Below, piece after piece: positions 1-64,000 of a stretch of DNA of 64,000 bases. This DNA is from Candidatus Latescibacterota bacterium (GTDB lineage Bacteria > Latescibacterota > UBA2968 > GCA-2709665). The notes under the pieces were generated by a model. The model saw only the letters and a program-made list of their open reading frames with translations. It was not told the origin of the DNA and did no database searches. The translations under genes were made by a program, and so were the position numbers. The stretch is taken from contig OZ244937.1 in assembly GCA_965222075.1 (NCBI GenBank), forward strand, positions 672,001 through 736,000, read 5' to 3'. Within the stretch, counting starts at the first letter, position 1. Each line of letters opens with the position of its first letter.

Positions 1-53
1 GAAACGGAGAACCGGGAAAAATGTGTGAGGCGGCGCAAAAAAACACGCCGGAT

Positions 54-88
54 ACAACAAGCCCCCAAGACGGCAGTCCTCGGGGGCT
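54..88 (-). terminator. Probable intrinsic terminator downstream of tRNA
   Basis: Hairpin agcccccaaga/tcctcgggggct followed on the minus strand by ttgttgt. Confidence 0.5.
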
Positions 89-129
89 CGCGTTAACCAA
101 CAAACCGCCAAAGTTAGTGGTTAGAAATT

Positions 130-206
<77 letters not shown>

Positions 207-309
207 TCAACTTTATTCTAAATCTACAATATTTAGACAAAAGAGCAAGTTTTTTGTTGCGCAGACCACAGACCACGGATCCCGGTCAGAATTCCTGAAG
301 CCCCGGTTT

Positions 310-2131
310 TCATGCCACCGGGGCCCCCTCTCCTGCGGGGGGGGACGATCCCTTTTCGATGAGGGCCTTCCGACCTTCGGTCAGTTCCCGGTGTTTTTCC
401 ATGAGGGCTTTGAGGTCTGGCCCGTCGCCGGCTGAGCGGAGTTCGGCCTCTAAGGCGTTGATCCGGGCGTCTAAGTTTTTGAGGGCGAACGCGTTGATGT
501 AGTCCTGCAGGGGGGGCTGGGGCCGGTCGGGATCGGCGATGCCGGTTTCCAGGGAAAGAGCCGAGAGGACCTGCGCCAGGTCGGGGTGCTCGCACTGGTT
601 GATGAGCAGGGCGACTGCGGCGCCCTGCTTTTTTTTCCGTCTCTGAGCGATGAGCGCAGCGATGCGCCTGTAGACGCCGTTTGAGAAGTCCTCCACCCGG
701 ATCTGTTTCAGGACAGCGTCTGCGGTATCGTCGTCCGCCATGATCCGGATCAGAAGTTCCCTCTCCAACCGGGGCCTGGGGTCGAAGGTTGGGGCGCGCT
801 GTTCTGTGGAGGCCTCCCCCTGGCGCTGCCGCGCGGGGCGGCTGAACCGCCGGACGACCTGGATGAGCGTTGCTTCGTCTATGCCGAGCTTTTGGGCAGC
901 TTCCTGGGTGAGAAACCTTCGACGCGCATCGTCACCTACGCGGGATATGAATTCGGCCAACGACTCGGTTGCGCGGCCCTTGCCGTCGGAGGTGGAGAGG
1001 TCTTCTTGCGTGGCGAGCCAGGCGACCATAAAGTCGAGCACGGGGTCTGCGCCTTCAAGGAGGTTGTGAAGGCCGTCCGGTCCGTGTTCCCGGATGTAGC
1101 TGTCGGGGTCGTGGCCTTCGGGCAGGGTGACAACGCGGGTGTCGAGCCCGGCCTCAAAGAGGGCACCGATGCCCCGGACCGCAGCGGCGGTCCCGGCGGC
1201 GTCTCCGTCGAAAACCAGGACGGCCCGCTGCGCATAGCGGCGCAGAAGCCGGGCGTGGTCGGAGGTGAGGGCCGTGCCGGAGGAGGCGACGGTGTTTTCG
1301 ATGTCCTCGCTGCGCCAGGGCGAGGAGGTCCATGTAGCCTTCAACGACGATTGCCGCGCCCTGGGTGCGGATGGCATCGCGGGCCTTCCAGAGCCCGTAG
1401 AGGGTGGCGCTTTTGTGGTAGACGGGGGTTTCCGGAGAGTTGAGGTACTTGGCCTGCTCCTGGGGGTCGAGCGCCCGGGCGCCGAAGGCGACGGTGCGGC
1501 CGGTGTGCGCCCGGATGGGGAACATGATGCGGTTGCGGAAGCGGTCGTAATAGCCCATTCCGTCCCGGCGGGGGAGGGCCAGCCCGGCCTGTTCCAAGGT
1601 TTTGGGGGTGATCCCCCGCCTGCCGGCGACCTCCAGCAGGCCGTCCCAGGCGTTGGGCGCATAGCCTAAGGAAAAGGCGTCCATCATCTTTTCGGATAGG
1701 CCGCGAGACAAAAGATAGGCCCGGGCTTCAGATCCGGCCGTGTCGACCATGAGGAGGTGGTTGTAGTATTTCCGGGCAAGATCGTTGGCGCTGTAGAGGG
1801 CGTCGAAAGCCTCCTGCTGCTGGCCCCCGTCCCGGGCCTCGGGCAGGGGGATGCCGGCCTGCGAGGCGAGTTTGCGGACGGCTTCGGTGAAGCTGATCCG
1901 CTCCATTTCCATGAGGAAGGTGAAGACGTTTCCCCCGGCGCCGCAGGCAAAGCATTTGTAGATCTGTTTGTCCTGGGAGACATTGAAGGAGGGGCGCCGG
2001 TCGTCGTGGAAGGGGCAGAGGCCGATGTGGTTTTTGCCCCGTTTGGTAAGCGCTACGTGGTCGGAGACGACCTCGACGATGTCGGCCGACTGCCGGACCT
2101 GCTCGATGGTTTCTTCAGGAATCCGGGGCAT
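310..2131 (-). CDS. dnaG: DNA primase with one +1 frameshift near 1303-1306 (about 606 aa if corrected)
   Basis: ORF 1154..2131 has the CPFHDD zinc finger, KYLNSPET and EGYMD. ORF 310..1662 continues IENTVASSGTALT...VFDGDAAG...DPD. Junction CGA GGA C ATC GAA AAC has one extra base. Confidence 0.93.
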
Positions 2132-2176
2132 GGTTGGTTTTTGAAAATTCTGTAAATGCGGACTCGCAACTTTCTT

Positions 2177-4135
2177 TCAGGCCTCGATCCACCGGTCGTC
2201 TTTCCTGATCAGTTCGATCAGTTCATCGACGGCGACCTGGGGGGGGATGTTCCGCTTGACGATCTCTTTGCCCCTGTAGAGGGTGATTTTTCCGGGGCCG
2301 CTGCCCACGTAGCCGTAGTCGGCGTCGGCCATTTCGCCCGGGCCGTTGACGATGCAGCCCATGATGCCGATTTTGACGCCTTTGAGGTGGTCCGTGCGCT
2401 TGCGGATCATGGCGGTGGTTTCCTGGAGGTCAAAGAGGGTCCGCCCGCAGGAGGGACAGGAGATGTATTCGGTTTTGGAGATCCGGGTGCGGGTGGCCTG
2501 CAGGATGCCGAAGCTGATTCGGTTAAGGGTTTCGGGAGAGACGGAGGGGGCGTCCAGCCAGATGCCGTCTCCCAACCCGTCGATGAACAGCCCGCCACAG
2601 TCGGTGGCGCTGTAGACCATAAGGTCGTCTTCACCCAGGCCGTGATATTCCCGCTTGATGATGACGGGGAGCCGGGGGGCGTGCTGCATCACCTTGATTA
2701 TGGCCCGCCGCAGCTCGGGCATGGCATGCGCGTTGTCTGTTCTTAAAATGAGGACCGCGCACCGGTCTTGGGAAAGGGCATGAAGGGCCTCTTCAGTCAA
2801 AACGCTCAGATCCGCTATCACAAAGTTGATCCGGTCGGAATGGCGGTCGGCCCTCAGGTAGGGGTGGATGTCAAAGAGGGGGAAGGCGTCGGAGGGGGCG
2901 TCCAAGGCCCGCCAGGCGTCGTAGTCAAAGATCTTTTTGAGCGTTCCGGGGAGTTCAAAGCTCAGGTCCCGATCCCTCAGATAGATGAAGTCGGGGGCCA
3001 TGTCGGCGATGTTCCACTTGTCCAGTGCCGCGTCGTAGGCATAGCCGAGGGCGGCCAGTCCACCTGGCGTTTTCAGGGTCTCACAGTTTGGGGTGACGAC
3101 GACGACCGGGACATTGTCTTTTCCGATTTTGTCGACTTCGAGGGTCTGCCTGCGGGTGTAGGTAAAGGGGGTGATGGGACTGGTAACGACGGCCGGGATC
3201 GGGTCGTGAGCCGGCCTGCGAGTATAACGTTGGGCGAGGCGGATGCATACGGGGACTTCCGCTTCGGGCGCTTCGGTCAGGGAGACCCGGATGGTATCCC
3301 CGATGCCGTCTTCCAACAGGGCGCCGATGCCGATAGCCGATTTAATTCTGCCGTCTTCGCCGTCGCCGGCTTCGGTGACGCCCAGGTGGGTCGGATAGTC
3401 CATGCCTTCCGCTTCCATTCTGTTTACAAGCAGGCGGTAGGCCTGGACCATAACCTGGGGATTGCTGGCCTTCATGGAGAGGACGATGTCGTGGTAGTCT
3501 AAGTCACCACAAATCCGGACAAATTCGAGGGCGGATTCGACCATGCCAAGGGGCGTATCGCCAAAGCGGTTCATGATCCTGTCGGAGAGGGAGCCGTGGT
3601 TGGTGCCAATGCGCATGGCCGTGCCGTTCTCCTTGCATATTTTGACCAGGGGCGCGAATTTCTCCCGAATCCGTTCCAGTTCGGAAGCGTATTCGGCATC
3701 GGTATATTCGATGATCCGGAACTTTTTCTTGTCGGCGTAGTTGCCCGGGTTGACCCTGACCTTTTCGACAATACGGGCAGCGATTTCTGCGGCGTTGGGC
3801 GTGTAGTGGATATCCGCAATGAGGGGGGCATCGTATCCCCGGCTCCGCAACGCTTTCACGATGGCCTCTAAGTTGCGAGCTTCGTTCTGGCTGGGCGCGG
3901 TGATGCGGACATAGTCTGCGCCTGCCTCGATGATGCGGATGGATTGCTCGACCGTAGCCAGGGTGTCCATGGTATCGGTGGTGGTCATAGACTGGATGCG
4001 GATGGGGTTGTCCGCGCCCAGGGGAACGCCGCCGATGTTCACTTCACGGGTTCGATACCGGGAGTAGGCGGTGAGGGAGTTGCAGTATATTGTGGGAGGG
4101 GTCTGGAGATCCGTATTCAACGCTGTGGATTGCAT
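2177..4135 (-). CDS. ispG: HMBPP synthase IspG, long three-domain form
   Basis: IQSMTTTDT, RIGTNHGSLS, HLGVTEAG, GDTIRVSLT, ISCPSCGRT and MGCIVNGPGE motifs; 652 aa with central insertion. Confidence 0.96.
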   Translation of the reverse strand: MQSTALNTDLQTPPTIYCNSLTAYSRYRTREVNIGGVPLGADNPIRIQSMTTTDTMDTLATVEQSIRIIEAGADYVRITAPSQNEARNLEAIVKALRSRGYDAPLIADIHYTPNAAEIAARIVEKVRVNPGNYADKKKFRIIEYTDAEYASELERIREKFAPLVKICKENGTAMRIGTNHGSLSDRIMNRFGDTPLGMVESALEFVRICGDLDYHDIVLSMKASNPQVMVQAYRLLVNRMEAEGMDYPTHLGVTEAGDGEDGRIKSAIGIGALLEDGIGDTIRVSLTEAPEAEVPVCIRLAQRYTRRPAHDPIPAVVTSPITPFTYTRRQTLEVDKIGKDNVPVVVVTPNCETLKTPGGLAALGYAYDAALDKWNIADMAPDFIYLRDRDLSFELPGTLKKIFDYDAWRALDAPSDAFPLFDIHPYLRADRHSDRINFVIADLSVLTEEALHALSQDRCAVLILRTDNAHAMPELRRAIIKVMQHAPRLPVIIKREYHGLGEDDLMVYSATDCGGLFIDGLGDGIWLDAPSVSPETLNRISFGILQATRTRISKTEYISCPSCGRTLFDLQETTAMIRKRTDHLKGVKIGIMGCIVNGPGEMADADYGYVGSGPGKITLYRGKEIVKRNIPPQVAVDELIELIRKDDRWIEA

Positions 4136-4242
4136 TCGATAGGCTCCGGTGTTGGAGAAAAATTCACATCAAGGTGGGGAGACGATCCTGGTCTTTCTCC
4201 GCGCCCTCTGCGTCTGTGCGGTTCAAAATCTAATATAGACAA

Positions 4243-6621
4243 TTATTTCTCCAGGTCAAGCGCCACAATGGTCACGCCGCTGCCGCCTTCGTCCCGGTTT
4301 CCCAGGCGCTGCGTTTTCACACGCGGGTGCTGCTTTAAGAAGCCTCCAACCGTTCGGCGCAACGCTCCGGTTCCCTTCCCGTGGATGAGGGTGGCCCGCT
4401 CCATCCGGTTCAGGTAGAGGTCGTCCAGGTATTTGTCGACCACCTCAACAGTCTCTTCCGAGGTCAGCCCCCGCAGGTCTACCTCCGGAGAGATGTTTCC
4501 CCGGCCCAGGAATCCGGCGGAGGGCGTTTTGGAGGCTTCTTCAGGGGCCTGCTCCCGCGCTTCCAGGTCGGCAGGAGAGACTTCCACTTTGATCTTGCCC
4601 ACCTCCACGACGACCCGGTCCGCCCCGTCCCGGCTCGATACGACCACGCCTTCTTTCTCAAAGCTCCGGAGCCAGACCCGGTCTCCGGGTTTGAGCGGTG
4701 AGCGGGGATGTTGGGAGGGAGGTTCTTTGAGGGCCTGGTTCAGTTCCTGCCGGGCGGTCCGGATGCGGGCGTGGGCCTGCCGGATCGCGTCCCGGTCGGC
4801 GTCTCGCTGCCGGATTTCCTGCACGGTGCGTTCAACCAGGGCGTTGGCCCCCTCCAGGATGCGCTGCGCTTCCTGCTGGGCCGTCCGCTTCAGTTCCCGT
4901 TCCCGGCGTTCCACATCCTTCAGGCGGGTTTCGTAGTCTGCCTTTAGCCTTTCTGCTTCTTTTCGGTCGGCCTGGGTCCGGACCCGTTCTTCCTGGTAGT
5001 GCTGGTAGGTTTCATCGAGTTCGGCAATAAGCGATTCCACCCGGCCCACGTCGCTGCCGGCAATGCGCACGGCTGCGTCCACGATCTCGGCGGGCATCTC
5101 CAGCCGCCGGGCGATTTCGAAGGCGTAGCTGCTGCCCGGGACCTTCAGACGGAGCTGGAAGGTGGGTCGAAGGGTGGCGGCGTCGAATGCCATGGACCCG
5201 TTGGCCATGCCTTTGGAACTGTGGGCAAAGGCCTTGAGGGCGCCGTGGTGCGTGGTTGCAATGGTGCGGCTGCCCCGCCCGGTGAGTTCCTTAAGCAGGG
5301 CCATGGCCAGGGCCGAGCCCTGGTCGGGGTCGGTGCTGGACCCGATCTCGTCTAACAGGATCAGGGACCGGAAGTCGGCCTTTTCACAGATTTTGACCAG
5401 GTTTGCCATGTGAGAAGAGAAGGTGCTCAGATCGTTTTCGATGGACTGGGCGTCTCCAATATCTGCAAAGATTCCAGAGAAGACCGGAAGTTCCGATTTG
5501 GGCCGGGCCGGGATGGGCAGGCCGGCCTGGGCCATCAGCGCTAAGAGGCCCACGGTTTTGAGGGCGACGGTTTTGCCGCCCGCGTTGGGGCCGGTCAGGA
5601 CCAGGGTCCAGAATTGATCGGCGCCAATCGTCAGGTCCAGGGAGACCAGGTCCCGTAGGCGGTCTTCGCTGCGGAGCCGGTAGACGAGGAGGGGGTGCCT
5701 GGCCTGCCGGAGGACGACGCGCCCTTCCCGATTAAAGAGGGGCTCGGTTGCGTCAAGGTCCCGGGCAAAGGAGGCTTTGGCGAAAACCGCGTCGAATTTT
5801 CCCAGGATCTCCAGGTTGTCTAAGAGGTCGTCGCTCACTTCAGCGACAGCCCCGGTCAATTCGAGCAGGATCTTTTTGATTTCCTGCTGTTCGGCCAGTT
5901 CCAGTTGACGGAGCCGGTTGTTCAGCTCCACGGTGGCCATCGGCTCGATGAAGAGGGTGGCGCCGCTGGCGGACTGGTCATGGACGATGCCTTCTATGCG
6001 GCGCTTCTGGTTTTCCCGGATGGGGATGACGAACCGGCCCGCCCGGATGGTGACCAGGCGGTCCTGCACCACGTCGTCCGGGAGTTTGCCCAGGACCGAT
6101 TCAACCTGTTTCCGAATGGAGGATCGCGTCTGTTCGATGTTCCGGCGGATACGGCGGAGTTCGGGGCTGGCCGAGTCTTTTACGGTTCCCGCTACGGGGT
6201 CCAGGGCCCTGTTGAAGGCACTTTCCAGGTCGGGGTGGGCGCTCAAACCGGTGATGAGGCCCCAGAGCCGGGGGTATTTCTCCTGCCGGGTCGAGATGTA
6301 GGCGAGGAATCTCCGCGAGGCTCTCAGGACGTCACCTACTTCGAGGAGTTCTGTCACCGTCAGGGTCGACCCGGGAACAGTACAGGTCCTGAGCGCCGGG
6401 CGGATATCGGGGATGTGGCCGATGGACAGGGGATCGTCGAAGGCGATCAGGTCGATCGTTTCCAGCACCGGCCGGAGGCGATTCTCAATCGTTTCGGGAT
6501 CGTCGGTGGGGGCCAGGGTTTCCACCTCTTCCCGGCCAAGCGTGGAGACGGTCCGCTTTGCGATGTGCGCCCGGATCTTGTCGAATTCCAGCGTTTCAAG
6601 TGTGTGTGGAGCGCATGCCAT
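4243..6621 (-). CDS. mutS2: Endonuclease MutS2
   Basis: LEFDKI start, HDQSASGAT, GPNAGGKT, DIGDAQSIENDLSTFSSH, C-terminal Smr domain (DLRG...IHGKGTGALR). Confidence 0.96.
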   Translation of the reverse strand: MACAPHTLETLEFDKIRAHIAKRTVSTLGREEVETLAPTDDPETIENRLRPVLETIDLIAFDDPLSIGHIPDIRPALRTCTVPGSTLTVTELLEVGDVLRASRRFLAYISTRQEKYPRLWGLITGLSAHPDLESAFNRALDPVAGTVKDSASPELRRIRRNIEQTRSSIRKQVESVLGKLPDDVVQDRLVTIRAGRFVIPIRENQKRRIEGIVHDQSASGATLFIEPMATVELNNRLRQLELAEQQEIKKILLELTGAVAEVSDDLLDNLEILGKFDAVFAKASFARDLDATEPLFNREGRVVLRQARHPLLVYRLRSEDRLRDLVSLDLTIGADQFWTLVLTGPNAGGKTVALKTVGLLALMAQAGLPIPARPKSELPVFSGIFADIGDAQSIENDLSTFSSHMANLVKICEKADFRSLILLDEIGSSTDPDQGSALAMALLKELTGRGSRTIATTHHGALKAFAHSSKGMANGSMAFDAATLRPTFQLRLKVPGSSYAFEIARRLEMPAEIVDAAVRIAGSDVGRVESLIAELDETYQHYQEERVRTQADRKEAERLKADYETRLKDVERRERELKRTAQQEAQRILEGANALVERTVQEIRQRDADRDAIRQAHARIRTARQELNQALKEPPSQHPRSPLKPGDRVWLRSFEKEGVVVSSRDGADRVVVEVGKIKVEVSPADLEAREQAPEEASKTPSAGFLGRGNISPEVDLRGLTSEETVEVVDKYLDDLYLNRMERATLIHGKGTGALRRTVGGFLKQHPRVKTQRLGNRDEGGSGVTIVALDLEK

Positions 6622-6627
6622 GGAATC

Positions 6628-7281
6628 TCACTCTTCCGGCCTTGATTCCAGCCTCTTGCGGGACTCCTCCATCAGGCTGTCCAGCACGGCGCGTGCGGCA
6701 TCTGCTTTGTCTGACACTTTGTCTAAAATCGGGTGCGAGGGGGCCTCCAGTGCCTGAGGCACCAATTGTTCGTAGAGGGAGGCCGTGCGTGGAAGGGCCG
6801 CTTTTATCCCGTCCAGGAGAAGCACGGCCGCGCGCTGGGTCGGCTGTCCCAGGCTGGACGTGTCAATATATTCGGTGAGCTTGCTGTGGGGCGGATGCGC
6901 TCGAAGCAGCATGACCAGCAGGCCCAGGATGAGCAGCGCATTGGCCAGACCGACGGCCGCCCCTCCAACCGCGTCGAAGATGCCAAAAGGGGAGCTTCGA
7001 AGGGCTTTGCGGAGCATCCGGCCTGCAAGGGTACTGGCGAGCAGGGTGAGCAGGAAGACCGACAGAAAGCCGATGAAAGCCGCTCCGCTGCCTTTTTCTG
7101 CCGAATCACCGGTTATCCAGACGCTTGCCTCTGCTCCATAACTGAGCGCAAACCCATAGGCCAGGACCAGGCCGATGAGGACGATCAGGCTCTGTAAAAG
7201 GCCGATCCGCCAGCCTTTTACTGCGGCCCAGAGGAGGCCGACCACCAGGATCAGGTCTACGAAGTTCACAGGTGTGCTCAA
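6628..7281 (-). CDS. cvpA: CvpA (colicin V production) family membrane protein
   Basis: NFVDLI...GWRIGL start, four hydrophobic segments, DAVGGAAVG motif; typical position upstream of mutS2. Confidence 0.8.
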   Translation of the reverse strand: MSTPVNFVDLILVVGLLWAAVKGWRIGLLQSLIVLIGLVLAYGFALSYGAEASVWITGDSAEKGSGAAFIGFLSVFLLTLLASTLAGRMLRKALRSSPFGIFDAVGGAAVGLANALLILGLLVMLLRAHPPHSKLTEYIDTSSLGQPTQRAAVLLLDGIKAALPRTASLYEQLVPQALEAPSHPILDKVSDKADAARAVLDSLMEESRKRLESRPEE

Positions 7282-7300
7282 GGGCTACGCGTTTCCTTTT

Positions 7301-7345
7301 AAAAAACAATAGCCGCACCCAATCGAGCATCGGTGCGGCTATTGT
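7301..7345 (-). terminator. Intrinsic terminator after rpsU
   Basis: acaatagccgcacc/ggtgcggctattgt stem with a T tract on the minus strand. Confidence 0.8.
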
Positions 7346-7386
7346 CTTCCTGATTTCATAACGACGGTGCGTCTGCAAAAGGCTTA

Positions 7387-7581
7387 CTATTGATATCTGG
7401 ACTCAAGTTTCAACCGTTTACGCTTGGCCGCAGCGATCTTTCGCTTCCGCCGTTCACTCGGCTTTTCAAAATGCTGGTGTTTTTTCATTTCCGTTATGAT
7501 ACCGGCCTTTTCACATGTTTTTTTGAACCGTTTTAAGGCCTTTTCAAACGGCTCATCTTCTCGCACCAAGACGCCAGCCAT
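7387..7581 (-). CDS. rpsU: 30S ribosomal protein S21
   Basis: MAGVLVREDEPFEKALKRFKK...HFEKPSERRK; AAGGAGG RBS upstream of ATG at 7581. Confidence 0.95.
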   Translation of the reverse strand: MAGVLVREDEPFEKALKRFKKTCEKAGIITEMKKHQHFEKPSERRKRKIAAAKRKRLKLESRYQ

Positions 7582-7784
7582 ACCTGGAATTTTCCCTCCT
7601 TTCTCTCTATATTTGTAATGCGAAAATTTCAGCTCGTTTTTTATAACCATACCTGTTTGAAATCAGCGGGTCGTCCAGTTATAACCCCTTGATTTACTTG
7701 AATGCATACGCAGAAAAACGGTTCATTCTATCGAATATGAATATATAGAAATGAACGATATTTGGCAAATGGTTTTTCAAAATA

Positions 7785-7814
7785 TTGACGGATTTGCCCA
7801 AAAAGCCGTATAAT
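7785..7814 (+). promoter_or_regulatory. Sigma70-like promoter
   Basis: TTGACG-18 bp-TATAAT in an AT-rich intergenic region. Confidence 0.6.
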
Positions 7815-7857
7815 CAGGCATAAAACGGTCCTGAGTCCCAAGTCCAGGCGTCCGGAC

Positions 7858-8202
7858 GTGTTGGGGTGGGCGGTGCTGTCGGTTACGCCGGGCAAGGCGG
7901 GGGAACTCCTGAAGGCCTATTTTATCCAATACCGCCTGGGCACCCCCATAAGCTGGAGCGCGCCCGCTGTCATGGCGGAGCGGCTAACAGATTTTATATC
8001 CTTGATTTGTCTGGCTTTTCTGGGTATGTTAATTTTCGAATCCGGTGCTTTTTACCTGGTTTTGGGGGGTGCCGGGATCTGGTTTGCCGTGGCCCTGAAG
8101 GGCATTTCACTTCCCAACGCCGTGGCGGCCACGTTTGTGATTCGCGTGTGTACCCTCTGGTTTGGGCGCGGGGGTGCTGCTTGTCTATCGGAGCCGGTTT
8201 GA
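7858..8202 (+). pseudogene. Remnant of a lysylphosphatidylglycerol-synthase TM/UPF0104 flippase-like gene
   Basis: VTPGKAGELLKAY...ERLTD (mid-protein motif) fused closely to AVAATFVIRVCTLWF (C-terminal motif); only 114 aa. Confidence 0.6.
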
Positions 8203-8300
8203 GGCGGAATCTGAAGGGGATGCGGAACCTGTGGGAGGGCGAGGCGTTCAGAAGAGAGAGGGAATTGCAGAATGAAGTTGGCGATGCATAAGGGTGGGCA

Positions 8301-9641
8301 ATGAGCATTGTTGCGGATGAAAAGGTGGTGAAGCGCCGGGCCGTTTCCACGCAGGCTTTCCGGGGGCGGCTGGGAAACTGGAAGGGGGCGCTTTCCAGTA
8401 GCCGCTGGTTCGGGGCCTATTTCTTCCTGGCGGGCATGGTGATTATTCTTGCCTTTATGGTCTATACACAGATTTTTGTGGTGGGGGCTTTGCGGCAGGA
8501 TACCCGGCAGATGATCCAGCGGTACGCTTTTTTCTACAGCATTGCCACCCGGGATACGGTTCTCGTAACGCCCGGTCCGGATCTGGATATCATTTTTGAT
8601 ACGATCAGGAATACCAGTTTCCCGGTTGTGATTACCGATGAACATAGTGTACCTCATATGTGGAAAGCGATTGGTGTGCCTCCCGATGATAACAGCCCTC
8701 CGGCGCTTAAGAAGGTTCGGGAAATTGTGCGCCGTCTGGATCTGGAGAATCCTCCTTTTCCATTTGTTATTCCTAAAATCGGGCCCAACAAGACACCGGC
8801 CACCCGGGTGCTCCATTACGGTGATTCGAGTCTGGTCAAGCGCCTCTCCTGGCTGCCCTGGATTGCGCTGGGTGTGACGGCGCTTTTCATCGGGGTGGGC
8901 TACGTGGGGTTCCGGCATATTAAAAACAGCGAGCAGCGCTCTTTGTGGGTGGGCATGGCCCGGGAGACCGCCCACCAGCTTGGTACCCCGCTTTCCTCCC
9001 TTTACGGGTGGATTGAGCTGATGAGGGCGGAGTTGCAACATGCCCCCGAACAAGACCGTGAGGAGGCCCTGGACCGTTTTGAGCAGCTCGTGGCGGAGAT
9101 GGGGAAGGATACGAGCCGCCTCAACAAGATCGCGTCCCGCTTCAGTCTGATCGGCTCTTCGCCGGAGCTTCGGGTGGACAATCTGCGCGAGGTGGTTGCA
9201 GAAACGGCCGCCTATTTGCGCGGCCGCCTGCCCCGCGATATTCAGATTGTGCAGATGGAGGGCGAGGCTCCCCCCCTGCCGATGAACCGGGAGTTGCTGG
9301 GGTGGGCGTTTGAGAATCTGTTTAAGAATGCGGCCGATGCGATGGAAGGAAGGGGGGGACGCATCGAAGTCTCTGTCGAGGCGCGCCCGGACAGCGAGTG
9401 GGTAGACATCCGGGTTCGAGACCACGGCAAGGGCATCCCCCACTACCGCATCAAGCAGGTCTTTATGCCCGGCTACAGTACGAAAAAGCGGGGGTGGGGG
9501 CTGGGGCTTACGTTTGTGAAGCGCATTGTGGAAGACTATCACCGGGGAAAGATTGCGGTTCAAGAGAGCGTTCCCGACATGGGGACGACGTTTCTCGTTT
9601 CTCTCCCAACGGCGCCTCCCGAAACTCAGGAAGCCGCGTAA
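8301..9641 (+). CDS. Membrane sensor histidine kinase
   Basis: Two TM segments, H-box ETAHQLGTPLSSL, N-box ENLFKNAADA, DHGKG and GWGLGL. Confidence 0.95.
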   Translation: MSIVADEKVVKRRAVSTQAFRGRLGNWKGALSSSRWFGAYFFLAGMVIILAFMVYTQIFVVGALRQDTRQMIQRYAFFYSIATRDTVLVTPGPDLDIIFDTIRNTSFPVVITDEHSVPHMWKAIGVPPDDNSPPALKKVREIVRRLDLENPPFPFVIPKIGPNKTPATRVLHYGDSSLVKRLSWLPWIALGVTALFIGVGYVGFRHIKNSEQRSLWVGMARETAHQLGTPLSSLYGWIELMRAELQHAPEQDREEALDRFEQLVAEMGKDTSRLNKIASRFSLIGSSPELRVDNLREVVAETAAYLRGRLPRDIQIVQMEGEAPPLPMNRELLGWAFENLFKNAADAMEGRGGRIEVSVEARPDSEWVDIRVRDHGKGIPHYRIKQVFMPGYSTKKRGWGLGLTFVKRIVEDYHRGKIAVQESVPDMGTTFLVSLPTAPPETQEAA

Positions 9642-9677
9642 GAGCGACCCGGCGGGTCGCCCTGGAAAGGGATTGTC

Positions 9678-11246
9678 GTGAATAAAGAAGTAGAAAAGAA
9701 ACAGGTGCTCTGGGCAGATGACGAGATCGATCTGTTAAAGCCTCACAGCATTTTTCTCAATGAACGGGGATACGAGGTGACCCCTGTAACCAACGGCGAC
9801 GATGCGATCGCGCTGATCCAGAAGCAGGGGTTCGATATTGTCCTGTTGGATGAAATGATGGCCGGCCGGGACGGGCTCTCGACGCTTGCCGCCATCAAGG
9901 ATGTCAATCCGGATATTCCGGTGATTATGATCACCAAGAACGAAGAGGAGCGCCTTATGGAGGAGGCGCTTGGGCAGCGGATTGACGATTATCTGACCAA
10001 GCCTGTAAATCCGAGCCAGATCCTCTCCGCATGTAAAAAGCTGCTGGATGCCAGGCAGATTTTAAAGGACCGGATGGGGCTGAATTATGTGGCCGCTTCC
10101 AATCGGATTCGGGGCCTGATGGCTTCGGCAACCTCCTGGGAACACTGGATTGATATTCACGTTAAGCTTTCGGAATGGGACCTCGACCTGGACCGGTTTT
10201 TTGACCCTGGCCTTCGGAAGATGCACGAAGACCTTCGGCGGGTCTGCAACTTGGAGTTTGGAAAGTTTGTCGAGCGCAACTACGCGCGATGGTTACGGGA
10301 CGAGGAGGACTCTCCTCTCCTTTCGGTCGATATTGTCTCGGAGTTTGTTGTCCCTCCCCTTCAGGCCGGGCAGCAGGTCTTTTTTGTGGTGGTCGACTGC
10401 CTGAGGCTGGACCACTGGCTTGCCATTTTGCCCCTTCTGGCCGATCTGTTTCAGATCGAGCACCACTACCACTACTCGATTCTGCCGACGGCCACGCCCT
10501 ATTCCCGGAATTCGATTTTCGGCGGGATCTTCCCCGGCGACGTGGCACAACTCTACTCAGAGGAGTGGCATGGTACCCGGGACGACGATATGAGCCGCAA
10601 CCGCCACGAGCACCAGCTCCTGGACCGGCAGCTTGAGGAGATCGATCCGACACTGAAGTTAGAGACCCGGTACGTCAAGGTGCTGGATATTGCCGAGGGG
10701 AACAACCTGGTGCAAAAGGTCCATACCTACCGATCTTTCCCGCTTATGTCGGTTGTCTTCAATTTTCTGGACATCCTGACCCACGGCCGGTCAGAGTCGG
10801 AAATCCTGCAGGAGATGGCGCCCAACGAATCGGCCTTCCGGTCCCTTACCCGGTCCTGGTTCGCCCACTCGGCGCTGTTCGAGATGCTTCGAAAGCTGGC
10901 AGATACCGATACCACGGTTGTTCTTACCACAGATCACGGCTGTGTGATGAGTACGCGGGCGTCTGTGGCCTATGGAAACCGGGAGACGTCTACAAATCTC
11001 CGGTACAAATACGGGAAGAATATCCGGTGTGATACCCGGCATGCCGTCCATATCAAAGATCCGGAGGTTTATGGGCTGCCCAACTTCGGCATCGGGACCA
11101 ATTTTATTCTGTGCAAAGAGGACTTCTACTTTGTCTACCCCACAAAGTTTCACGAGTACCAGCGTCAGTACGCCAACAGCTTCCAGCACGGAGGGATCTC
11201 CCTTGAAGAGATGATTCTTCCCGTGGCGGTTTTGAAAGGAAAGTAG
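9678..11246 (+). CDS. porX: PorX-like response regulator with PglZ/alkaline-phosphatase domain
   Basis: Receiver (WADDE, LLDEMM, TKP) plus VVDCLRLD, LPTATPYSRN, DILTHG, TTDHG and FQHGGISLEE; followed by tsaE as in Bacteroidota. Confidence 0.9.
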   Translation: MNKEVEKKQVLWADDEIDLLKPHSIFLNERGYEVTPVTNGDDAIALIQKQGFDIVLLDEMMAGRDGLSTLAAIKDVNPDIPVIMITKNEEERLMEEALGQRIDDYLTKPVNPSQILSACKKLLDARQILKDRMGLNYVAASNRIRGLMASATSWEHWIDIHVKLSEWDLDLDRFFDPGLRKMHEDLRRVCNLEFGKFVERNYARWLRDEEDSPLLSVDIVSEFVVPPLQAGQQVFFVVVDCLRLDHWLAILPLLADLFQIEHHYHYSILPTATPYSRNSIFGGIFPGDVAQLYSEEWHGTRDDDMSRNRHEHQLLDRQLEEIDPTLKLETRYVKVLDIAEGNNLVQKVHTYRSFPLMSVVFNFLDILTHGRSESEILQEMAPNESAFRSLTRSWFAHSALFEMLRKLADTDTTVVLTTDHGCVMSTRASVAYGNRETSTNLRYKYGKNIRCDTRHAVHIKDPEVYGLPNFGIGTNFILCKEDFYFVYPTKFHEYQRQYANSFQHGGISLEEMILPVAVLKGK

Positions 11247-11400
11247 ACCGGTATACAAGACGAAAAAAAGTCTGCCTCTCCTCCCCATTTTCCCTTTTCC
11301 CCTGAATTTCTCCCTTTTCCCCACAATATCCCTACCGTTCACCTCTGCCCTTGTCGGCGGGTCACTGTTTCTTGCAGGATAGTCACCGGGGATCTGTACG

Positions 11401-11841
11401 ATGCCGGTTTCGACTTTGATCTCCTCCTCCCCCGAAGAGACCGGGACGATTGGGAGGGATTTGGCCGGTCGGTTGCGCCGGGGGGACTGCGTGGCCCTGT
11501 TTGGCGAGTTGGGCAGCGGAAAGACCTGCCTGGTGCAGGGGATTTGCAATGGGCTGCAGGTGACCGGCCCCGTGACGAGTCCGACCTTTATCCTGGTGCA
11601 CGAATACCGGGGGCGGGTTAAGGGCGGGGTGCTGCCGGTCTATCATTTTGACCTGTATCGGCTCGGCGGCCCGGAGGAGCTGATCGATCTGGGGTGGGAC
11701 GACTATTTAGACAGCGGAGGGATCTGCCTGGTTGAGTGGGCCGACCGAGCCGATGGCCTGCTGCCACCTCATACGATTACCGTAAAGATCGACGCTCCCC
11801 AACGTCGACTACGCACCTTCAAATTAACTTATGGGGAATAA
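11401..11841 (+). CDS. tsaE: tRNA threonylcarbamoyladenosine biosynthesis ATPase TsaE
   Basis: GELGSGKT, VTSPTF, HFDLYRL, VEWAD. Confidence 0.96.
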   Translation: MPVSTLISSSPEETGTIGRDLAGRLRRGDCVALFGELGSGKTCLVQGICNGLQVTGPVTSPTFILVHEYRGRVKGGVLPVYHFDLYRLGGPEELIDLGWDDYLDSGGICLVEWADRADGLLPPHTITVKIDAPQRRLRTFKLTYGE

Positions 11842-11847
11842 TCTGCC

Positions 11848-12603
11848 ATGGCCATATTCATCCTTGTTTTCATGTTTTGCTTTGGGATTGCGCAATCCCT
11901 CCCTGCACAGGCGGATCTTCAGCCCCGCTGGCTTGTCGATAGCCCCACTGCCGGCCTCCTGCCCAAAGGCAGTTTTGCCATGGACCTTCGATTCTACGGC
12001 GAAAACGGTATTCTAACCCAGTTGGAAGTAGGGCTGCTCAACCGGGCAAGTGCGGGGTTTTCGTTTGGTGGTGAGCAGCTTGTGGGCAACAAGGGGGCCC
12101 GGTGGAATCCGAGGATTGAGTTTATGGGCAGGGTCCGGGTGATTGAGGAGGGGATACAGATTCCCGCGCTTGCCGTGGGTTTCCATTCTCAGGGATACGG
12201 CGCTTACGATCAGGATTTGGAGCGCTACACGACAAAGTCCAAAGGGTTCTATGCGGTACTGAGCAAGAACTTCGGGTCCGTGCTGGGAGATATCGGGGTC
12301 CACGGGGGGTTGAATCGGAGTCTGGAGGATGGGGATGGAGACGGAGATATCTCGGGATTTGTGGGGATAGACAAACAGTTTGGAAGGATGTTTTCGCTGT
12401 TGTTGGAATACGATTTTGCGTTTAACGATAACCAGGACAATACACTCGATTCCGGACGGGGAGGACTGTTGAACGGCGGCGGCCGCTGGACCATCATCCA
12501 GCGGTTTACCCTGGAATTTGACCTCAAGAATATCTTTCGGAGCGGCCGCCGAAGTCCGACGCCGGACCGGGAGATTCGGGTGCTTTATGTTCAGAAGTTT
12601 TGA
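11848..12603 (+). CDS. Secreted outer-membrane beta-barrel (YjbH-like)
   Basis: Signal peptide, DSPTAGLL motif, alternating beta-strand pattern, terminal Phe. Confidence 0.65.
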   Translation: MAIFILVFMFCFGIAQSLPAQADLQPRWLVDSPTAGLLPKGSFAMDLRFYGENGILTQLEVGLLNRASAGFSFGGEQLVGNKGARWNPRIEFMGRVRVIEEGIQIPALAVGFHSQGYGAYDQDLERYTTKSKGFYAVLSKNFGSVLGDIGVHGGLNRSLEDGDGDGDISGFVGIDKQFGRMFSLLLEYDFAFNDNQDNTLDSGRGGLLNGGGRWTIIQRFTLEFDLKNIFRSGRRSPTPDREIRVLYVQKF

Positions 12604-12625
12604 TGAATAGGCGGATGTGAGGGGT

Positions 12626-14374
12626 TCAGGCGGATTCGTCTGCGCGCTTGATCTCTCCGGGGGCGACGAAGAGGGTCTTCTCGTTCCGTATGGTGACCAG
12701 CCCCGGGGGCGCGTTTCGGGGTTTCTGCACGTGTCGGACCTCGGTGTAATTGACAGGTACGGTTTTTGACCCCCGGGCTTTGCTCCAGTAGGCGGCCAGA
12801 CTCGCCGCCTCTTCAAGGGTTGTACGGGGAGGCGTGTCCGGTTTTCCTCCGCGCTGCAAAATGACGTGAGAGCCGGGACATCCCTGGGCGTGGAAGAAGA
12901 TGTCGTCTTTTGCCGAGGCTTTTGTCAATCGGTCATTTTCGCTGTTGTTTCGTCCCACCAGCACGGTCCATCCATCCGATGTCCGATACCGTCTTGGGTG
13001 GATGTTTTTCCCCCTGGGTGTTCCTTTTTGCCCCTTCTGCCTGAATTGTCCGGAGCGGATGAGGCCCGCATTCTCCAATTCCTCCTGAAATGCAATCAGG
13101 TCCTTCTCCTGTATCAGGGTCTCCAGGCGGTCTAAGCAGGCCTGGAGCCTTGCCCTGTCCTGGCGTGCAGCTTCCAGCCGCCGGGCCAGTATGGGAGCGC
13201 CCTTTTTCGCCTTCCGGCTCCGTTTCAGGTAGTCCCGCGCGTTTTCAAGCGGGAGCCGATTGGGGGCGAGCGGAATGGTTACAGGGGGGCCTTCGGGATT
13301 GAAGAGGTCGCTCAGGGTTGCCGATGTGGCCCCCGGCGCTACATGGTGAAGGTTGGACATCAAAAGGCTTCCGTATTTTTCATAACGGTCGGCCTGTTCC
13401 ATATCTTTCAGGTCGGCCTCGATTTTGGCGATTTTTGTGTCCATCGAGGTGAGGTACCGGTTCAGGGTTTGTTCAACTTTCTTTCGTTTTGCCCGGAGCA
13501 CCTGCCCCTGCTGTTCTTTTTGGACAACCGCCTCGATTGCATCGCTTACAGAGGAGAAGGACCGCAGGGCTTCACCGGCCCTGTGCTGTAAGGCCAGGAC
13601 GCAGATTTCCGCCCTGTGATCCACCGACGCGGGCAGTTCGACCGCGCCTTCCAGGAAAGGGGGGGCCTCAAAGAGGGCCTTCAGTGCCACCTGGAGCCGG
13701 TCTATCGCACCGGGGGGCGCTGCCTGGCCTTCCCGGATGCCGGCGCGATGGAGGAGCTCCCGGGCCGCGAGCAGGTCGAGTCCGGCTACGGTGTGGAGAA
13801 GGGCCTCTGCCGGGGCGTCCCGCTGCCGGTCCAGGGCCTCACCCAGGGCGGCTGAGGTGACTTCTGTGGGGTGCAGACGGTTGAGTGGGGGCGGTGGGAG
13901 GTAGGGTTTTCCGGGCAGGACTTGTCTTTTGCGGCTCATACGCCCCCCCACCCGACGGAGGGCGTCCAGGACCCGACCTTCCGGTTCTGCCACCAGGACG
14001 ACGTTGCTGTGGTGTCCCATGGCTTCCACGATCAGGCGGCATCGGGTTTCCCCGCCCAGGCGGTCCCGCTTGACCAGGGTCAAGAAGACGATCCGTTCCA
14101 GGGGGACCTGGTCGACCGATTCGATTGTAGCATTCAGGAGGTATTTTTCGATCCAGTAGGGGCGACCTCGTTCGTCCTGCTGCGGCTCCCTGGAAAAGGC
14201 AATACGCCCCCGGCCGGGAGAGGCCGACAGGTGCAGGTGGTCACTGCCACCTACGTTCAGGTAGAGGTCGTGCGGTCCGGTCAGAAAGGCGTCCAGAATC
14301 CGCTGCCTTTTCAAAGCCTTCTGCAACTCTTCCGTCAACCGCCGCAGTGTGAAGTAGCTCAGGAAGGGACTCAC
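12626..14374 (-). CDS. rqcH: NFACT family ribosome quality control protein (RqcH/FbpA)
   Basis: LERIV, EAMGHHSNVVL, coiled coil, VGRNNSEND, HAQGCPGSHV. Confidence 0.92.
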   Translation of the reverse strand: MSPFLSYFTLRRLTEELQKALKRQRILDAFLTGPHDLYLNVGGSDHLHLSASPGRGRIAFSREPQQDERGRPYWIEKYLLNATIESVDQVPLERIVFLTLVKRDRLGGETRCRLIVEAMGHHSNVVLVAEPEGRVLDALRRVGGRMSRKRQVLPGKPYLPPPPLNRLHPTEVTSAALGEALDRQRDAPAEALLHTVAGLDLLAARELLHRAGIREGQAAPPGAIDRLQVALKALFEAPPFLEGAVELPASVDHRAEICVLALQHRAGEALRSFSSVSDAIEAVVQKEQQGQVLRAKRKKVEQTLNRYLTSMDTKIAKIEADLKDMEQADRYEKYGSLLMSNLHHVAPGATSATLSDLFNPEGPPVTIPLAPNRLPLENARDYLKRSRKAKKGAPILARRLEAARQDRARLQACLDRLETLIQEKDLIAFQEELENAGLIRSGQFRQKGQKGTPRGKNIHPRRYRTSDGWTVLVGRNNSENDRLTKASAKDDIFFHAQGCPGSHVILQRGGKPDTPPRTTLEEAASLAAYWSKARGSKTVPVNYTEVRHVQKPRNAPPGLVTIRNEKTLFVAPGEIKRADESA

Positions 14375-14414
14375 AGGCGATCCTGCCTTTTCACCTCCTT
14401 TCCAATGAATCGTC

Positions 14415-14443
14415 TTGACAAGCTTTTAGAGACCTGGTATTCT
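14415..14443 (+). promoter_or_regulatory. Sigma70-like promoter for the ClpX-like gene
   Basis: TTGACA-17 bp-TATTCT. Confidence 0.65.
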
Positions 14444-14524
14444 TAAATGTTCCCACCCTTCCCAACCCCACCCCAGTTGCGAGTCGTGGGTTCCCCACCA
14501 CCCCCAGTCAGATGGAGAATTTCA

Positions 14525-16078
14525 ATGTTGGAACAGCGTCCTGTCAATCCTGCAGAAATTCAGAAAGACATTAAAGAATTTCTTGAGAAGAAGTACGGCA
14601 CCCAGGTGATTATTCCGCAGGCTGAGGTCGAGGGCATCCAGGAGGGACCCCACACGATTGACCCCGAAGAGGAGACGATCGATTTTGACCTGAAGCCGGA
14701 AGAGCTGGAGGCCTTTCTCAACGAATATGTCATCAAGCAGACCGAGGCCAAAGAGGTTCTGGCGACCAAGATCTGTACGCATTTTAACCGGATGAAACTG
14801 GACCGGGAAAATCCCGAAGATGCGCACGCGTTTGTGGGCAACATCAAGAATAACATCCTGCTTATCGGGCCCACAGGGGTGGGGAAGACCTATCTGATCA
14901 AGCTTATTGCCCAGCGAATCGGCGTTCCTTTTGTTAAGGGTGATGCTACCAAGTTTAGCGAGACCGGTTATGTGGGCGGCGATGTAGAGGATCTGGTTCG
15001 AGAACTGGTGCGAGAGGCAGGGGGGAATATTGAGAAGGCCCAGTATGGTATTATTTATATCGATGAGATCGATAAGATCGCTTCCACACCAAACCTTGTG
15101 GGACCCGATGTCTCCCGGACCGGCGTACAGCGCAATCTCCTGAAGCTTATGGAGGAGACCGAGGTCGATTTGAAGGCGCCGCACGACCTGGCCTCTCAGA
15201 TGGAGGCCGTGATGCAATTTCAGCAGAGCGGAAAGATGGAGCGTAAGAAGATCAATACGCGAAACATCCTGTTTATTGTAAGCGGGGCCTTCAACGAGCT
15301 TGAAGAGATTGTCAAACGCCGCCTCAACAAGCGCAGTGTGGGCTTCAAGCCCGAGTCGGAGCGCGTTGAGGACCAGGAGTTCGGTCAAGCGGCCTATCTC
15401 AAGCAGGTCACCTCGGAAGACCTGATCGAGTACGGTTTTGAATCGGAGTTTATCGGACGCCTGCCGATTGTGGCCGTTCTGGAACCGCTTACGGTAGACG
15501 ATCTGTATGAGATCTTAAAGAATCCGAATTCTTCGGTGATCTTAGGCAAGAAACGGGACTTTCAGGCCTATGGGATCGCGTTGACGTTTGAGGGTGAGGC
15601 CCTCCGCCGGCTGTCCGCGCTGGCCGCTCAGGAACAGACCGGTGCGCGTGCGCTGGTGAGTGTTTGTGAACGCGCCCTTCTGAAGTTTGAAAAGAAGCTG
15701 CCCTCTAACGAGATTCGCTCGTTTACGGTCACGGAGGCCGTGGTGAACCATCCGGAGGCCGAACTCCGGAAGCTGCTGATTTCCCGGGAGATTGCCGCTT
15801 ATATCGATCGCTTTTACCAGGCGTACGGTATCGAGCTGAGCTTTGACGACGACGCTCTGGCGTTCTTAGCCGAAGAGGCTGCCCGGCAAGGGCTTTCGGT
15901 GGTCGACCTCTGCCATAGCAGGTTCAACGATTACGGTCATGGTCTCAAACTGCTGGGGCAGACCGGGTTCCGGCTTACCCGGGCAGCCGCCGAGCGGCCC
16001 AAGGAACACTTAGACGAGCTTGTGAAGGCGTTTTACAATCAAAAGGAGGTTGAGGTCAGCAGAGTCGATGGCCAATAG
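14525..16078 (+). CDS. ClpX-like AAA+ ATPase lacking the N-terminal zinc-binding domain
   Basis: GPTGVGKT, ETGYVG pore loop, YIDEIDKI, DVSRTGVQ, VGF loop, TGARAL; no CxxC motifs; C-terminal extension. Confidence 0.88.
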   Translation: MLEQRPVNPAEIQKDIKEFLEKKYGTQVIIPQAEVEGIQEGPHTIDPEEETIDFDLKPEELEAFLNEYVIKQTEAKEVLATKICTHFNRMKLDRENPEDAHAFVGNIKNNILLIGPTGVGKTYLIKLIAQRIGVPFVKGDATKFSETGYVGGDVEDLVRELVREAGGNIEKAQYGIIYIDEIDKIASTPNLVGPDVSRTGVQRNLLKLMEETEVDLKAPHDLASQMEAVMQFQQSGKMERKKINTRNILFIVSGAFNELEEIVKRRLNKRSVGFKPESERVEDQEFGQAAYLKQVTSEDLIEYGFESEFIGRLPIVAVLEPLTVDDLYEILKNPNSSVILGKKRDFQAYGIALTFEGEALRRLSALAAQEQTGARALVSVCERALLKFEKKLPSNEIRSFTVTEAVVNHPEAELRKLLISREIAAYIDRFYQAYGIELSFDDDALAFLAEEAARQGLSVVDLCHSRFNDYGHGLKLLGQTGFRLTRAAAERPKEHLDELVKAFYNQKEVEVSRVDGQ

Positions 16079-16118
16079 ACCCGACTGCGGGCGATTTGGG
16101 CTCCCGCGCCGTCTGGTC

Positions 16119-17042
16119 CTATATCTCCGCTTCGAGGGCCTTTTTTACGATCCCGTTGTGACGGGCGAGCAGCCGGCGGGCCGTTTCTTTAGAGACGGCC
16201 CGTTTGACCATGGTGATGGCGGTTTTGAGGTTGTTTTTCGAGGCTTTCAGGGCCTGACAGCTTTGCTCCCGAGACAGCCCGGTGACCTCCGAGAGGATGC
16301 GTTCTGCCCTGTCTTGCAGTTTGGCGCAGGAGGGGGTCAGGTCTACCATGAGGTTGCTGTAGGTCTTTCCCATCTGTACCATGGCCGCTGTGGTGACCAT
16401 GTTCAGGACCAGCTTGGTGGCCGTGCCGGCCTTCAGGCGGGTCGAGCCGGTGATGACCTCGGGGCCGACTTCAGGAACGATTTTGACATCGGCTTCTACG
16501 CTTTCGGCCGAGGATGGATTGCAGGTTAGAAAGAGGGTGGCGGCCCCGGTTTTGCGGGCCTGTGAGAGCGCTCCCAACACAAAGGGGGTCACCCCGCTGG
16601 CCGCAATGCCCATCACCACGTCGTGCTGTTTGAGGCCCTGCGCCTGGAGGGCGGCTGCCCCACCATCCTGCTGGTCTTCTGCGCCTTCCTGCGACTGTAT
16701 CAGAGCCGCTTCCCCTCCGGCAATGATCCCCTGTACCATGTCGGGGTCCGTATCGAAGGTAGGGGGGCACTCGGCGGCATCGAGCACGCCGAGCCTGCCG
16801 CTGGTTCCGGCCCCCACATAGAAGAGCCGCCCGCCTTTTTGGAACGCGCCCACAACCAGGTCGACGGCCCGTGCGATCCCGGCGAGTACCATTTCTACGG
16901 CTTCCGGGACCTTGCGGTCCTCTGCGTTCATCATCCGCAGCACCTCTGAGGTCGGCAATTCATCGATGTTTGCACTGGCGGGGTTGCGCTGTTCTGTCAG
17001 CAGGTCCGCCCACCTGGATGTTCCTTCCCGGTTATTTCCCAT
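16119..17042 (-). CDS. murQ: N-acetylmuramic acid 6-phosphate etherase
   Basis: TEQRNP, GAGTSGRLGVLDAAECPPTF, GPEVITGSTRLKAGTATK. Confidence 0.97.
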   Translation of the reverse strand: MGNNREGTSRWADLLTEQRNPASANIDELPTSEVLRMMNAEDRKVPEAVEMVLAGIARAVDLVVGAFQKGGRLFYVGAGTSGRLGVLDAAECPPTFDTDPDMVQGIIAGGEAALIQSQEGAEDQQDGGAAALQAQGLKQHDVVMGIAASGVTPFVLGALSQARKTGAATLFLTCNPSSAESVEADVKIVPEVGPEVITGSTRLKAGTATKLVLNMVTTAAMVQMGKTYSNLMVDLTPSCAKLQDRAERILSEVTGLSREQSCQALKASKNNLKTAITMVKRAVSKETARRLLARHNGIVKKALEAEI

Positions 17043-19809
17043 TGGTTTTCACCTGTTTGTTGAGCTGGATGAGGGCCTCCCGCAGCTTTTGGATAAATTC
17101 TCCATATCCGGTGAAGTCTCCGGCCCGAAGGCGTTCCTGTGCGGTTTCGAGGTGCTGCAGCGCGTTTTCCGTCATGGCCTTCAGGCCTTCGGGTGCAGCG
17201 GATGGATGTGGAGGCGCTTTGAGCATTGCAGATACCGGAGGAGGCGCCCGGTCGCTGAAGACCTTAAAGAGGGCCTGATCCAGGTTTTCGGCCATGGCCA
17301 GCTTTTCCCCGTGGACGACCAGCACCCGTTTCAGTTCGGGCATGCCGCTCTGGGTGGCCCTCAGGTAGAGGGGCTCAACGTAGATGAAGGAGGTTTCGAT
17401 GGGGATGACCAGCAGGTTGCCGCGAATGACGTCCGAGCCCCGCTGGCTCCACAGGGTAATTTCCCTCGATACGTCGGTGTTTTGGTCGATCCGGCGCTCG
17501 ATGAGCATGGGGCCGTAGATCAGCTTTTCCTTGGGGAGCTTGTAGACCATCAACCTGCCGTAGTTGGGGCCGTCGCACCGGGCGGAGAGCCAGGCGATCA
17601 TGTTGGCCTTCTTCGTGGGCGTGGCCGGCAGCATCAGGACGAATTCTTCCGGCTGGGCGTCGGGGAGTTTTACAATAACGTAGTAGGGACTCATGGTCTG
17701 GGGGCGTTCCGATATGCCGTAGATCTGGACGGCGGGCTCCCAGACGTCTTCCCGGTTGTAGAAGACCTGGGGGGAGGTCATGTGGTAGGTGTTGTAAAGC
17801 GAGGCCTGGATCTGGAAGAGATCAATGGGATATCGCATGTGGGCGCGCAGGGCCTCCGGCATGGTTTCTTTGGGCCGAAAGAGGGCGGGAAAAATTTCCA
17901 TGTAGGATCGGATGAGGGGGTCTTCGGGCTCCCAGACGTAAAAGGTTACGGTCCCATTGTAGGCATCCAGGGTGATTTTGACCGAGTTGCGGATGTAGTT
18001 TGTTTCCCGGACGTAGGGTCTGCCATAGGGTTCCGAATAAGGATACATGCTGGTTGCGGTATAGGCGTCCTGAACCCAGATCAGGCGTCCTTCGACCGCC
18101 ACAAGGTAGGGGTCCCGGTCGAAGTGGAGGAAGGGGGCCAGCTTCTCAAACCGCTTGGGGCCATCCTCTCTGAAGCGGCGGCCGATGTGCCGGTCGAAGA
18201 GGATGCGGCTTTCCGGTTTGAGGTTGTCGGTGACTAAGAGATAGGGATCCCCAAAGCGGAAGGCAAAGGCGATCCGGCGAAAGAGGGAGTTGACGGCGAC
18301 GCCTCCCCGGCCCTGGTAGGAGGTGTAGACGTTTTCGTCGCCCCGGGGGTAGTCGAATTCCTGGGTTTTGGTCCGGACGATCACATAGTCTTGCATGTTT
18401 TCCCCATAGTAGATTTCGGGGCGATCGATCCGGGGGCCGACAGAGGAGACCGGAGGGATATCTTTGATGTAGAACTTGGGCAGCCCTTCACTTGCAATCT
18501 CGCTGGCCGGGCTCATGCAGATGCCATAGCCGTGGGTGTAGACGAAGTGACGGTTGACCCAGGTTTCCCCCTGCATGGCGAGCTGGTGGCGGGAGAATTC
18601 CCGGGCGGCTAACATGACCTGCCGGTACTGTCCATCGATCCGATAGCGGTCCACGTCGACGCTGCCAAACCGGTAGTAGGAGCGGATCTCCTGGAGCTGG
18701 CTGTAGGTGTCCATCAGCGGGCGCCGGTCCCACAGGGGAATGGACCGGACGGTGGGCAGGTTGTTTTGTATGTCCTGGAAGGTGAGGTTGGATTCCGCCG
18801 GTAAGGAGACCTCTTCCACTTTGTCAAGTCCATAAGCCCGCCGGGTAAAGGCGATGGAATGCCGGATGTAGGGGGTCTCCAGGGTCAGCTCGTTGGGCTT
18901 GACGATGAACTGCTCGAAGAGGATGGGGACCAGCCAGCTGAAGAGGAGGATTGATCCAACATATCCGATTGCGCCGGTGCGGGGGAGCCGCCAGCCTTTG
19001 AAGCGGAGGTTGTAGAGGAGGAGGACGGCCAGCCCGACCGAAAGGACCAGCATCAGCCGATAGGCAAAGATCTGGGCATGGATATCGGTGTATCCCGCGC
19101 CGGTGAAAGTGGTTTTTCGAAAGGAGTAGAGGAGTTCATATTCTTTTAACCAGTAGCCCCAGGCCATCAGGAAGGCGAAGGCTGCGCCCAGTGCCGAGAT
19201 GTGCGCCCTGACATGGGGCGCGGACGACCAGGTTGCTCCGTTGTTGCGGATGGAGCGGTCCTGGTGGTAGGAGAGGAGAACAAGCAGGGCGGCGGCCAGG
19301 AGGGCCACGATCAACCACCCGTAGACGAAGGTATAGAGGGGCAGGTTGAAGACGTAGAAGCCAAGTTCGCGTTTGAAGATGGGGTCTGTGATGCCGAATT
19401 CGACCGGGTGGAGGTAGCGGAGGGCCGAGGTCCAGATCGGGGTGCCACCCAGCCCCATGAAGAATCCCACCCCCACAACGATGCCTCCCCACATGAGGCG
19501 TTCTCGTTTTATCCGGTAGGGCAGCATGGGGAGGGTATCGCCTGCAATAACCTCTAAGGGCATTGCCCGGGTGCGTCTTCCAAAGTAGCGGGCCACCCAG
19601 AGGTTGCCGCCGGCCAGGGCGATAAAGGCGCCCCAAAAGGTGGCAAACGCGACGGCTTTGGCCAGGGCCATGGTGACGAAGGCCGGGCCGTATCTGAGGT
19701 GATCGAACCAGAGCCAGTCGGTATAGAAGATCATGAAGAGCCGGAGCCCCACATACCCCAGGATGAGGCCCAGGGTGAGGATAATCCCCCAGAGGGTGCG
19801 TTTTTTCAT
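17032..19809 (-). CDS. UPF0182 family membrane protein
   Basis: YTDWLWF, DPIFKRELGFYVF, VDVDRY, YTHGYG, NYIRNSVK, GNLLVIP, YVEPLY. Confidence 0.95.
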   Translation of the reverse strand: MKKRTLWGIILTLGLILGYVGLRLFMIFYTDWLWFDHLRYGPAFVTMALAKAVAFATFWGAFIALAGGNLWVARYFGRRTRAMPLEVIAGDTLPMLPYRIKRERLMWGGIVVGVGFFMGLGGTPIWTSALRYLHPVEFGITDPIFKRELGFYVFNLPLYTFVYGWLIVALLAAALLVLLSYHQDRSIRNNGATWSSAPHVRAHISALGAAFAFLMAWGYWLKEYELLYSFRKTTFTGAGYTDIHAQIFAYRLMLVLSVGLAVLLLYNLRFKGWRLPRTGAIGYVGSILLFSWLVPILFEQFIVKPNELTLETPYIRHSIAFTRRAYGLDKVEEVSLPAESNLTFQDIQNNLPTVRSIPLWDRRPLMDTYSQLQEIRSYYRFGSVDVDRYRIDGQYRQVMLAAREFSRHQLAMQGETWVNRHFVYTHGYGICMSPASEIASEGLPKFYIKDIPPVSSVGPRIDRPEIYYGENMQDYVIVRTKTQEFDYPRGDENVYTSYQGRGGVAVNSLFRRIAFAFRFGDPYLLVTDNLKPESRILFDRHIGRRFREDGPKRFEKLAPFLHFDRDPYLVAVEGRLIWVQDAYTATSMYPYSEPYGRPYVRETNYIRNSVKITLDAYNGTVTFYVWEPEDPLIRSYMEIFPALFRPKETMPEALRAHMRYPIDLFQIQASLYNTYHMTSPQVFYNREDVWEPAVQIYGISERPQTMSPYYVIVKLPDAQPEEFVLMLPATPTKKANMIAWLSARCDGPNYGRLMVYKLPKEKLIYGPMLIERRIDQNTDVSREITLWSQRGSDVIRGNLLVIPIETSFIYVEPLYLRATQSGMPELKRVLVVHGEKLAMAENLDQALFKVFSDRAPPPVSAMLKAPPHPSAAPEGLKAMTENALQHLETAQERLRAGDFTGYGEFIQKLREALIQLNKQVKTNGK

Positions 19810-20008
19810 GGGTTTTCTCTTCTTGAATCAGGCGTACAGATCGTTACATAAGGTGATGAAATATAAGCAGGATAAGCGGAATGAACAAGGATATTCTCAC
19901 CCTGCTGTTCTCTTGACTTTTTGCCAGAATCAATTATTATACATCACGTTGTTGCGATGGATAGATCGTATCTGTATACCTGTGAACCCTCTTTTTAAAG
20001 GTTGATTT

Positions 20009-21394
20009 ATGGAGCTTGCGGAACCCGAGGTTGTCGATGGCTGTAGATTGTTAGAGAAACCCCCTGTAGATGCTTTGGCTCTGGAACACCGAAAGTTGCG
20101 CCGGGACGAGTTCTGGAGGGGGATTCCGGCGTATGAGAAGATCGACGCGGAGGCGTTTCATTCCCACGTGTTTCAGACGAGGTCTTCGATTACCAGCGTG
20201 GACAGGCTGGCGCAGGTCCTGGGCAATCGCGTTCCTGAAGCGTTCTACGAGGATGTCCGGGAGGGGCTCCGGCGATCGCCGATGAGCATCCGCATTTCGC
20301 CTTATATTCTGAGTCTGACCGATTGGGACGACCCCTACGGCGACCCGCTGCGGACCCAGTTTTTGCCCGTGGCTTCCCAGCAGCTGCCCGACCATCCGGA
20401 GCTCTACCTCGATTCTCTCAACGAGCAGGGGGATGCGCCCGTGCCCGGACTCACCCACCGGTATCCCGATCGGGCGCTTTTTCTTGCGCTGGATACCTGT
20501 CCCGTGTACTGCCGGTTCTGTACGCGCAGCTACGCGGTAGGGCTGGATACGGAAGAGGTCGAGAAGGTCCATCTGGGTGTGAGCCGGGAGCGCTGGGAGC
20601 GGGTTTTTGCATATATCGCCTCCCGCCCGGAACTGGAAGATATTGTGATAAGCGGGGGCGATGTGTACAATCTGAAGGCCGAGCAGATTCGGTTTCTTGG
20701 CGAGACGCTGCTGAAGATCGACCAGATCCGCCGGTTCCGCTTTGCCACCAAGGGGCCGGCGGTTATTCCGCAGAAGCTGCTGACGGATACGGCATGGGTG
20801 GATGCCCTGACCGGCGTGGTGGAGATGGGCCGCAGGATGCACAAAGAGGTGGTGCTGCACACGCACTTCAACCATCCCGCGGAGATTACCGGGGTGACGC
20901 AGGATGCGATGGACCTCCTGATGGAGCGGGGGATTAAGGTACGCAACCAGGCGGTGCTGCAGCGGGGGGTGAACGACGATGCAGCAACGATGAACCTGTT
21001 GATTAAGCGGCTCAGCTACGTCAATGTGCAGCCCTATTACGTTTTCTTTCACGATCTGGTGCAGGGGGTAGAAGATTTGCGGACGTCGCTGGAGGCAGGG
21101 CTTCGGGTCGAGAAGCAGGTGCGGGGGACCACGGCGGGCTTCAATACGCCGACCTTTATCGTGGATACCCTGGGCGGGGGCGGCAAACGGGACGCCCATT
21201 CCTATGAGTACTATAACCGGGAGACGGGGGTTGCGGTGTATACAAGCCCTGTTGTTCGTCCGGGGGCATATTTCTTCTACTTCGATCCGATCGATTGCTT
21301 AGACGGCAAGGTCCGGAACCGCTGGGCGGATCCGGTTTGGCGGCGGCAGGTGATGGAAGAGGCCCTGGCGGTGGCGAAACAGAGGGTGGGTTGA
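20009..21394 (+). CDS. KamA-family radical SAM amino acid 2,3-aminomutase
   Basis: THRYPDR, CPVYCRFC, SGGD, HFNHP, NQAVL, PYY and GGGGK PLP-lysine motif; substrate not assignable. Confidence 0.9.
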   Translation: MELAEPEVVDGCRLLEKPPVDALALEHRKLRRDEFWRGIPAYEKIDAEAFHSHVFQTRSSITSVDRLAQVLGNRVPEAFYEDVREGLRRSPMSIRISPYILSLTDWDDPYGDPLRTQFLPVASQQLPDHPELYLDSLNEQGDAPVPGLTHRYPDRALFLALDTCPVYCRFCTRSYAVGLDTEEVEKVHLGVSRERWERVFAYIASRPELEDIVISGGDVYNLKAEQIRFLGETLLKIDQIRRFRFATKGPAVIPQKLLTDTAWVDALTGVVEMGRRMHKEVVLHTHFNHPAEITGVTQDAMDLLMERGIKVRNQAVLQRGVNDDAATMNLLIKRLSYVNVQPYYVFFHDLVQGVEDLRTSLEAGLRVEKQVRGTTAGFNTPTFIVDTLGGGGKRDAHSYEYYNRETGVAVYTSPVVRPGAYFFYFDPIDCLDGKVRNRWADPVWRRQVMEEALAVAKQRVG

Positions 21395-21425
21395 ACCGCT
21401 CTAAATTTACCGCATTTCCGTTGGT

Positions 21426-21461
21426 AAAAAGAGCAGTCCCACTGAGGGCTGCTCTTTTTTT
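21426..21461 (+). terminator. Intrinsic (bidirectional) terminator
   Basis: aaaaagagcagtccc...gggctgctcttttttt. Confidence 0.85.
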
Positions 21462-21583
21462 GTAAAGATAGTTTTTAGCATATCAGCGAAATTTTATTTT
21501 AAATTTGGATCGGTGTTTTTGCTGGAGAGATACATAAATCTATTAAAATATGAAACTTTTTGCATCTATGTTTATTTTAATGC

Positions 21584-21621
21584 TTGACAAATTTAGAGAG
21601 TTTAGTTAGCTTATAAGCTAA
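21584..21621 (+). promoter_or_regulatory. Promoter with overlapping perfect 16-bp palindrome (candidate operator)
   Basis: TTGACA (21584)-17 bp-TAGCTT; TTAGCTTATAAGCTAA at 21606-21621 covers the -10 box. Confidence 0.65.
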
Positions 21622-21675
21622 TAATTCGATGTTGGAAAGGTTCAACGGTAAACTATATATTCAGGAGGAACGATC

Positions 21676-22815
21676 ATGAGCGGTGCTTTTGGCAGGCGGC
21701 TGCGGGAGTTGAGGGCTGAACGTAAAATTTTACAGGGCGTTTTTGCGGAAAAGTGCCAGATTTCGTCGTCGTACCTGTCAGACATCGAACGGAGCAGGCG
21801 AAACCCCCCGGCGGATCAGGTGATTCTGGAGTGGGCGCGTTTCTTAGATCCGGGCAATGCAGAGGAGATCGGTGGGGAACTGGTCGACCTTGCAGCCCGT
21901 GACCGGAGGCGAGCAGAGGCCGTTACCGAGACAGAGGTCGAAGAGGCCGCTACGATCTGGGAAACATCCGGCGCACAGGGCGGCAGGGAAGACAAGCAGG
22001 CGGAAAAAAGCAGCAGGAAGAGCGAGACCCCCTTCCTCGACCATTTCGGCGTGGACATGGTCGCGCTTGCCCGCGAAGGCCGGCTGGACCCGGCGCCCGA
22101 GCGTTCCTGGGAGTTTGAAGAGGTGGCCTGCGCGCTTGCCTGCCGGAAATGCAACAGCGCTGTGTTGACATACGAAACGAATGCCGAGATTTATCGCGTG
22201 GTGCAGGGGCTGGCCTGCGAGATCGCCGATGGGCGAGCGCCGGAGCCGCCGGCGGGTAAGCGGCTGCTGACGCTGAACGGGGTGCAGGCGGGCGTCAAGT
22301 ACCGGGGTCAGTTCGAGGAACGGTTGAAGGCCCTGATCGACGAGACCGCGAAGATCAGGGATGTGGTGATGTACTTCCACAGTCTGGCGGACCTGGTGGA
22401 CCTGGAAGGGAATGCGAAAGGATCGTTCTTTCGTCCGGCGCTTCAGGAGGGCACGATCCAGGTGATTACGGGCGCTACGCCGGGAGAGATGGACTACGCC
22501 CGAAAGGTGAACCCAGGGCTTGCCGAATGTTTCAGGACGGTGCCAATCCGGCCGCTGGATCGTGATGGCGTCTTAAGAGGGTTGTACGGGGTGCGCGACA
22601 GATATGGCAGTCATCACGGTGTGACGTATTCCGAAGAGGCGCTGGTTGCCGTTGTGGATACCGCTGAAGCGGACGGTGAGGTCGAATTCTGGCAGCGGGC
22701 GCTCGATCTGCTCGACGAGGTAGGCGCACGTCTACGTCTGAAGGGAGACAGGAGGGAGGTCACGATGGAGGATGTGGACCGGGCAACCACAGGGACTACG
22801 CGAACAGTTCCCTGA
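21676..22815 (+). CDS. XRE-family HTH fused to a degenerate ClpA/B/C first AAA module
   Basis: FGRRLRELR...SYLSDIER HTH; TPFLDHFG...AREGRLDP, AGVKYRGQFEERLK, ITGAT, RDRYGSHHGV and ALDLLDE match Clp D1; Walker A/B eroded; AGGAGG RBS. Confidence 0.85.
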   Translation: MSGAFGRRLRELRAERKILQGVFAEKCQISSSYLSDIERSRRNPPADQVILEWARFLDPGNAEEIGGELVDLAARDRRRAEAVTETEVEEAATIWETSGAQGGREDKQAEKSSRKSETPFLDHFGVDMVALAREGRLDPAPERSWEFEEVACALACRKCNSAVLTYETNAEIYRVVQGLACEIADGRAPEPPAGKRLLTLNGVQAGVKYRGQFEERLKALIDETAKIRDVVMYFHSLADLVDLEGNAKGSFFRPALQEGTIQVITGATPGEMDYARKVNPGLAECFRTVPIRPLDRDGVLRGLYGVRDRYGSHHGVTYSEEALVAVVDTAEADGEVEFWQRALDLLDEVGARLRLKGDRREVTMEDVDRATTGTTRTVP

Positions 22816-22868
22816 TCGGCATCGTCCAGCCCGGCACAATTGCATGATTTTTAGCCAGTAGCGGCCTT

Positions 22869-23336
22869 CTACTCCAGTTCCCCGTTGAGCCATCTGACCA
22901 GGGCCTTGTCCGGGGACTTGATTTCTTCAACCGAGGTGTAGTAGTAGTTTTCCCAGCCGACTTCGGGCAGACCGGTGAACAGCATCAGGTTCAGAGGGTA
23001 GTTCTCCGAGTCGGTGCACTTTCGGAAGTCGTCTCTGAAGAGGAAGGTTTTCTTCTTCAGGGCAATTGCCGCGCCCAGCTCGACCATCACGCCCTCGTCG
23101 GGGGGCGTGCCGTTGACGATGGCGAAGGTGGCGTCGGATTCGACGACGTCCCTCAGGTCGTTCTGGCCCACCTGATAGGCCCAGCCGCTCCGGGCGAAGT
23201 CGACCTGGTTGTTCCTGGCGAAGGGCTCCCAGACTTCGGCGCCGAGGGATTCCAGGGTCCGGACGAAGACGGGCAGGAGGTGTTCCTTCTGCTGGGCGGA
23301 AAAGCCGTAGGGGCTTGCCAGGTAGATTTTCTTCAC
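22869..23336 (-). CDS. Nucleoside 2-deoxyribosyltransferase family protein
   Basis: IYLASPYGF, PDEGVMVELG, NLML; GGAGGAG RBS before GTG at 23336. Confidence 0.88.
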   Translation of the reverse strand: MKKIYLASPYGFSAQQKEHLLPVFVRTLESLGAEVWEPFARNNQVDFARSGWAYQVGQNDLRDVVESDATFAIVNGTPPDEGVMVELGAAIALKKKTFLFRDDFRKCTDSENYPLNLMLFTGLPEVGWENYYYTSVEEIKSPDKALVRWLNGELE

Positions 23337-23344
23337 TATGGATT

Positions 23345-23730
23345 GTCCCTCCTCCGATCGCATCACTCTGCGCCAGATAGAACACGTCTGATGCCTTGCC
23401 TTTATTACCCGTGATATTCCGACCATAAAGCGGCAAGAGATTATCATCCGGCCCAATGAGTTCAGCCCGATAGGCATGAACAGCCCCTGGTGCATCGGTA
23501 TCCAATGCAACCCGATAGCGAACGGCCTTTTCGCGTCGGACCTGCTCGGGCAGTTCCAGATGAACGCCGCGATTCGCCTTGGGCAACAGTGCCAAGATCG
23601 TCGGCAGCCACGGATCCAGTATCAGGCTAACCCGTCGCCGATCCAACTCGAATCTCGGTTCCGGTTTGGTCTCGAAGAGATCCCTTTCAGCTCAAGAGCT
23701 CGGCGAATGATGTCGTAACGGGCGTCATCC
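23345..23730 (-). pseudogene. Degraded 3' remnant of a large protein, resembling C-termini of beta-galactosidase-trimerisation-domain proteins
   Basis: YDIIRR in one frame and LDPWLPTILALLP...HAYRAELIGPD...YGRN...FYLAQSD in another; no intact start. Confidence 0.4.
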
Positions 23731-23839
23731 GGTCTTATGGGGCCCGGGAAGCATATCCGGCGCGAGGACCAGGTAGAATGTGGCCGACAGCAATGTGTCG
23801 ACAGCACACGCAGCTTGATAGGAAATGGTTGAGGGAGAC

Positions 23840-25048
23840 TCAGGCGCGTATGCGGTTGAGGCAATCCTCATAAGCTTCAAAGCGCTCTCCTTCGCGTTCC
23901 TCGGGATCGACCTTCTTGAGGAACAACGCGCTGCCCGGCTTCTTGCCGGTGAACTCGCGGTGGCTCTTGATGTGTGTTGGGTCCTCACCGCTCCACTTGA
24001 CCTCGCCATCCTGCAGATACACGAAGTTCCCTCGGTGTTCCTCTATCATCGCTTGCATGCGATCGCGATAGAAGAGTCCCTGCTCGCAAGCCGTTTCCCT
24101 TACCGTGGCCATGATAGCAGGCGGATCTTCCTCGACAGAGTCGAATTCGTTCAAGGGACCCTCGACCTCACTTTTGAAGTCAATTTCGTCGAGATTGACC
24201 GTTCCGAATCCGCTCTGCGCGGCGATGAGCAGATGGTTGCGGTCGCGACGGAATGGTGGCGTGGGCCAATCGGACGCGGGATCGTGCCCCATCAGGTGGG
24301 CGCCGACGGCATCGGTGGCTATGATCTGGTCGCCCGCGATGAGGGCATTGCACATGCGGCCCTCGCCGTCCCACTCACGACCCCATTGACCTGTCGTGGC
24401 GTCGACGATATTAAGGCACGGGTTGGTAATGCGCGCCAGATCGGGGAGCACGTAGGACAGCCGGATTGCGTGGTGGAAGTATGTGCGCACGCGTCCCTCC
24501 GGCGGGATCGTGGGTGTGAGGCCAAACAGGTTCTTTGTGCAAAGCGTGACTCCCATGAAGAGGTGATTCTTCATCTTGGCGACGGAGACGACCTCATCTG
24601 CTTCGCTGAAGCAGCGGCTGAGCGTGTAGCGCTGAAACATGCAGCCGCCTCCCGGCACGTCATACTCGGCGAAGGGGGGCAGGTTTGACTCCGCGTACTC
24701 GACGTCGAATTCCTCGAGCAGCGGACGGTAGTTGAAGTAGTCCGTCACGGCCCCGGACGCGTCTCGGCAGAATGTGTCGGCGGCGACAAGAGTAGCTGAG
24801 GTTCGCTCGCGCAGGAGCCGAAGGACGGCGCGGCAGACAGCGTCGTCGACGAGCTCTCGACGGCGGCCCTCGAAATGAGTCACATTCGAATGCCCCATGT
24901 TGAACTTGAGAGCGATGCGGCCCGCCTTCTGCAGCTTCTCCCAGGAGCGCTCCAGGGGGGCGGTGGCCCGAACCAGGTTCTCGTAGACCTCCTCGTCGGA
25001 GGCCCGGTGATCGCAATGGACTGCACGAACGCTGAATTCCTGGTTCAT
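23840..25048 (-). CDS. DUF362 domain-containing protein
   Basis: ALKFN, SVAKMKNH, VTLCTKNLFG, IVDA, IATDAVGAHLMG; GGAG RBS before ATG at 25048. Confidence 0.85.
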   Translation of the reverse strand: MNQEFSVRAVHCDHRASDEEVYENLVRATAPLERSWEKLQKAGRIALKFNMGHSNVTHFEGRRRELVDDAVCRAVLRLLRERTSATLVAADTFCRDASGAVTDYFNYRPLLEEFDVEYAESNLPPFAEYDVPGGGCMFQRYTLSRCFSEADEVVSVAKMKNHLFMGVTLCTKNLFGLTPTIPPEGRVRTYFHHAIRLSYVLPDLARITNPCLNIVDATTGQWGREWDGEGRMCNALIAGDQIIATDAVGAHLMGHDPASDWPTPPFRRDRNHLLIAAQSGFGTVNLDEIDFKSEVEGPLNEFDSVEEDPPAIMATVRETACEQGLFYRDRMQAMIEEHRGNFVYLQDGEVKWSGEDPTHIKSHREFTGKKPGSALFLKKVDPEEREGERFEAYEDCLNRIRA

Positions 25049-25210
25049 CTCTATGCTCTCCTGGCGTAAACGGCGGTTCTGGGGTGGACCCATCATACGA
25101 TGGGACGCCCGAGTGGGTCAACAGGCTGGGATAAAAAACGAGGCTGAATGGGAGCGTGCCTCATTTGAAGCAGAAATCGAGGACGTGTCGCTCAGCAATA
25201 TCCGCATTCT

Positions 25211-25610
25211 CTACGGGCTCTGGATCTTTGCGAGATCCCGATTCGTCACCCGAGTATAGATCTGTGTGGTCTTTGGGCTTACGTGCCCGAGCAACACCTG
25301 GATATATCGCAGGTCGGTCCCGCGCTCAAGCAGGTGTGTCGCAAAGGAGTGCCGCAGCGTATGTATCGATATCCGCTTGTTAATATTGGCTTTTTTGCAA
25401 GCCCGGTCAAACGCTTTCTGTACCGCCCGCCCGGTCACCCGGCCTGGCGCCCGGGAACAGCCATGTTCGGGGTTGATATTGGCGCCTGTAGTCTTGAACC
25501 GCCTTCTGTGCGACCGTGGAGAGCATCGTGTAGCGATCCTTCCGGTGCTTGCCCTGGCGGATATGGAGCAGTTTTCGATCCCCGTCGATGTCTTCGACCT
25601 GGAATCGTCT
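25211..25610 (-). pseudogene. Truncated, frameshifted tyrosine recombinase/integrase
   Basis: [26 protein letters not shown]...WLFPG, frameshift near 25438, then [13 protein letters not shown]...LLGH...TTQIY; N-terminal half absent. Confidence 0.88.
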
Positions 25611-25663
25611 TGATTCTCTCTACACCGTCCCGCGAATAAGAAAACCGTTTGTGAAACGGCAAG

Positions 25664-25777
25664 TTATGTGTCAGATGGGAGAATATCCTTCTGAAACTTC
25701 CTCAGCGCCTCCCGGGTGGCCGCCTTCAGTTCCCCATCAATCGGTCCGGTTTCATACCCCAGGTGATTTAAAATCAT
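25664..25777 (-). pseudogene. Fragment of a peptidoglycan-binding (PG_binding_1-like) domain
   Basis: Hand translation MILNHLGYETGPIDGELKAATREALRKFQKDILPSDT*; not in the ORF track. Confidence 0.6.
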
Positions 25778-25823
25778 TTATTGATATGTGCTGCGCGCTG
25801 ATTCGTCCTGCTCTGCCTTCAAA

Positions 25824-25862
25824 GCATAAAGGGTAGCCCCACCGCTGGGCTACCCTTTATGC
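25824..25862. repeat. Perfect 16-bp-arm inverted repeat at the toxin 3' end
   Basis: gcataaagggtagccc-caccgct-gggctaccctttatgc. Confidence 0.8.
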
Positions 25863-26248
25863 TGGGTAACCATTGGCTCTTGACACGATGGCGACTCTGT
25901 ATCTATGGGTCTGACGATTGCATAGATTCCCTGTAGTACTTCGTTGAATCGGGCGCGACTTAAAACCCCGATTCGACCGTCGAGCATCGAACGGTCTACG
26001 GTTGCGATCTGAGAGATATTGACGACGCAGCTCCCTGAAAGGCCCGCTTCGCCTTTTGAGAGCGTCACATTGCCGAATGCCCGACCGAGCCGCAAATTGC
26101 CGGTGATGGCTACAACAACGACCGTTGAGATTCTGCTGGCGTTAAACGCGTTGTTCTGAATGATCACACAGGGACGCCGATAAGGGGGCTCCGATCCCTT
26201 TGGGACGCCGAAATCAACCCAGTGGACTTCGCCCTGTGAGATTACTAT
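25850..26248 (-). pseudogene. mazF: MazF/PemK toxin whose start codon reads ATA
   Basis: (ATA)VISQGEVHWVDFGVPKGSEPPYRRPCVIIQNNAFN...VVVAIT...VVNISQI. Confidence 0.8.
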
Positions 26249-26490
26249 TCCTCTTTCCCCGCCAGGTCCCGAAAGTGAGACAGAGCAGCGCGTCTGAAAG
26301 CGACATCGTCGGGCGTATCTCCTTCTCCGTGCACCTGGTTCAGGTTCGCAACAATGGCCTTTGCGGATTGTTTTTCGATATAAGCCCTTGCCGCCCTCTG
26401 GAAAAATTCGCTGCGTGATATGTTGGCGGTTTTGAGGAATATTTCGATGCTCTCATTGAGGGCATCGGGAATCGAGATTGCCGTTTTCAT
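26245..26490 (-). CDS. Ribbon-helix-helix antitoxin (MazE/ChpI-like)
   Basis: MKTAISIPD...SRSEFFQRA; directly upstream of the MazF-like toxin. Confidence 0.85.
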   Translation of the reverse strand: MKTAISIPDALNESIEIFLKTANISRSEFFQRAARAYIEKQSAKAIVANLNQVHGEGDTPDDVAFRRAALSHFRDLAGKEE

Positions 26491-26555
26491 GCGGTTTTAT
26501 ATACCATTCTTATAGCTGTTTCTCAACCGGGATTGTCCAAAGTTTAGTATAATGG

Positions 26556-27335
26556 TTAGCCAACCAGGTTTTGTAGAAACTCGCGGCTTAGCTGTTGCGC
26601 AATTTCAGAGTCTGGAACTTGCTCGTAAAGCACTCCCATGAGCTCTCCACGCTGGGCATTGACGGGGGGTTCCAAGGCCTCAATCAAGACCGCCTCCAGG
26701 ATACGGATAAGGCGTCTTAGATCGAATTCTTTTCGTGAGTGTCCCAGTTCACCGTTGTCACTAACATTGCAGAATCCGAACCAAGAAAACTTGTCCCATC
26801 TCGGTGACTTGCGATCTCGATTGTGATCGCGCAACCGTTCAAATAGGCTGGCGTCAGTCCTGCCGACGTAAACGACTGATCGGTCCTTGTGGAGCAGATA
26901 TACGCCTCGCTGTTCAGCAAAATTTACCGAGGCCGCATCACGCGTCTGACGTCCAAGCATTTTGCGCTTCTTCCAATTTACTTTCTGTCTCTCCCAGTAC
27001 AGCCCAAAAGCAGGCACTCCGATTGAATCCTCGGTTTGTTCGTCCTCTTCGATGTCCTCTCTTTCTCGCACTACAGGCTGCTCATCTTCCTTTGTGCTGA
27101 CGAATTCGTAAACCCCTCTGGTCACACGTCGAATCCTATTGTCGTACGAATTAGCTTCAGGATCTACCATTGAAAGCAGGCACGCCCTTACTGTCGCAGA
27201 AGGCGTGGCCCCCGAGAGGGCTCTTAGCCCGCGGGCCCCTATCATTTCGGTTATTCGCTGGTAGTGGAGCGGCTGGTAAGAATCCTCAAGAACTCTCGTG
27301 ATGGCTTCTTGCCATGTTATGTCATCAGATGCCAT
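26556..27335 (-). CDS. HARE-HTH plus GIY-YIG nuclease domain protein
   Basis: TWQEAITRVLE...PLHYQRI...GATPSATV N-terminus; GVYLLH...VYVGRT...RL...H...LEAVLI...N C-terminus. Confidence 0.8.
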   Translation of the reverse strand: MASDDITWQEAITRVLEDSYQPLHYQRITEMIGARGLRALSGATPSATVRACLLSMVDPEANSYDNRIRRVTRGVYEFVSTKEDEQPVVREREDIEEDEQTEDSIGVPAFGLYWERQKVNWKKRKMLGRQTRDAASVNFAEQRGVYLLHKDRSVVYVGRTDASLFERLRDHNRDRKSPRWDKFSWFGFCNVSDNGELGHSRKEFDLRRLIRILEAVLIEALEPPVNAQRGELMGVLYEQVPDSEIAQQLSREFLQNLVG

Positions 27336-27450
27336 TTTCCTGTCCTCTATTGGGAAGGGGCTTAGTTGATGAGGCCACGGTGCTCCTGAGATTGCGGGCG
27401 CACTTTCCTCTGCGGCCGGTTACATCGTGTCTTTCTCTCCAGGTCGACGA

Positions 27451-27768
27451 TCACGATTCATCCTCCACGAAGAATCCCAGATCCGGATGGTCCTTCACTA
27501 TGGTGAGAAGTGCTTGCTCAGCCTGTTCTCGCTTCTTGCGTTGGGCCACATCAGTGGGGAACTCCTCCGGGCAGTCCGACGGATCGTCCACCATGCTGGC
27601 AAAGATGACGGCGCGGCAAGCCGCCAATGGACGACGTGCCCACCAAAGATGTAAGGTGGACGGATGGCCGTGCCGGATAGATTTCTCGCGTGCAGACTCG
27701 CGGTTGATATCGTCGAGGGGCAGGTCAACTTCGATGAGTTTACGGCGGTATTGGGTTTGGGTAGTCAT
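27451..27768 (-). pseudogene. N-terminal fragment of a DUF1156 adenine methyltransferase
   Basis: [45 protein letters not shown]; similarity stops after about 80 aa. Confidence 0.85.
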
Positions 27769-27973
27769 ATCAGCGCATCGTCCCTGCGTTTGACTGAATC
27801 AGGTTGGCTGGTTAGGTCCAATGCCAAGATCAAACTGAACCGTCTGTGATGGAGGGAGAGGGATATGCTGCTTGATAAATGCACGTCCGGTATGGTTTTC
27901 AACGATTTTGACCGCAGGGGTCCCGGTAAACGTATGGGTAGTTGCATGAAATACCGACAGACTGAATGCAGGT

Positions 27974-28183
27974 TTACTGGGCGTTAGCGTGGTCAGTCGT
28001 TATCACAATTTCCGAGTGTTTGGTTGCCTGACGGTAAGAATCAAGCCCCTTATCCGCCTTCTGGTAATTTTGGTAAACCTGCATAACTTCGCGGACACCC
28101 GGGCGGGCCAGCGCCTCCTTTAGCATGGCGGCATGTTCTTGCTCACGGTTGGAACTTTGAGGCTTTGCTGTGTGTTTGGGCAT
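27974..28183 (-). CDS. Hypothetical small protein
   Basis: 69-aa ORF with AGGAGA RBS; no recognisable motif. Confidence 0.5.
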   Translation of the reverse strand: MPKHTAKPQSSNREQEHAAMLKEALARPGVREVMQVYQNYQKADKGLDSYRQATKHSEIVITTDHANAQ

Positions 28184-28199
28184 GGGGAGTCTCCTGTTG

Positions 28200-28337
28200 G
28201 GTTAGTAGTCTCGCTGCGTGAACGTTGGGATCTGCCTCGCTTGGATCACTTTCTTTGGCCCAGCGCATGTCGTGGCCGACTCTGCGCAGACGAGCGACGG
28301 TGTGCTCCGACATATTTTCGTCGTCCAGTATTTTCAC
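28200..28337 (-). pseudogene. N-terminal fragment of a DUF5615 PIN-like toxin
   Basis: MKILDDENMSEHTVARLRRVGHDM...DP resembles the MKFLADEN...LR.AGHDV pattern, then breaks off. Confidence 0.6.
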
Positions 28338-28492
28338 GGTCTTTCGCTGTTTTGCCAGATCATCTTGTATCTTCCGCCTATAACCGGCGCCTCGGCAGCC
28401 AGAGACGGGTTTGCAGCATCATTTGGCGCATCCAATCCACGCTCGTTTTAGGGCGGCAACCCGGCGGCGGCCTGGCCGGTTTCGAAGGGAAG

Positions 28493-30421
28493 TCATCTGG
28501 CATTAAACGCCATCAAAGCTGCGTCGGCTCTACCGCAGGAAACCCATAGCTCAGGCACGGCATGACAAAGCCACTTCAGGGACGAGCAGAACACCTGCCC
28601 TTCCTCATCTTTCAAATCGCCGAATGCGAATTCCGTAAGCCAGTCACCGACAAATTCTGTCCATTCGCTCAGGTCCGAACGGCTTGCAGCGGCTACGAGG
28701 CAAATCGTTATGACCTCCTGTATAGACAACGCATACTCAGCATCGTGCCTGTATCTACGTACAAGGATTCGCAATTCGTCCGCAAGCGTGGGACTCCTTG
28801 TAACGGCGGCAACCGTAGCTAACCCATTCAATATAGTAACAAGCTGCGATCTGTTCTCTATGTTTTGAAGTCGATGGCTGGCACGCATCAGCGCTTTTGC
28901 CGCTAATTCAGCCTGGTCTGCACTAATGGGAAAAATCAAGGCGAAATTCACAAGAGCAATAAACGATGATGGCCCTACTTCGTTTGCGCGGAGCTGTGTC
29001 TCAATCGCTTCTGCGACTTCGGGAGGCAAATTGCGATGCGTACCTTCGGTTCCCTCTAATGGTCCAGGTAACCATGGGCCAGGGGAAACCACCAAGAGAC
29101 TGAAGACTTCTGGCATCATCTCCGAATACCAGGTCATATATATGGCTACCCGCTATATTCTGCTCGTAGTCCTTAGCTGAGATCATGATGCGACCGAAGA
29201 ATTCAGCCTTCATTTGTGAAGCCACTGCAAGATCGGGATCCCAGTGCGGCTCCAAACGCATATCGGCGAGCGATTGCATGCAATATTGCTCTATACGACT
29301 GCTAAACGCCCATTTACTGAATTGATCAATATCAATAGCTGAATTCACAAACTGACGATGAATCAATGTGGCCTGTGACAAGGCTGCCAATCTCCTGTAG
29401 AAAGGAGGCTCCTTCCGAAACAACTGGATTCTTGATAACTCTCCATCCACAAGACAGAACAATGCCGAGAGAAGCTTGAAACCGCTCGTTTGTCCATCAA
29501 CGTCGTCGTCTCGAATCTGCTCAATGAGACGAATAAGTGCCTGCTCTATCTCAGGTCGTGACGGAAGAACGCGAAAGCCGACTTCAATGGCCCCCAACTG
29601 CGAGATTCTGTCTCCATGTTTTTCCAAAAAATTGTAGGCTCTTACAAGGTCTTCACGACTCAAATGGTCAACATTGATTTCGTCCGTTAGCGAAGAATGT
29701 GATGACAGAAGAGGCTAAACATAAAGCCATCATAGGATCGCCACGCAGCCAGTTGATCAAAGAGCGCTCTGCCGTTACCAGAGGCATAATCGCGAATGGA
29801 GGCACTTCCGTCATATTCGCCTACAAGTCTTTCAAAATATCTACGTGAAGGAGGAACCAGAGAGGATATACTACCTTGTCTGCCTATAATCTCACTGCGT
29901 ATGGTTCGTGTCTTTGCGACTGGCGTATCGTGAAACTCACTGTGAAACGCATCGACTTCGTCATCTTCGAGAGCACGTTCCGCAAGAATATTGCGCCATG
30001 GGTCTGATGCACTGTTGGGTAGATTGACGTCGGAAGCGGCTTCATCAAAGGAACGCAGACGTGTATCTCTATCTGGGGAAAGTGCCGCAAAAGTAGACGG
30101 GAGAAGATGCTGTTCATCGCAAGAAAGTGAAAGACGCGGCAGTTCTCCTTCTCCGCTGATGTTCTTTATTTTCCACTTTTGTCCCTTCGTGTCAGTCACT
30201 TCCTGTATTGATGCGCCTGCAAGAACCTTTCGAATAGCATGACACAGACTGGAACATTGAACTAAAATATCAAAATCACGAAAGGTAAGAATAGGATCCG
30301 CCGTAAAACCGTATTCCTCCCGAAAATCCGAATCCTCAAGCAAAGTCTCACGTATAAGGGGAGGCACAAAATTCAAAGCTGCCTGCGCCAATGCAGATCT
30401 GACATCAAGACTATTCGTCAT
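28493..30421 (-). CDS. Uncharacterised ~642-aa helical protein with two single-base frameshifts; partner of the HNH-TPR-PIN gene
   Basis: ORFs 29687..30421, 29001..29663 and 28493..29137 join with a -1 indel near 29708 and a +1 indel near 29077; ATGA overlap with the upstream gene. Confidence 0.7.
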
Positions 30422-33400
30422 TTATCCTCCCTCTCCATCATATCCATACCAACCACGTCTACAATTCGTCTTCGATACCATTCGACCAGATCAAGATACA
30501 AATCGGGATTTTGTTCCTTGAGCGGAGCCAAAACTCTCTCGTCGACCCACCTCCAGTATTCGTCCTTGACTTCTTGGGGCTCTTTGATCGGGGGTACGAG
30601 CATTGATAGGATATTTGTACCACGTCCAGTTTTGACCATGTTCTCTCCATCTTCTTTTCCAAGACTGTGCGCCCAGCCGCGAACGTCAATCAGGTTCAAA
30701 ATCCAGTCAGAGCGTACCCGCGCACTCGCAACGTCAACATCGGCCCTCCACAAGCCTGCCAGCACTCGGCTGAACACTTGTAGCAACGTCTCTAACCAAG
30801 GAGTTTCTTTCGGACGCTGAAGCCAAGTACTCATCCGAACCTGAAGGATGTTTTCTCGTATAGCCTTCAGTTCGGCCGTCTCAACAAACTTGCCGTCCTC
30901 GACCACAGAGGCATCAAGATAATGTGTCAGTTCATCCTCGCTTACTGGTACAAAGAAATATCCGGCCTGGCGAAGTCGAGTCCTGTACTCCAGCCGTTCT
31001 TCGGCCGTTTTAGTACCCGTGGAGACCAGTGCATCGATAAGATCCAACGTTGAAAATATCGGCGCATGTGCGTCGCCATCAACGATATTGGCATGTTGGT
31101 TGAGGTATCTGTCATCCAAAATGATTGCATCACAATGCCTTGCCAAGAAGGAAACACCAGCGGTCGGGTGTTCATATATTAGCTGCTCTTTTGATTGACT
31201 AACGTTGATGCGCTTGCTTACCTTTACTTTTCCTGACTCTATCCGCGAATTGACGGCAGACCGTATGCGTTCTATGGCGTCCTCAACCTTGCCAGAAACA
31301 CCTGCGTAAGAAATGAGTAGATTTATTTCAGATTCCGTTCTTGGCGAAATAATCGGTCTGAAGCCAGCGGCTCGGAGTTTTCCCAGTATCCCAAGATGAA
31401 GGAAACGGTATACAGCCAAGTCATCCAGGTACAGTACCGCCCCATCAGCAATCTGCGGCTGATCTGGCCACGACTTCTCGTGAAGTTGAAAATAGGCTCG
31501 CGCCTTCTCTACTTCGTTCGCCGTAATCTGGCCCTTCTTCCGCAACTTGTCCACAATAGATTGACAACTACTCAGCACGGTTGCATGCGCTGTTAAGTCA
31601 GCTTCTTCTTCCATCAGAGAAGCGACCCGATGAACCGGAGACGACTGAACAACAATGCGCTGTGAATCGTCTTCGTTTCTCACCTTTTCCGCCTCCGCTA
31701 TAAACAGCGCCAACTCATCCCCAACCTGATCGGATAGATCACTATCCGGTACAGTGCTTGGCGAGAGTTCTTCTAACGCACCTGTGGCCAGCAAATGCCT
31801 CACCTCATGCGCATCTTTAATCCGGCTTGGCTGATGAAATGCAACCCTCTGTTTTTCCTCAAAAAGCCAACTAAGAGTTGAATGTGGTATGTGGACTGTA
31901 CCAAAAGCGTCCAATGCCTCATCAAGCACATTCAGAAAGCTCAAGGTGAGTAATGCGGTTGCATCCATTCCAACCTGCCCACTGGTATTGAGGCGTGTCG
32001 GCTGTCGTTGACCGCTATATGCGGGAACAACGTCTCTGCGTCTCGGATCGCTCTCCGACAGGTTCGCCCAAGCACGGAGAAACATCAAATCGCAAAGTGA
32101 CGTGTTGAAGGCTTGAGCTGCAAGAAACATCGGAAGCTCGCCACGGGTCAACCGCTGCGATATTTCAGAGGTTCGTTGATCCCACTCCGGTTTCCGGTCC
32201 AAAAGATCCCTCAGTGTCATCTTTCCGATTGGACCATCATCGCCAGAGATTGTGGCGGCTTTGTGCATCCACTGAGAGACTTCCTTGTCCTCCCAACCGG
32301 CTTTTGTTGCAAGAAAGTAGGCTGTTCCTAATACATCAGCATCGTCTTTTCCTTTCTCTACCGCTGCAAATATCAACTCTTTTGCATGGGAGATAGAATC
32401 CAAACCAACGGCCAATTGAGCTGTCCCTATCAATTCCTGAGCGTTTCTCTTGTCTTTTTTCTTGCATTCGTTAGCTACAAACGCAGAAACGGAGTTCCAG
32501 TCACCCAAAGAGATTCCAAGATTGATCTGTAGTGTGCGGTAGTTCGGGTCATCCCAATCATCACCCAGTTCCGCCAATTTGGAGCGAGCCTCCAGTAGCG
32601 CACCTTCATGGTACAAAGACAAGCAATGCAGCTGTTGGAGTTGCTTGGATTGTTCCAAAAGCGTCTTGTTCGATTCCAGAAATTCTGCAAGTGGTTCATA
32701 TTCCTGTGTATTGTGTAAAGCGGTTGCCAACCGCTCCCCATCGCTCAGCGCGTGGGTTCTTTCAAACAGAATTCTACCATACTCGCTAAGGCTGTCCCAG
32801 TCGTCTCTAATTTCGAGTTCGTGAACAAGGATTTCCAAATCATGCAGTGAATCTGTCTCTCTGAACTGTTCCTTACGAGCCTCAACCGGATTAGTCCCCT
32901 CTGCTTCGGCAATGATTCCCCGAAGTCGGCGTTCCTGCCCCTCAGAAAGTCCGTCTTCCAAAAGAATATCCAAGCACTTTTTGGCCTGCTCAAGCTGCCC
33001 GGCCCGCGCAAACAACTCGATTTGGACAAACTGCATATATTTTTTGTCAATGTGTTCGGCAAGCGTGTCGTGGTGCCGGGCGATATAATTCGCAGCAGCC
33101 CCTGGGGTCTTTTGGACGAAAACCAGAGCAAAGCGAGCACTTGCGGTGTCAGCAGTATTTCCGCCGTTCAGGGCAATTTGTCGTTCGATTTCCTGTTCAA
33201 CTACCGCCGTATCCAATTTTATTCCGAATTGAAGGCCGAGACGAACAAGATGTAGAGCGGTCTTGGCATCGCGAAGTTTGGATTCCAGTCGCATTCTTCC
33301 TTCGGCACATTTATCAGAATCCGTGAGTTCAAGCCAAAGTGCATACTCATCATCTATTTTTTCTGCAAGGGGACAGTCTAATTTACGTGCAACCTTTGCA

Positions 33401-34516
33401 GCGTCGATAAAGTTACGATGTGCAGCTCGGCGGGCTTCAAGTGCAGCTAAGTCTGAGGCAAGAGGGAAGTTTACGACATCGAAAGGTGGTTGGTTAAGCA
33501 CACCAGAGCGAAGTTCGTCAGGTACCGCTCTTAGGAGGTGTGTTACTGCCACCATGTGATGGAGGACAGGGGCATCGCGCAGATCGTCATCAGTCAGCAC
33601 ATCAAGGCTTTTCTGCGCTGCCTCCCAATCGGCGAGTTCAAACTGACGCGCCAATAGGAAGCATTTGCCGTCGGGGTCCAGGTTTGTAGCGTCAATACCA
33701 GCCTTTTTCAACCAGTCAACAGCTTCTTGTGGGCCGTCATGATGTGTAACGACCATAAGCGCCGCAGATCGGGATACCGGTGAATCAATGCCAGCCAGAG
33801 TGCTCAGAGCAGCCTCCTTATCATCCTTCCGCGAAGATATGAAGGCTGCCGCAATCTCGATTTCCGGGCAAGTTCCCAATTCATTGGCACATGCGAAGAA
33901 CGATTCTGCTTTGTATAAATCGCCATCTGCCAGCAATCGTACGCACCAGGCTAATGCTTTGCTCCTTACCACATCAGTGCCACCCGAGAGTTTTCCTTCT
34001 ATCAGTTTTCTCGCGAGTGCTAATGAAGAGTCGACCCTATCGAACTCTCCGAAAAAGCGAGATTTACGGAGTATATCGGTCTCATCCTTAATTTTTTGAT
34101 CAACGAGTTCCGTTGGGAAATCAGAACGAGAAGACACATTCGACAAAACACTACCTAAGCCTGCGGAGAGCCGATTCTCTATCACTTTAGCTTCATGCTC
34201 CTGCTTCCACTGCTTGAGCATTTCGGCCGGATAAGTTTCAGGTTGACCATCCACCACGTACATGGTGAGTCGGACAAAGTAAGATCAGATTCTCTGGAGA
34301 ATTCAGTTCTTCATTGGTGAGTCCGACTTTTCCTCTTGGGCCATCGACATTAATAGCATAAATGTGGCATATTTGAGTAACGACATGAGCATCGGACTGT
34401 TCAGTCGCTGCTTCAATAACAGTGTTCTCACATTCTGGATGCGCGCATTGATTTCCGCTCAGACCGAACAGGACTTTCAATGTCTTCTGTGAATAATTTC
34501 GTTTAGATGTTTTCAT
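30418..34516 (-). CDS. HNH endonuclease-TPR-like-tandem PIN-like protein (about 1365 aa, one +1 frameshift near 34258)
   Basis: SGNQCAHPEC...ICHI...NLILLCPTHH joins VVDGQPETY; long helical repeats; MDATALLTL, LDDLAV and LDDRYL PIN-like acidic motifs. Confidence 0.75.
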
Positions 34517-34562
34517 TCTTCCTGGTTAATAACGTCTGCATCAATCCGTATTTTTGGGGCTT

Positions 34563-34597
34563 TGTTGCCTGTCTGCCGGCGAGGCAGGCAGGCAACA
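34563..34597. repeat. CCTGCC/GGCAGG palindromic element
   Basis: tgttgcctgtctgcc-ggcga-ggcaggcaggcaaca; related copies at 39996 and 59306. Confidence 0.7.
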
Positions 34598-34698
34598 CCG
34601 TCTCCACATCCCCGGCCGCCAGGGCGTTCATGTAGGCCAGGATCAGGTCGTGGGTGCAGTAGCGCCCGAATGCATCGACCTTCGGCGACGATGGGATC
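34598..34698 (-). repeat. Diverged duplicate of the 3' end of the type IIG RM gene
   Basis: Encodes AFGRYCTHDLILAYMNALAAGDVETV versus AFGRYHTRDLILAYMSALAAGDTETE at 35716-35791. Confidence 0.9.
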
Positions 34699-35185
34699 AC
34701 GTCGTCTCGCCGGCACGTTCTAACACCCTCTGGCGAGTCTTGGCGTTCAGCCGAAACCGCAGGGCTTGGAGACGATCCAAAACGGGCCGAATCGCGTCGA
34801 GAACGCCTCGCTCCTTGGCCCGCAACAAGAGGCCGAGGGTGCCTGAGACCTCCAACTCCAGTGCCCGGGCATACCGCCGTGCGTCTCGATCATCAAGGAG
34901 GAGCAGCGCGTCCTGTGTTTCCAGTCCCAGGGCGAGCACTTCCTTCTCGCCATCCCCAAGATGCGTCACCAGAGGGAGCAGCGTCGGATCGCGCACCGGC
35001 CGCACGATCAGCCACGAAAGCTCCTCCAGAGCAGGCAGGCGTACATTTCGCCGTCGACCCTCTCGTAACTCCGCCGCCACCGCTTCCGGGACGTACACTT
35101 GTCCGACGAGTGCGGGCAGAAGTTCCAACACGTCGGCCTGGTGCAGGTACTGGAGAGGAGAAGTATTACAGATGACGTCGGGCAC
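34697..35185 (-). CDS. DUF3368 PIN-domain toxin
   Basis: ICNTSPL, VPEAVAAE, LGDGEKE, LLDDRDAR, GTLGLL. Confidence 0.9.
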   Translation of the reverse strand: MPDVICNTSPLQYLHQADVLELLPALVGQVYVPEAVAAELREGRRRNVRLPALEELSWLIVRPVRDPTLLPLVTHLGDGEKEVLALGLETQDALLLLDDRDARRYARALELEVSGTLGLLLRAKERGVLDAIRPVLDRLQALRFRLNAKTRQRVLERAGETT

Positions 35186-35432
35186 TGGCCAGATCCTGTT
35201 GGAGGTCTTCCTCGGTCAGGTGGAAGGCATCAACACCGTAGTCAGCTAATTTTATTAGAAACAATGGCTTGGGAATGTCAGCCAGCTTGGCTGCCGCCCC
35301 CGAGGACAACCGTCCCAACTCGTAGAGCTTGACGGCGACGAGGATCTTGGCCTCTTCGCTGAACTGCCTGGGTGAATATCCCAGGGCCAGCAGGACCTCA
35401 TCGCCGTAGTCAATGGTCAACGTTCTCTTCAT
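35166..35432 (-). CDS. UPF0175 family antitoxin
   Basis: AVKLYELGRLSSGAAAKLA...FL..LADYGV; overlaps the DUF3368 gene. Confidence 0.9.
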   Translation of the reverse strand: MKRTLTIDYGDEVLLALGYSPRQFSEEAKILVAVKLYELGRLSSGAAAKLADIPKPLFLIKLADYGVDAFHLTEEDLQQDLASARRHL

Positions 35433-35701
35433 CGTATCGTGTCTCCATGGATGTGTTGCATAGCGGACGCCTTCTCTAAGTTTTCTTGCATATCGCTCTC
35501 ACAGGCAAGGAGAAATAAGTTTTGTCTGAGTTCACCTGACAAACCCTGAGAGAGGTCGAAGCAAGATCTAAGTTGCCTGTGAGGAGAGCGGGATGCATAT
35601 TGATTGACGTATCCTCAGCTCACAGGAGGTAGACAGAGACTTAATCCCCATGCAGTCGTATCTGTGCCGCCTAAACCCAGAACAGAGCCACCCGCCTTCA
35701 T

Positions 35702-38700
35702 TCACACCGCCACCTCCGTCTCCGTATCCCCCGCCGCAAGGGCGCTCATGTAGGCCAGGATCAGGTCGCGGGTGTGGTAGCGGCCGAAGGCGGCCTTGTC
35801 TCCGCGGCGGACAATCGGGAAGGTGTCCAGCACGTAGCCCGCGTCGTCCCGGCTCAGACCGTAGAGGTGGAAGTAGAGCGCGTCGAGGCGGGCACGGAGG
35901 TGGCGGCGTTCTTCTTCGTCCCACACGAAAGGCGGGCCCTCACAGCCCAGGTCGCGGGCGAAGGGCGCCATGTCGTGCGCGGTGTAGGTGAGGCGTAGCA
36001 CATGGTCGCGGACGAGGTCGCGGGCGGTCGTCGTGCCGAATGAGCGGTCGTAGTCGGCGGATGCGATGACAGGGAGTTGCTCGACTGTGTACCAGGTGAG
36101 ATGAGTACCCTGGAATTTTGTGGCGTGTCACATAATCGAAGCAATGGCTGTTGAGATTCGCAACAACGAGGCAAGCGTCGGCTGCGGAAAAATCGTCCTC
36201 CGGCATCAAAATGAAGACGCTGTCACTCAACCCGACTTTTGGCACGGCGGCTGCAATCATGGTCCTAACATCTGTTGGACGTGCTATACGCCTATACGCA
36301 ATCGTCCAGCCAAGCCTGTCGGGCATATTGTGACTTACTTCCTGCTCCAGAACCCAGTATTGTGTCATAGGGCTAAATGCTGGATTGGCGTGTTCGGCGA
36401 CAGTTACAGCCACGCTCAGATACGGATTTATAGTGTTGTCTGGATTGTATTTTACCGAATTGGCCCGATGGTCGAACTGACGAATCATCCGGCCCTGGTA
36501 CAGCGGCAAATACAGCTCCTCGCCCCGTCTCCAGCGATTGCCCTGCACCGGGTAGAAACCTTCGGCATCGAGCTGCGCGGCGGTGCGGAAGAGGTGGGAG
36601 TCATTGGCCATGTGGAACATGGTGTTGTACCGAATCGGCCAGGCGCGGCGCTCCTCACCCCTTGAGCGGTCCACCAGCACCGGATGCCGCTCGTAGATGC
36701 GACGGGTGATCTCGGCGTCCCGTTGGCTGCGGAAAACGGGCGCGGTGCCGGTGTTGGGGTTCACGCGGGCGAAGTCCACCGGCGTCAATGGAAAGCAGCG
36801 GTCCTTGTCATGGATCGTTTTCGTGTCGTGCAGGAAGAAGGCGCATTCGGTCTGATCGAACAGTCGCTCCTCTCCGCCGAATATGAGGGCGCAGAATTTG
36901 AACGAAGCATGAACGTCCTTGAAGAAAATTTTCTTGTTCTCAAAATCAAACAGGCCGCCCACCCGTCCACTTGTGGAAACGGACTTGAAGAACCGGGCCG
37001 CGGTCTTGTCCGCGTAAATGCCCGACGGCGTCAGCAGGCCGACAAAACCATCCGGCTTGATCAGGTTCATGGCCCGCTCGACGAACAGCGAGTACAGGTT
37101 GACGTCGCCACCGCCCAACAGGGGATAGTGCTCAGATGCGCGAACCAGTTGGCTGAGTTTGTCAGCGCGTGTCTTGGCCGCGTCGAACTCGGCCGCAAGG
37201 GGCGCTCCTTTGTCACGCAACCGCTGAATGCCTGTTCGCCGCGCAGCCGCCGTGGGCGCGAGAGCGAGCTCGGGGTCACGCGTTGCAAACCACTCCACCT
37301 CCTGCAGCTTGATGCGGTCCCACGGCGGGTTGCCGATGACCGCGTCAAAGCCGCCTTGCGGGCGGCTGTTTTGCCACTGCCGCCACACCCCCGGAAAAGC
37401 CACCTCCCAGTGCAGGAAGCCTTCCCGATTGGCAATGGTTCGCGCCCCGCGCCACAGCTCGGCAAACTGCGCCCAGGTGGTGGCATCGGAATCGGGAGCC
37501 TCGTCGCCCAGATGCACCGGCCCTCGCGCCAGAAGCTGGTACGCCTTCGCCGACTGCCGCCCGAGCGTCGTGACCAGCGGTCCCTCAAAGGCCGCGCGCT
37601 CTTTCTTCTTCATGCCCGCGGTCAGCCAACGCCAGCCGCAGAGGGTGTCGAGCAGACCGCGGAGGTCCGCAGTCGTCTCCTCCACCCCGTGAAACAGCGC
37701 CGCCGATTCGTGCACCTCGGCCACGTCGGCGTCGGACATCTCCTCGATGCGCTGCATCCCTTCGGTGGCGGCCTCCGCCCCGGCAATGGCGCTACTGGCA
37801 AAGAACCCGCCGAGCCGATTCAATTCATCCGTGGCATCCTTTACCCGCAGGCCGACCAGCGAGTCGCCGCAGCGCAGGTGGTGGTCCAGGAAGGACAACG
37901 GCGCGCCCACCGTGAAGCTGTGCAGCCACAGTGACACCTTGGCCAATTCGACCGTCAGGGGATTCTTGTCCACCCCGTAAATGCACCGTTTGAGCACCAT
38001 GCGGCGGATAATGGCCTGGTCGCTAAGCTGGGCCTCGTCCAGCACCCAGTTCGATTCCTCAGCCCGTCGGATGATCTCACGGCGAATCGTTGCCACGCGC
38101 CCCACCAGCGGCGACACGTAACCGTCATCCAGCCACTCCGGGACCGCAGGGACGTATTCGATCAACTCGGCAATATAGTCGGACAGGAAATCCACCGCGG
38201 TAACCAGGAAATGGCCGCTTCCCATCGCCGGGTCCAGCACCTTCAGGTCCAGGACGGCCTCGGCCGGGTCGAGCCGCTCAAGCTCAGCCTGTCGTTCCGA
38301 CCTGGGCCGGCGGTCGCTCTTGAGCGCGGCGGCCTTGTCCTCGAAAGCTTTGAGACGCTCTTCGGCCAGCGGCTTCAGGGTGCGGTCAACGATCAGATCG
38401 ACGAGTTCCTGAGAGGTATAGAAACTGCCGCTGTCCTTGCGGGCGTAGGGATTGGGACGGACGGCGATCTTGCCGTCGTCGTCACGCACCGGCTCGCGCT
38501 CCAATAGCCGCTCGTAGATCGAGCCGAGTTGCTGCACCGACATGTCGCGGTAATTGACAAAGCGGTGCTTTCCCTGTGGATCTCTGGCGTGGCTCAGATC
38601 GTAGATGATAGGCGCGATTTTGGCGTCGGCCAGGCGGACCGATTCCAGCAATGGAGCGGCTTCAGACGCAAACAGCCCCCCGTTGTAGGGCGGGAGGCCA

Positions 38701-39740
38701 ATGGACGGATCGCCCTTGTCGATCATTTTGAAAAGATTGACAAGGCGGTCGTAGTAGTTGGTGGCAATGGCCGAGTAGGTATCCCCGACCGCCATCCTGC
38801 CCGCAATATCGTCGCGCACCCGCTTGCGCAACCCGTAGTCGTCGTAACGCGAATCGTTGACGGGCAGCAGGCCCCTGTCCTCCGCGTAAAGCACGAAAAG
38901 CAGGCGATAGAGGAAGATCAACGCTGCCTTGTGGACCTCCGGGAGGCGTGCCTCCGAGGCTTCCGCAAGAGCCTGGACAAAATCCGGGAAAACACGCTCG
39001 AACACCACCTCCGAAAGATCCTGCGCAACCTCTTCCTCATAGCGCCGCCCCTCGGCCAGCGCGGCTTCCAGGAATGTGGTCGTGGCGCCCTGTTGACGTG
39101 CAAAGGACTCGCGGCGAAACAGCAGATGAAAAACGCGGAGGTCCTCTTCCCTACCGGGCTTGAACAGTTCAACCAGGTCGGCTTCAAAGTAGCCGCTGGC
39201 GCGGGGCCGGGCGCGGTAATCGTAGAGACGCCAAACCCTGCCATTGGTCAGAATACCCCAGCGAATGCGGCTCTCCGACTCGATATCGGCCGTTGAGAGG
39301 TACCTGAGAATCTGGCCGTGCGGCGTCCTGGCCTGGACTTTGTCGTCCTTGTCGCGGTCGTTCAGAGATAGACCGAAGCGCTTGCTTTCTTCGACGACCG
39401 CCGCGTAGCGGAAGCGGTCGCCGACGTTGTGTTCCGCGGCGGCGCGCTGTTTGGAGTCGGCATCGGCGAAAAGCAGATGGTCGGGAATATCCTCTTTGCG
39501 CGCTGTGCCCTGCTGAGGCAGGTAGTCGGCCCATCCCAGCAACTCCAGAACCGGCCGGATGAGTTCCTGCTCGGTAACCGCCTCGTTGGGGTCTGCGGAA
39601 CGGCTGAGGGCGTCGTAACGCTGACGAACGCGGTCCCTGAATGCGCCAAACGCCTCCGGGTCCGAGACCGAGGATTTCCACTCGTCGGTGGCTTTTATGC
39701 CATCTGTGAGGAAATAATGGGTGAGTAATTGGCCGGACAT
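35702..39740 (-). CDS. Type IIG (Eco57I-like) fused restriction endonuclease-N6-adenine methyltransferase, +1 frameshift near 36112
   Basis: IPD...EESK and WGILTNGRVWRLY nuclease region; YNGGLF, LGSIYERLL, GSFYT, LDPAMGSGHFL and GNPPW MTase motifs; continues QGTHLTWYTVEQLPV...LYFHLYGL in a shifted frame. Confidence 0.9.
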
Positions 39741-39799
39741 TTTGAAGAAATTGTTTTTCCTGTGGCTTTCTCGCCATGTGATTCCCATATTATACCATC

Positions 39800-39828
39800 A
39801 GTATAGTCAAAGACAGCCGGGGTGTCAA
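39800..39828 (-). promoter_or_regulatory. Sigma70-like promoter for the RM gene
   Basis: TTGACA-17 bp-TATACT on the minus strand. Confidence 0.7.
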
Positions 39829-39859
39829 CGGTCCGGGCAGCTTCCTGGCCGGGCTTTGC

Positions 39860-39963
39860 TGCGGGCTGGTGCCAGAAACCCGTTGACGGCCCCACGGGAC
39901 AGGGGCTGAACCCGGGTTGCGGGCTGGTGCCAGAAACCCGTTGACGGCCCCACGGGACAGGGG
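39860..39963 (+). repeat. Exact 46-bp direct repeat (39860-39905 and 39918-39963)
   Basis: tgcgggctggtgccagaaacccgttgacggccccacgggacagggg twice, with a 12-bp spacer. Confidence 0.95.
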
Positions 39964-39969
39964 TATATT
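39941..39969 (+). promoter_or_regulatory. Sigma70-like promoter for aspC
   Basis: TTGACG-17 bp-TATATT, completed only by the second repeat copy. Confidence 0.65.
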
Positions 39970-39995
39970 TCACGGGTTCGTCATTTGTTTTCCAG

Positions 39996-40028
39996 CCTGC
40001 CTGCGCAGTGCCCTGCGCTGCAGGCAGG
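39996..40028. repeat. CCTGCC/GGCAGG palindromic element
   Basis: cctgcctgcgcagtgccctgcgctgcaggcagg. Confidence 0.7.
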
Positions 40029-40056
40029 TGTACATTCCGAATCGAAAGGGTTTACG

Positions 40057-41250
40057 ATGTTCAAGACGCTTAAGCCGGCGCCTCCGGATCCGATTCTGGG
40101 GTTGACCGCCGTGTTTAACGAGGATCCGAATCCGAAAAAGATCAACCTGGGCGTTGGGGTCTATAAAGACGCCGATGGAAAGACGCCGATCTTTCGGTCG
40201 GTCGCCCGGGCGGAGGAGCGCCTGTTGAAAGAGGAAGAGACCAAGGATTATCTGCCGATCTCCGGGGGACCGGCTTATGCGGCGGCGGTTCAGGAACTGC
40301 TGTTTGAGGCAGACCACGAGGTGGTGACGGGCAAGCGGGCGGCAACGGTGCATACGCCCGGGGGGACCGGAGGGCTGCGCGTGGCTGGAGACTTTGTCCA
40401 CAAGCTGTTTCCTGAGGCGAAGATCTGGGTGAGCGATCCGACCTGGGCGAACCATCCCAATGTGTTTCGCCATGCGGGGCTGGCGGTGGAGACGTATCCC
40501 TATTTTGATGCGGCGACCAACGGGCTGGCGTTCGACGCGATGCTGGAGGCGCTCAAGAAGATTCCAAAGGGCGATGTGGTGCTGCTTCACGGGTGCTGCC
40601 ACAATCCCACGGGGGTCGATCCGACGTCGGTGCAGTGGGCGCAGATCGCCGATGTGGTCGAAGCGTGCGGGTGGATGCCCCTGGTGGATTTTGCCTATCA
40701 AGGCCTGGGGAACGGGATTCGTGAGGACTGCGAAGGATTGATGGCGCTGTGCGGGCCGGAGAGCGAACTGTTTGTGTCCAGTTCTTTTTCCAAGAATTTC
40801 GGGCTGTACAACGAACGTGTAGGGGCGCTGACGGTGGTCACGCCTTCGGAAGAGGCGGCAAAGGTGGTGTTGAGTCAGGCGATGGTCTGCATCCGCGCCA
40901 ACTACTCGAACCCTCCCGCGCACGGGGCTGCGATTGTGACGACGGTGCTGAACGATCCGGACCTGCGCGCCGACTGGGAGGCCGAGGCGGGGGAGATGCG
41001 CGACCGGATCAACGGGATGCGGATGCTGTTTGTGGATACGCTGGAGCGGAAAGGGGTGAGGCGAGATTTCTCGTTTATCACCCGGCAGCGGGGGATGTTT
41101 TCCTTCTCGGGTCTGAACAAAGCGCAGGTGGAGGCGCTTCGGGAGAAGTACGGGATCTACATTGTGGGGTCGGGGCGCATCAACGTTGCGGGCATGACGG
41201 AGGCGAATATGGATGCACTGTGCGAGGCGATTGCAGAGGCTGGTGGTTAA
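40057..41250 (+). CDS. aspC: Aspartate/aromatic amino acid aminotransferase (AspC/TyrB family)
   Basis: PPDPILGL, KINLGVGVY, HGCCHNPTGVD, DFAYQG, SFSKNFGLYNERVG. Confidence 0.93.
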   Translation: MFKTLKPAPPDPILGLTAVFNEDPNPKKINLGVGVYKDADGKTPIFRSVARAEERLLKEEETKDYLPISGGPAYAAAVQELLFEADHEVVTGKRAATVHTPGGTGGLRVAGDFVHKLFPEAKIWVSDPTWANHPNVFRHAGLAVETYPYFDAATNGLAFDAMLEALKKIPKGDVVLLHGCCHNPTGVDPTSVQWAQIADVVEACGWMPLVDFAYQGLGNGIREDCEGLMALCGPESELFVSSSFSKNFGLYNERVGALTVVTPSEEAAKVVLSQAMVCIRANYSNPPAHGAAIVTTVLNDPDLRADWEAEAGEMRDRINGMRMLFVDTLERKGVRRDFSFITRQRGMFSFSGLNKAQVEALREKYGIYIVGSGRINVAGMTEANMDALCEAIAEAGG

Positions 41251-41280
41251 GGAGAATTTAGAGGAGGAGGGCATGGTTTG

Positions 41281-42054
41281 ATGGTATTAAAGGATCGTGT
41301 GACGATTGTGACTGGCGGAAGCTCGGGAATTGGACGGGGTGTTGCCCTGGCGTTTGCACGGGAGGGAGCGTGGGTGGTCGTGGCGGATGTGCAGGAGGCC
41401 CCCAGGCGGGGCAAATACCATGAGAGGGATGTGACGACGCCTACGGTGGAGGAGGTGGAGAAGCTGGGCAGCGAGGGAATTTTTCTCAAGACCGACGTGG
41501 CGGATGAGGCGGCTGTCCGACGTATGGTTGAACGGACGGCCGAACGGTTTGGGGGGATCGATATCCTGGTCAACAATGCCGGGATTCACATTCCGGGGAA
41601 CACCCAGGAGTTGTCGGTGTCCGACTGGGACCGGGTGGCGGGGATCAATCTGAGGGGGATTTTTCTGGGGATGAAGTTTGCCATTCCCTATCTGAAAAAG
41701 TCCCAGGCCGGCAGGATTATCAATATCGCTTCGGTGCATGCTTTTGGAGGCGGCGGCGGCCCGGTCTACGCGCCGACCAAGGCGGGGGTGGTCAACCTGA
41801 CCCGGGATGTGGCCATTGAGGTGGGCGCAAACGGGGTTACGGTAAATGCGATCTGCCCGGGCTATATCGAGACGGCGGCTCAGGATTATCTGACAAAGGA
41901 GCAGATCGAGGCCGCCCGGGAAAGGACGCCCCTGCCCAGGTTCGGGCTGCCCCGGGATATCGGGCGGGCGGCGGTGTTCCTGGCATCAGACGATGCGGAG
42001 TGGATTACGGGCGTGGCGCTGCCGGTAGACGGGGGGTTGCTGGCGCCGGTTTGA
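41281..42054 (+). CDS. SDR family oxidoreductase
   Basis: TGGSSGIG, NNAG, YAPTK, VNAICPG, VDGG. Confidence 0.95.
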   Translation: MVLKDRVTIVTGGSSGIGRGVALAFAREGAWVVVADVQEAPRRGKYHERDVTTPTVEEVEKLGSEGIFLKTDVADEAAVRRMVERTAERFGGIDILVNNAGIHIPGNTQELSVSDWDRVAGINLRGIFLGMKFAIPYLKKSQAGRIINIASVHAFGGGGGPVYAPTKAGVVNLTRDVAIEVGANGVTVNAICPGYIETAAQDYLTKEQIEAARERTPLPRFGLPRDIGRAAVFLASDDAEWITGVALPVDGGLLAPV

Positions 42055-42099
42055 GTCGTGGGTGGTGAGGCGGCTGTGGGGCTTGTACTTCGCCTGTGA

Positions 42100-43947
42100 T
42101 CAGGTGGATGTTTCAAGCGCTGCTTGCGCTGTAGAGAGCATGCCGTTTAAGATCTGCCGGGCAAGGCGGTCGACGGCAGCCTTTGTCTGCTCCAGGTCTT
42201 TCGACGCCAGGTGGGGATGGTCTGCGGAGGCGGCCGAGACGTAGTACTTGATCTTGGGTTCGGTGCCCGAAGGACGGGCGGTGACCCGGGTGTAGCCCGC
42301 CCGGGTGAAGGTGAAGGCGATGACGTTGCCTTTGGCGCCCTCCACCCTCCGGGTAGCGCCGGTGTGCAGGGTGTGGGCCTGTCCGGTTTGCCGGTCGATG
42401 ATTTCGACAATCGGATGACCGCCGATTTCCGCTGGGGGACAGGTGCGCAACCCCTCCATGATGCGGGCGATTTCCCGGCTGCCCTCCGCGCCCTCCCGCA
42501 CGGCGGATTTCTGGATCTCCCGGAAGTAGCCGTACTCGCGGTAGATGTCGTCCAGGTAATCCCGGAGGGTGCGTCCCCGGGCCTTGAGCCGGGCCGCGCA
42601 TGCAGAGAGGAGGACTGCGGCGGCGGCGGCGTCTTTGTCCCGGACAAACGAGCCGGCCAGGTAGCCGTGGCTCTCTTCGGCGCCGAAGATGAACTCGGCG
42701 TTGGAGGCATGTTTTTCGATGACTTCACCGATGTACTTGAAACCGACCAGGAGATTGTCTACGACTTCGACGCCGAAGGCGCGGGCGATGAGGCCGGTGA
42801 GGTCGGTGGTGACGATGGTTTTTGCGACCAGCCCCCTGGGCGGAAGGTCGTCCCGGTCCCTTTTCTGCTGGAGCATGTAGTGGCAGAGGAGGGCGCCGAT
42901 CTGGTTGCCGTTTAAGGCCAGGCTTTCGGGCGGGGCGTCCCAGCCCTTTTCCGGATGGGGCAGGGCGCAGCCGAGGCGGTCGGCGTCGGGGTCGCTGGCA
43001 ATGACGATGTCGGCGTCGATTTCCGCGGCCTTTCGGATGGCGAGGGTGAAGACCCGGGGGTCTTCCGGGTTGGCGATGCCCCCCCGGACGGTGGGGAAGT
43101 CCCCGTCGGGAACGGCCTGCGCTTCAATCAGGTGGAGGTCCCGGTAGCCGAGTTTTTTCAGGGCAGGGACAACAGAAGTGGCGCCCACGCCGTGAAGGGG
43201 CGTGTAGAGGATGCGGACGTCCCGCTCCCCGGAGAGGGTGAGGCCGGCGAGTTTGTTGTGGTAGGGTATATCGATTTCGGCGTCTACGATCCGGATCAAT
43301 CCCGCTTTGACTGCTGCGTCGAAATCGCACGTTTTGATGGTTGTGACGGCCTGGACCTGGTCCATAATGTTTCGGTCGTGGGGGGGTACGACCTGGCCCC
43401 CGTCCGACCAGTAGGCCTTGAATCCGTTGTCGGAGGGCGGGTTGTGGCTGGCGCTGATGACCACGCCGGCCACGGCGCCGGTTTCGCGCACGGCAAAGGA
43501 GAGTTCCGGTGTGGCGCGGAAGCCGTTGAAGAGGTGGGCAAAAACGCCGTTGCCCGCCAGGATGGCGGCGGTTTGCCGGGCAAAGCGGTTGGAGTTGTGC
43601 CGGGTGTCGTGGGCGATCACAGCGCCCCGGCCGGCGCCAGTGGGCCCTGCGGCCTTCAAAATGTACTGGGCCAGGCCCTGGGCAGCTTCTCCGACGGTGC
43701 GGAGGTTGATCCGGTTGGGGCCGGGGCCCATTTTGCCGCGGATGCCGCCCGTGCCAAACTCGATCTGTTTTCGGAAGGCATCCTCGAGTTCAATCAGGTG
43801 CTCATCTTCGATCAAGTCGAGGATTTCCGCCCTGAAATCGGCATAGGCCGGTTGCACCAGCCAGTGCACCACCCGGGCTGCCGCCTCCTCAGAGAGCTTG
43901 CCTTCCTTTATCCAGACCTCAACCTGCTTTATCCCCGCCTGTGACAC
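42100..43947 (-). CDS. Phosphoglucomutase/phosphomannomutase family protein
   Basis: FGTGGIRG, SASHNP, DPDADR, GAEESHG, RPSGTEPKIK; start at GTG after AGGAG is inferred. Confidence 0.93.
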   Translation of the reverse strand: MSQAGIKQVEVWIKEGKLSEEAAARVVHWLVQPAYADFRAEILDLIEDEHLIELEDAFRKQIEFGTGGIRGKMGPGPNRINLRTVGEAAQGLAQYILKAAGPTGAGRGAVIAHDTRHNSNRFARQTAAILAGNGVFAHLFNGFRATPELSFAVRETGAVAGVVISASHNPPSDNGFKAYWSDGGQVVPPHDRNIMDQVQAVTTIKTCDFDAAVKAGLIRIVDAEIDIPYHNKLAGLTLSGERDVRILYTPLHGVGATSVVPALKKLGYRDLHLIEAQAVPDGDFPTVRGGIANPEDPRVFTLAIRKAAEIDADIVIASDPDADRLGCALPHPEKGWDAPPESLALNGNQIGALLCHYMLQQKRDRDDLPPRGLVAKTIVTTDLTGLIARAFGVEVVDNLLVGFKYIGEVIEKHASNAEFIFGAEESHGYLAGSFVRDKDAAAAAVLLSACAARLKARGRTLRDYLDDIYREYGYFREIQKSAVREGAEGSREIARIMEGLRTCPPAEIGGHPIVEIIDRQTGQAHTLHTGATRRVEGAKGNVIAFTFTRAGYTRVTARPSGTEPKIKYYVSAASADHPHLASKDLEQTKAAVDRLARQILNGMLSTAQAALETST

Positions 43948-44120
43948 GGTTGCGTTTCTCCTATAAGGCGACGGACCACAGAGGGTGGAAAGGCCCTGTT
44001 TCTGTCCGTTGTCCAGTGTGGTCCTGAAGAAATTGTAAATCAAAGTCTTGTGGATGTCAAGGCGCTGTCAGGTCTAAGGGTTAGAAACCGCTTGACTTTC
44101 TTCAGGTTTTTTCCGTATCC

Positions 44121-44843
44121 TTGGCTGAAGGAGCCGGTCGTGTGATTGTGATTTATTCTCTTTTTTTTATTTTGTTCCTTTTCTTGTTTCTCCCTATCCG
44201 CATTGGCGTTTTGGGACGCTATGAAGAGGAAGGCGGCGTGTTGTGTGGTTGGGTGAGGCCGTGGAGCGGCCTGTGGGGGGTGCGGGTGATCTACAAAGGG
44301 GGAAGGGTGCATATCGGTCCGATGTTGTGGGCCTGGGCGCCGTGGCGTATTCTACTGCGCCCCCGGGAAAAAGAGGTTGTCGGGACAGAGGTCGCGGATG
44401 CAGAGGGGGCGGCGGAAAGACGCCGTCCATCCATCCGTGAGCGGCTGGCAGAGGGGCTGGACCGGGCGGAGCGGGTGTGGTCCTATTTCGGCCCGCTCAG
44501 GGCGCCGGTGTGGCGCTTTTTAAAGCGGTTGCTCCGGGGATTCCGGTTTCGGCGATTTGTATGCCGGCTGGTTTTCGGGGCACCGGATCCGGCGACAACG
44601 GGGCAGATTTTTGGATATGCCCAGGCGATTTCAAATGTGATGAGCCCCAGGGCGCAGGTGAACGTCCTGCCCGATTTTGAGCAGAAGCGGCTGGAAGGCG
44701 AAGTGGAAGTGGAGGTGTCGGTTACCCTCTACCGATTGCTCTGGGCGGTGTTCTGCCTGGTTCTGCGGGTTGCCGGGGCCTGGGTCGCAGATGCCTGGAA
44801 CAGATGGCGGCGACCGGCCGTAGATGTGAGTGCAACACAGTGA
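44121..44843 (+). CDS. DUF2953 (YtfI-like) membrane-anchored protein
   Basis: N-terminal TM ending PIRI, G.PDPATTG motif, PDF; upstream of a ytfJ-like gene; start uncertain. Confidence 0.75.
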   Translation: MAEGAGRVIVIYSLFFILFLFLFLPIRIGVLGRYEEEGGVLCGWVRPWSGLWGVRVIYKGGRVHIGPMLWAWAPWRILLRPREKEVVGTEVADAEGAAERRRPSIRERLAEGLDRAERVWSYFGPLRAPVWRFLKRLLRGFRFRRFVCRLVFGAPDPATTGQIFGYAQAISNVMSPRAQVNVLPDFEQKRLEGEVEVEVSVTLYRLLWAVFCLVLRVAGAWVADAWNRWRRPAVDVSATQ

Positions 44844-44866
44844 GCTTCAGGATGTGAGGAGGCGCG

Positions 44867-45268
44867 ATGTCTGTCGAAAATTTGATCAAAACGCTGTTGC
44901 AGGAATTCCGGGAAATCGTCAAGACGGAGACGGTGGTGGGGGAGCCCGTGGTGGTTGGAGAGACCGTGATTGTGCCGGTTTCGAAGATTTCGTTCGGATT
45001 CGGCGCGGGCGGCGGAAAGGGGGATAAGTCCGAAGGGGGAAAGGGTACGGGGGGAGGCGCGTCGGTCGAACCGGTGGCTTTTATCGTGATTCGGGAGGGG
45101 AAGGCGCAGCTGCTTCCGCTGAAAGAAAAGGAGATGTCGGTCAAGAAGCTGCTGGAATTTGCCCCCGATGTGATCAAGAAGGTGAAGGCGTTCCGGGAGA
45201 AACGGGAAAAGAAGAAGGCCCGGGAGGCCGATGAGGATTCGGGAACGGACCAGGGCGATGTGGCGTGA
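44867..45268 (+). CDS. GerW/YtfJ family protein
   Basis: TVVGEP...IVPVSKISFGFGAGGG...GGGASVEPVAFIV. Confidence 0.92.
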   Translation: MSVENLIKTLLQEFREIVKTETVVGEPVVVGETVIVPVSKISFGFGAGGGKGDKSEGGKGTGGGASVEPVAFIVIREGKAQLLPLKEKEMSVKKLLEFAPDVIKKVKAFREKREKKKAREADEDSGTDQGDVA

Positions 45269-45280
45269 GGACCAGACCGT

Positions 45281-46516
45281 ATGGGACGCCTGCTTCTTTT
45301 GCTTCCCACCCAGACGTACCGCGCCCACGATTTTATGGAGGCGGCAGGGGCGCTGGATGTGGACGTGGCCGTCGGGTCGGACCGCCGTCAGGCGCTGGCC
45401 GACCTGACGCCGGGGAAGACGCTGGCGCTCGATTTTCTGACGCCGGATGCGGCGGTGCGCGATATCTTAGCCTTTGCTGAGACGTATCCGCTGGATGCGA
45501 TTCTGGGGGTGGACGACGATTCGGTCCTCCTGGCCGCGATGGCAAGCGAAGCGCTGGGGCTGCCCCACAATTCTACAGCGTCCGTCCGGGCGTCCCGGTA
45601 TAAACATGTGATGCGCCAGATGCTGGCAGATACAGGCCTGCCCTCGCCGGGGTTCAGGCTTTTTTCAATTCAGGACGATCCGGCAGCGGCCGCCCGCTCG
45701 GTCCGATTTCCCTGCGTTCTGAAGCCGGTTTCCCTGTCGGCAAGCCGGGGGGTGATCCGCGCGGACAGCCCCGAGGCGTTTACAGGGGCGTTCAGACGGA
45801 TTGTGGCTCTTCTGTCTCAGCCCGGGGTGGCCGCTGTGGCAGGAGAAGCTGCCGACCAGCTCCTGGTAGAGGACTATATCCCGGGGGAAGAGGTGGTGTT
45901 GGAGGGGCTGCTGGTGGGAGGGGCGTTGACGGTTTTGGCACTGTTCGACAAACCAGACCCCCTCGAAGGCCCCTATTTTGAAGAGACGCTCTACGTGACG
46001 CCGTCCCGTCTGCCGGCAGATCGGCAGGCGGCGATTCGGAACACGACCGTGGAGGCTGCCAGGACTCTGGGATTACGGGAAGGGCCTGTTCACGCGGAAC
46101 TCCGGTTTAACGATGCCGGGGTGTGGATCGTAGAGGTTGCGGCCCGGTCAATCGGGGGGCTCTGTTCGCGGATCTTGCGTTTCGGGGCCGGGATTTCGCT
46201 GGAGGAGCTGATCCTGCGTCAGGCCGTTGGGCTGGACCTGGGGCCGATGCAGCGGGTGGGAAGGGCAGCGGGGGTGATGATGCTGCCCGTGCCGAAGAAG
46301 GGGATGCTGCGGTCGGTGTGCGGGGCAGATGTGGCGAAGAGGGTTGCAGGCATCCAGGATGTGGTGATTACGATTCCGCTGGACCAGGAGGTTGAACCGC
46401 TGCCGGAGGGGTCGCGCTACCTGGGGTTTATCTTTGCGCATGCGGACCGGCCAGAGGAGGTGGAGGCGGCGCTGCGGGAGGCGTACCGGCGGCTGGCTGT
46501 GGTGATCGAGGCCTGA
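45281..46516 (+). CDS. ATP-grasp domain protein (amino acid ligase-like)
   Basis: FPCVLKP, SASRGV, VEDYIPGEE, HAELR, EVAAR. Confidence 0.9.
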   Translation: MGRLLLLLPTQTYRAHDFMEAAGALDVDVAVGSDRRQALADLTPGKTLALDFLTPDAAVRDILAFAETYPLDAILGVDDDSVLLAAMASEALGLPHNSTASVRASRYKHVMRQMLADTGLPSPGFRLFSIQDDPAAAARSVRFPCVLKPVSLSASRGVIRADSPEAFTGAFRRIVALLSQPGVAAVAGEAADQLLVEDYIPGEEVVLEGLLVGGALTVLALFDKPDPLEGPYFEETLYVTPSRLPADRQAAIRNTTVEAARTLGLREGPVHAELRFNDAGVWIVEVAARSIGGLCSRILRFGAGISLEELILRQAVGLDLGPMQRVGRAAGVMMLPVPKKGMLRSVCGADVAKRVAGIQDVVITIPLDQEVEPLPEGSRYLGFIFAHADRPEEVEAALREAYRRLAVVIEA

Positions 46517-46527
46517 TCCTGCGGCAG

Positions 46528-47964
46528 TCAGACAAGAGCGAACTGCTCTTCGGTCGGTTCTGCTCAGCAGTACCAGGGTTCGGTGAGGTAGGGGACGGTG
46601 GCCGGCGAGGCTACGGTGGCGGGGTCAAACGGGGGAAATGGACGGTCCAGGGCGGCATTGGCGTGCGCCCAGATCTCGCCGAAGATCTCCCGGCGGCGGG
46701 TATTTTTTGCCTGACCGTGTGTGACGATCCGGGTAATGTCCCGGTGGAGCCTGTCCACCCGGGGGTCGGGGTGGTCCCACCGATAGCTGAGATATTCCGG
46801 GTCGAAGGGGCCAAGCAGGGTTCGGACTTCGGGAAGTTCGAGGAGGCGGGAGCCTTCCGGAATCAAGAGCCGGATGGCAAGCTGGACCGGGGCGACGTGC
46901 TCGATGAGGTCCAGGTCGTGCAGGAGCGCCAAGAGATCGGCGTAGCCTTCAAGCGTGGTCCGGGGGGTGAAGGGGATGAAGGTCGGGTTCAAACTGAGGT
47001 CGTGTTCCCGGAAGAGGCGGGCGAGTCGGATGAAATCCTCTCGCGTATGGCCCTTGTCCAGGAGGGCAAGCATGTCATTGTCGATGGACTCCACGGCGGT
47101 GGTGACGATCGCGCACCCGGTCTCCCGCAGGGTGGGGAGGTGGCCCGCGTGTTTGAGGAGGTGCTCGACCTTGACCGTGACGTCGTAGGTAAGGTCGGGG
47201 AATTCCCGGTGGAGTTCCAGAACGAGGGGAACCGCGTGGCCGATGCCGTTGAAGAAGTCGGGGTCGCCAAAGGTGATGTGTTCTGCGCCGGCCGCCACCT
47301 GCCGGCGGATGTCTTCTAAGACGATGTCCTGCTGGACGATCCGGAATTTGCCCCGGTAGACGGGCACCACGGGGCAGTGGCGGCAGAGGTGTTTGCACCC
47401 CCGGCTGGCTTCGGTATAACCGACGGTTTTCGGCGAGCCGTTTCCGATCCGGAGTTGGGCGTAGCCAGAGAGGGGAGGGAGGTTGCGCCGGTCGGGGACC
47501 AGGAAGCGCTGGCGGTCCAGGGAGATGAGGGGCTCGATTTGGGGAAGGTCCACCGCACCGGACGCCTGAAGCCGGTTGCAGAGGCTGACCAGGCCCGCTT
47601 CAAATTCGCCGCCCAGGATGGTGTGGGCGCCTATGCTGCGCAGGTAGGCCTCGTTCATGGGGGCGTAGAGGCCGTAGAAGCAGATATGGGCGTCGGGATT
47701 TTGCGCTTTTACCCGGATCGCGAGGGGGACGGCCAGGCGGGTTGCGGTGTGCATGGGGACGTAGAAGGCCACCAGGTCTGCCAGGCGGACCGCCTCTTCG
47801 GGCAGGTCACCGACCGACAGATCCGCGGTGACGACCTCTATCCCACCGCGCCTCAGCCAGGCCGCAGGTGAGGCCAGGCCAAAAGGCTGACGGCCCAGTT
47901 CATAGGTCGAGATCAGGATGGCTTTGAGAACTGGGCCGTTGGTATTTTGAGACCCGGTTTGCAC
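46528..47964 (-). CDS. CUAEP-tail radical SAM selenoprotein (ArsL-like); UGA at 46564-46566 read as Sec
   Basis: B12-binding-like N-terminus, CKHLCRHC; 3' end reads EPWYC-TGA-AEPTEEQFALV-TGA with a hairpin after the first UGA. Confidence 0.88.
46531..46555 (-). promoter_or_regulatory. Candidate bacterial SECIS hairpin
   Basis: mRNA GAC-CG-AAGAGC-AGUUC-GCUCUU-GUC begins 8 nt after the in-frame UGA. Confidence 0.65.
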
Positions 47965-47966
47965 GG

Positions 47967-48548
47967 TTATTTTGACGGCTGATAGTAGGGGTTTTCTCCC
48001 CCTGCATGGTCGGTGGCGTCGAGGATCTCCCGAATTTCCGGAACGGACTCTTTGATCAAGACCTCAACGCCCTGCTTCAGGGTGACGTCGACCATGCCGC
48101 ACCCCTGACACCCTCCGCCGAACTGGACGTAGGCGACGTTGTCCTTTACGTCGATGAGGGAGACGTGGCCGCCGTGGGAGGCCACGCTGGGGTTGATCTT
48201 CTCGTCGATGATCTGCTGGACTTTTTCGGCGACCGTGCCCTTCAAATGGGGCGGGATTTTGTTGGGGTTGTCTATTTTGAACCCCCTGCCCATCAGGCTG
48301 TCCACAAAATCGAGGACGATGTCCTGGGCATAGGGTGCGCTCTTAGAATCGATGTAGATGTTGAATCCCTCGAAGGGAATGACTTCATCGCCGTCTTCTT
48401 CCTGATCTTCGGCCACGAAGGATAAGCGGAAATTGGCCTGCAGGGGCGAGACGGCCTCTGCTTTTACCCGCACGCCTTTGATCGGCGTTTTCTGGGCTTC
48501 CATCATGTCGACGATTTCCTTCTGTGCGACTTCCGTGACGGTTACCAT
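47967..48548 (-). CDS. nfuA: NfuA-like Fe-S carrier
   Basis: Degenerate A-type N-domain (GFKIDNPN) plus INPSVASHGG...GGCQGC...TDH. Confidence 0.9.
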   Translation of the reverse strand: MVTVTEVAQKEIVDMMEAQKTPIKGVRVKAEAVSPLQANFRLSFVAEDQEEDGDEVIPFEGFNIYIDSKSAPYAQDIVLDFVDSLMGRGFKIDNPNKIPPHLKGTVAEKVQQIIDEKINPSVASHGGHVSLIDVKDNVAYVQFGGGCQGCGMVDVTLKQGVEVLIKESVPEIREILDATDHAGGENPYYQPSK

Positions 48549-48596
48549 TGTTGCCGTCTCCTCCAGGAGCGTAAACCCCTGTTCTGTGTGTGATGA

Positions 48597-49076
48597 TTAT
48601 TGTCTTACCTGGAGCAGTTCGTCCGTCATGCCCTTGAAACAGGCGCTGAGCCTCTGCTCTTCACCCAGCAGGTCTTTCAGCGTGATTTTGCCCAGTATCT
48701 GGTCTACGACAAATTGCACGGTGCTCCAGAGCGACCGGATGGAGCAGTCCACCGAGTGGGTGCAAAGTTCTTCCTGGCCAGCGTGCTCTTCACAGAAATT
48801 CGGGCCGAAGAGGCGCCCGCCCAACACCGCGAGCACTTCACCGACAACAATCTGATCGGCCGGTTGGGAGAGCCTGTATCCACCGGACTGGCCGCGGGCG
48901 CTTTCGACGAATTCCCCCAGGCGCAAAATGCGCATGAGCTTTGCGACATTGGGGGTCGAAAGCCCTTCGGCCCGGCCGATTTCAGAAATCGTCAGGCCAC
49001 CTCCCGTCTGTTCCTCCTGGCGTCCGATCTGGAGGAGGCAACGGAGTCCATATTCTTCCTGGGCGCTTAGCTTCAT
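48597..49076 (-). CDS. Rrf2 family transcriptional regulator
   Basis: EEYGLRCL, VESARGQSGGYRL, three Cys (FC...C...C). Confidence 0.92.
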   Translation of the reverse strand: MKLSAQEEYGLRCLLQIGRQEEQTGGGLTISEIGRAEGLSTPNVAKLMRILRLGEFVESARGQSGGYRLSQPADQIVVGEVLAVLGGRLFGPNFCEEHAGQEELCTHSVDCSIRSLWSTVQFVVDQILGKITLKDLLGEEQRLSACFKGMTDELLQVRQ

Positions 49077-49078
49077 AA

Positions 49079-49612
49079 TTACAACATCCCCAGTTCAAGC
49101 TTGGCCGCTTCGGACATCATCTCGGGGTTCCAGGGGGGGTCGAAGACCAGATCGAGGGTGACGTCTCTCACCCCCGAAACGCTGCGCGTCTTGCTTTCCA
49201 CTTCGGCCGGGAGGATGGCGGCCGCGGGGCAGTTGGGGGAGGTGAGGGTCATTTTCACATAAGCCATGCCCGATTCTTCCACCTTGACCTCGTAGATCAG
49301 GCCCAGTTCGTAGATGTTGACCGGAATTTCCGGGTCGTGGACCGTGCGGAGGACTTCGGCGATCTTTTCCTGGATCTCACTGGGGACGACAGGGGCCTGA
49401 TCGCCGGCTGCTGCTGCCTCGGACACCCTTTTTTTCGCTTCTTCCTTTTGTTCGGCGTAGGATGCGAGAGCGTCGGTTTTGACCGGAGGGACCTCCTCCT
49501 GGGCCTTTGTCTTTTCGCCGGAAGGCCCTGAGTCTGGGGGCACAGGCGGCTGTTCGGGTTGCGCTTTCTGACCAAATATGCGATTCAGCGCGCGTTGATA
49601 TAGACGGGGCAA
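49079..49612 (-). CDS. sufT: DUF59/SufT Fe-S assembly protein with N-terminal extension
   Basis: DPEIPVNIYELGLIY, MTLTSPNCP, PPW...MSEAAKLELG. Confidence 0.88.
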   Translation of the reverse strand: MPRLYQRALNRIFGQKAQPEQPPVPPDSGPSGEKTKAQEEVPPVKTDALASYAEQKEEAKKRVSEAAAAGDQAPVVPSEIQEKIAEVLRTVHDPEIPVNIYELGLIYEVKVEESGMAYVKMTLTSPNCPAAAILPAEVESKTRSVSGVRDVTLDLVFDPPWNPEMMSEAAKLELGML

Positions 49613-49642
49613 GGTCTGTCCTCCTGCTTTTTGAAAATCGGG

Positions 49643-50095
49643 CTATTCGGTCATGACGGGCCGGTCCACACCTCGAAGGGCGGCCTGGAGGGTATGCCAG
49701 GCTAAGGTTGCGCATTTGACCCGAATGGGGAACTCCCGCACACCGGCGAAGACGGCGAGTTTGCCAAGGCTGTCCGTATCCGGCGACGTGTCGAGGTCTG
49801 CGGTGACCAGATCGTGGAATTTCCCGAAGAGGGTTTCCGCTTCTTCCCTGGTCTTTCCTTTCAGGGCGGATGTCATCAGCGAAGCCGATGCCTTGGAGAT
49901 GGCGCAGCCGGACCCCTGAAAGGCGATGTCTTCGATGCGGTCGTCTTTCAGGTTGAGGTAGAGGGTGATGTGGTCCCCACAGAGCGGATTGTGGCCTGCC
50001 GATGCCCGGTTGGCCTCTTTCAGTTCCTTGAAGTTGCGGGGGCTTTTGTTGTGATCGAGAATGACCTGCTGATAGAGCTCCCGAAGGTCGGACAT
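49643..50095 (-). CDS. sufU: SUF system NifU-family sulfur transfer protein
   Basis: LYQQVILDH, GHNPLCGD, GCAISKAS, RVKCATLAW. Confidence 0.94.
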   Translation of the reverse strand: MSDLRELYQQVILDHNKSPRNFKELKEANRASAGHNPLCGDHITLYLNLKDDRIEDIAFQGSGCAISKASASLMTSALKGKTREEAETLFGKFHDLVTADLDTSPDTDSLGKLAVFAGVREFPIRVKCATLAWHTLQAALRGVDRPVMTE

Positions 50096-51375
50096 CAGCG
50101 GAATACCTCGGTGACTTTGTGAAGCCCTCGAACCAGGGCGTCGATATCTTCGGGTGTGTTGTAAAAGGCGGTGGCGGCCCGTGTGGTTGCCGGTACGCCA
50201 AAACGCTGCATCACCGGCTGGGCACAGTGATGGCCGGCCCGGACGGCGACGCCCTCCTGGTTCAGGACGGTGCCGATGTCGTGGGGGTGGATGTCCTCCA
50301 TCACAAAGGAGAGAACGCTGACCTTCCGGAAGGCCGTGCCGATGATTCTCAGGCCCGGGATCTGGGAAAGGGCTTCTGTGGCATAGGACAGCAGTTCCTC
50401 TTCGTAGACCGCTGCGTGGTCCAGCCCGACCTGGTTGAGGTAGTCGATTGCCGCCCCAAGCCCGATGCCGCCGGCGATGGGCGGCGTTCCGGCTTCGAAT
50501 TTGTTGGGGAGATCGGCATAGGTTGTTTTTTCAAAGGTCACGGATTTGATCATGTTCCCCCCCCCGTGGTAGGGGGGCATAGACTCAAGCAGGTCGGCCT
50601 TTCCGTAGAGCACCCCAATGCCGGTGGGGCCGTAGAGTTTGTGGCCGGAGAAGACGTAGAAATCACAGTCGAGTTCCCGGACGTCGACCTTCAGATGGGG
50701 GACGGCCTGGGCGCCGTCTACGAGCACCAAAACGCCCCGGCGGTGCGCCAGGTCTACGATCTCCCGGACAGGATTCAGGGTTCCCAGGGCGTTGGAGACG
50801 TGGGTGACCGAGACGAGTTTGGTCCGGCCGTTGAGGCGCTTTTCGTATTCGTCGAGCATCAGCTCTCCCCGGTCGTTGATGGGGATGACGCGGAGTTTCG
50901 CCCCCTTTTCTTCACAGAGGATCTGCCAGGGGACGATGTTGGAGTGGTGCTCCATGGTGGAGATGAGGATTTCGTCGCCTTCTCCAACCTGCTGCCTGCC
51001 CCAGGTCTGGGCGACTAAGTTGATGCCTTCGGTGGTGCCGCGCACGAAGATGATTTCTCGATTCCGGGCGGCATTCAGGAAATACCGCACCCTGGTGCGG
51101 GCCCCTTCGTAAGCGTCCGTTGCAATCTGGCTGAGGTGGTGCACGCCCCGGTGGATATTGGCATTTTCACAGGCATAGTAGCGCTTGAGGGTGTCAATCA
51201 CGACCTGGGGCTTCTGGGCGGTGGCCGCATTGTCCAGGTAGGCCAGCGGCTTTCCACACACAAACTGCTTCAGGATCGGGAAATCGGCCCGGACCCGGTA
51301 GGGATCGAAGGGACCGGCCCTGTCGATGAGGGAGTAGGGCCGGGCGGGCGCGAGGGGTTGGGGGACGATGCTCAT
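50095..51375 (-). CDS. sufS: Cysteine desulfurase SufS
   Basis: [31 protein letters not shown]. Confidence 0.96.
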
Positions 51376-51384
51376 GGCGATTGC

Positions 51385-52713
51385 CTAAGCCTGGCGGGCA
51401 TGTTCGAGTTTTCCCATGACTATCCGGCTGAGCTGCTGCCGGACCGGCTCGACCTGGATTCGGTCGATCAGATCATCTGCAAAGGCCTGAATCAGGATTT
51501 GGCGGGCCAGTTCCAGGCTAAGGCCACGGGACCGCAGGTAGAAGACGGCGTCCATGTCCATCTGGCCGGTTGTGGACCCGTGGGAACACTTCACCTCATC
51601 GGCGTAGATTTCGAGCTGGGGCTTGGAGTTGACGCTGGCATCGTTTGAGAGCAGCAGGTTCTGGTTGGTCTGATAGGCATCGGTATTCTGCGCCTTCCGG
51701 TGGACGTGGATGCGGCCACGAAAGACGCCGCTGGAGGCCCCGTCCAGGATGCCCTTGTAGAGTTCGTGACTGGTACAGTTCGGTTCGGCGTGTTCGATCA
51801 GGGTGTGGTTGTCCACGTGTTGTTTCCCGTCCAGGTGGTAGAGGCCGTTTACGGTGGCCTCACACCCCTCCCCAGCCAGCAGGGCGTTGACTTCGCTGCG
51901 GACCAGCCCTCCCCCCAGAGAGATGGCGTGGGTGGAGATGTTGCTGTGGGGCCCCTGGCGGGTCTGCAGGGTGGCGATATGGAAGGCCTCGGGGCCCTCT
52001 AACTCCAGTTTGTAGTGGTCGACAATGGCGTTCTCGCCCGCCGCAATCTCGGTTACGGCATTGGTAAAGTAGGCACCCTCTACCCCCACGTAGCTCTCGA
52101 TAACGGTGGCCTGGGTGTTCTCTTCGGCCAGGATGAGGGTGCGGGGGTGGGAGACGGTGGGATGCGCTTTGGCGGTTGAGATGTAAAGGGTGTGGACGGG
52201 CGTTTCAAGCGCGGCCCCCTTGGGAAGGTAGACGAAGGCGCCATCCTGGATAAAGGCGGTGTTGAGGGCCGTAAAGGCGTGCTCTTTGTACGGGGCATGC
52301 CGGGCCAGGTGCGCCGATACAAGCGCTGCGTCTGATTCGAGAGCCGCTGCAAGACTGCCTGCCCGGACCCCACCCGGCAGCGCCGGGTGAGACGAGAGTT
52401 CCGGAGCATAGTATCCGTTGACAAAGACCAGGTGGGTACAGGCCAGCCCGAAGGTAAAGGCCTCGACCTGCCGGGGAGTTACCCCCTGAGGGTCATAGCC
52501 CGTTACGGGCGCGAACGGGATTTTTGTGAGGGGGGCCACATTGGTATTGATCCAGTCTTCATTCCGACGCGTGGGGAAGCCAAGTTGGGCAAACCGGTCG
52601 ATGGCTTCCTTACGCAACGTATGAATCGGGGAGGCCGATTTTCCATTCAGGCCCTTTTCAAATCCTTCAAATGTGGATACGTACCGGTCTTTCCGATCTG
52701 CGGTCTGCATCAT
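51385..52713 (-). CDS. sufD: Fe-S cluster assembly protein SufD
   Basis: FTALNTAF, KPQLEIYADEVKCSHG, FYLRSRG. Confidence 0.95.
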   Translation of the reverse strand: MMQTADRKDRYVSTFEGFEKGLNGKSASPIHTLRKEAIDRFAQLGFPTRRNEDWINTNVAPLTKIPFAPVTGYDPQGVTPRQVEAFTFGLACTHLVFVNGYYAPELSSHPALPGGVRAGSLAAALESDAALVSAHLARHAPYKEHAFTALNTAFIQDGAFVYLPKGAALETPVHTLYISTAKAHPTVSHPRTLILAEENTQATVIESYVGVEGAYFTNAVTEIAAGENAIVDHYKLELEGPEAFHIATLQTRQGPHSNISTHAISLGGGLVRSEVNALLAGEGCEATVNGLYHLDGKQHVDNHTLIEHAEPNCTSHELYKGILDGASSGVFRGRIHVHRKAQNTDAYQTNQNLLLSNDASVNSKPQLEIYADEVKCSHGSTTGQMDMDAVFYLRSRGLSLELARQILIQAFADDLIDRIQVEPVRQQLSRIVMGKLEHARQA

Positions 52714-52728
52714 AATCCTGTGGTTCTC

Positions 52729-53496
52729 CTATGCGGTTACCGCTTCGTTTGCATACGCTTTCCGGATCCAATCGTAGCCTTTTTTCTCAAGTTCTGATGC
52801 CAGTTCTTTTCCGCCCGATTTGACGATGCGACCCCCCAGGAGAACGTGCACATAGTCGGGAACGATATAGTTGAGCAGCCGCTGGTAGTGGGTGACCACG
52901 ACTACGGCATTGTCTTTGGTGTGGAGGGTGTTGACCCCGTGGGCGACGACCTTGAGCGCGTCGATGTCCAGGCCCGAGTCGGTTTCGTCCATAATGGCCA
53001 GCCTGGGTTGCAGGACGGCCATCTGGTAGATCTCGTGGCGCTTCTTTTCGCCCCCGGAGAACCCTTCGTTGACCGATCGGCTGAGGAAGCTTTCGTCCAT
53101 TTCGACCAGTTTGAGCTTCTCCCTGGCCAGGGCGAGGAAGTCCATGGCGTCTAACGCTTCCTCGCCGGAGGCCTTCCGGACCTCGTTCAGGGCGGTTCTC
53201 AAGAAGTAAGCGCTGTTGACCCCCGGGATCTCGATCGGGTACTGGAAGGCCATAAAGATGCCTGCCCGGGCCCGCTCATCGGGATCCATCTCCAGCAGGT
53301 CTTCCCCATCGTAGAGCACCTCCCCCTGTGTCACCTCAAACTCTGCATGCCCTGCCAGGACCTGGGCCAGTGTGCTTTTGCCCGATCCGTTGGGACCCAT
53401 GATGGCGTGGATTTCGCCGATGTTGACTTTGAGGTCGATGCCGTGAAGGATTTCGGTATCTTCGACTCTTGCGTGCAGGTTCTTAACTTCCAGCAT
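52729..53496 (-). CDS. sufC: Fe-S cluster assembly ATPase SufC
   Basis: [35 protein letters not shown]. Confidence 0.97.
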
Positions 53497-53544
53497 TCTC
53501 CATCCTTTCTAAACTTCAGACCGTGATGCGGTTCGAAACGGTTT

Positions 53545-55014
53545 TTACCCAACGCTGCCCTCAAGGCTGATGCCCAGCAGCTTCTGGGCCTCCACGGCGA
53601 ATTCCATCGGTAGCTCGGCCAGGACCTCCTTGCAGAACCCGTTGACGATCATGGAGACGGCGTCTTCGGTGGAGATGCCGCGCTGGTTGCAGTAGAAGAT
53701 CTGGTCTTCGCCGATCTTGGAGGTGGAGGCCTCGTGTTCCACCTGCGCGCTGGGGTTCTTCGCTTCGATATAAGGAAAGGTGTGGGCGCCGCATTGATCG
53801 CCGATGAGCATCGAGTCGCACTGGGTGAAGTTCCGGGCGTTGGCGGCGCCCTTTAAGATCTTCACCCTGCCGCGGTAGGCGTTTTGGCCGCGCCCGGCGG
53901 AGATCCCTTTTGATACGATGGTGCTCCGGGTGTTTTTTCCGATGTGGATCATGTGTGTGCCGGTGTCGGCCTGTTGGCGCCCGTTGGTGACGGCCACCGA
54001 GTAGAATTCGCCGATCGAGTTGTCTCCCTGGAGGATGCAACTGGGGTATTTCCAGGTGATGGCCGATCCGGTTTCGACCTGCGTCCAGGAGATCTTGGCG
54101 TTCACGCCCCGGCAGGCGCCGCGCTTGGTCACGAAGTTGTAGATTCCCCCTCTGCCCTCTTCGTCTCCGGGGTACCAGTTCTGAACGGTGGAGTACTTGA
54201 TCTGGGCATTGTCGAGGGCGATCAGTTCGACGATGGCGGCGTGGAGCTGATTTTCGTCCCTCTGGGGTGCCGTACACCCCTCTAAGTAGCTGACGTAGCT
54301 GCTTTCATCGGCGATGATGAGCGTGCGTTCGAACTGGCCGGTGTTGGCGGCATTGATCCGGAAATAGGTGGAGAGCTCCATCGGGCAGCGGACGCCTTTG
54401 GGGATGTAGCAGAAGGAGCCGTCGGAAAAGACCGCGGAGTTGAGAGCGGCGAAGAAGTGGTCGTTGTAGGGCACCACGGAGCCGATGTATTTTCGGACCA
54501 GGTCCGGGTGTTCCTGCACGGCCTCGGAGAAGGCGCAGAAGATGATGCCCAGTTCGGCCAGCTTTTCTTTGAAGGTGGTGGCGACAGATACGCTGTCGAA
54601 GACGGCGTCTACGGCTACGCCTGTGAGCATCTTCTGCTCTTCTAAGGGGATACCCAGCTTTTCGTAGGTTTGCAGGAGTTCCGGGTCCACCTCGTCTAAG
54701 CTTTGGGGCCCTTCCCCTTTCCTTTTGGGCGCTGAGTAGTAGATGATGCTCTGGTAATCGATTTCCGGGTAGCGGAGTCTGGTATCCCACCGCCTGGCGT
54801 AGTCGTCTTCCATGGTAAGCCAGGTCCGGTAGGCCTTCAGCCGCCATTCCAGCAGCCAGTCGGGCTCGTTCTTTTTCGCGGAGATGAAACGGACGATCTC
54901 CTCGTCCAGGCCGGGAGGCGCGGCGTCCTGTTCGATGTCGGTGACAAAGCCGTACTTGTATTCTCGGGTTGCAATTTCTTCAATTTCTTTGATTTCGTCT
55001 ATTTCGGTGCTCAT
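53545..55014 (-). CDS. sufB: Fe-S cluster assembly protein SufB
   Basis: [45 protein letters not shown]. Confidence 0.97.
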
Positions 55015-55104
55015 AGTAGCGTTCCTTTTCGCTGGAGAGGAGAAAATTAGGATTTTTTTTAAACCGGACAGGAGTATAATGCTTGCTGACTGAAATCACA
55101 CTCA

Positions 55105-55137
55105 AACATAACCAAACTGTACTAATGAGTCAAGTTT
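55105..55137 (-). promoter_or_regulatory. suf promoter with candidate Rrf2 operator
   Basis: TTGACT-17 bp-TATGTT; AAACTTGACTCATTAGTACAGTTT dyad overlaps the -35 box. Confidence 0.55.
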
Positions 55138-55385
55138 AAAAATGGCATGTTCGTTACACGCTAATGTTGGAAATAACTGTTTGTTATAAGTTGATATAGG
55201 TTTGAGTCAAAAATGATGAAAAAGGACATGGATGGGGGATTCGGTTCCCCCAAATCCATCGCGTTTTCTCTTGACAGATGGTGGGCTTATTAGGTATTTT
55301 ACGGCTTTAGAGGTTTGTTTTTAAACTTTCGTTGGATTTTGCGTTTGGACCTTGCAGCGCCACTTTTCAGGAGGCCCTCGGCGAT

Positions 55386-55817
55386 ATGCTTGAGCAATAT
55401 GCCAATGTGTTGATTTTTCTGGGTATAGGGGCTTTTTTTATCGGGTTTAACCTCTTGCTGGGGAGTTTGATTCGTCCCAAGAATCCCTCTCCGGAAAAAT
55501 TGAGTACTTACGAGTGCGGGGAAGAATCGGTCGGGGGCTCCTGGATCCAGTTCAACATCCGTTTCTACGTGGTGGCCCTCGTTTTTATTATCTTCGACGT
55601 TGAAATTGTCTTTCTCTACCCCTGGGCGGTGGCGTTTAAAGACCTTGGGTGGTTTGCGTTTATCGAGATGATGATTTTCGTCGTTATCCTGCTGGTGGGG
55701 CTGGCCTATGCGTGGAAGAAGGGTGCGCTGGAGTGGGTGCGCCCCCAAGTGCCCCAGTTTGGAGATGGGGCGCCCGGCCGGTCGCCCCTGCCTATCTCAC
55801 ACAAACGTAGATCATAA
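55386..55817 (+). CDS. nuoA: NADH-quinone oxidoreductase subunit A
   Basis: [24 protein letters not shown]. Confidence 0.95.
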
Positions 55818-55837
55818 CAATAGAGGGGGTGGCCTGT

Positions 55838-56323
55838 ATGGGCGTTGTCGAGGGTCGTTTTAACGATAATGTGATTATCACGTCGGTGGATTATTTTGTC
55901 AACTGGGCCAGGCTATCCTCCCTGTGGCCCATGACTTTCGGGCTGGCGTGCTGCGCCATCGAAATGATGGCCACGGGCGCTTCCCGCTACGACTGGGACC
56001 GCCTGGGTCTCATTCCGAGGGCGACCCCCAGGCAGTCGGATTTGATGATTGTCGCCGGCACGGTGACCCTGAAGATGGCCACCCGGGTGAAAAAGCTTTA
56101 CGATCAGATGGCCGAGCCCAGATATGTGATCTCGATGGGGTGCTGCGCCACTTCGGGGGGGCCGTACTGGCAGCATGGGTACCACGTGCTTAAGGGGGTG
56201 GACCGGGTTGTGCCGGTGGACATCTACGTGCCGGGGTGTCCGCCACGGCCCGAGTCGCTCCTGGAAGGCGTTCTCAAGCTCCAGGAAAAGATCCGGCACC
56301 AGTCGATTGCGAAGACAGCGTGA
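55838..56323 (+). CDS. nuoB: NADH-quinone oxidoreductase subunit B
   Basis: [25 protein letters not shown]. Confidence 0.96.
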
Positions 56324-56356
56324 ATCGGGATACTGGCGCCGATGAACACGGATGAT

Positions 56357-56380
56357 GCAGGGCGCACTGCTGTGCGCCCT
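56357..56380. repeat. REP-like palindrome
   Basis: gcagggcgcactgctgtgcgccct; related to the copy at 59887. Confidence 0.6.
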
Positions 56381-56415
56381 TCTTGGGATCGTTCAGAAAG
56401 GCTTTCGGGTGATTG

Positions 56416-56886
56416 ATGACACCCCAGGAGATCTTCGATAAGCTGAAAGAAAAGTTTGGCGATCAGGTGATCGATCTGATCGACAATGTGGACCCCTTCA
56501 TTCGGGTGAAGGCGGAGGCCATCGGCGGGATTGGACTGTACCTTCGGGACGACGAGGAGATGAAGTTCGAGTCCCTGATGTGTCTTTCCGGTGTGGATTA
56601 TCCGGCTCACCTGACGGTCGTCTACCACCTGTTTTCCACGCTTCACCGACAAAAGGTTGTCCTGAAGGTGGAGGTTGAACGGGAAGACCCGCACGTGCCT
56701 ACGGTGGAGCAGGTGTGGCAGGTGGCCAACTGGCACGAGCGGGAGACCTACGATATGTACGGGATCGTATTTGACGGGCACAGCGACCCTCGCCGTATTC
56801 TCTGCCCGGACGACTGGGAGGGGTTCCCGCTACGCAAGGACTACCAGGTTCAGGAGTTTTACCGCGGCATCAAGGTTGAGGTATAA
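56416..56886 (+). CDS. nuoC: NADH-quinone oxidoreductase subunit C
   Basis: ANWHERETYDMYGI, GFPLRKDY. Confidence 0.95.
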   Translation: MTPQEIFDKLKEKFGDQVIDLIDNVDPFIRVKAEAIGGIGLYLRDDEEMKFESLMCLSGVDYPAHLTVVYHLFSTLHRQKVVLKVEVEREDPHVPTVEQVWQVANWHERETYDMYGIVFDGHSDPRRILCPDDWEGFPLRKDYQVQEFYRGIKVEV

Positions 56887-56888
56887 AT

Positions 56889-58091
56889 ATGGCAGACGTA
56901 CAGCAGGGCGTACCGGAAGCACAGGTCACCGTCGAACGGCCCGGACAGCCGCCTGAAATCGCTCTGGAGGACGACAGTCTCCAAAGCGACGTCATGACGA
57001 TTAACATGGGGCCGCAGCACCCGAGCACCCACGGCGTGCTGCGCCTGGAAATCAAGACCGATGGGGAGATTGTTAAAGACGCCCGGCCCCACATCGGCTA
57101 CCTGCACCGCTGCTTTGAGAAGCACGCCGAGCATCTCCCTTATCCTCAGGTGATTCCGTTTACCGACCGGATGGACTACCTGGCCGCAATGAATAACAAC
57201 CTGGGCTATGTGCTGGGGGTCGAAAAGCTGCTGGAGCTGAAGGTCCCGGAGCGGGTGGAGTACATCCGGGTGATTATGGCGGAGCTCAATCGGATTGCCA
57301 GCCACCTGGTCTCGTTCGGGACCTACGGGATGGACATCGGGGCGTTCACGCCCTTCCTGTTTGCCTTCCGGGAGCGGGAGGAAATTTTCGATCTGTTCGA
57401 GATGACCTGTGGCGCCCGCATGCTTTACAACTATATCTGGGTGGGCGGGGTGTCGCACGACCTTCCCGTGGGTTTTATGGAGCGGACACGGGCCTTTTTG
57501 GACAAGTTCAACAGCAAGATCAAGGAGTATAACGCCCTGCTGTCGCACAACAAGATCTTCATCGAGCGGACGGCGAACGTGGGGGTGCTGCCGATCGATA
57601 TGGCCTATTCCTACAATATCACCGGCCCCAATCTGCGGGGGTCGGGGGTGCAGTGGGACCTGCGGCGGGACGATCCCTATTCGATCTACGACCGGTTCGA
57701 GTTCGAGGTTCCCTGCGGGATGGGGGAGGTGGGTACGGTGGGGGACTGCTGGGACCGGTATATGGTCCGCATCCGCGAGATGGAACAGAGCGCCAGGATC
57801 GTGAGGCAGGCCCTGGACCAGCTCCCGGACGGAGACGTGCACAAGGCGGTGCCCCGGAACGTGCGCCCACCCAGGGATGTCGAGTGCTATTTTCGGAGCG
57901 AGAACCCCCGAGGAGAGCTGGGGGTGTATGTGATCAGCGATGGATCGAACGTGCCCTACCGGGTGCGGGTGAAGTCCCCCTGTTTTACGGCGATGAGCAT
58001 GTTCCACGAGATCTGCCGGGGGCATTTTGTTGCGGATATCGTCGCCATTATCGGCAGTTTGGATATTGTACTGGGAGAGATCGACAGGTGA
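56889..58091 (+). CDS. nuoD: NADH-quinone oxidoreductase subunit D
   Basis: [28 protein letters not shown]. Confidence 0.96.
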
Positions 58092-58113
58092 GGTGTTGGA
58101 CTTTGGAGGTGAG

Positions 58114-59286
58114 ATGCAGCAGTTAGCGCAGCAGCTGGTTTCCGAGGTGCCGTTTTTGCAGGGCGTGTCGGTGGTTTGGGTGCAGGTGGTGCTGGGGATC
58201 GTGTCCGGGGTGATTATTCTGACCCTGGTGGCCGTGCTGGGGATGGTTCTGGTATGGCTGGAGCGAAAGGTGTCGGCTCACATGCAGGACCGGCTGGGGC
58301 CGATGCGGGTTGGGGGATGGCACGGCTGGTCGCAGACGCTTGCCGATGGGATCAAGCTGCTGCTGAAGGAGGATATTATTCCGGCGGCCGCAGACCGGTT
58401 GCTGTTCAAGCTGGCCCCGCTGGTGGTCTTTGGCGGGGCGCTTGCGGTGTACGTCACGGTGCCCTTCGGTAGGTATTTGATCGTAAGTGACCTGAATATC
58501 GGCGTGTTCTATATTCTGGCGATTTCCTCCCTGGGCGTCATCGGACTTTTGATGGCCGGATGGGCGTCCAACAACAAGTGGGCGCTGTTGGGGGCGATGC
58601 GGTCGGCCGCACAGGTGGTGAGTTACGAGATTCCGATTGCGCTGGCGTTGCTGAGTGTGATCCCTCTGGTTGGCTCGTTGAGCATGCAGGAGCTTGTTGC
58701 GGCTCAGGACGGGGGGTTTCATCGGTGGTTTCTTTTGCGGAATCCGTTTACTTTTCTGGGGTTCTTTCTCTTTTTTATCGCTTCGCTGGCGGAGGTGAAC
58801 CGGACGCCGTTTGACATTTCCGAAGCGGAGTCGGAACTGGTGGCCGGGTACCATACCGAGTACAGCGGGATGCGGTTTTCGTTCTTCTTTATTGCCGAGT
58901 ACGCCTCCATGGCGGCGGTGAGCATCGTGGCGGCCACACTTTTTCTTGGGGGGTGGCAGGCGCCCTGGGGCGGCTCTTTCCCCGGCGGGTTCTTCTGGGT
59001 GATGGGGAAGGCGCTGTTCCTGGTTTTTGTTCAAATGTGGCTGCGGTGGACCCTGCCCCGTCTGCGGGTGGACCAGCTGATGTATGTGGGCTGGAAGGTG
59101 CTCACACCGGCCACGTTCGTCTGCCTGGTGGGGTCGGTGGTCTGGGACTACGCAGCGCCCCCCTGGCTCACGCGGCTGGGGTCGGCGGTTTTGATGGTGG
59201 TACTGGCCGCTATTCTGGTCCTGCTGGTGCGTACGGCCGCACAGGGCCTCCTGGAGGGCCGCCACCAGCGGGCAGAAGCGGCGTAG
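58114..59286 (+). CDS. nuoH: NADH-quinone oxidoreductase subunit H
   Basis: [40 protein letters not shown]. Confidence 0.95.
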
Positions 59287-59305
59287 GGAACCTCAGCTCT
59301 GTTGG

Positions 59306-59342
59306 GCCTGCCTGCAGCGCGGCAGGCAGGCGCGCAGGCAGG
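59306..59342. repeat. CCTGCC/GGCAGG palindromic element
   Basis: gcctgcctgcagcgcggcaggcaggcgcgcaggcagg; shares cctgcctgcagcgc with the reverse complement of the 39996 copy. Confidence 0.7.
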
Positions 59343-59380
59343 TGGTCGTTGATTCATAAATCAATCTAAGGGTGATCCAT

Positions 59381-59890
59381 ATGGGACGGTACTTCAGAAA
59401 TATCTATCAGTCTATCTCTTCGATCTGGGTCGGGATGAATATTACGCTGAAACACCTCTTTACACCCTCCATTACCCTGCAGTACCCCGAAGAGAAGTGG
59501 GTGATGCCCGAGCGGGCGCGCAACCAGTTGTTCAACGATATGGACGACTGCATCGGGTGCGACCAGTGCGCCCGGGTCTGTCCGGTGGATTGCATCTACA
59601 TTGAGACGGAGAAGTCGGGGCCCGGTGAGGATCTGGGATTGACGTCTAAAGGGACCAAGAAGCGCCTGAAGGTCCTCCGCTTCGACATCGATATGGGACT
59701 TTGCTGCTATTGCGGCCTGTGCACCTATCCTTGCCCCACGGAGTGTTTGGTGATGACGTCCAACTACGAGGCTTCGGTCTACGATCGGTCGGATCTGATC
59801 TATCGCTATGTGCGGCCGGAGGACTACGAAAAGCTGCCGTTGGAAGACGCGGGTAGGGCGGACCCGGAAAAGACGGCTGCGGCGAGGTAG
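59381..59890 (+). CDS. nuoI: NADH-quinone oxidoreductase subunit I
   Basis: TLQYPE, CIGCDQCARVCP, CCYCGLCTYPCP. Confidence 0.95.
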   Translation: MGRYFRNIYQSISSIWVGMNITLKHLFTPSITLQYPEEKWVMPERARNQLFNDMDDCIGCDQCARVCPVDCIYIETEKSGPGEDLGLTSKGTKKRLKVLRFDIDMGLCCYCGLCTYPCPTECLVMTSNYEASVYDRSDLIYRYVRPEDYEKLPLEDAGRADPEKTAAAR

Positions 59891-59913
59891 GGCGCACGGC
59901 CGTGCGCCCCTGC
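59887..59913. repeat. GTAG-type REP-like palindrome
   Basis: gtagggcgcacggccgtgcgcccctgc. Confidence 0.65.
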
Positions 59914-59929
59914 GGTGGATGACAAACCT

Positions 59930-60439
59930 ATGCAACTTTCAACGGTTATTTTCTACATTTTTGCCCTTGTTACGGTCGGGTCGGGCGCGATGGTGGTGTT
60001 TGCCAACCGACTGATCCATGCGGTTTTTGCCTTGCTGTTTACGTTTTTCGGGGTGGCGGGGCTTTACATTTTCCTGGGGGCGGATTTCCTGGCCGGCGCA
60101 CAGGTACTGATCTATGTGGGCGGGATTTTGATCCTGATGCTTTTCGGTGTGATGCTGACCAATCGGATCTACGATTTGAGAATCTTAGCCGAACGGGTGC
60201 AGTTTGTGCCGAGCGTTATCGTGGTCGGAATCGGGTTTGCCCTGCTGGTCTTTGTCATTATCAGGACCACCTGGCCGTTATCCAATGGGGCGCTGCGGAC
60301 GTATACAACGGCCCGGATCGGGAAGTTGCTGATGACGGACTATCTGCTGCCGTTCGAGGTGGCATCGGTGCTGCTTTTGGTAGCACTGATCGGGGCTGTC
60401 CTGCTTGCCAGCAGAGAGGACGAAGAAGGGGAGTTATGA
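59930..60439 (+). CDS. nuoJ: NADH-quinone oxidoreductase subunit J
   Basis: QVLIYVGGILILMLFGVML, PFEVASVLLLVALIGA. Confidence 0.95.
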   Translation: MQLSTVIFYIFALVTVGSGAMVVFANRLIHAVFALLFTFFGVAGLYIFLGADFLAGAQVLIYVGGILILMLFGVMLTNRIYDLRILAERVQFVPSVIVVGIGFALLVFVIIRTTWPLSNGALRTYTTARIGKLLMTDYLLPFEVASVLLLVALIGAVLLASREDEEGEL

Positions 60440-60741
60440 TTACGCTGGAACACTATCTGGTTGTGGGAGCTGCGCTCTTCTCCCTGGGCATCCTGGCAGT
60501 GGTCACCCGTCGCAATGCGATTACGGTGCTGATGGGGGTGGAGTTGATCCTGAATGCTGCGAATATCAATTTAGTCGCTTTTTCCCGGTTTTCCGATGCG
60601 GGGATCGACGGACAGGTCTTTGCGATCTTCGTGATTATCTTAGCTGCGGCCGAAGCGGCCGTGGCTTTAGCGATTGTGCTGAATATTTACCGGAACTACC
60701 AGATGGTCATCGTAGACCGGATGAACTCGTTGAGCGGTTGA
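60436..60741 (+). CDS. nuoK: NADH-quinone oxidoreductase subunit K
   Basis: RRN...ELILNA, AAAEAAVALAI. Confidence 0.96.
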   Translation: MITLEHYLVVGAALFSLGILAVVTRRNAITVLMGVELILNAANINLVAFSRFSDAGIDGQVFAIFVIILAAAEAAVALAIVLNIYRNYQMVIVDRMNSLSG

Positions 60742-60798
60742 CGCTTCCGGAGCCGCGTTCAACGCTGTTGTTGAAGGCGGTGTTGTTTTGGGGGGGAT

Positions 60799-62868
60799 AT
60801 GCCCGTAGATCTTTTGCTGATTCCCGCACTTCCTCTGCTTGCCTACGCCATCCAGGCTTTCCTGGGGCGGCGCCTGCCGCGCGGGGGAGACTGGGTGCCG
60901 CTTGCCGCCATCGCCATCGCCTTTTTGCTTTCTTTCCGGCTTTTCATCCAGGCATTTTCCGCTTACGACCCCAATTTCAGAATTGCGCTTGAACGCTGGA
61001 CCTGGCTGGACCTGGGGTCGGCCAGGATCGCGGTCGGTCTGTTGATCGACAATATGACCGTGATCATGCTGATGGTGGTGACCGTGGTCAGCGGGCTGGT
61101 GCACCTCTACTCGGTCGGGTATATGCACAACGATCCCCGGTATGCCCGGTTTTTCGGATTTCTGGCTCTCTTCTCCTTTTCCATGCTCGGCCTGGTGATG
61201 GTGGACAACTTCCTGCTGCTCTACGTATTCTGGGAGCTGGTCGGGTTGAGTTCTTATCTGCTCATCGGGTTTTGGTACGAAAAACCCTCTGCTGCATCCG
61301 CCTGTAAAAAGGCCTTTCTGGTCAACCGGGTGGGCGACCTGGGCTTTTTTATCGGGATTATGATTGTTTTTTCGCAGCTGGGAGTGTTCGATTACGACGG
61401 CGTCTATGCGGGGGTTGCCCAGGGGAAGCTGAGCGGCTGGCTGCTAACGGCCGCCGGGCTTTGCCTCTTCTGCGGGGCGATCGGGAAGTCGGCGCAGTTC
61501 CCCCTGCACGTGTGGTTGCCCGACGCGATGGAGGGCCCCACGCCGGTAAGCGCGCTGATCCACGCGGCCACGATGGTGGCGGCCGGGGTTTATATGGTGA
61601 CCCGGATGTTCCCGATTCTGACGCCGGACGCGCTGGTGGTGATCGCCTATATCGGCGCAATTACGGCGATTTTGGGGGCCACGATCGCCGTGGCGCAGTA
61701 CGATATCAAGCGGGTGCTGGCCTACTCGACGATCAGCCAGCTGGGATATATGATTATGGGCCTGGGGGTGGGCGCCTACGTGGCAGGCTTTTTCCATTTG
61801 ATGACGCACGCGGCTTTCAAGGCCTGTTTGTTCCTGGGATCGGGGAGCGTGATTCACGCGGTGCAGCACGTGTTTCACCACACCCATTCCAAAGAGGACC
61901 CCCAGGATATGCGGAATATGGGGGGGCTGAAGACAAAGATGCCCCTGACCTTCTGGACGTTCCTGATCGCCACGGTGGCCTTGGCGGGCGTGCCGTTTAC
62001 GTCGGGGTTTTTAAGCAAAGACGCCATTCTGGCCGGAGCGCTGGGCTTTGGCGGGTTTGCGCATCCGAAGCATTTTCTGCTGCCTCTGTTCGGCTTTGGG
62101 GCGGCGGGGCTGACGGCCTATTATATGTTCCGGCTGATCTTTATGACGTTTTACGGGGAGCCGAAGGAGAGGCAGGTGGCCGAACTGGCCCACGAGTCGC
62201 CCCGGGTGATGACGGTGCCTCTGGTCATCCTGGCGGCCCTGAGCGTCTGGTTCTGGTACAGCCTGAATCCGTTCGGTGAGGGGTGGTTCCACGATCTGGT
62301 GGTGAAACCGGAGAGCGCCGCAGTGCAGGCGGGTACGCACGCAGATGCGCCTCTGATACCGGCCGGCGCAGCGGTGCACGCGGCCGCCGGAGCACATGCG
62401 GATCTGGCCCATTACCCGGCGATGATCCTTTCGATTCTGATTGTAGGCGCCGGTATTTTTCTGGCCTACCGGCGGTATTATAACCGCCGGGCGGAGATGA
62501 TCGCCCATGAAACGACCCAGCTTGAGCAGGACAGACTGTTCCGGACGCTGAACAACAAGTGGTATTTCGACGAGTTCTACGATGCGACGGTGATCCGGGC
62601 GACACTGGCCGTGCGCATGATGCTGAACTGGTTCGACATGTGGATCGTTGACGGGCTGGTGAATGCGTTGGCCGCCATCACCCGGGGGATCTCGTGGCTG
62701 GAAGGGCTGTTCGACACCTGGGTAGTGGACGGGGCCGTCAACGGCCTGGCAGACACCATTATATGGGCGGGAGCCAGGCTGCGGCGGATTCAGACGGGAC
62801 AGCTGCAGACGTACGTGGTTTTCGTCCTGGCCGGCATTCTGGTACTGATGATTCTTCGAATGATTTAA
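60799..62868 (+). CDS. nuoL: NADH-quinone oxidoreductase subunit L
   Basis: GKSAQFPLHVWLPDAMEGPTPVSALIHAATMV, THAAFKA. Confidence 0.97.
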   Translation: MPVDLLLIPALPLLAYAIQAFLGRRLPRGGDWVPLAAIAIAFLLSFRLFIQAFSAYDPNFRIALERWTWLDLGSARIAVGLLIDNMTVIMLMVVTVVSGLVHLYSVGYMHNDPRYARFFGFLALFSFSMLGLVMVDNFLLLYVFWELVGLSSYLLIGFWYEKPSAASACKKAFLVNRVGDLGFFIGIMIVFSQLGVFDYDGVYAGVAQGKLSGWLLTAAGLCLFCGAIGKSAQFPLHVWLPDAMEGPTPVSALIHAATMVAAGVYMVTRMFPILTPDALVVIAYIGAITAILGATIAVAQYDIKRVLAYSTISQLGYMIMGLGVGAYVAGFFHLMTHAAFKACLFLGSGSVIHAVQHVFHHTHSKEDPQDMRNMGGLKTKMPLTFWTFLIATVALAGVPFTSGFLSKDAILAGALGFGGFAHPKHFLLPLFGFGAAGLTAYYMFRLIFMTFYGEPKERQVAELAHESPRVMTVPLVILAALSVWFWYSLNPFGEGWFHDLVVKPESAAVQAGTHADAPLIPAGAAVHAAAGAHADLAHYPAMILSILIVGAGIFLAYRRYYNRRAEMIAHETTQLEQDRLFRTLNNKWYFDEFYDATVIRATLAVRMMLNWFDMWIVDGLVNALAAITRGISWLEGLFDTWVVDGAVNGLADTIIWAGARLRRIQTGQLQTYVVFVLAGILVLMILRMI

Positions 62869-62885
62869 AGGGAGGAAGCCGACGG

Positions 62886-64000
62886 ATGGAACAGTGGATT
62901 TTAACGCTCTTGACATTTATTCCCCTGCTGGGCGCGGTGGTGATTTTGCTGCTTCCCGGCAAGGCCATCAACCCGATTCGCTGGGTCGCGCTTGGGACCA
63001 CGGGAATCTGTGTGGTGCTGGCGGTCTGGCTTTACGGGGCGTTCGATCGGTCGGTTCCGGGGATGCAGTTTACGGTGAAACTGCCCTGGATCGCGTCTTT
63101 CAACATCGAGTACTTTATGGGGATCGATGGGCTGAGCGTGTTGATGGTGCTGCTGACGGCGCTGCTGGGTTTTCTGTGCATTCCGGCTTCCTGGGGGATT
63201 AACCGGGGGGTGAAGAGCTACTTCGCGCTGTTCCTGCTGTTGGAGACGGGGATGCAGGGGGTGTTCGTATCGCTGGACTTTTTTTTGTTTTACGTCTTCT
63301 GGGAGATTATGCTCCTGCCGATGTATTTCCTGATCGGAATCTGGGGCGGCTCCCGGAAGGAGTATGCGGCGATCAAGTTCTTCCTCTACACACTGGCCGG
63401 GAGCGTGCTGCTTTTGCTGGCGATGCTGGCGTTCTATTTCAACACGACCGATCCGGCCACCGGCCAGCATACGTTCAATATGCTTGTGATGATGGACCAG
63501 GCGAACCACTCGGAGTGGCTCCGCCTGGGCACCGTGTTCGGATACTCCGTGCCGGTGGCGGTCTGGATGACCATGTTTATCGCGTTTGCGATCAAGGTGC
63601 CCCTGTTCCCGTTTCACACCTGGCTGCCCGATGCGCACGTGGAAGCGCCCACGCCCATCAGCGTGATTTTAGCGGGTGTGCTGCTGAAGATGGGGACTTA
63701 CGGCATGCTGCGGTTTAACTACCCGATGCTGCCGGATGCGACGAAGTACTTCAGTACGTTTCTGGCGGTGATCGGCGTGATTAACATTATCTACGGGGCG
63801 CTGTGCGCGATGGCGCAGACCGATCTGAAGAAGCTGGTGGCCTATTCCAGCATCAGTCACATGGGCTTTGTGATGCTGGGGATGTCGGCATTTACAGTAC
63901 ACGGGATCAACGGGGCGGTGTTCCAGATGTTTAACCACGGGACGATTACGGCGATGCTCTTTTTGCTGGTGGGCGTGATTTACGACCGGGCGCACCACCG
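62886..64000 (+). CDS. nuoM: NADH-quinone oxidoreductase subunit M (runs off window)
   Basis: Hand translation MEQWILTLLTFIP...GIDGLS...FWEIML...FPFHTWLPDAHVEAP...YSSISHMG; no stop before the window end. Confidence 0.93.
   Translation, partial: MEQWILTLLTFIPLLGAVVILLLPGKAINPIRWVALGTTGICVVLAVWLYGAFDRSVPGMQFTVKLPWIASFNIEYFMGIDGLSVLMVLLTALLGFLCIPASWGINRGVKSYFALFLLLETGMQGVFVSLDFFLFYVFWEIMLLPMYFLIGIWGGSRKEYAAIKFFLYTLAGSVLLLLAMLAFYFNTTDPATGQHTFNMLVMMDQANHSEWLRLGTVFGYSVPVAVWMTMFIAFAIKVPLFPFHTWLPDAHVEAPTPISVILAGVLLKMGTYGMLRFNYPMLPDATKYFSTFLAVIGVINIIYGALCAMAQTDLKKLVAYSSISHMGFVMLGMSAFTVHGINGAVFQMFNHGTITAMLFLLVGVIYDRAHH

What the first reader, a model, noticed from the sequence alone, without database searches (positions are those of the whole stretch)
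21676..22815. XRE regulator fused to a catalytically dead ClpC/ClpB-like AAA module
The C-terminal part aligns by eye along the whole Clp D1 domain. Walker A GEPGVGKT is replaced by TYETNAEI, Walker B FIDE by YFHS, and the arginine finger ERRF by ECF, while the substrate pore loop KYRGQFEERLK is retained. The ORF is intact, with its own promoter, RBS and candidate operator, at the edge of a defence island. Hypothesis: a pseudo-ATPase that senses unfolded or phage proteins, or co-assembles with host Clp hexamers, and couples this to transcription. I do not know this architecture as described.
Basis: partly seen in the sequence, partly recalled or inferred. Interest (0 to 1): 0.8.

Follow-up and report, generated by a model that had tools for sequence, protein, structure and literature searches.

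The report
XRE regulator with dead ClpC-like domain
This is an intact, conserved gene for a DNA-binding regulator whose second half is a copy of the first motor domain of the ClpC protein-unfolding machine that has lost every ATP-handling motif but kept its substrate-gripping loop, an architecture I could not find described for bacteria.

Summary
ORF 21676-22815 (+) encodes 379 aa: an XRE helix-turn-helix (aa 4-56), a disordered linker, then a Clp/Hsp100 D1 fold (aa ~116-375; ClpB/ClpC E 1e-32; Foldseek ClpC1 D1, rmsd 2.5 A). It ends where the ClpC M-domain would begin.

It is not a decaying chimera. About 40 homologues share the architecture, at 46-94% identity, mostly in Candidatus Latescibacterota. 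In the 36 aligned, Walker A, Walker B and the arginine finger are each absent in 36 of 36, while KY[RQ]GQ[LF]EER is present in 36 of 36. dN/dS is 0.13-0.35.

A palindrome, TTAGCTTATAAGCTAA, sits 16 nt after a conserved TTGACA. An AGC-W6-GCT palindrome lies upstream of 7 of 9 family loci and occurs only 3 times in the 5.36-Mb genome. This indicates autoregulation.

The link to the defence island is incidental. The gene lies in an order-wide block UPF0182-KamA-[gene]-NDT and has been lost repeatedly, leaving two remnants.

What the pseudo-ATPase senses, and whether it contacts ClpC, is untested. Five literature searches found no description. The nearest concept is the plant SMXL/D53 Clp-like repressors. 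I rate it a new variant of a known kind, interest about 0.6.

The parts
21431..21462 (+). Terminator-like hairpin plus T-run that closes the upstream KamA-like gene, making the ORF its own transcription unit
   Evidence: Read directly (GAGCAGTCCCACTGAGGGCTGCTC followed by T7). A similar hairpin and T-run follows the KamA-like gene in G021, G026 and G003. The consensus scan did not list it, because the stem has a mismatch.
21475..21490 (.). Second, weaker operator-like site TTAGCATATCAGCGAA, 131 bp upstream of the main one
   Evidence: One mismatch in the ten half-site positions. G021 has TTAGCATATAAGCGAA at the same place. Second sites also occur in G026, L123 and L139.
21584..21589 (+). -35-like hexamer TTGACA
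   Evidence: TTGACA lies 13-16 nt upstream of the palindrome in G000, G021, G026 and G089. The scan did not pair it with a -10 hexamer of at least 4 of 6 matches.
21606..21621 (.). Perfect 16-bp palindrome TTAGCTTATAAGCTAA, the candidate operator of the HTH
   Evidence: It is unique in the 5.36-Mb genome. AGC-W6-GCT occurs 3 times in the genome, yet lies upstream of 7 of 9 family loci at -26 to -79 from the start codon.
21663..21668 (+). Ribosome-binding site AGGAGG, 7 nt before the ATG
21676..22815 (+). CDS, 379 aa (P0001)
   Evidence: Homologues at 46-94% identity.
21685..21843 (+). XRE-type helix-turn-helix, aa 4-56
   Evidence: HTH_31 37.7 bits (cut-off 27) and HTH_3 28.6 bits (cut-off 23). 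PDB DdrOC HTH at E 2e-5. Mean column conservation 0.77.
21850..21924 (+). Long conserved helix, aa 59-83, after the HTH. A dimerisation role is inferred, not shown.
   Evidence: Helix H59-83 in the model. L69 is invariant and D76 nearly so. Conservation 0.70.
21919..22014 (+). Disordered, poorly conserved linker, aa 82-113
   Evidence: pLDDT below 50 for aa 82-113. Conservation 0.34 for aa 84-115.
22021..22551 (+). Pseudo-AAA+ large subdomain, aa 116-292, derived from Clp D1. It starts with the ClpC linker motif TPFLDHFGxD.
   Evidence: 38% identity to the host's own 835-aa Clp ATPase over aa 110-355, with KS(E/K)TPFLDHFG shared.
22168..22191 (+). Former Walker A position: TYETNAEI in place of GEPGVGKT
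   Evidence: 0 of 36 family members have GK[ST] here, and there are 31 different 8-mers among the 36.
22291..22323 (+). Pore-loop block GVKYRGQFEER, aa 206-216, the most conserved stretch of the protein
   Evidence: G206, K208, Y209, G211, Q212, E214, E215 and R216 are invariant. KY[RQ]GQ[LF]EER is present in 36 of 36.
22372..22383 (+). Former Walker B position: YFHS in place of FIDE
   Evidence: 0 of 36 have D-E here. It is followed by a family-specific conserved motif, SLADLVDLE.
22525..22533 (+). Former arginine-finger position: ECF in place of RRF
   Evidence: 0 of 36 have Arg at either finger position.
22552..22800 (+). AAA lid (small subdomain), aa 293-375. The protein ends where the ClpC M-domain would begin.
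   Evidence: AAA_lid_9 36.2 bits, cut-off 22.8. The alignment to host Clp stops at ...DETGSRVRL. Model helices H296-375.

Best explanation
The ORF encodes a member of a small, conserved family of one-component transcription regulators, found so far mainly in Candidatus Latescibacterota. The family arose when the D1 module of a ClpC-type unfoldase of this lineage was joined to an XRE helix-turn-helix in place of the Clp N-domain. It then lost everything needed to bind or hydrolyse ATP. Shown: the fold, the universal loss of Walker A, Walker B and the arginine finger, purifying selection on the module, and a family-wide palindromic site in the gene's own promoter. Inferred: the protein binds TTAGC-N6-GCTAA as a dimer or higher oligomer and controls its own transcription. 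Repression is the more likely direction, because the site lies directly after the conserved TTGACA. Also inferred: the non-catalytic D1 module is the signal-input or partner-binding domain, working through the invariant GxKYRGQxEER pore-loop surface by binding a polypeptide or protein partner, and so changing operator occupancy. It is not part of the neighbouring defence island.
For: Architecture and fold.

Family: 40 proteins (P0002-P0041, E <= 5e-76, 46-94% identity, including fragments), none carrying PF00004 in the precomputed Pfam list. At 50% clustering there are 4 full-length and 4 fragment representatives among 1.84 billion proteins.

Motifs in the 36 aligned members: Walker A 0 of 36, Walker B D-E 0 of 36, finger Arg 0 of 36, pore-loop block 36 of 36.

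Selection: dN/dS 0.35 against G021 (D1 large subdomain 0.35, HTH 0.15), and 0.13 against G026 and G097 with dS saturated.

Operator: identical palindrome in G021, TTAGCTTATTAGCTAA in G026, TTAGCTTATATGCTAA in G089, and related sites in L123, L139 and L140. That is 7 of 9 loci, against 3 occurrences of AGC-W6-GCT in 5.36 Mb.

Origin: the host's 835-aa Clp ATPase is 38% identical over aa 110-355 and shares the linker KS(K/E)TPFLDHFG. In relatives with two class-I Clp paralogues, the ClpC-length one matches at E 1e-41 to 1e-47 and the other at 1e-22 to 1e-30.

Not defence-linked.

Weak hint of expression: 4 of 4 RNA libraries of one study hold exact pieces of 178-285 nt at depth 2.4-5.7.
Against: No target other than its own promoter was found. 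The half-site scan gave 17 hits with at most 1 mismatch against about 100 expected from composition, and the other hits lie inside ORFs.

The only promoter the consensus scan reports is TTGGAA-18-TATATT at 21632-21661, downstream of the palindrome. If that promoter is the real one, the site lies at about -45 to -60, which would fit activation instead.

The gene is dispensable. Of 30 KamA loci in the order, 3 keep it intact, 2 hold remnants (117 aa in G003, 56 aa in G002) and 25 show none.

The G097 homologue (P0030, 55% identity) lacks HTH helices 1-2 and has no operator, yet keeps an intact pseudo-D1. The module may therefore act without DNA binding, or that copy may be decaying.

No conserved neighbour gives a functional clue outside the order.

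The pore-loop block is also highly conserved in active Clp D1 domains, so part of its invariance may be structural. The RNA libraries may contain DNA, and no silent control stretch was laid. Oligomeric state, DNA binding and lack of ATP binding are all unmeasured.
Confidence: 0.55

Rival explanations
1. ClpC-coupled regulator. The pseudo-D1 docks onto, or inserts into, rings of the host ClpC-type ATPase as a non-hydrolysing subunit or cap. Free ClpC would then titrate the regulator off or onto DNA, or the regulator would tune ClpC activity.
For: The module derives from the lineage's own ClpC-type D1 and keeps its framework motifs: the TPFLDHFG linker, KYRGQFEER, HHGV and ALDLLDE. Every genome of the order examined carries a ClpC-type paralogue (52 of 53 with a match). 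From recall, not from a call here: degenerate AAA+ partners that pair with an active AAA+ protein are known, such as LAP1/LULL1 with Torsin. Of the Torsin papers I saw only the search listing.
Against: Both faces a ring neighbour would need are altered: there is no nucleotide site and no arginine finger. The module has no D2, no M-domain and no Clp_N. There is no co-localisation with clp genes in any of the 8 contexts examined.
Confidence: 0.15
2. Pure scaffold. The pseudo-D1 senses nothing. It serves only as a nucleotide-independent oligomerisation domain that lets several HTHs bind the two or three spaced operator sites cooperatively.
For: Two or more operator-like sites, 44-131 bp apart, occur upstream of the gene in G000, G021, G026, L123 and L139. 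The former P-loop is variable, with 31 different 8-mers in 36 sequences, which argues against a conserved small-molecule pocket.
Against: It does not explain why the pore-loop block is the most conserved element (36 of 36) while other surfaces vary. The conserved helix at aa 59-83 next to the HTH could already provide dimerisation. The oligomeric state is unknown.
Confidence: 0.2
3. Decaying chimera. An accidental fusion of an HTH with a clpC fragment, drifting towards a pseudogene and with no function of its own.
For: The gene was lost in most of the order and left remnants in G003 and G002. The G097 copy has an eroded N-terminus.
Against: There are 36 intact homologues down to 46% identity, spread over at least five Latescibacterota genomes and one Candidatus Moanabacter MAG. 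dN/dS is 0.13-0.35. New family-specific conserved motifs replace the catalytic ones: HSLADLVDLE, (V)ECF and FWQRALDLLDEVG. The operator is conserved.
Confidence: 0.03
4. Defence-island or phage-linked regulator. It would act as a repressor or sensor for the adjacent TPR-GreAB-C-PIN and type IIG systems, or derive from a prophage.
For: The island begins 2.4 kb downstream. The HTH alone gives weak PADLOC hits: HTH_VI 3e-8, capH 2e-6 and control protein 2e-6, covering aa 2-67.
Against: The block UPF0182-KamA-gene-NDT is conserved in G000, G021 and G026, with a remnant in G003, regardless of any island. The neighbours in G089, G097, L123 and L139 are metabolic or signalling genes. No operator copy lies elsewhere in the window. 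No record in the phage collection (170 records with a match) or the plasmid collection (2144) covers 80% or more of the protein, and the viral-contig scan found HTH-only matches.
Confidence: 0.04

Closest known systems
D1 module of class-I Clp/Hsp100 ATPases (ClpC, ClpB, ClpA), in particular the host's own 835-aa ClpC-type protein
   Same: Same fold (Foldseek ClpC1 D1, rmsd 2.5 A). 38% identity to the host protein. Shared linker TPFLDHFG, pore-loop block KYRGQFEER, HHGV and ALDLLDE lid motifs.
   Different: It has no Walker A, Walker B or arginine finger (0 of 36 each). It has no Clp_N, M-domain, D2 or ClpP-binding part. An XRE HTH stands in place of the N-domain. NCBIfam scores are 121 bits against a cut-off of 993.
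XRE-family one-component regulators (HTH_3/HTH_31), for example DdrO, and ClgR, the actinobacterial XRE-type regulator of clp genes (recalled)
   Same: The N-terminal HTH is above the Pfam cut-offs. The nearest solved HTH is DdrOC. There is a palindromic site in its own promoter.
   Different: The C-terminal domain is a Clp D1 pseudo-ATPase. No partner protease gene (COG2856-type) and no clp gene lies nearby. ClgR itself has no AAA module (recalled; of PMC2905415 I saw only the search listing).
Plant SMXL/D53/SMAX1 repressors
   Same: They are Clp/Hsp100-derived proteins that act in transcription control rather than unfolding. In SMAX1 D2 a degenerate Walker A is remodelled into a helix that occludes the nucleotide site (passages of PMC12639087). 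Here too the model starts the helix within the former P-loop (H169-184).
   Different: SMXL proteins keep the N-D1-M-D2 layout, carry no HTH, and replace the pore loop with an RGKT degron. Here only D1 is kept, an HTH is fused to it, and the pore loop is retained unchanged. The likeness is convergent, not shared ancestry of the fusion.
AAA+ transcription regulators with an HTH (NtrC-type enhancer-binding proteins, TyrR, FleQ; recalled)
   Same: An AAA+ module and an HTH in one polypeptide, with the AAA+ part used for regulation.
   Different: Those have a Sigma54_activat-type AAA+ domain with a C-terminal Fis-type HTH, and they bind nucleotide. Pfam finds no Sigma54_activat in this protein. 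Here the HTH is N-terminal and XRE-type, and the AAA+ part is Clp D1. Of the FleQ paper I saw only the search listing.
Degenerate AAA+ partners such as LAP1/LULL1 of Torsin, or the clamp-loader delta subunit (recalled)
   Same: An AAA+ fold kept without nucleotide binding and used for protein-protein contacts.
   Different: LAP1 supplies an arginine finger to its active partner. This family has lost its finger. No partner is known here. I saw only the search listing of the Torsin reviews.

Membership tests
XRE / HTH_3-HTH_31 DNA-binding domain | Pfam profile match above the gathering score | tested here: met
   HTH_31 37.7 bits (cut-off 27) and HTH_3 28.6 bits (cut-off 23), aa 4-56.
XRE / HTH_3-HTH_31 DNA-binding domain | Sequence-specific binding to a palindromic operator | not testable with these tools
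   Indirect evidence only: the palindrome is conserved upstream of 7 of 9 family loci.
Class-I Clp/Hsp100 ATPase (ClpA/ClpB/ClpC) | D1 AAA+ fold with AAA_lid_9 | tested here: met
   AAA_lid_9 36.2 bits, cut-off 22.8. Foldseek ClpC1 D1 at E 3e-18.
Class-I Clp/Hsp100 ATPase (ClpA/ClpB/ClpC) | Walker A GxxxxGK[ST] in D1 | tested here: not met
   TYETNAEI in this protein. 0 of 36 family members have GK[ST] at the aligned position.
Class-I Clp/Hsp100 ATPase (ClpA/ClpB/ClpC) | Walker B hhhhDE and the arginine finger | tested here: not met
   YFHS and ECF in this protein. 0 of 36 for each.
Class-I Clp/Hsp100 ATPase (ClpA/ClpB/ClpC) | Two AAA+ modules (D1 and D2) plus the Clp_N domain | tested here: not met
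   The protein has 379 aa and ends at the D1 lid. There is no Clp_N, AAA_2 or ClpB_D2-small hit. No longer form was found.
Class-I Clp/Hsp100 ATPase (ClpA/ClpB/ClpC) | NCBIfam equivalog score cut-off | tested here: not met
   ClpA 120.8 bits against 993. ClpB 114.2 bits against 1232.
Class-I Clp/Hsp100 ATPase (ClpA/ClpB/ClpC) | D1 pore loop KYR | tested here: met
   KYRGQFEER in this protein. Present in 36 of 36.
Pfam AAA (PF00004) | Profile match | tested here: not met
   No PF00004 hit at E <= 1, and none in the precomputed domain lists of P0002-P0041.
Sigma-54 enhancer-binding proteins | Sigma54_activat AAA+ domain | tested here: not met
   Not among the Pfam hits at E <= 1.
Known anti-phage defence systems (PADLOC-DB 2.0.0) | Match to a system-specific protein model, with system partners nearby | tested here: not met
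   Only generic HTH models matched (HTH_VI, capH, control protein), covering aa 2-67. No partner genes are adjacent here or in relatives.
Plant SMXL/D53 Clp-like repressors | N-D1-M-D2 layout with the RGKT degron in D2 | tested here: not met
   The layout is HTH-D1 only. The SMXL layout is taken from passages of PMC12639087. This is an analogy only.

The most novel reading that the evidence does not exclude
The invariant pore-loop block of an ATP-blind Clp D1 works on its own as a polypeptide- or partner-binding surface. The protein would then be a self-contained chaperone-titration switch: unfolded proteins, or ClpC itself, bind the pseudo-D1 and release or load the operator. This would be a bacterial, independently evolved counterpart of the plant SMXL/D53 Clp-like repressors, and the first case of a Clp pore loop used for signalling rather than threading.
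Probability: 0.2. Interest if true: 0.8.

Novelty: new variant of a known kind. Interest (0 to 1): 0.6.

Why it matters
Clp/Hsp100 unfoldases are among the best-studied AAA+ machines. Their pore loops are understood only as parts of an ATP-driven ring. Here natural selection has removed the motor (Walker A, Walker B and the arginine finger, 0 of 36 each) but kept the pore-loop block unchanged (36 of 36), and attached the module to a DNA-binding domain.

If the loop still binds polypeptide or a Clp partner, this would be a simple natural system for asking what a Clp pore loop can do without ATP. It would also show how a chaperone domain can be rewired into a transcription sensor. It would give a bacterial parallel to the plant strigolactone and karrikin repressors.

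In practice the family is annotated only as 'helix-turn-helix domain-containing protein' or wrongly as 'ClpA/ClpC', so it deserves a family definition. The limits are a small family in uncultured bacteria, repeated loss, and no known target besides its own promoter.

Tried and rejected
1. Complex prediction with two copies of the full-length protein (alignment A1) gave 'no answer', score 0.00 against a mark of 0.42, and the controls were not run. It says nothing either way about dimerisation.

2. The first related-loci run with A1 chose the pattern KYRGQ[LF]EE. I repeated it with an N-terminal alignment, A2.

3. Regulon search. Exact and degenerate palindrome scans of the whole genome, with inspection of the candidates, found no convincing second target. 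The best is a 2-mismatch site upstream of a Gfo/Idh/MocA-like gene at G000:C1:1959008, which I did not pursue.

4. Fused or intermediate forms. A 'longer' search with aa 1-135 found none among 1499 candidates, which is weak evidence. P0093-P0096 scored high only because they carry two active D1-like modules, so they are not intermediates.

5. Mobile-element origin. In phages, 0 of 170 matching records cover 80% or more of the protein. In plasmids, 0 of 2144 do. The viral contigs gave 6 loci, all HTH-only.

6. ESM Atlas gave only generic AAA clusters at 0.83-0.84, and no structure search was possible.

7. Conserved partner gene. None was found outside the order. The KamA-like and NDT neighbours within the order look like inherited synteny; a terminator-like hairpin separates KamA from the ORF.

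8. RNA runs. Parts of the gene without cover are not evidence of anything. The short pieces at 22013-22050 and 22296-22331, with 2-3 mismatches, come from other organisms' Clp genes.

10. I did not build a tree to name the donor Clp subfamily. 'ClpC-type' rests on best hits and the shared linker.
Full report

Yes. The ORF listing and translate give an ATG-started ORF at 21676..22815 (+), 379 aa. AGGAGG lies 7 nt upstream, and a 270-nt AT-rich intergenic region precedes it (GC 0.49 in 21500-21999 against about 0.6 around it).

Pfam finds HTH_31 and HTH_3 at aa 4-56 and AAA_lid_9 at aa 303-371. All are above their gathering scores, and there is no PF00004 hit. NCBIfam ClpA, ClpB, ClpG, ClpK and ClpV models match aa about 100-374 at E 5e-35 to 2.5e-28, but at roughly a tenth of the cut-off scores. 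A phmmer search of the PDB gives 49 chains. The best are ClpB and ClpC D1 at E 1e-32.

GEPGVGKT aligns to TYETNAEI, FIDE to YFHS, and ERRF to (A)ECF. KYRGEFEERLK is kept as KYRGQFEERLK.

An AlphaFold2 model built on a 36-sequence alignment has mean pLDDT 86.6. It shows a helical N-terminal domain (aa 1-83), a disordered linker (aa 82-113, pLDDT below 50) and an alpha/beta AAA+ module with lid (aa 119-375). Foldseek places the module on the D1 ring of ClpC1 (9jvp_B, E 3e-18, TM 0.62 normalised by the query, rmsd 2.5 A over 266 columns) and on other ClpC, ClpA and ClpB D1 domains.

**2. A family, not a one-off**

The 5.8-billion-protein search returned 73 hits. The first 40 (P0002-P0041, E 6e-235 to 5e-76, 46-94% identity, 214-381 aa) share the architecture. 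None carries PF00004 in its precomputed domain list. From P0042 on (E 7e-41 and weaker), the hits are ordinary Clp ATPases or fragments of them.

I aligned P0001 with 35 of these. I left out P0028 and P0038-P0041 as fragments. The invariant residues of the C-terminal module are G206, K208, Y209, G211, Q212, E214, E215, R216, S250, H314 and D347.

Counted on that alignment:
- GK[ST] at the Walker A position: 0 of 36. There are 31 different 8-mers there, so the position is relaxed.
- D-E at Walker B: 0 of 36.
- Arg at either finger position: 0 of 36.
- KY[RQ]GQ[LF]EER: 36 of 36.
- The lost motifs are replaced by new conserved ones: (L)LYxHSLADLVDLE, (V)ECF and FWQRALDLLDEVGAR.

An exhaustive profile search of 1.84 billion representatives found only 4 full-length and 4 fragment family representatives at the 50% level. 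After them come active Clp ATPases. Five high-scoring proteins just below the family were inspected. One (P0092) is a Clp ATPase fragment. The other four are tandem-D1 ATPases with intact GxxGxGKT, so they are not intermediates. A search among longer proteins with aa 1-135 found nothing (weak evidence).

Nei-Gojobori dN/dS is 0.35 against the 94%-identical G021 copy (HTH 0.15, D1 large subdomain 0.35, lid 0.63; few substitutions). Against G026 and G097 it is about 0.13, with dS saturated. The 'decaying chimera' alternative is therefore rejected.

**3. Where it comes from**

The window is G000:C1:672001-736000 of a single-contig 5.36-Mb genome. Named relatives are Candidatus Latescibacterota MAGs. 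One family member (L123, 48% identity over the N-terminal 135 aa, full-length 369 aa) lies in a MAG labelled Candidatus Moanabacter.

The host's only strong Clp match is an 835-aa class-I Clp ATPase. It is 38% identical over aa 110-355 and shares the block KS(K/E)TPFLDHFG(R/V)D...LAREG(K/R)LDP. The alignment ends at ...DETGSRVRL, which is where the M-domain starts.

In relatives with two class-I paralogues, the ClpC-length one matches at E 1e-41 to 1e-47 and the other at 1e-22 to 1e-30. KYRGQ[LF]EE is also the form found in genuine ClpC genes of Fibrobacterota, Bacteroidota and Planctomycetota among others.

The simplest reading is that a ClpC-type D1 of this lineage was duplicated, cut before the M-domain and given an XRE HTH in place of Clp_N. 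I did not build a tree, so 'ClpC-type' rests on best hits and the linker.

**4. Distribution and history**

The family is present in 5 of 168 genomes of the phylum at E <= 1e-55: G000, G021, G026, G089 and G097. Within the order, 3 of 53 genomes have it, plus a fragment in G003.

I fetched 30 loci around the upstream KamA-like gene, which 52 of 53 genomes of the order possess. The order-wide block is UPF0182 - KamA-like - [this gene] - nucleoside 2-deoxyribosyltransferase (NDT). Of these 30 loci:
- 3 have the gene intact (G000, G021, G026).
- 2 have remnants (G003, 117 aa at 76% identity; G002, 56 aa at 45% identity).
- 25 show no trace within 1.5 kb.
- 9 have NDT directly after KamA.

So the gene is old at this site and has been lost many times. 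It is dispensable, but where it is intact it is constrained.

Outside the order the neighbours differ:
- G089: Gfo/Idh/MocA oxidoreductase and a TIM-barrel gene.
- G097: a hybrid histidine kinase.
- L123: an aldolase, an SDR and an enolase-superfamily gene.
- L139: Gfo/Idh/MocA (divergent) and a PdxA-fusion gene.

No family member turned up in the phage records, the plasmid records or the viral contigs.

The defence or mobile island in the window is real (integrase fragment, MazF-like gene, HARE-HTH, permuted GreAB-C plus PIN-TPR, and a type IIG/DrmMI-like enzyme). It begins after NDT and a DUF362 gene and is unrelated to the ORF by synteny.

**5. The operator**

TTAGCTTATAAGCTAA (21606-21621) is a perfect palindrome and is unique in the genome. 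It starts 16 nt after TTGACA (21584-21589). The same arrangement recurs in other loci:
- G021: identical.
- G026: TTGACA, 13 nt, TTAGCTTATTAGCTAA.
- G089: TTGACA, 16 nt, TTAGCTTATATGCTAA.
- L123, L139 and L140: related palindromes. L138 holds only the related TATGCTTATAAGCATA.

Weaker second sites lie 44-131 bp away in five loci.

AGC-W6-GCT lies within the 143-260 nt of upstream sequence available in 7 of 9 loci. It was not found in G097, nor in L138, where only 49 nt of upstream sequence exist. It occurs only 3 times in 5.36 Mb.

This is strong indirect evidence that the HTH recognises the site and that the gene is autoregulated. Repression is inferred from the position after the conserved TTGACA. 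However, the consensus scan reports only a downstream TTGGAA-18-TATATT (21632-21661). That promoter is not conserved in G026 or G089, and it would start the transcript at or after the RBS. If it is nevertheless the real promoter, the site is at an activator position.

Genome-wide scans found no second credible target.

**6. How it most likely works**

Shown: an XRE HTH and a non-catalytic Clp D1 fold are joined by a flexible linker. The ATP-handling residues are gone throughout the family. The pore-loop block and the lid are the most conserved parts of the module. The gene carries a family-specific palindrome in its promoter.

Inferred: the protein binds that palindrome as a dimer or larger assembly and sets its own level. 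The pseudo-D1 is the input domain. The former nucleotide pocket is variable and the pore-loop block is invariant, so the input is more likely a polypeptide or protein partner than a small molecule.

Three things keep this from being more than a moderate-confidence model. The partner is unknown. The pore-loop block is also conserved for structural reasons in active D1 domains. The G097 sub-lineage keeps the module while lacking HTH helices 1-2 and the operator.

The rivals are ClpC co-assembly (0.15), a pure oligomerisation scaffold (0.2), a defence link (0.04) and decay (0.03).

Expression is hinted at only weakly. Four of 4 RNA libraries of one study, labelled sponge metagenome, hold exact 178-285-nt pieces of the gene at depth 2.4-5.7. 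These are contigs, DNA carry-over is not excluded, and no control stretch was laid.

**7. Comparison with what is known**

The protein is a member of the XRE HTH superfamily (tested, met). It is not a member of the Clp/Hsp100 ATPases in any functional sense: fold and pore loop are met, while Walker A, Walker B, finger, D2, Clp_N and the model cut-offs are not. It is not an enhancer-binding protein and it matches no PADLOC system.

The closest idea in print is the plant SMXL/D53/SMAX1 family. These are Clp-like N-D1-M-D2 proteins that act as transcriptional repressors. In the D2 of SMAX1 a degenerate Walker A is remodelled into a helix that blocks the nucleotide site, and RGKT stands in place of the pore loop (passages of PMC12639087; its supplements were not seen). 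The bacterial family differs in keeping only D1, in having its own HTH, and in keeping the pore loop.

Five full-text searches found no description of an HTH-Clp D1 pseudo-ATPase. Their terms combined helix-turn-helix or XRE with ClpC or Clp, pseudo-ATPase and its variants, Clp-like or Hsp100-like with repressor, and Latescibacter. Subscription journals are not covered. Public annotations of family members read 'helix-turn-helix domain-containing protein' or 'ClpA/ClpC'.

**8. Verdict**

This is a new variant of known kinds: an XRE one-component regulator combined with an AAA+ pseudoenzyme. Interest is 0.6. The protein is a clean natural experiment on a Clp pore loop without a motor, but it belongs to a small, repeatedly lost family of uncultured bacteria and has no known output beyond its own promoter.

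Noticed in passing
window 14447-16078 (+): A 543-aa ClpX-like AAA+ protein (AAA_2 plus ClpB_D2-small). It scores 320 bits against the ClpX equivalog cut-off of 359 and has about 80 extra N-terminal and 100 extra C-terminal residues. It is syntenic in G021 and G003.
   Followed up: no
window 25211-39788: A mobile or defence island: phage-integrase fragment (25211-25438), MazF/PemK-like toxin gene (25850-26167), HARE-HTH protein (26556-27335), permuted GreAB-C (29687-30421) next to a 1281-aa HTH/PIN-TPR-GreABC protein (30418-34263), and a 1282-aa type IIG / DrmMI-like methylase-nuclease (35940-39788).
   Followed up: partly
L119 9845-10201 (G003) and L173 160-327 (G002): Remnants of the family gene, 117 aa at 76% identity and 56 aa at 45% identity, lie at the syntenic site downstream of the KamA-like gene. 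G003 also keeps a partial operator-like site, TTAGCATATTAGCTTA.
   Followed up: yes
L116 9915-10982 (G097; P0030): This homologue has a replaced N-terminus without HTH helices 1-2. No upstream palindrome is present and no alternative frame supplies the missing part. P0027 also has a divergent N-terminus. The pseudo-D1 is intact in both.
   Followed up: partly
L139 4189-5196 (-), L115 7090-8097 (+), G000:C1:1957999-1958973 (-): Gfo/Idh/MocA oxidoreductase genes lie next to the family gene in two distant loci: divergent and sharing the operator region in L139, convergent in G089. A 2-mismatch operator-like site, GTAGCTTCTTAGCTTA, lies 35 nt upstream of a putative Gfo/Idh/MocA-like gene in G000 (not scanned; judged from its N-terminal sequence). 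This may be chance, as the Pfam family recurs in these loci.
   Followed up: partly
window 20009-21394 (+): A KamA-family radical SAM protein matches the subfamily model TIGR00238 (218.9 bits, cut-off 199.2) but falls below every specific aminomutase equivalog (lysine 2,3-aminomutase 250 bits against 525). It is conserved next to UPF0182 in 52 of 53 genomes of the order.
   Followed up: no
P0093-P0096: Proteins of 749-933 aa carry two consecutive Clp D1-like modules, both with an intact Walker A. They have long non-Clp N-termini and, except for a weak AAA_2 hit in P0094, no D2-type module.
   Followed up: no
G000 whole genome: With P0001 as query, only one class-I Clp ATPase locus (C1:4791817) was matched in G000, whereas most relatives show two. 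A ClpB-type paralogue may be missing or too divergent for this query.
   Followed up: no

Follow-up and report, generated by a model that had tools for sequence, protein, structure and literature searches.

A candidate two-subunit member of the TPR-GreA/B-C-PIN counter-invader family in a Candidatus Latescibacterota genome

A two-gene cassette from a Candidatus Latescibacterota bacterium, located in a 64,000-nucleotide stretch of contig OZ244937.1 (hereafter, the window), is in our judgment quite probably a two-subunit member of the TPR-GreA/B-C-PIN (TGP) family of counter-invader systems, an assessment that covers the mechanism and the reading of the 3 frameshifts proposed below. TGP conflict systems were predicted by Kaur, Iyer, Burroughs, and Aravind (eLife 2021; PMC8195603), the accessible portions of which describe the archetype as a single protein, TPR then GreA/B-C then PIN, that is “mostly standalone.” The two-gene form is part of a known predicted family whose single-protein relative, Bab/Agp, has demonstrated defense activity in E. 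coli, according to the accessible text of Ibarlosa et al. (bioRxiv 10.1101/2024.11.07.622273). The sequence-only reading of this locus had presented it as an uncharacterized anti-phage system. The anti-phage part of that proposal stands, in that an effector-sensor-nuclease cassette of defense type lies between toxin-antitoxin (TA) and RM genes; the claim of novelty does not, given matches to PF20698, PF24407, and PF24388 (Table 1), curated Pfam families whose names derive from the TPR-GreAB-C-PIN system. An unnamed system was rejected on the match to the TGP prediction of Kaur et al. 2021, as far as the accessible part of that paper goes, and the two-gene form may already be listed in its source data.

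Cassette layout and genomic setting

The cassette comprises 5 minus-strand open reading frames (ORFs) of 92, 1281, 244, 220, and 214 aa in the order of transcription, whose frames (end coordinate modulo 3) are 1 and 0 for the first 2 and 1, 2, and 1 for the remaining 3. Bridging 3 single-base indels joins them into gene A (approximately 1,366 aa) and gene B (approximately 640 aa), and on this point the ORF coordinates and intact homologues agree with the sequence-only reading. The reported ATGA stop/start overlap at the A/B junction is present in the sequence, preceded by the Shine-Dalgarno stretch GGAGAGGGAGGA, and the 2 genes, with their 4-nt overlap, are translationally coupled. The GC content of the cassette is, as had been noted, lower than that of its surroundings, 0.45–0.53 versus approximately 0.60 in the flanks (about 0.55–0.68 immediately beside the cassette).

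Table 1. Positions of the features of the cassette in the window and the evidence for each.
Feature	Position	Strand	Evidence
Whole two-gene cassette, gene A then gene B	28493..34516	-	ORFs and low GC
Gene A fragment 1, N-terminal Cap5-like HNH nuclease domain	34238..34516	-	PF13391, PADLOC, and PDB profile matches
Break 1, one extra base inside HNH motif region	34258	-	Homologue P0004, contigs
Gene A fragment 2: helical (TPR-like) region, HTH, two PINs, C-terminal helical domain	30418..34263	-	PF24407, PF20698; fold
HTH, residues 684-753 of 1281-aa ORF	32005..32214	-	PF24407 HTH_upst_double_PIN, 5.3e-23, 81.6 bits
First PIN-like domain (limits approximate, from model)	31534..31977	-	Conserved acidic D767, E803, E886/E887/D889
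Second PIN domain	30898..31437	-	PF20698 PIN-TPR-GreABC, 1.7e-12, 48.2 bits, residues 945-1059
C-terminal helical domain of A, where B is predicted to dock	30421..30897	-	All-helical in model; interface on equivalent L004 residues
A/B junction: Shine-Dalgarno stretch (30436-30425) and ATGA overlap (30421-30418)	30418..30436	-	Sequence and ORF coordinates
Gene B fragment 1, residues 1 to ~233	29687..30421	-	67% identity to L004 B 1-233
Permuted GreA/B-C-type beta domain, B residues 56-100	30122..30256	-	PF24388, 5e-8, 32.9 bits (cut-off 27)
Break 2, one base missing	29706..29713	-	Homologues in three frames, contigs
Gene B fragment 2, alpha-solenoid, residues ~255-450	29001..29663	-	76.5% identity to L004 B 255-450
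Break 3, one extra base beside run of four C	29080..29082	-	Homologues, contigs
Gene B fragment 3, alpha-solenoid, residues ~450-640	28493..29137	-	75% identity to L004 B 450-639

The neighboring genes include TA pairs of the MazEF-like and DUF3368/UPF0175 kinds and a type IIG RM gene, bearing out the earlier description of RM and TA neighbors, and the setting is a defense island. The cassette is patchily distributed among relatives. Substantial matches turned up in 1 of 18 genomes from its own family and in 2 of 12 from the sister family, with identities of just 62% to 64%. Pfam scans of 20 neighboring ORFs revealed no cyclase. PADLOC-DB 2.0 contains no model for the core of A and none for B, and the defense role is therefore assigned from context. 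Standard annotation does hide the system, as had been anticipated, since intact copies are labeled “hypothetical protein.”

Domains of the two proteins and their pairing

The Cap5-like N-terminal HNH domain previously assigned to gene A was recovered with several profiles. The fragment matches PF13391 (HNH_2; 2.3e-6, 27.8 bits, above the Pfam cut-off), its best PADLOC match is PDC-M68A (7.8e-27), with CBASS HNH effector profiles, including those of the Cap5/SAVED-HNH type, also matching, and the gene A family profile hits PDB structures 9om4 (1.3e-14) and Cap5 7rwm (1e-6). The second fragment, for which the search returned 785 homologues, has approximately 640 aa of putative TPR-like helices between HNH and HTH, a region in which TPR_19 matched 1 of 32 homologues and a TPR structure in the PDB was matched at no better than E 0.012. 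Both PF24407 and PF20698 score above their cut-offs in the window protein and were found in 32/32 gene A homologues scanned. The 2 PIN segments proposed earlier are borne out by Pfam (2 stretches) and by the predicted fold of residues 680-1281 (pLDDT 85.3), whose best structural matches are PIN domains. The acidic residues of the PIN domains, which in the second comprise D947, E998, D1050/D1051, and D1074, fall in columns that are invariant or nearly so among gene A homologues, and the gene A of the window retains every invariant column.

The N-terminal slot is exchangeable, as had been suspected: among gene A homologues, HNH is replaced by TIR, a DUF676 esterase, a metallophosphatase (phosphoesterase), Mrr, SMEK_N, or a short relay motif of 30 aa. 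At 9 of the 21 loci with the short motif, a mini upstream ORF of approximately 70 aa with one hydrophobic helix carries the same motif in its C-terminal tail.

The 3 fragments of gene B are colinear on an intact 642-aa homologue (L004 B; Table 1). The modeled structure of a gene B homologue (pLDDT 90.5) forms a small beta domain between residues 44 and 107, and PF24388 (Permuted GreAB-C) matches 34 of 36 homologues as well as the window protein above its cut-off, so that the earlier statement that gene B has no recognized motif no longer holds.

A and B are obligate partners, which answers the question of co-occurrence raised by the sequence-only reading. B follows A immediately downstream in 65/65 assessable loci (from 77 A-seeded), of which 51 have adjacent genes, 13 a fused A-B gene, and 1 a 1.8-kb insert; conversely, A immediately precedes B in 77/77 assessable loci (from 80 B-seeded). 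At least 7 fused proteins of approximately 2,010 aa occur among the 120 gene A homologues listed. The A-B complex model scored 0.75 (median of 3 runs) versus 0.00 for the highest-scoring of 3 controls, with at least 69% of contacts common to the runs and a partner pLDDT of at least 84. The model passes the mark used for such complexes, which 58 of 80 solved complexes also reached, as did 2 of 110 mismatched pairs, counts that are only roughly valid here because the alignments for the A-B model were custom-made. In the model, the interface maps to residues of the L004 homologue equivalent to the C-terminal helical domain of A, which the first and last helices of B are predicted to clamp.

Relationship to known systems and a proposed mechanism

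As far as the accessible text of PMC8195603 describes them, TGP systems share with the window a PF20698 PIN domain, a GreA/B-C-type domain, a long helical repeat region, an N-terminal slot with interchangeable effectors including HNH and TIR, and a fast-evolving, horizontally spread core. The domain order differs, being TPR-like, HTH, PIN, PIN in the A protein of the window versus TPR, GreA/B-C, PIN in the archetype described there. Unlike in the archetype, the GreA/B-C-type domain of the window is circularly permuted and resides on a second, obligately linked protein, which adds an alpha-solenoid of approximately 530 aa; the system thus consists of 2 proteins, fused A then B in 13 of the 65 loci.

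The closest experimental reference is Bab/Agp of E. coli ECOR25, an amyloid-signaling abortive-infection defense (bioRxiv 10.1101/2024.11.07.622273). In the available part of that preprint, Agp is a TGP protein in which the effector is coupled via the N-terminus and defense requires the GreA/B-C domain, point mutants of which, mimicking GreA-RNAP contact mutants, lose defense against T5. The Bab/Agp layout is mirrored in those relatives of gene A with a mini upstream ORF, although their single-helix products are shorter than the 109-aa Bell-domain Bab and the likeness is read from sequence. The window differs in having a fused HNH enzyme and no Bab-like gene, in place of the amyloid relay motif of Agp, and in having A and B, whereas Agp is a single 1,094-aa protein without a separate B.

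The HNH domain of A is of the same subtype as that of CBASS Cap5 (SAVED-HNH), with PADLOC CBASS effector profiles matching to 3.4e-16 and the gene A family profile matching Cap5 structures 7rwm, 7rwk, and 8fm1. However, it is joined to a TPR-like-PIN core, whereas that of Cap5 is joined to a nucleotide sensor, and Pfam scans of the cassette proteins and gene A homologues found no SAVED domain. The PADLOC candidate PDC-M68 (protein A) is matched past break 1, but only at positions 3-119 of the 253 in the PDC-M68A profile, and the rest of A and all of B match no PADLOC family.

From its N-terminus, subunit A consists of a Cap5-like HNH DNase, long helical stretches of putative TPR type, the HTH, both PIN nucleases, and the C-terminal helical domain; in subunit B, the circularly permuted beta domain of GreA/B-C type comes first and an alpha-solenoid makes up the remainder. 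Taken together with Kaur et al. 2021 and the Bab/Agp experiments, as far as the accessible portions of both sources extend, this domain content suggests the following mechanism. The complex would sit at the RNA polymerase secondary channel, docked there by its GreA/B-C module. Once transcription is hijacked or altered by a phage, the PIN domains would cut the transcript, and the N-terminal HNH would then be released as a DNA-degrading, abortive-infection effector. The family, predicted to be antiviral, probably guards RNA polymerase.

Frame breaks and alternative explanations

The breaks, placed by comparison with intact homologues, are all single-base changes. A 98% identical homologue (P0004) is in frame straight across break 1, which the PDC-M68A profile also spans (fragment 1 matches positions 3-83, and fragment 2 continues at 84-119). 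In contigs of public reads (4 runs from 4 studies), every indel at the 3 breaks restores the frame. The extra base of break 1 is absent from contigs in runs X1 (depth 9.13/9.13) and X2 (17.4/17.4; net -1), X5 and X8 having no useful coverage there; one base is added at break 2 in X1 (7.49/7.49), X5 (7.1/7.1), X8 (8.47/8.47), and X2 (24.1/41); and one base is missing at break 3 at full depth in 4 runs (21/21, 33.2/33.2, 9.64/9.64, and 9.9/9.9). Frame-restoring contigs account for all depth at each covered site except in X2 at break 2.

We regard it as fairly likely that the frameshifts, lying in a region where strains are mixed, are either errors of the consensus or a rare allele, in which case the natural genes would be intact. 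Contigs at ≥99%, 95% to 99%, and 90% to 95% likeness occur in similar numbers, and such strongly strain-mixed reads favor consensus errors. The alternative of a genuine pseudogene in this strain, a functional TGP-type system recently inactivated by 3 independent single-base indels, is a serious but doubtful one. Costly defense genes are often inactivated, and 3 frameshifts within 6 kb of assembly stand out where the window’s other long genes are unbroken (UPF0182 of 925 aa, covered by its profile in full; RM, 1282 aa; PGM, 647 aa) and the marker completeness of the genome, 97.6%, makes a generally error-ridden assembly unlikely. Real decay does occur in the family: A is in more than one piece in 6 of 65 assessable loci (L028, L035, L056, L064, L077, and L080), B is truncated in L015, in pieces in L078 and L080, and interrupted by an in-frame TAA in L032 (= L002), and the A of genome G002 also contains a TAA. 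Furthermore, no run holds a share of the window’s words above 0.67, so the window’s own strain may be unsampled, and contigs drop rare variants. Against a pseudogene stand the frame-restoring contigs, the homopolymer at break 3, the strain mixture, and the lack of further decay, with 27/27 invariant and 58/60 near-invariant columns kept in B, all invariant columns kept in A, and no in-frame stops. The corrections made in the sequence-only reading probably did not revive a dead gene, the removed indels being specific to the window and absent from the contigs of public reads. Programmed ribosomal frameshifting regulating the system would agree with the otherwise open frames and conserved pieces, but is exceedingly improbable: the 3 sites are of mixed sign (+1, -1, +1), no slippery heptamer was seen at any of them, and the idea is effectively refuted by the frame-restoring indels in reads at the same sites and by homologues that read in one frame, with both A and B unsplit in 56 of 65 assessable loci.

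With respect to function, the family assignment could hold with a different trigger, whereby A, through its TPR-like region, or B, through its solenoid, senses a phage protein directly and this releases PIN and HNH, as in Avs/STAND and CapRel-type sensors, the beta domain of B not binding RNA polymerase. Long repeat scaffolds are typical ligand sensors, and hhalign found no similarity (probability 0.1) between the B family profile and the C-domain of this genome’s own GreA, so that it is the curated Pfam model, with the name it bears, that carries the GreA/B-C assignment. That model nevertheless scores above cut-off in the window and in nearly all homologues, and in the accessible part of the preprint (bioRxiv 10.1101/2024.11.07.622273) mutations of Agp that mimic GreA-RNAP contact mutants abolish defense; we therefore consider a different trigger rather unlikely. 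Less likely by far is a role outside immunity, either as a TA or addiction module, in which B neutralizes the nucleases of A, or as a housekeeping transcript-surveillance factor. PIN and HNH domains are common as toxins, A and B are tightly coupled, and TA pairs adjoin the cassette, but the demonstrated phage defense of a relative, as given in the available text of the same preprint, speaks for immunity, and an N-terminal slot with exchangeable effectors, here TIR, HNH, or a relay motif paired with a mini membrane protein, is characteristic of conflict systems. A labile antitoxin role for B is at odds with the 13 of 65 loci that encode A and B as a single polypeptide, and the patchy, low-GC, island-borne distribution argues against housekeeping.

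A gene pair divided by three frame changes

The cassette comprises five open reading frames (ORFs), whose limits agree exactly with those given in an earlier sequence-only reading. Intact homologues read across all of the breaks (see the table), bearing out that reading's repair of the indels into two genes, A (~1,366 aa) and B (~640 aa). At the first break, PADLOC profile PDC-M68A matches fragment 1 of gene A with its positions 3–83 and fragment 2 with positions 84–119, and the three gene B fragments are colinear on an intact 642-aa homologue (L004), covering its residues 1–233, 255–450, and 450–639 with 67% to 76% identity. ORFs 2 and 3 overlap at an ATGA (30418–30421) with a strong Shine-Dalgarno stretch ahead of it, and the GC content of the cassette is 0.45 to 0.53 in 300-base windows, versus roughly 0.55 to 0.68 on both sides. 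Programmed frameshifting was considered as the cause of the frame changes and rejected.

Features of the cassette, its island, and the mini-ORFs of related loci
Feature	Position	Strand	Basis or remark
ORF 1, gene A fragment 1	34516-34238	-	ORF listing
ORF 2, gene A fragment 2 (long ORF)	34263-30418	-	ORF listing
ORF 3, gene B	30421-29687	-	ORF listing
ORF 4, gene B	29663-29001	-	ORF listing
ORF 5, gene B	29137-28493	-	ORF listing
Break 1	34258	-	One extra base; homologue P0004 (98% identical, public metagenome) in frame across junction
Break 2	29706-29713	-	One base missing, versus intact homologues
Break 3	29080-29082	-	One extra base, adjoining run of four C, versus intact homologues
HNH_2 (PF13391)	Gene A fragment 1	-	Pfam
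HTH_upst_double_PIN (PF24407)	Residues 684-753 of long ORF	-	81.6 bits
PIN-TPR-GreABC (PF20698)	Residues 945-1059 of long ORF, two stretches	-	48.2 bits, cut-off 27.8
Permuted_GreAB-C (PF24388)	Residues 56-100 of gene B	-	32.9 bits, cut-off 27
MazE/MazF-like pair, intact	25850-26490	-	Island around cassette
HARE-HTH/GIY-YIG protein			Island around cassette
UPF0175 antitoxin and DUF3368 PIN pair	34697-35432	-	DUF3368 matches PADLOC candidate PDC-S70, 2.6e-54
Type IIG RM gene, 1,282 aa (Eco57I/MmeI/DrmMI-like)	35940-39788	-	DISARM DrmMI profiles, 6.2e-93
Mini-ORF of relatives	L019, L023, L024, L027, L038, L040, L044, L065, L073		For example, L073:4703-4945

All parts of the pair yielded curated Pfam matches above cut-off, and no NCBIfam family was found for any of the fragments. 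The PIN family PF20698 is present in 32/32 homologues of A, as are the families of the A core, and PIN folds head the list of structural matches to the A model; the candidate catalytic acids of both PINs are invariant or nearly so. The N-terminal HNH was described in the sequence-only reading as being of the kind found in Cap5-like proteins, which is supported by PADLOC profiles and by matches to solved structures. The T in the “CPTHH” of the window, where P0004 has N, was considered as a lesion of the catalytic Asn, a reading rejected because the family consensus varies at that site and because the motif's conserved Asn, located farther upstream, is retained. The helical region of A matched TPR_19 in 1 of 32 homologues and a TPR protein of the PDB only at E 0.012, and a search of the ESM Atlas returned no score above 0.84 and no lead.

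Gene B had been said to carry no recognizable motif, a statement overturned by the match to Permuted_GreAB-C, a family also detected in 34 of 36 B homologues. The model of an intact homologue (pLDDT 90.5, pTM 0.89) displays a small beta domain at residues 44–107 followed by an all-helical solenoid, which gave generic repeat matches only and dominated the whole-protein fold searches. Foldseek found no PDB match at E ≤0.001 for the B model or for the C-terminal model of A; the B-family profile gave only a chance match (E 0.46) among solved structures, and hhalign detected no similarity between the B family and the GreA C-domain of the same genome (probability 0.1). It is the Pfam model that marks the beta domain as putatively GreA-like.

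Linkage and modularity of the family

Co-occurrence of the two genes, which the sequence-only reading had singled out for checking, held in both directions. We collected 77 loci seeded with A from species-representative genomes and considered assessable the 65 that retained the end of A and at least 1.9 kb downstream; the remaining 12 include L075, with a truncated A and no B behind it. B was found on the same strand in all 65, either fused to A in a single ORF (13 loci), within 200 nt (51 loci), or behind a 1.8-kb insert (1 locus). Conversely, the end of A lies directly upstream in 77/77 assessable loci out of 80 seeded with B. The model of the complex between the A tail and B passed its controls, scoring 0.75 (median of three runs) versus 0.00 for the best control, with at least 69% of contacts common to the runs and a partner pLDDT of at least 84. 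Of 80 solved complexes, 58 attained this mark, as did 2 of 110 mismatched pairs; these counts are approximate, since our own alignments served as input. In the model, the C-terminal helices of A are predicted to touch the first and last helices of B. Profile searches of solved structures found no similar complex, so the predictor is unlikely to have passed by reproducing a known one.

With the A core, 785 protein clusters out of 8,000 scored candidates matched at E ≤1e-5; with B, 547 of the clusters scored matched at the same threshold, nearly all ~640 aa long and unnamed. The 120 A matches listed are 62% to 98% identical and include 7 A–B fusions; by our own count, their N-termini comprise ~20 HNH, ~19 TIR, and 1 SMEK_N domains. 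The corresponding figures for the 32 A homologues are 16, 3, and 1, whereas 70 loci with a readable N-terminus were divided into 31 with HNH, 8 with DUF676-type esterases, ~21 with a 30-residue motif, single cases of metallophosphatase, Mrr nuclease, and SMEK_N, and several others of unknown type. Modules are exchanged at the N-terminus of A, and the effector swapping among homologues that had been proposed as a check was recovered in the form of HNH, TIR, esterase, and motif variants.

In 9 of the 21 relatives whose A begins with the 30-residue motif, the start of A coincides with the end of a mini-ORF. Its product, ~70 aa long (112 aa in L065), has a single hydrophobic helix and a conserved stretch, NKEWLFSG, and its C-terminal tail bears the motif of the A N-terminus; local alignments of tail and N-terminus scored 46 to 70 in these 9 loci versus 17 to 26 in the other 12. 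The arrangement looks like the amyloid-relay layout of Bab/Agp, the experimentally tested single-protein relative, with a much smaller effector.

Of 30 relatives, 18 in the same family and 12 in the sister family, only 1 and 2 genomes, respectively, gave substantial matches, with identities of just 62% to 64%; a fourth match (G023), of 26 residues only and E 4.2e-4, was discounted. The two-gene form spans numerous phyla and is also carried by plasmids of culturable bacteria, and its RefSeq name is “hypothetical protein.” On a pAt plasmid of Agrobacterium fabrum, for example, where the pair adjoins VapBC, an integrase, and HsdR, each of its genes bears that name. No record matching A was found in the phage collection. 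A contig binned into a Thorarchaeota metagenome-assembled genome (L007) carries complete A and B that are 73% to 74% identical to a fused bacterial homologue (P0021), the archaeal placement reflecting gene transfer or else misbinning. A cyanobacterial (Leptolyngbya) plasmid carries a fused form of 2,213 aa (L088, 2640–9281) that is annotated as “caspase family protein.”

Relationship to TGP systems and putative mode of action

The closest known kind is the TPR-GreA/B-C-PIN (TGP) conflict system of Kaur et al. 2021 (PMC8195603), the available portions of which describe a constant TPR, GreA/B-C, and PIN core with any of 13 effectors at its N-terminus, HNH and TIR among them. The cassette shares with TGP the PIN family, a GreA/B-C-type domain in the core, and a variable N-terminal effector slot. 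In the archetype, however, TPR, GreA/B-C, and PIN follow one another on a single, mostly standalone polypeptide, whereas in the window the predicted TPR, the HTH, and the two PINs reside on A and the GreA/B-C-type domain on B. With the single-chain order absent, the pair is a structural variant within a kind already known from prediction. CBASS systems of the Cap5 type combine a SAVED domain fused to HNH with a nearby CD-NTase; no SAVED or cyclase family was found in A, B, or the 20 neighboring ORFs scanned, so the cassette is not CBASS despite its Cap5-kind HNH. Type II toxin–antitoxin pairs such as VapBC consist of a small PIN toxin and a small labile antitoxin, whereas the PINs here lie inside a ~1,366-aa protein with a 640-aa partner that is fused to it in 13 of 65 loci. 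In the Bab/Agp relay, the N-terminus of the TGP protein shares a short motif with the C-terminal end of a small effector encoded next to it; A of the window starts with HNH instead, and no small motif-bearing ORF was found upstream of it.

Neither the A core nor B is represented by a model in PADLOC-DB 2.0. Our literature searches for the form surfaced only the Bab/Agp preprint and Kaur et al. 2021, in the parts of them that were available, and neither of them gave a description of a two-gene, double-PIN, permuted-GreA/B-C form, which the source-data files of Kaur et al. may nevertheless list; in the accessible part of the DefensePredictor paper (PMC13092281), the PIN systems treated are other ones. 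That Pfam has families called “HTH upstream of double PIN” and “Permuted GreAB-C” shows that its curators were already aware of the variant.

The proposal of Kaur et al., as set out in the accessible sections (PMC8195603), is that GreA/B-C docks on the beta-prime coiled coil at the secondary channel of RNA polymerase, that PIN cuts the extruded transcript of the hijacked polymerase, and that the N-terminal effector serves as a suicide back-up. According to the available part of Ibarlosa et al. (bioRxiv 10.1101/2024.11.07.622273), Agp and the small Bab protect Escherichia coli from T5 by abortive infection, and GreA/B-C mutants mimicking GreA–RNAP contact mutants lose defence. To the observed domain content, linkage, fusions, and modularity we add, by analogy, polymerase binding, substrates, and an order of events: carried over to the pair, the TGP model would make B a polymerase-docking domain plus a solenoid holding A, and A would supply the PIN RNases and the HNH DNase. 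We tentatively suggest that the pair might be a two-piece RNA-polymerase surveillance machine, in which a separately encoded subunit of circularly permuted GreA/B-C and solenoid clamps the tail of the TPR-HTH-double-PIN nuclease subunit and reads out the condition of RNA polymerase during transcription. On the nuclease subunit, the N-terminal slot would then be a universal output socket, filled across the family either by an enzyme (HNH in the window, and TIR, esterase, phosphoesterase, or Mrr in other members) or by a self-templating relay motif of 30 residues that is shared with a 70-aa single-helix membrane protein.

Few of the bacterial immune sensors proposed to date monitor the RNA polymerase of the host itself; TGP is among them, and only one single-protein member, Agp with Bab, is so far known to have experimental support. 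With the putative docking module physically apart from the nucleases, the sensing step should be easier to dissect; if the suggestion is correct, placement of that module on a separate polypeptide would make the RNAP-sensing hypothesis of TGP immunity directly testable by subunit mixing. The value of the locus would lie in its being a widespread two-piece version of a putative polymerase-watching immune system.

Origin of the frameshifts and genomic surroundings

We checked the break sites with Logan contigs from four public sequencing runs belonging to four studies, and a frame-restoring indel was present in the contigs at every site covered by a run. At break 3, one base was absent in 21/21, 33.2/33.2, 9.64/9.64, and 9.9/9.9 depth units of the four runs. 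At break 2, one base was added in 7.49/7.49 (X1), 7.1/7.1 (X5), and 8.47/8.47 (X8) depth units, and in 24.1 of 41 in X2, the remainder there being undetermined; at break 1, a net loss of one base was seen in 9.13/9.13 (X1) and 17.4/17.4 (X2), with X5 and X8 giving no useful coverage. Strain mixing in these runs is strong, contigs at ≥99%, 95% to 99%, and 90% to 95% likeness occurring in similar numbers. B of the window keeps 27/27 invariant and 58/60 near-invariant family columns, and no invariant column of A is lost; the indels aside, both genes are free of decay.

We consider that the three frameshifts are probably a consensus artefact or a rare allele. That they mark a genuine recent pseudogene seems unlikely to us in view of the restored frames at all covered sites and the invariant columns kept in A and B, although the highest share of the window's words in any run was 0.67, rare variants get dropped from contigs, the remainder of the window looks clean, marker completeness of the genome is 97.6%, and disrupted copies of the family are known in other genomes. 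For annotation, the lesson is that the five fragments are one gene pair; frameshifts alone are no proof of a dead locus, and the reads must be consulted first.

Disruptions in relatives take several forms. Gene B of L002 (identical to L032) has an in-frame TAA at residue 310 (L002:6493), and relative G002 has one TAA within gene A (C5:211215–215045); each stop may be true decay or a fault of the assembly. A is spread over 6.2 to 6.7 kb in both L035 and L064, and in L056 the two genes are set apart by an insert of 1.8 kb, which suggests mobile-element insertions into these three cassettes.

Promoter-like sites numbered 5 versus a shuffled expectation of 5.6 and are thus not above it, and the sole terminator-like site of the regulatory scan lies inside gene A. 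The sequencing runs found to contain the sequence included no RNA dataset, a result with no bearing on expression. Just downstream of B are two small ORFs, 28143–28337 (−), which had no PADLOC match, and 27974–28183 (−), which had no Pfam match. The former presumably starts like a DUF5615-type PIN-like protein before diverging, and may be a remnant of another toxin–antitoxin module. In a 379-aa ORF (21676–22815, +), an Xre-type HTH at the N-terminus is joined by an AAA lid domain at the very end, no ATPase core being detected; the ORF may encode a truncated or unusual regulator. A GC-rich inverted repeat (34564–34596; GTTGCCTGCC...GGCAGACAGGCAAC) separates the DUF3368/UPF0175 pair from the start of A, exactly at the drop in GC, and may be a terminator or the edge of the inserted cassette.
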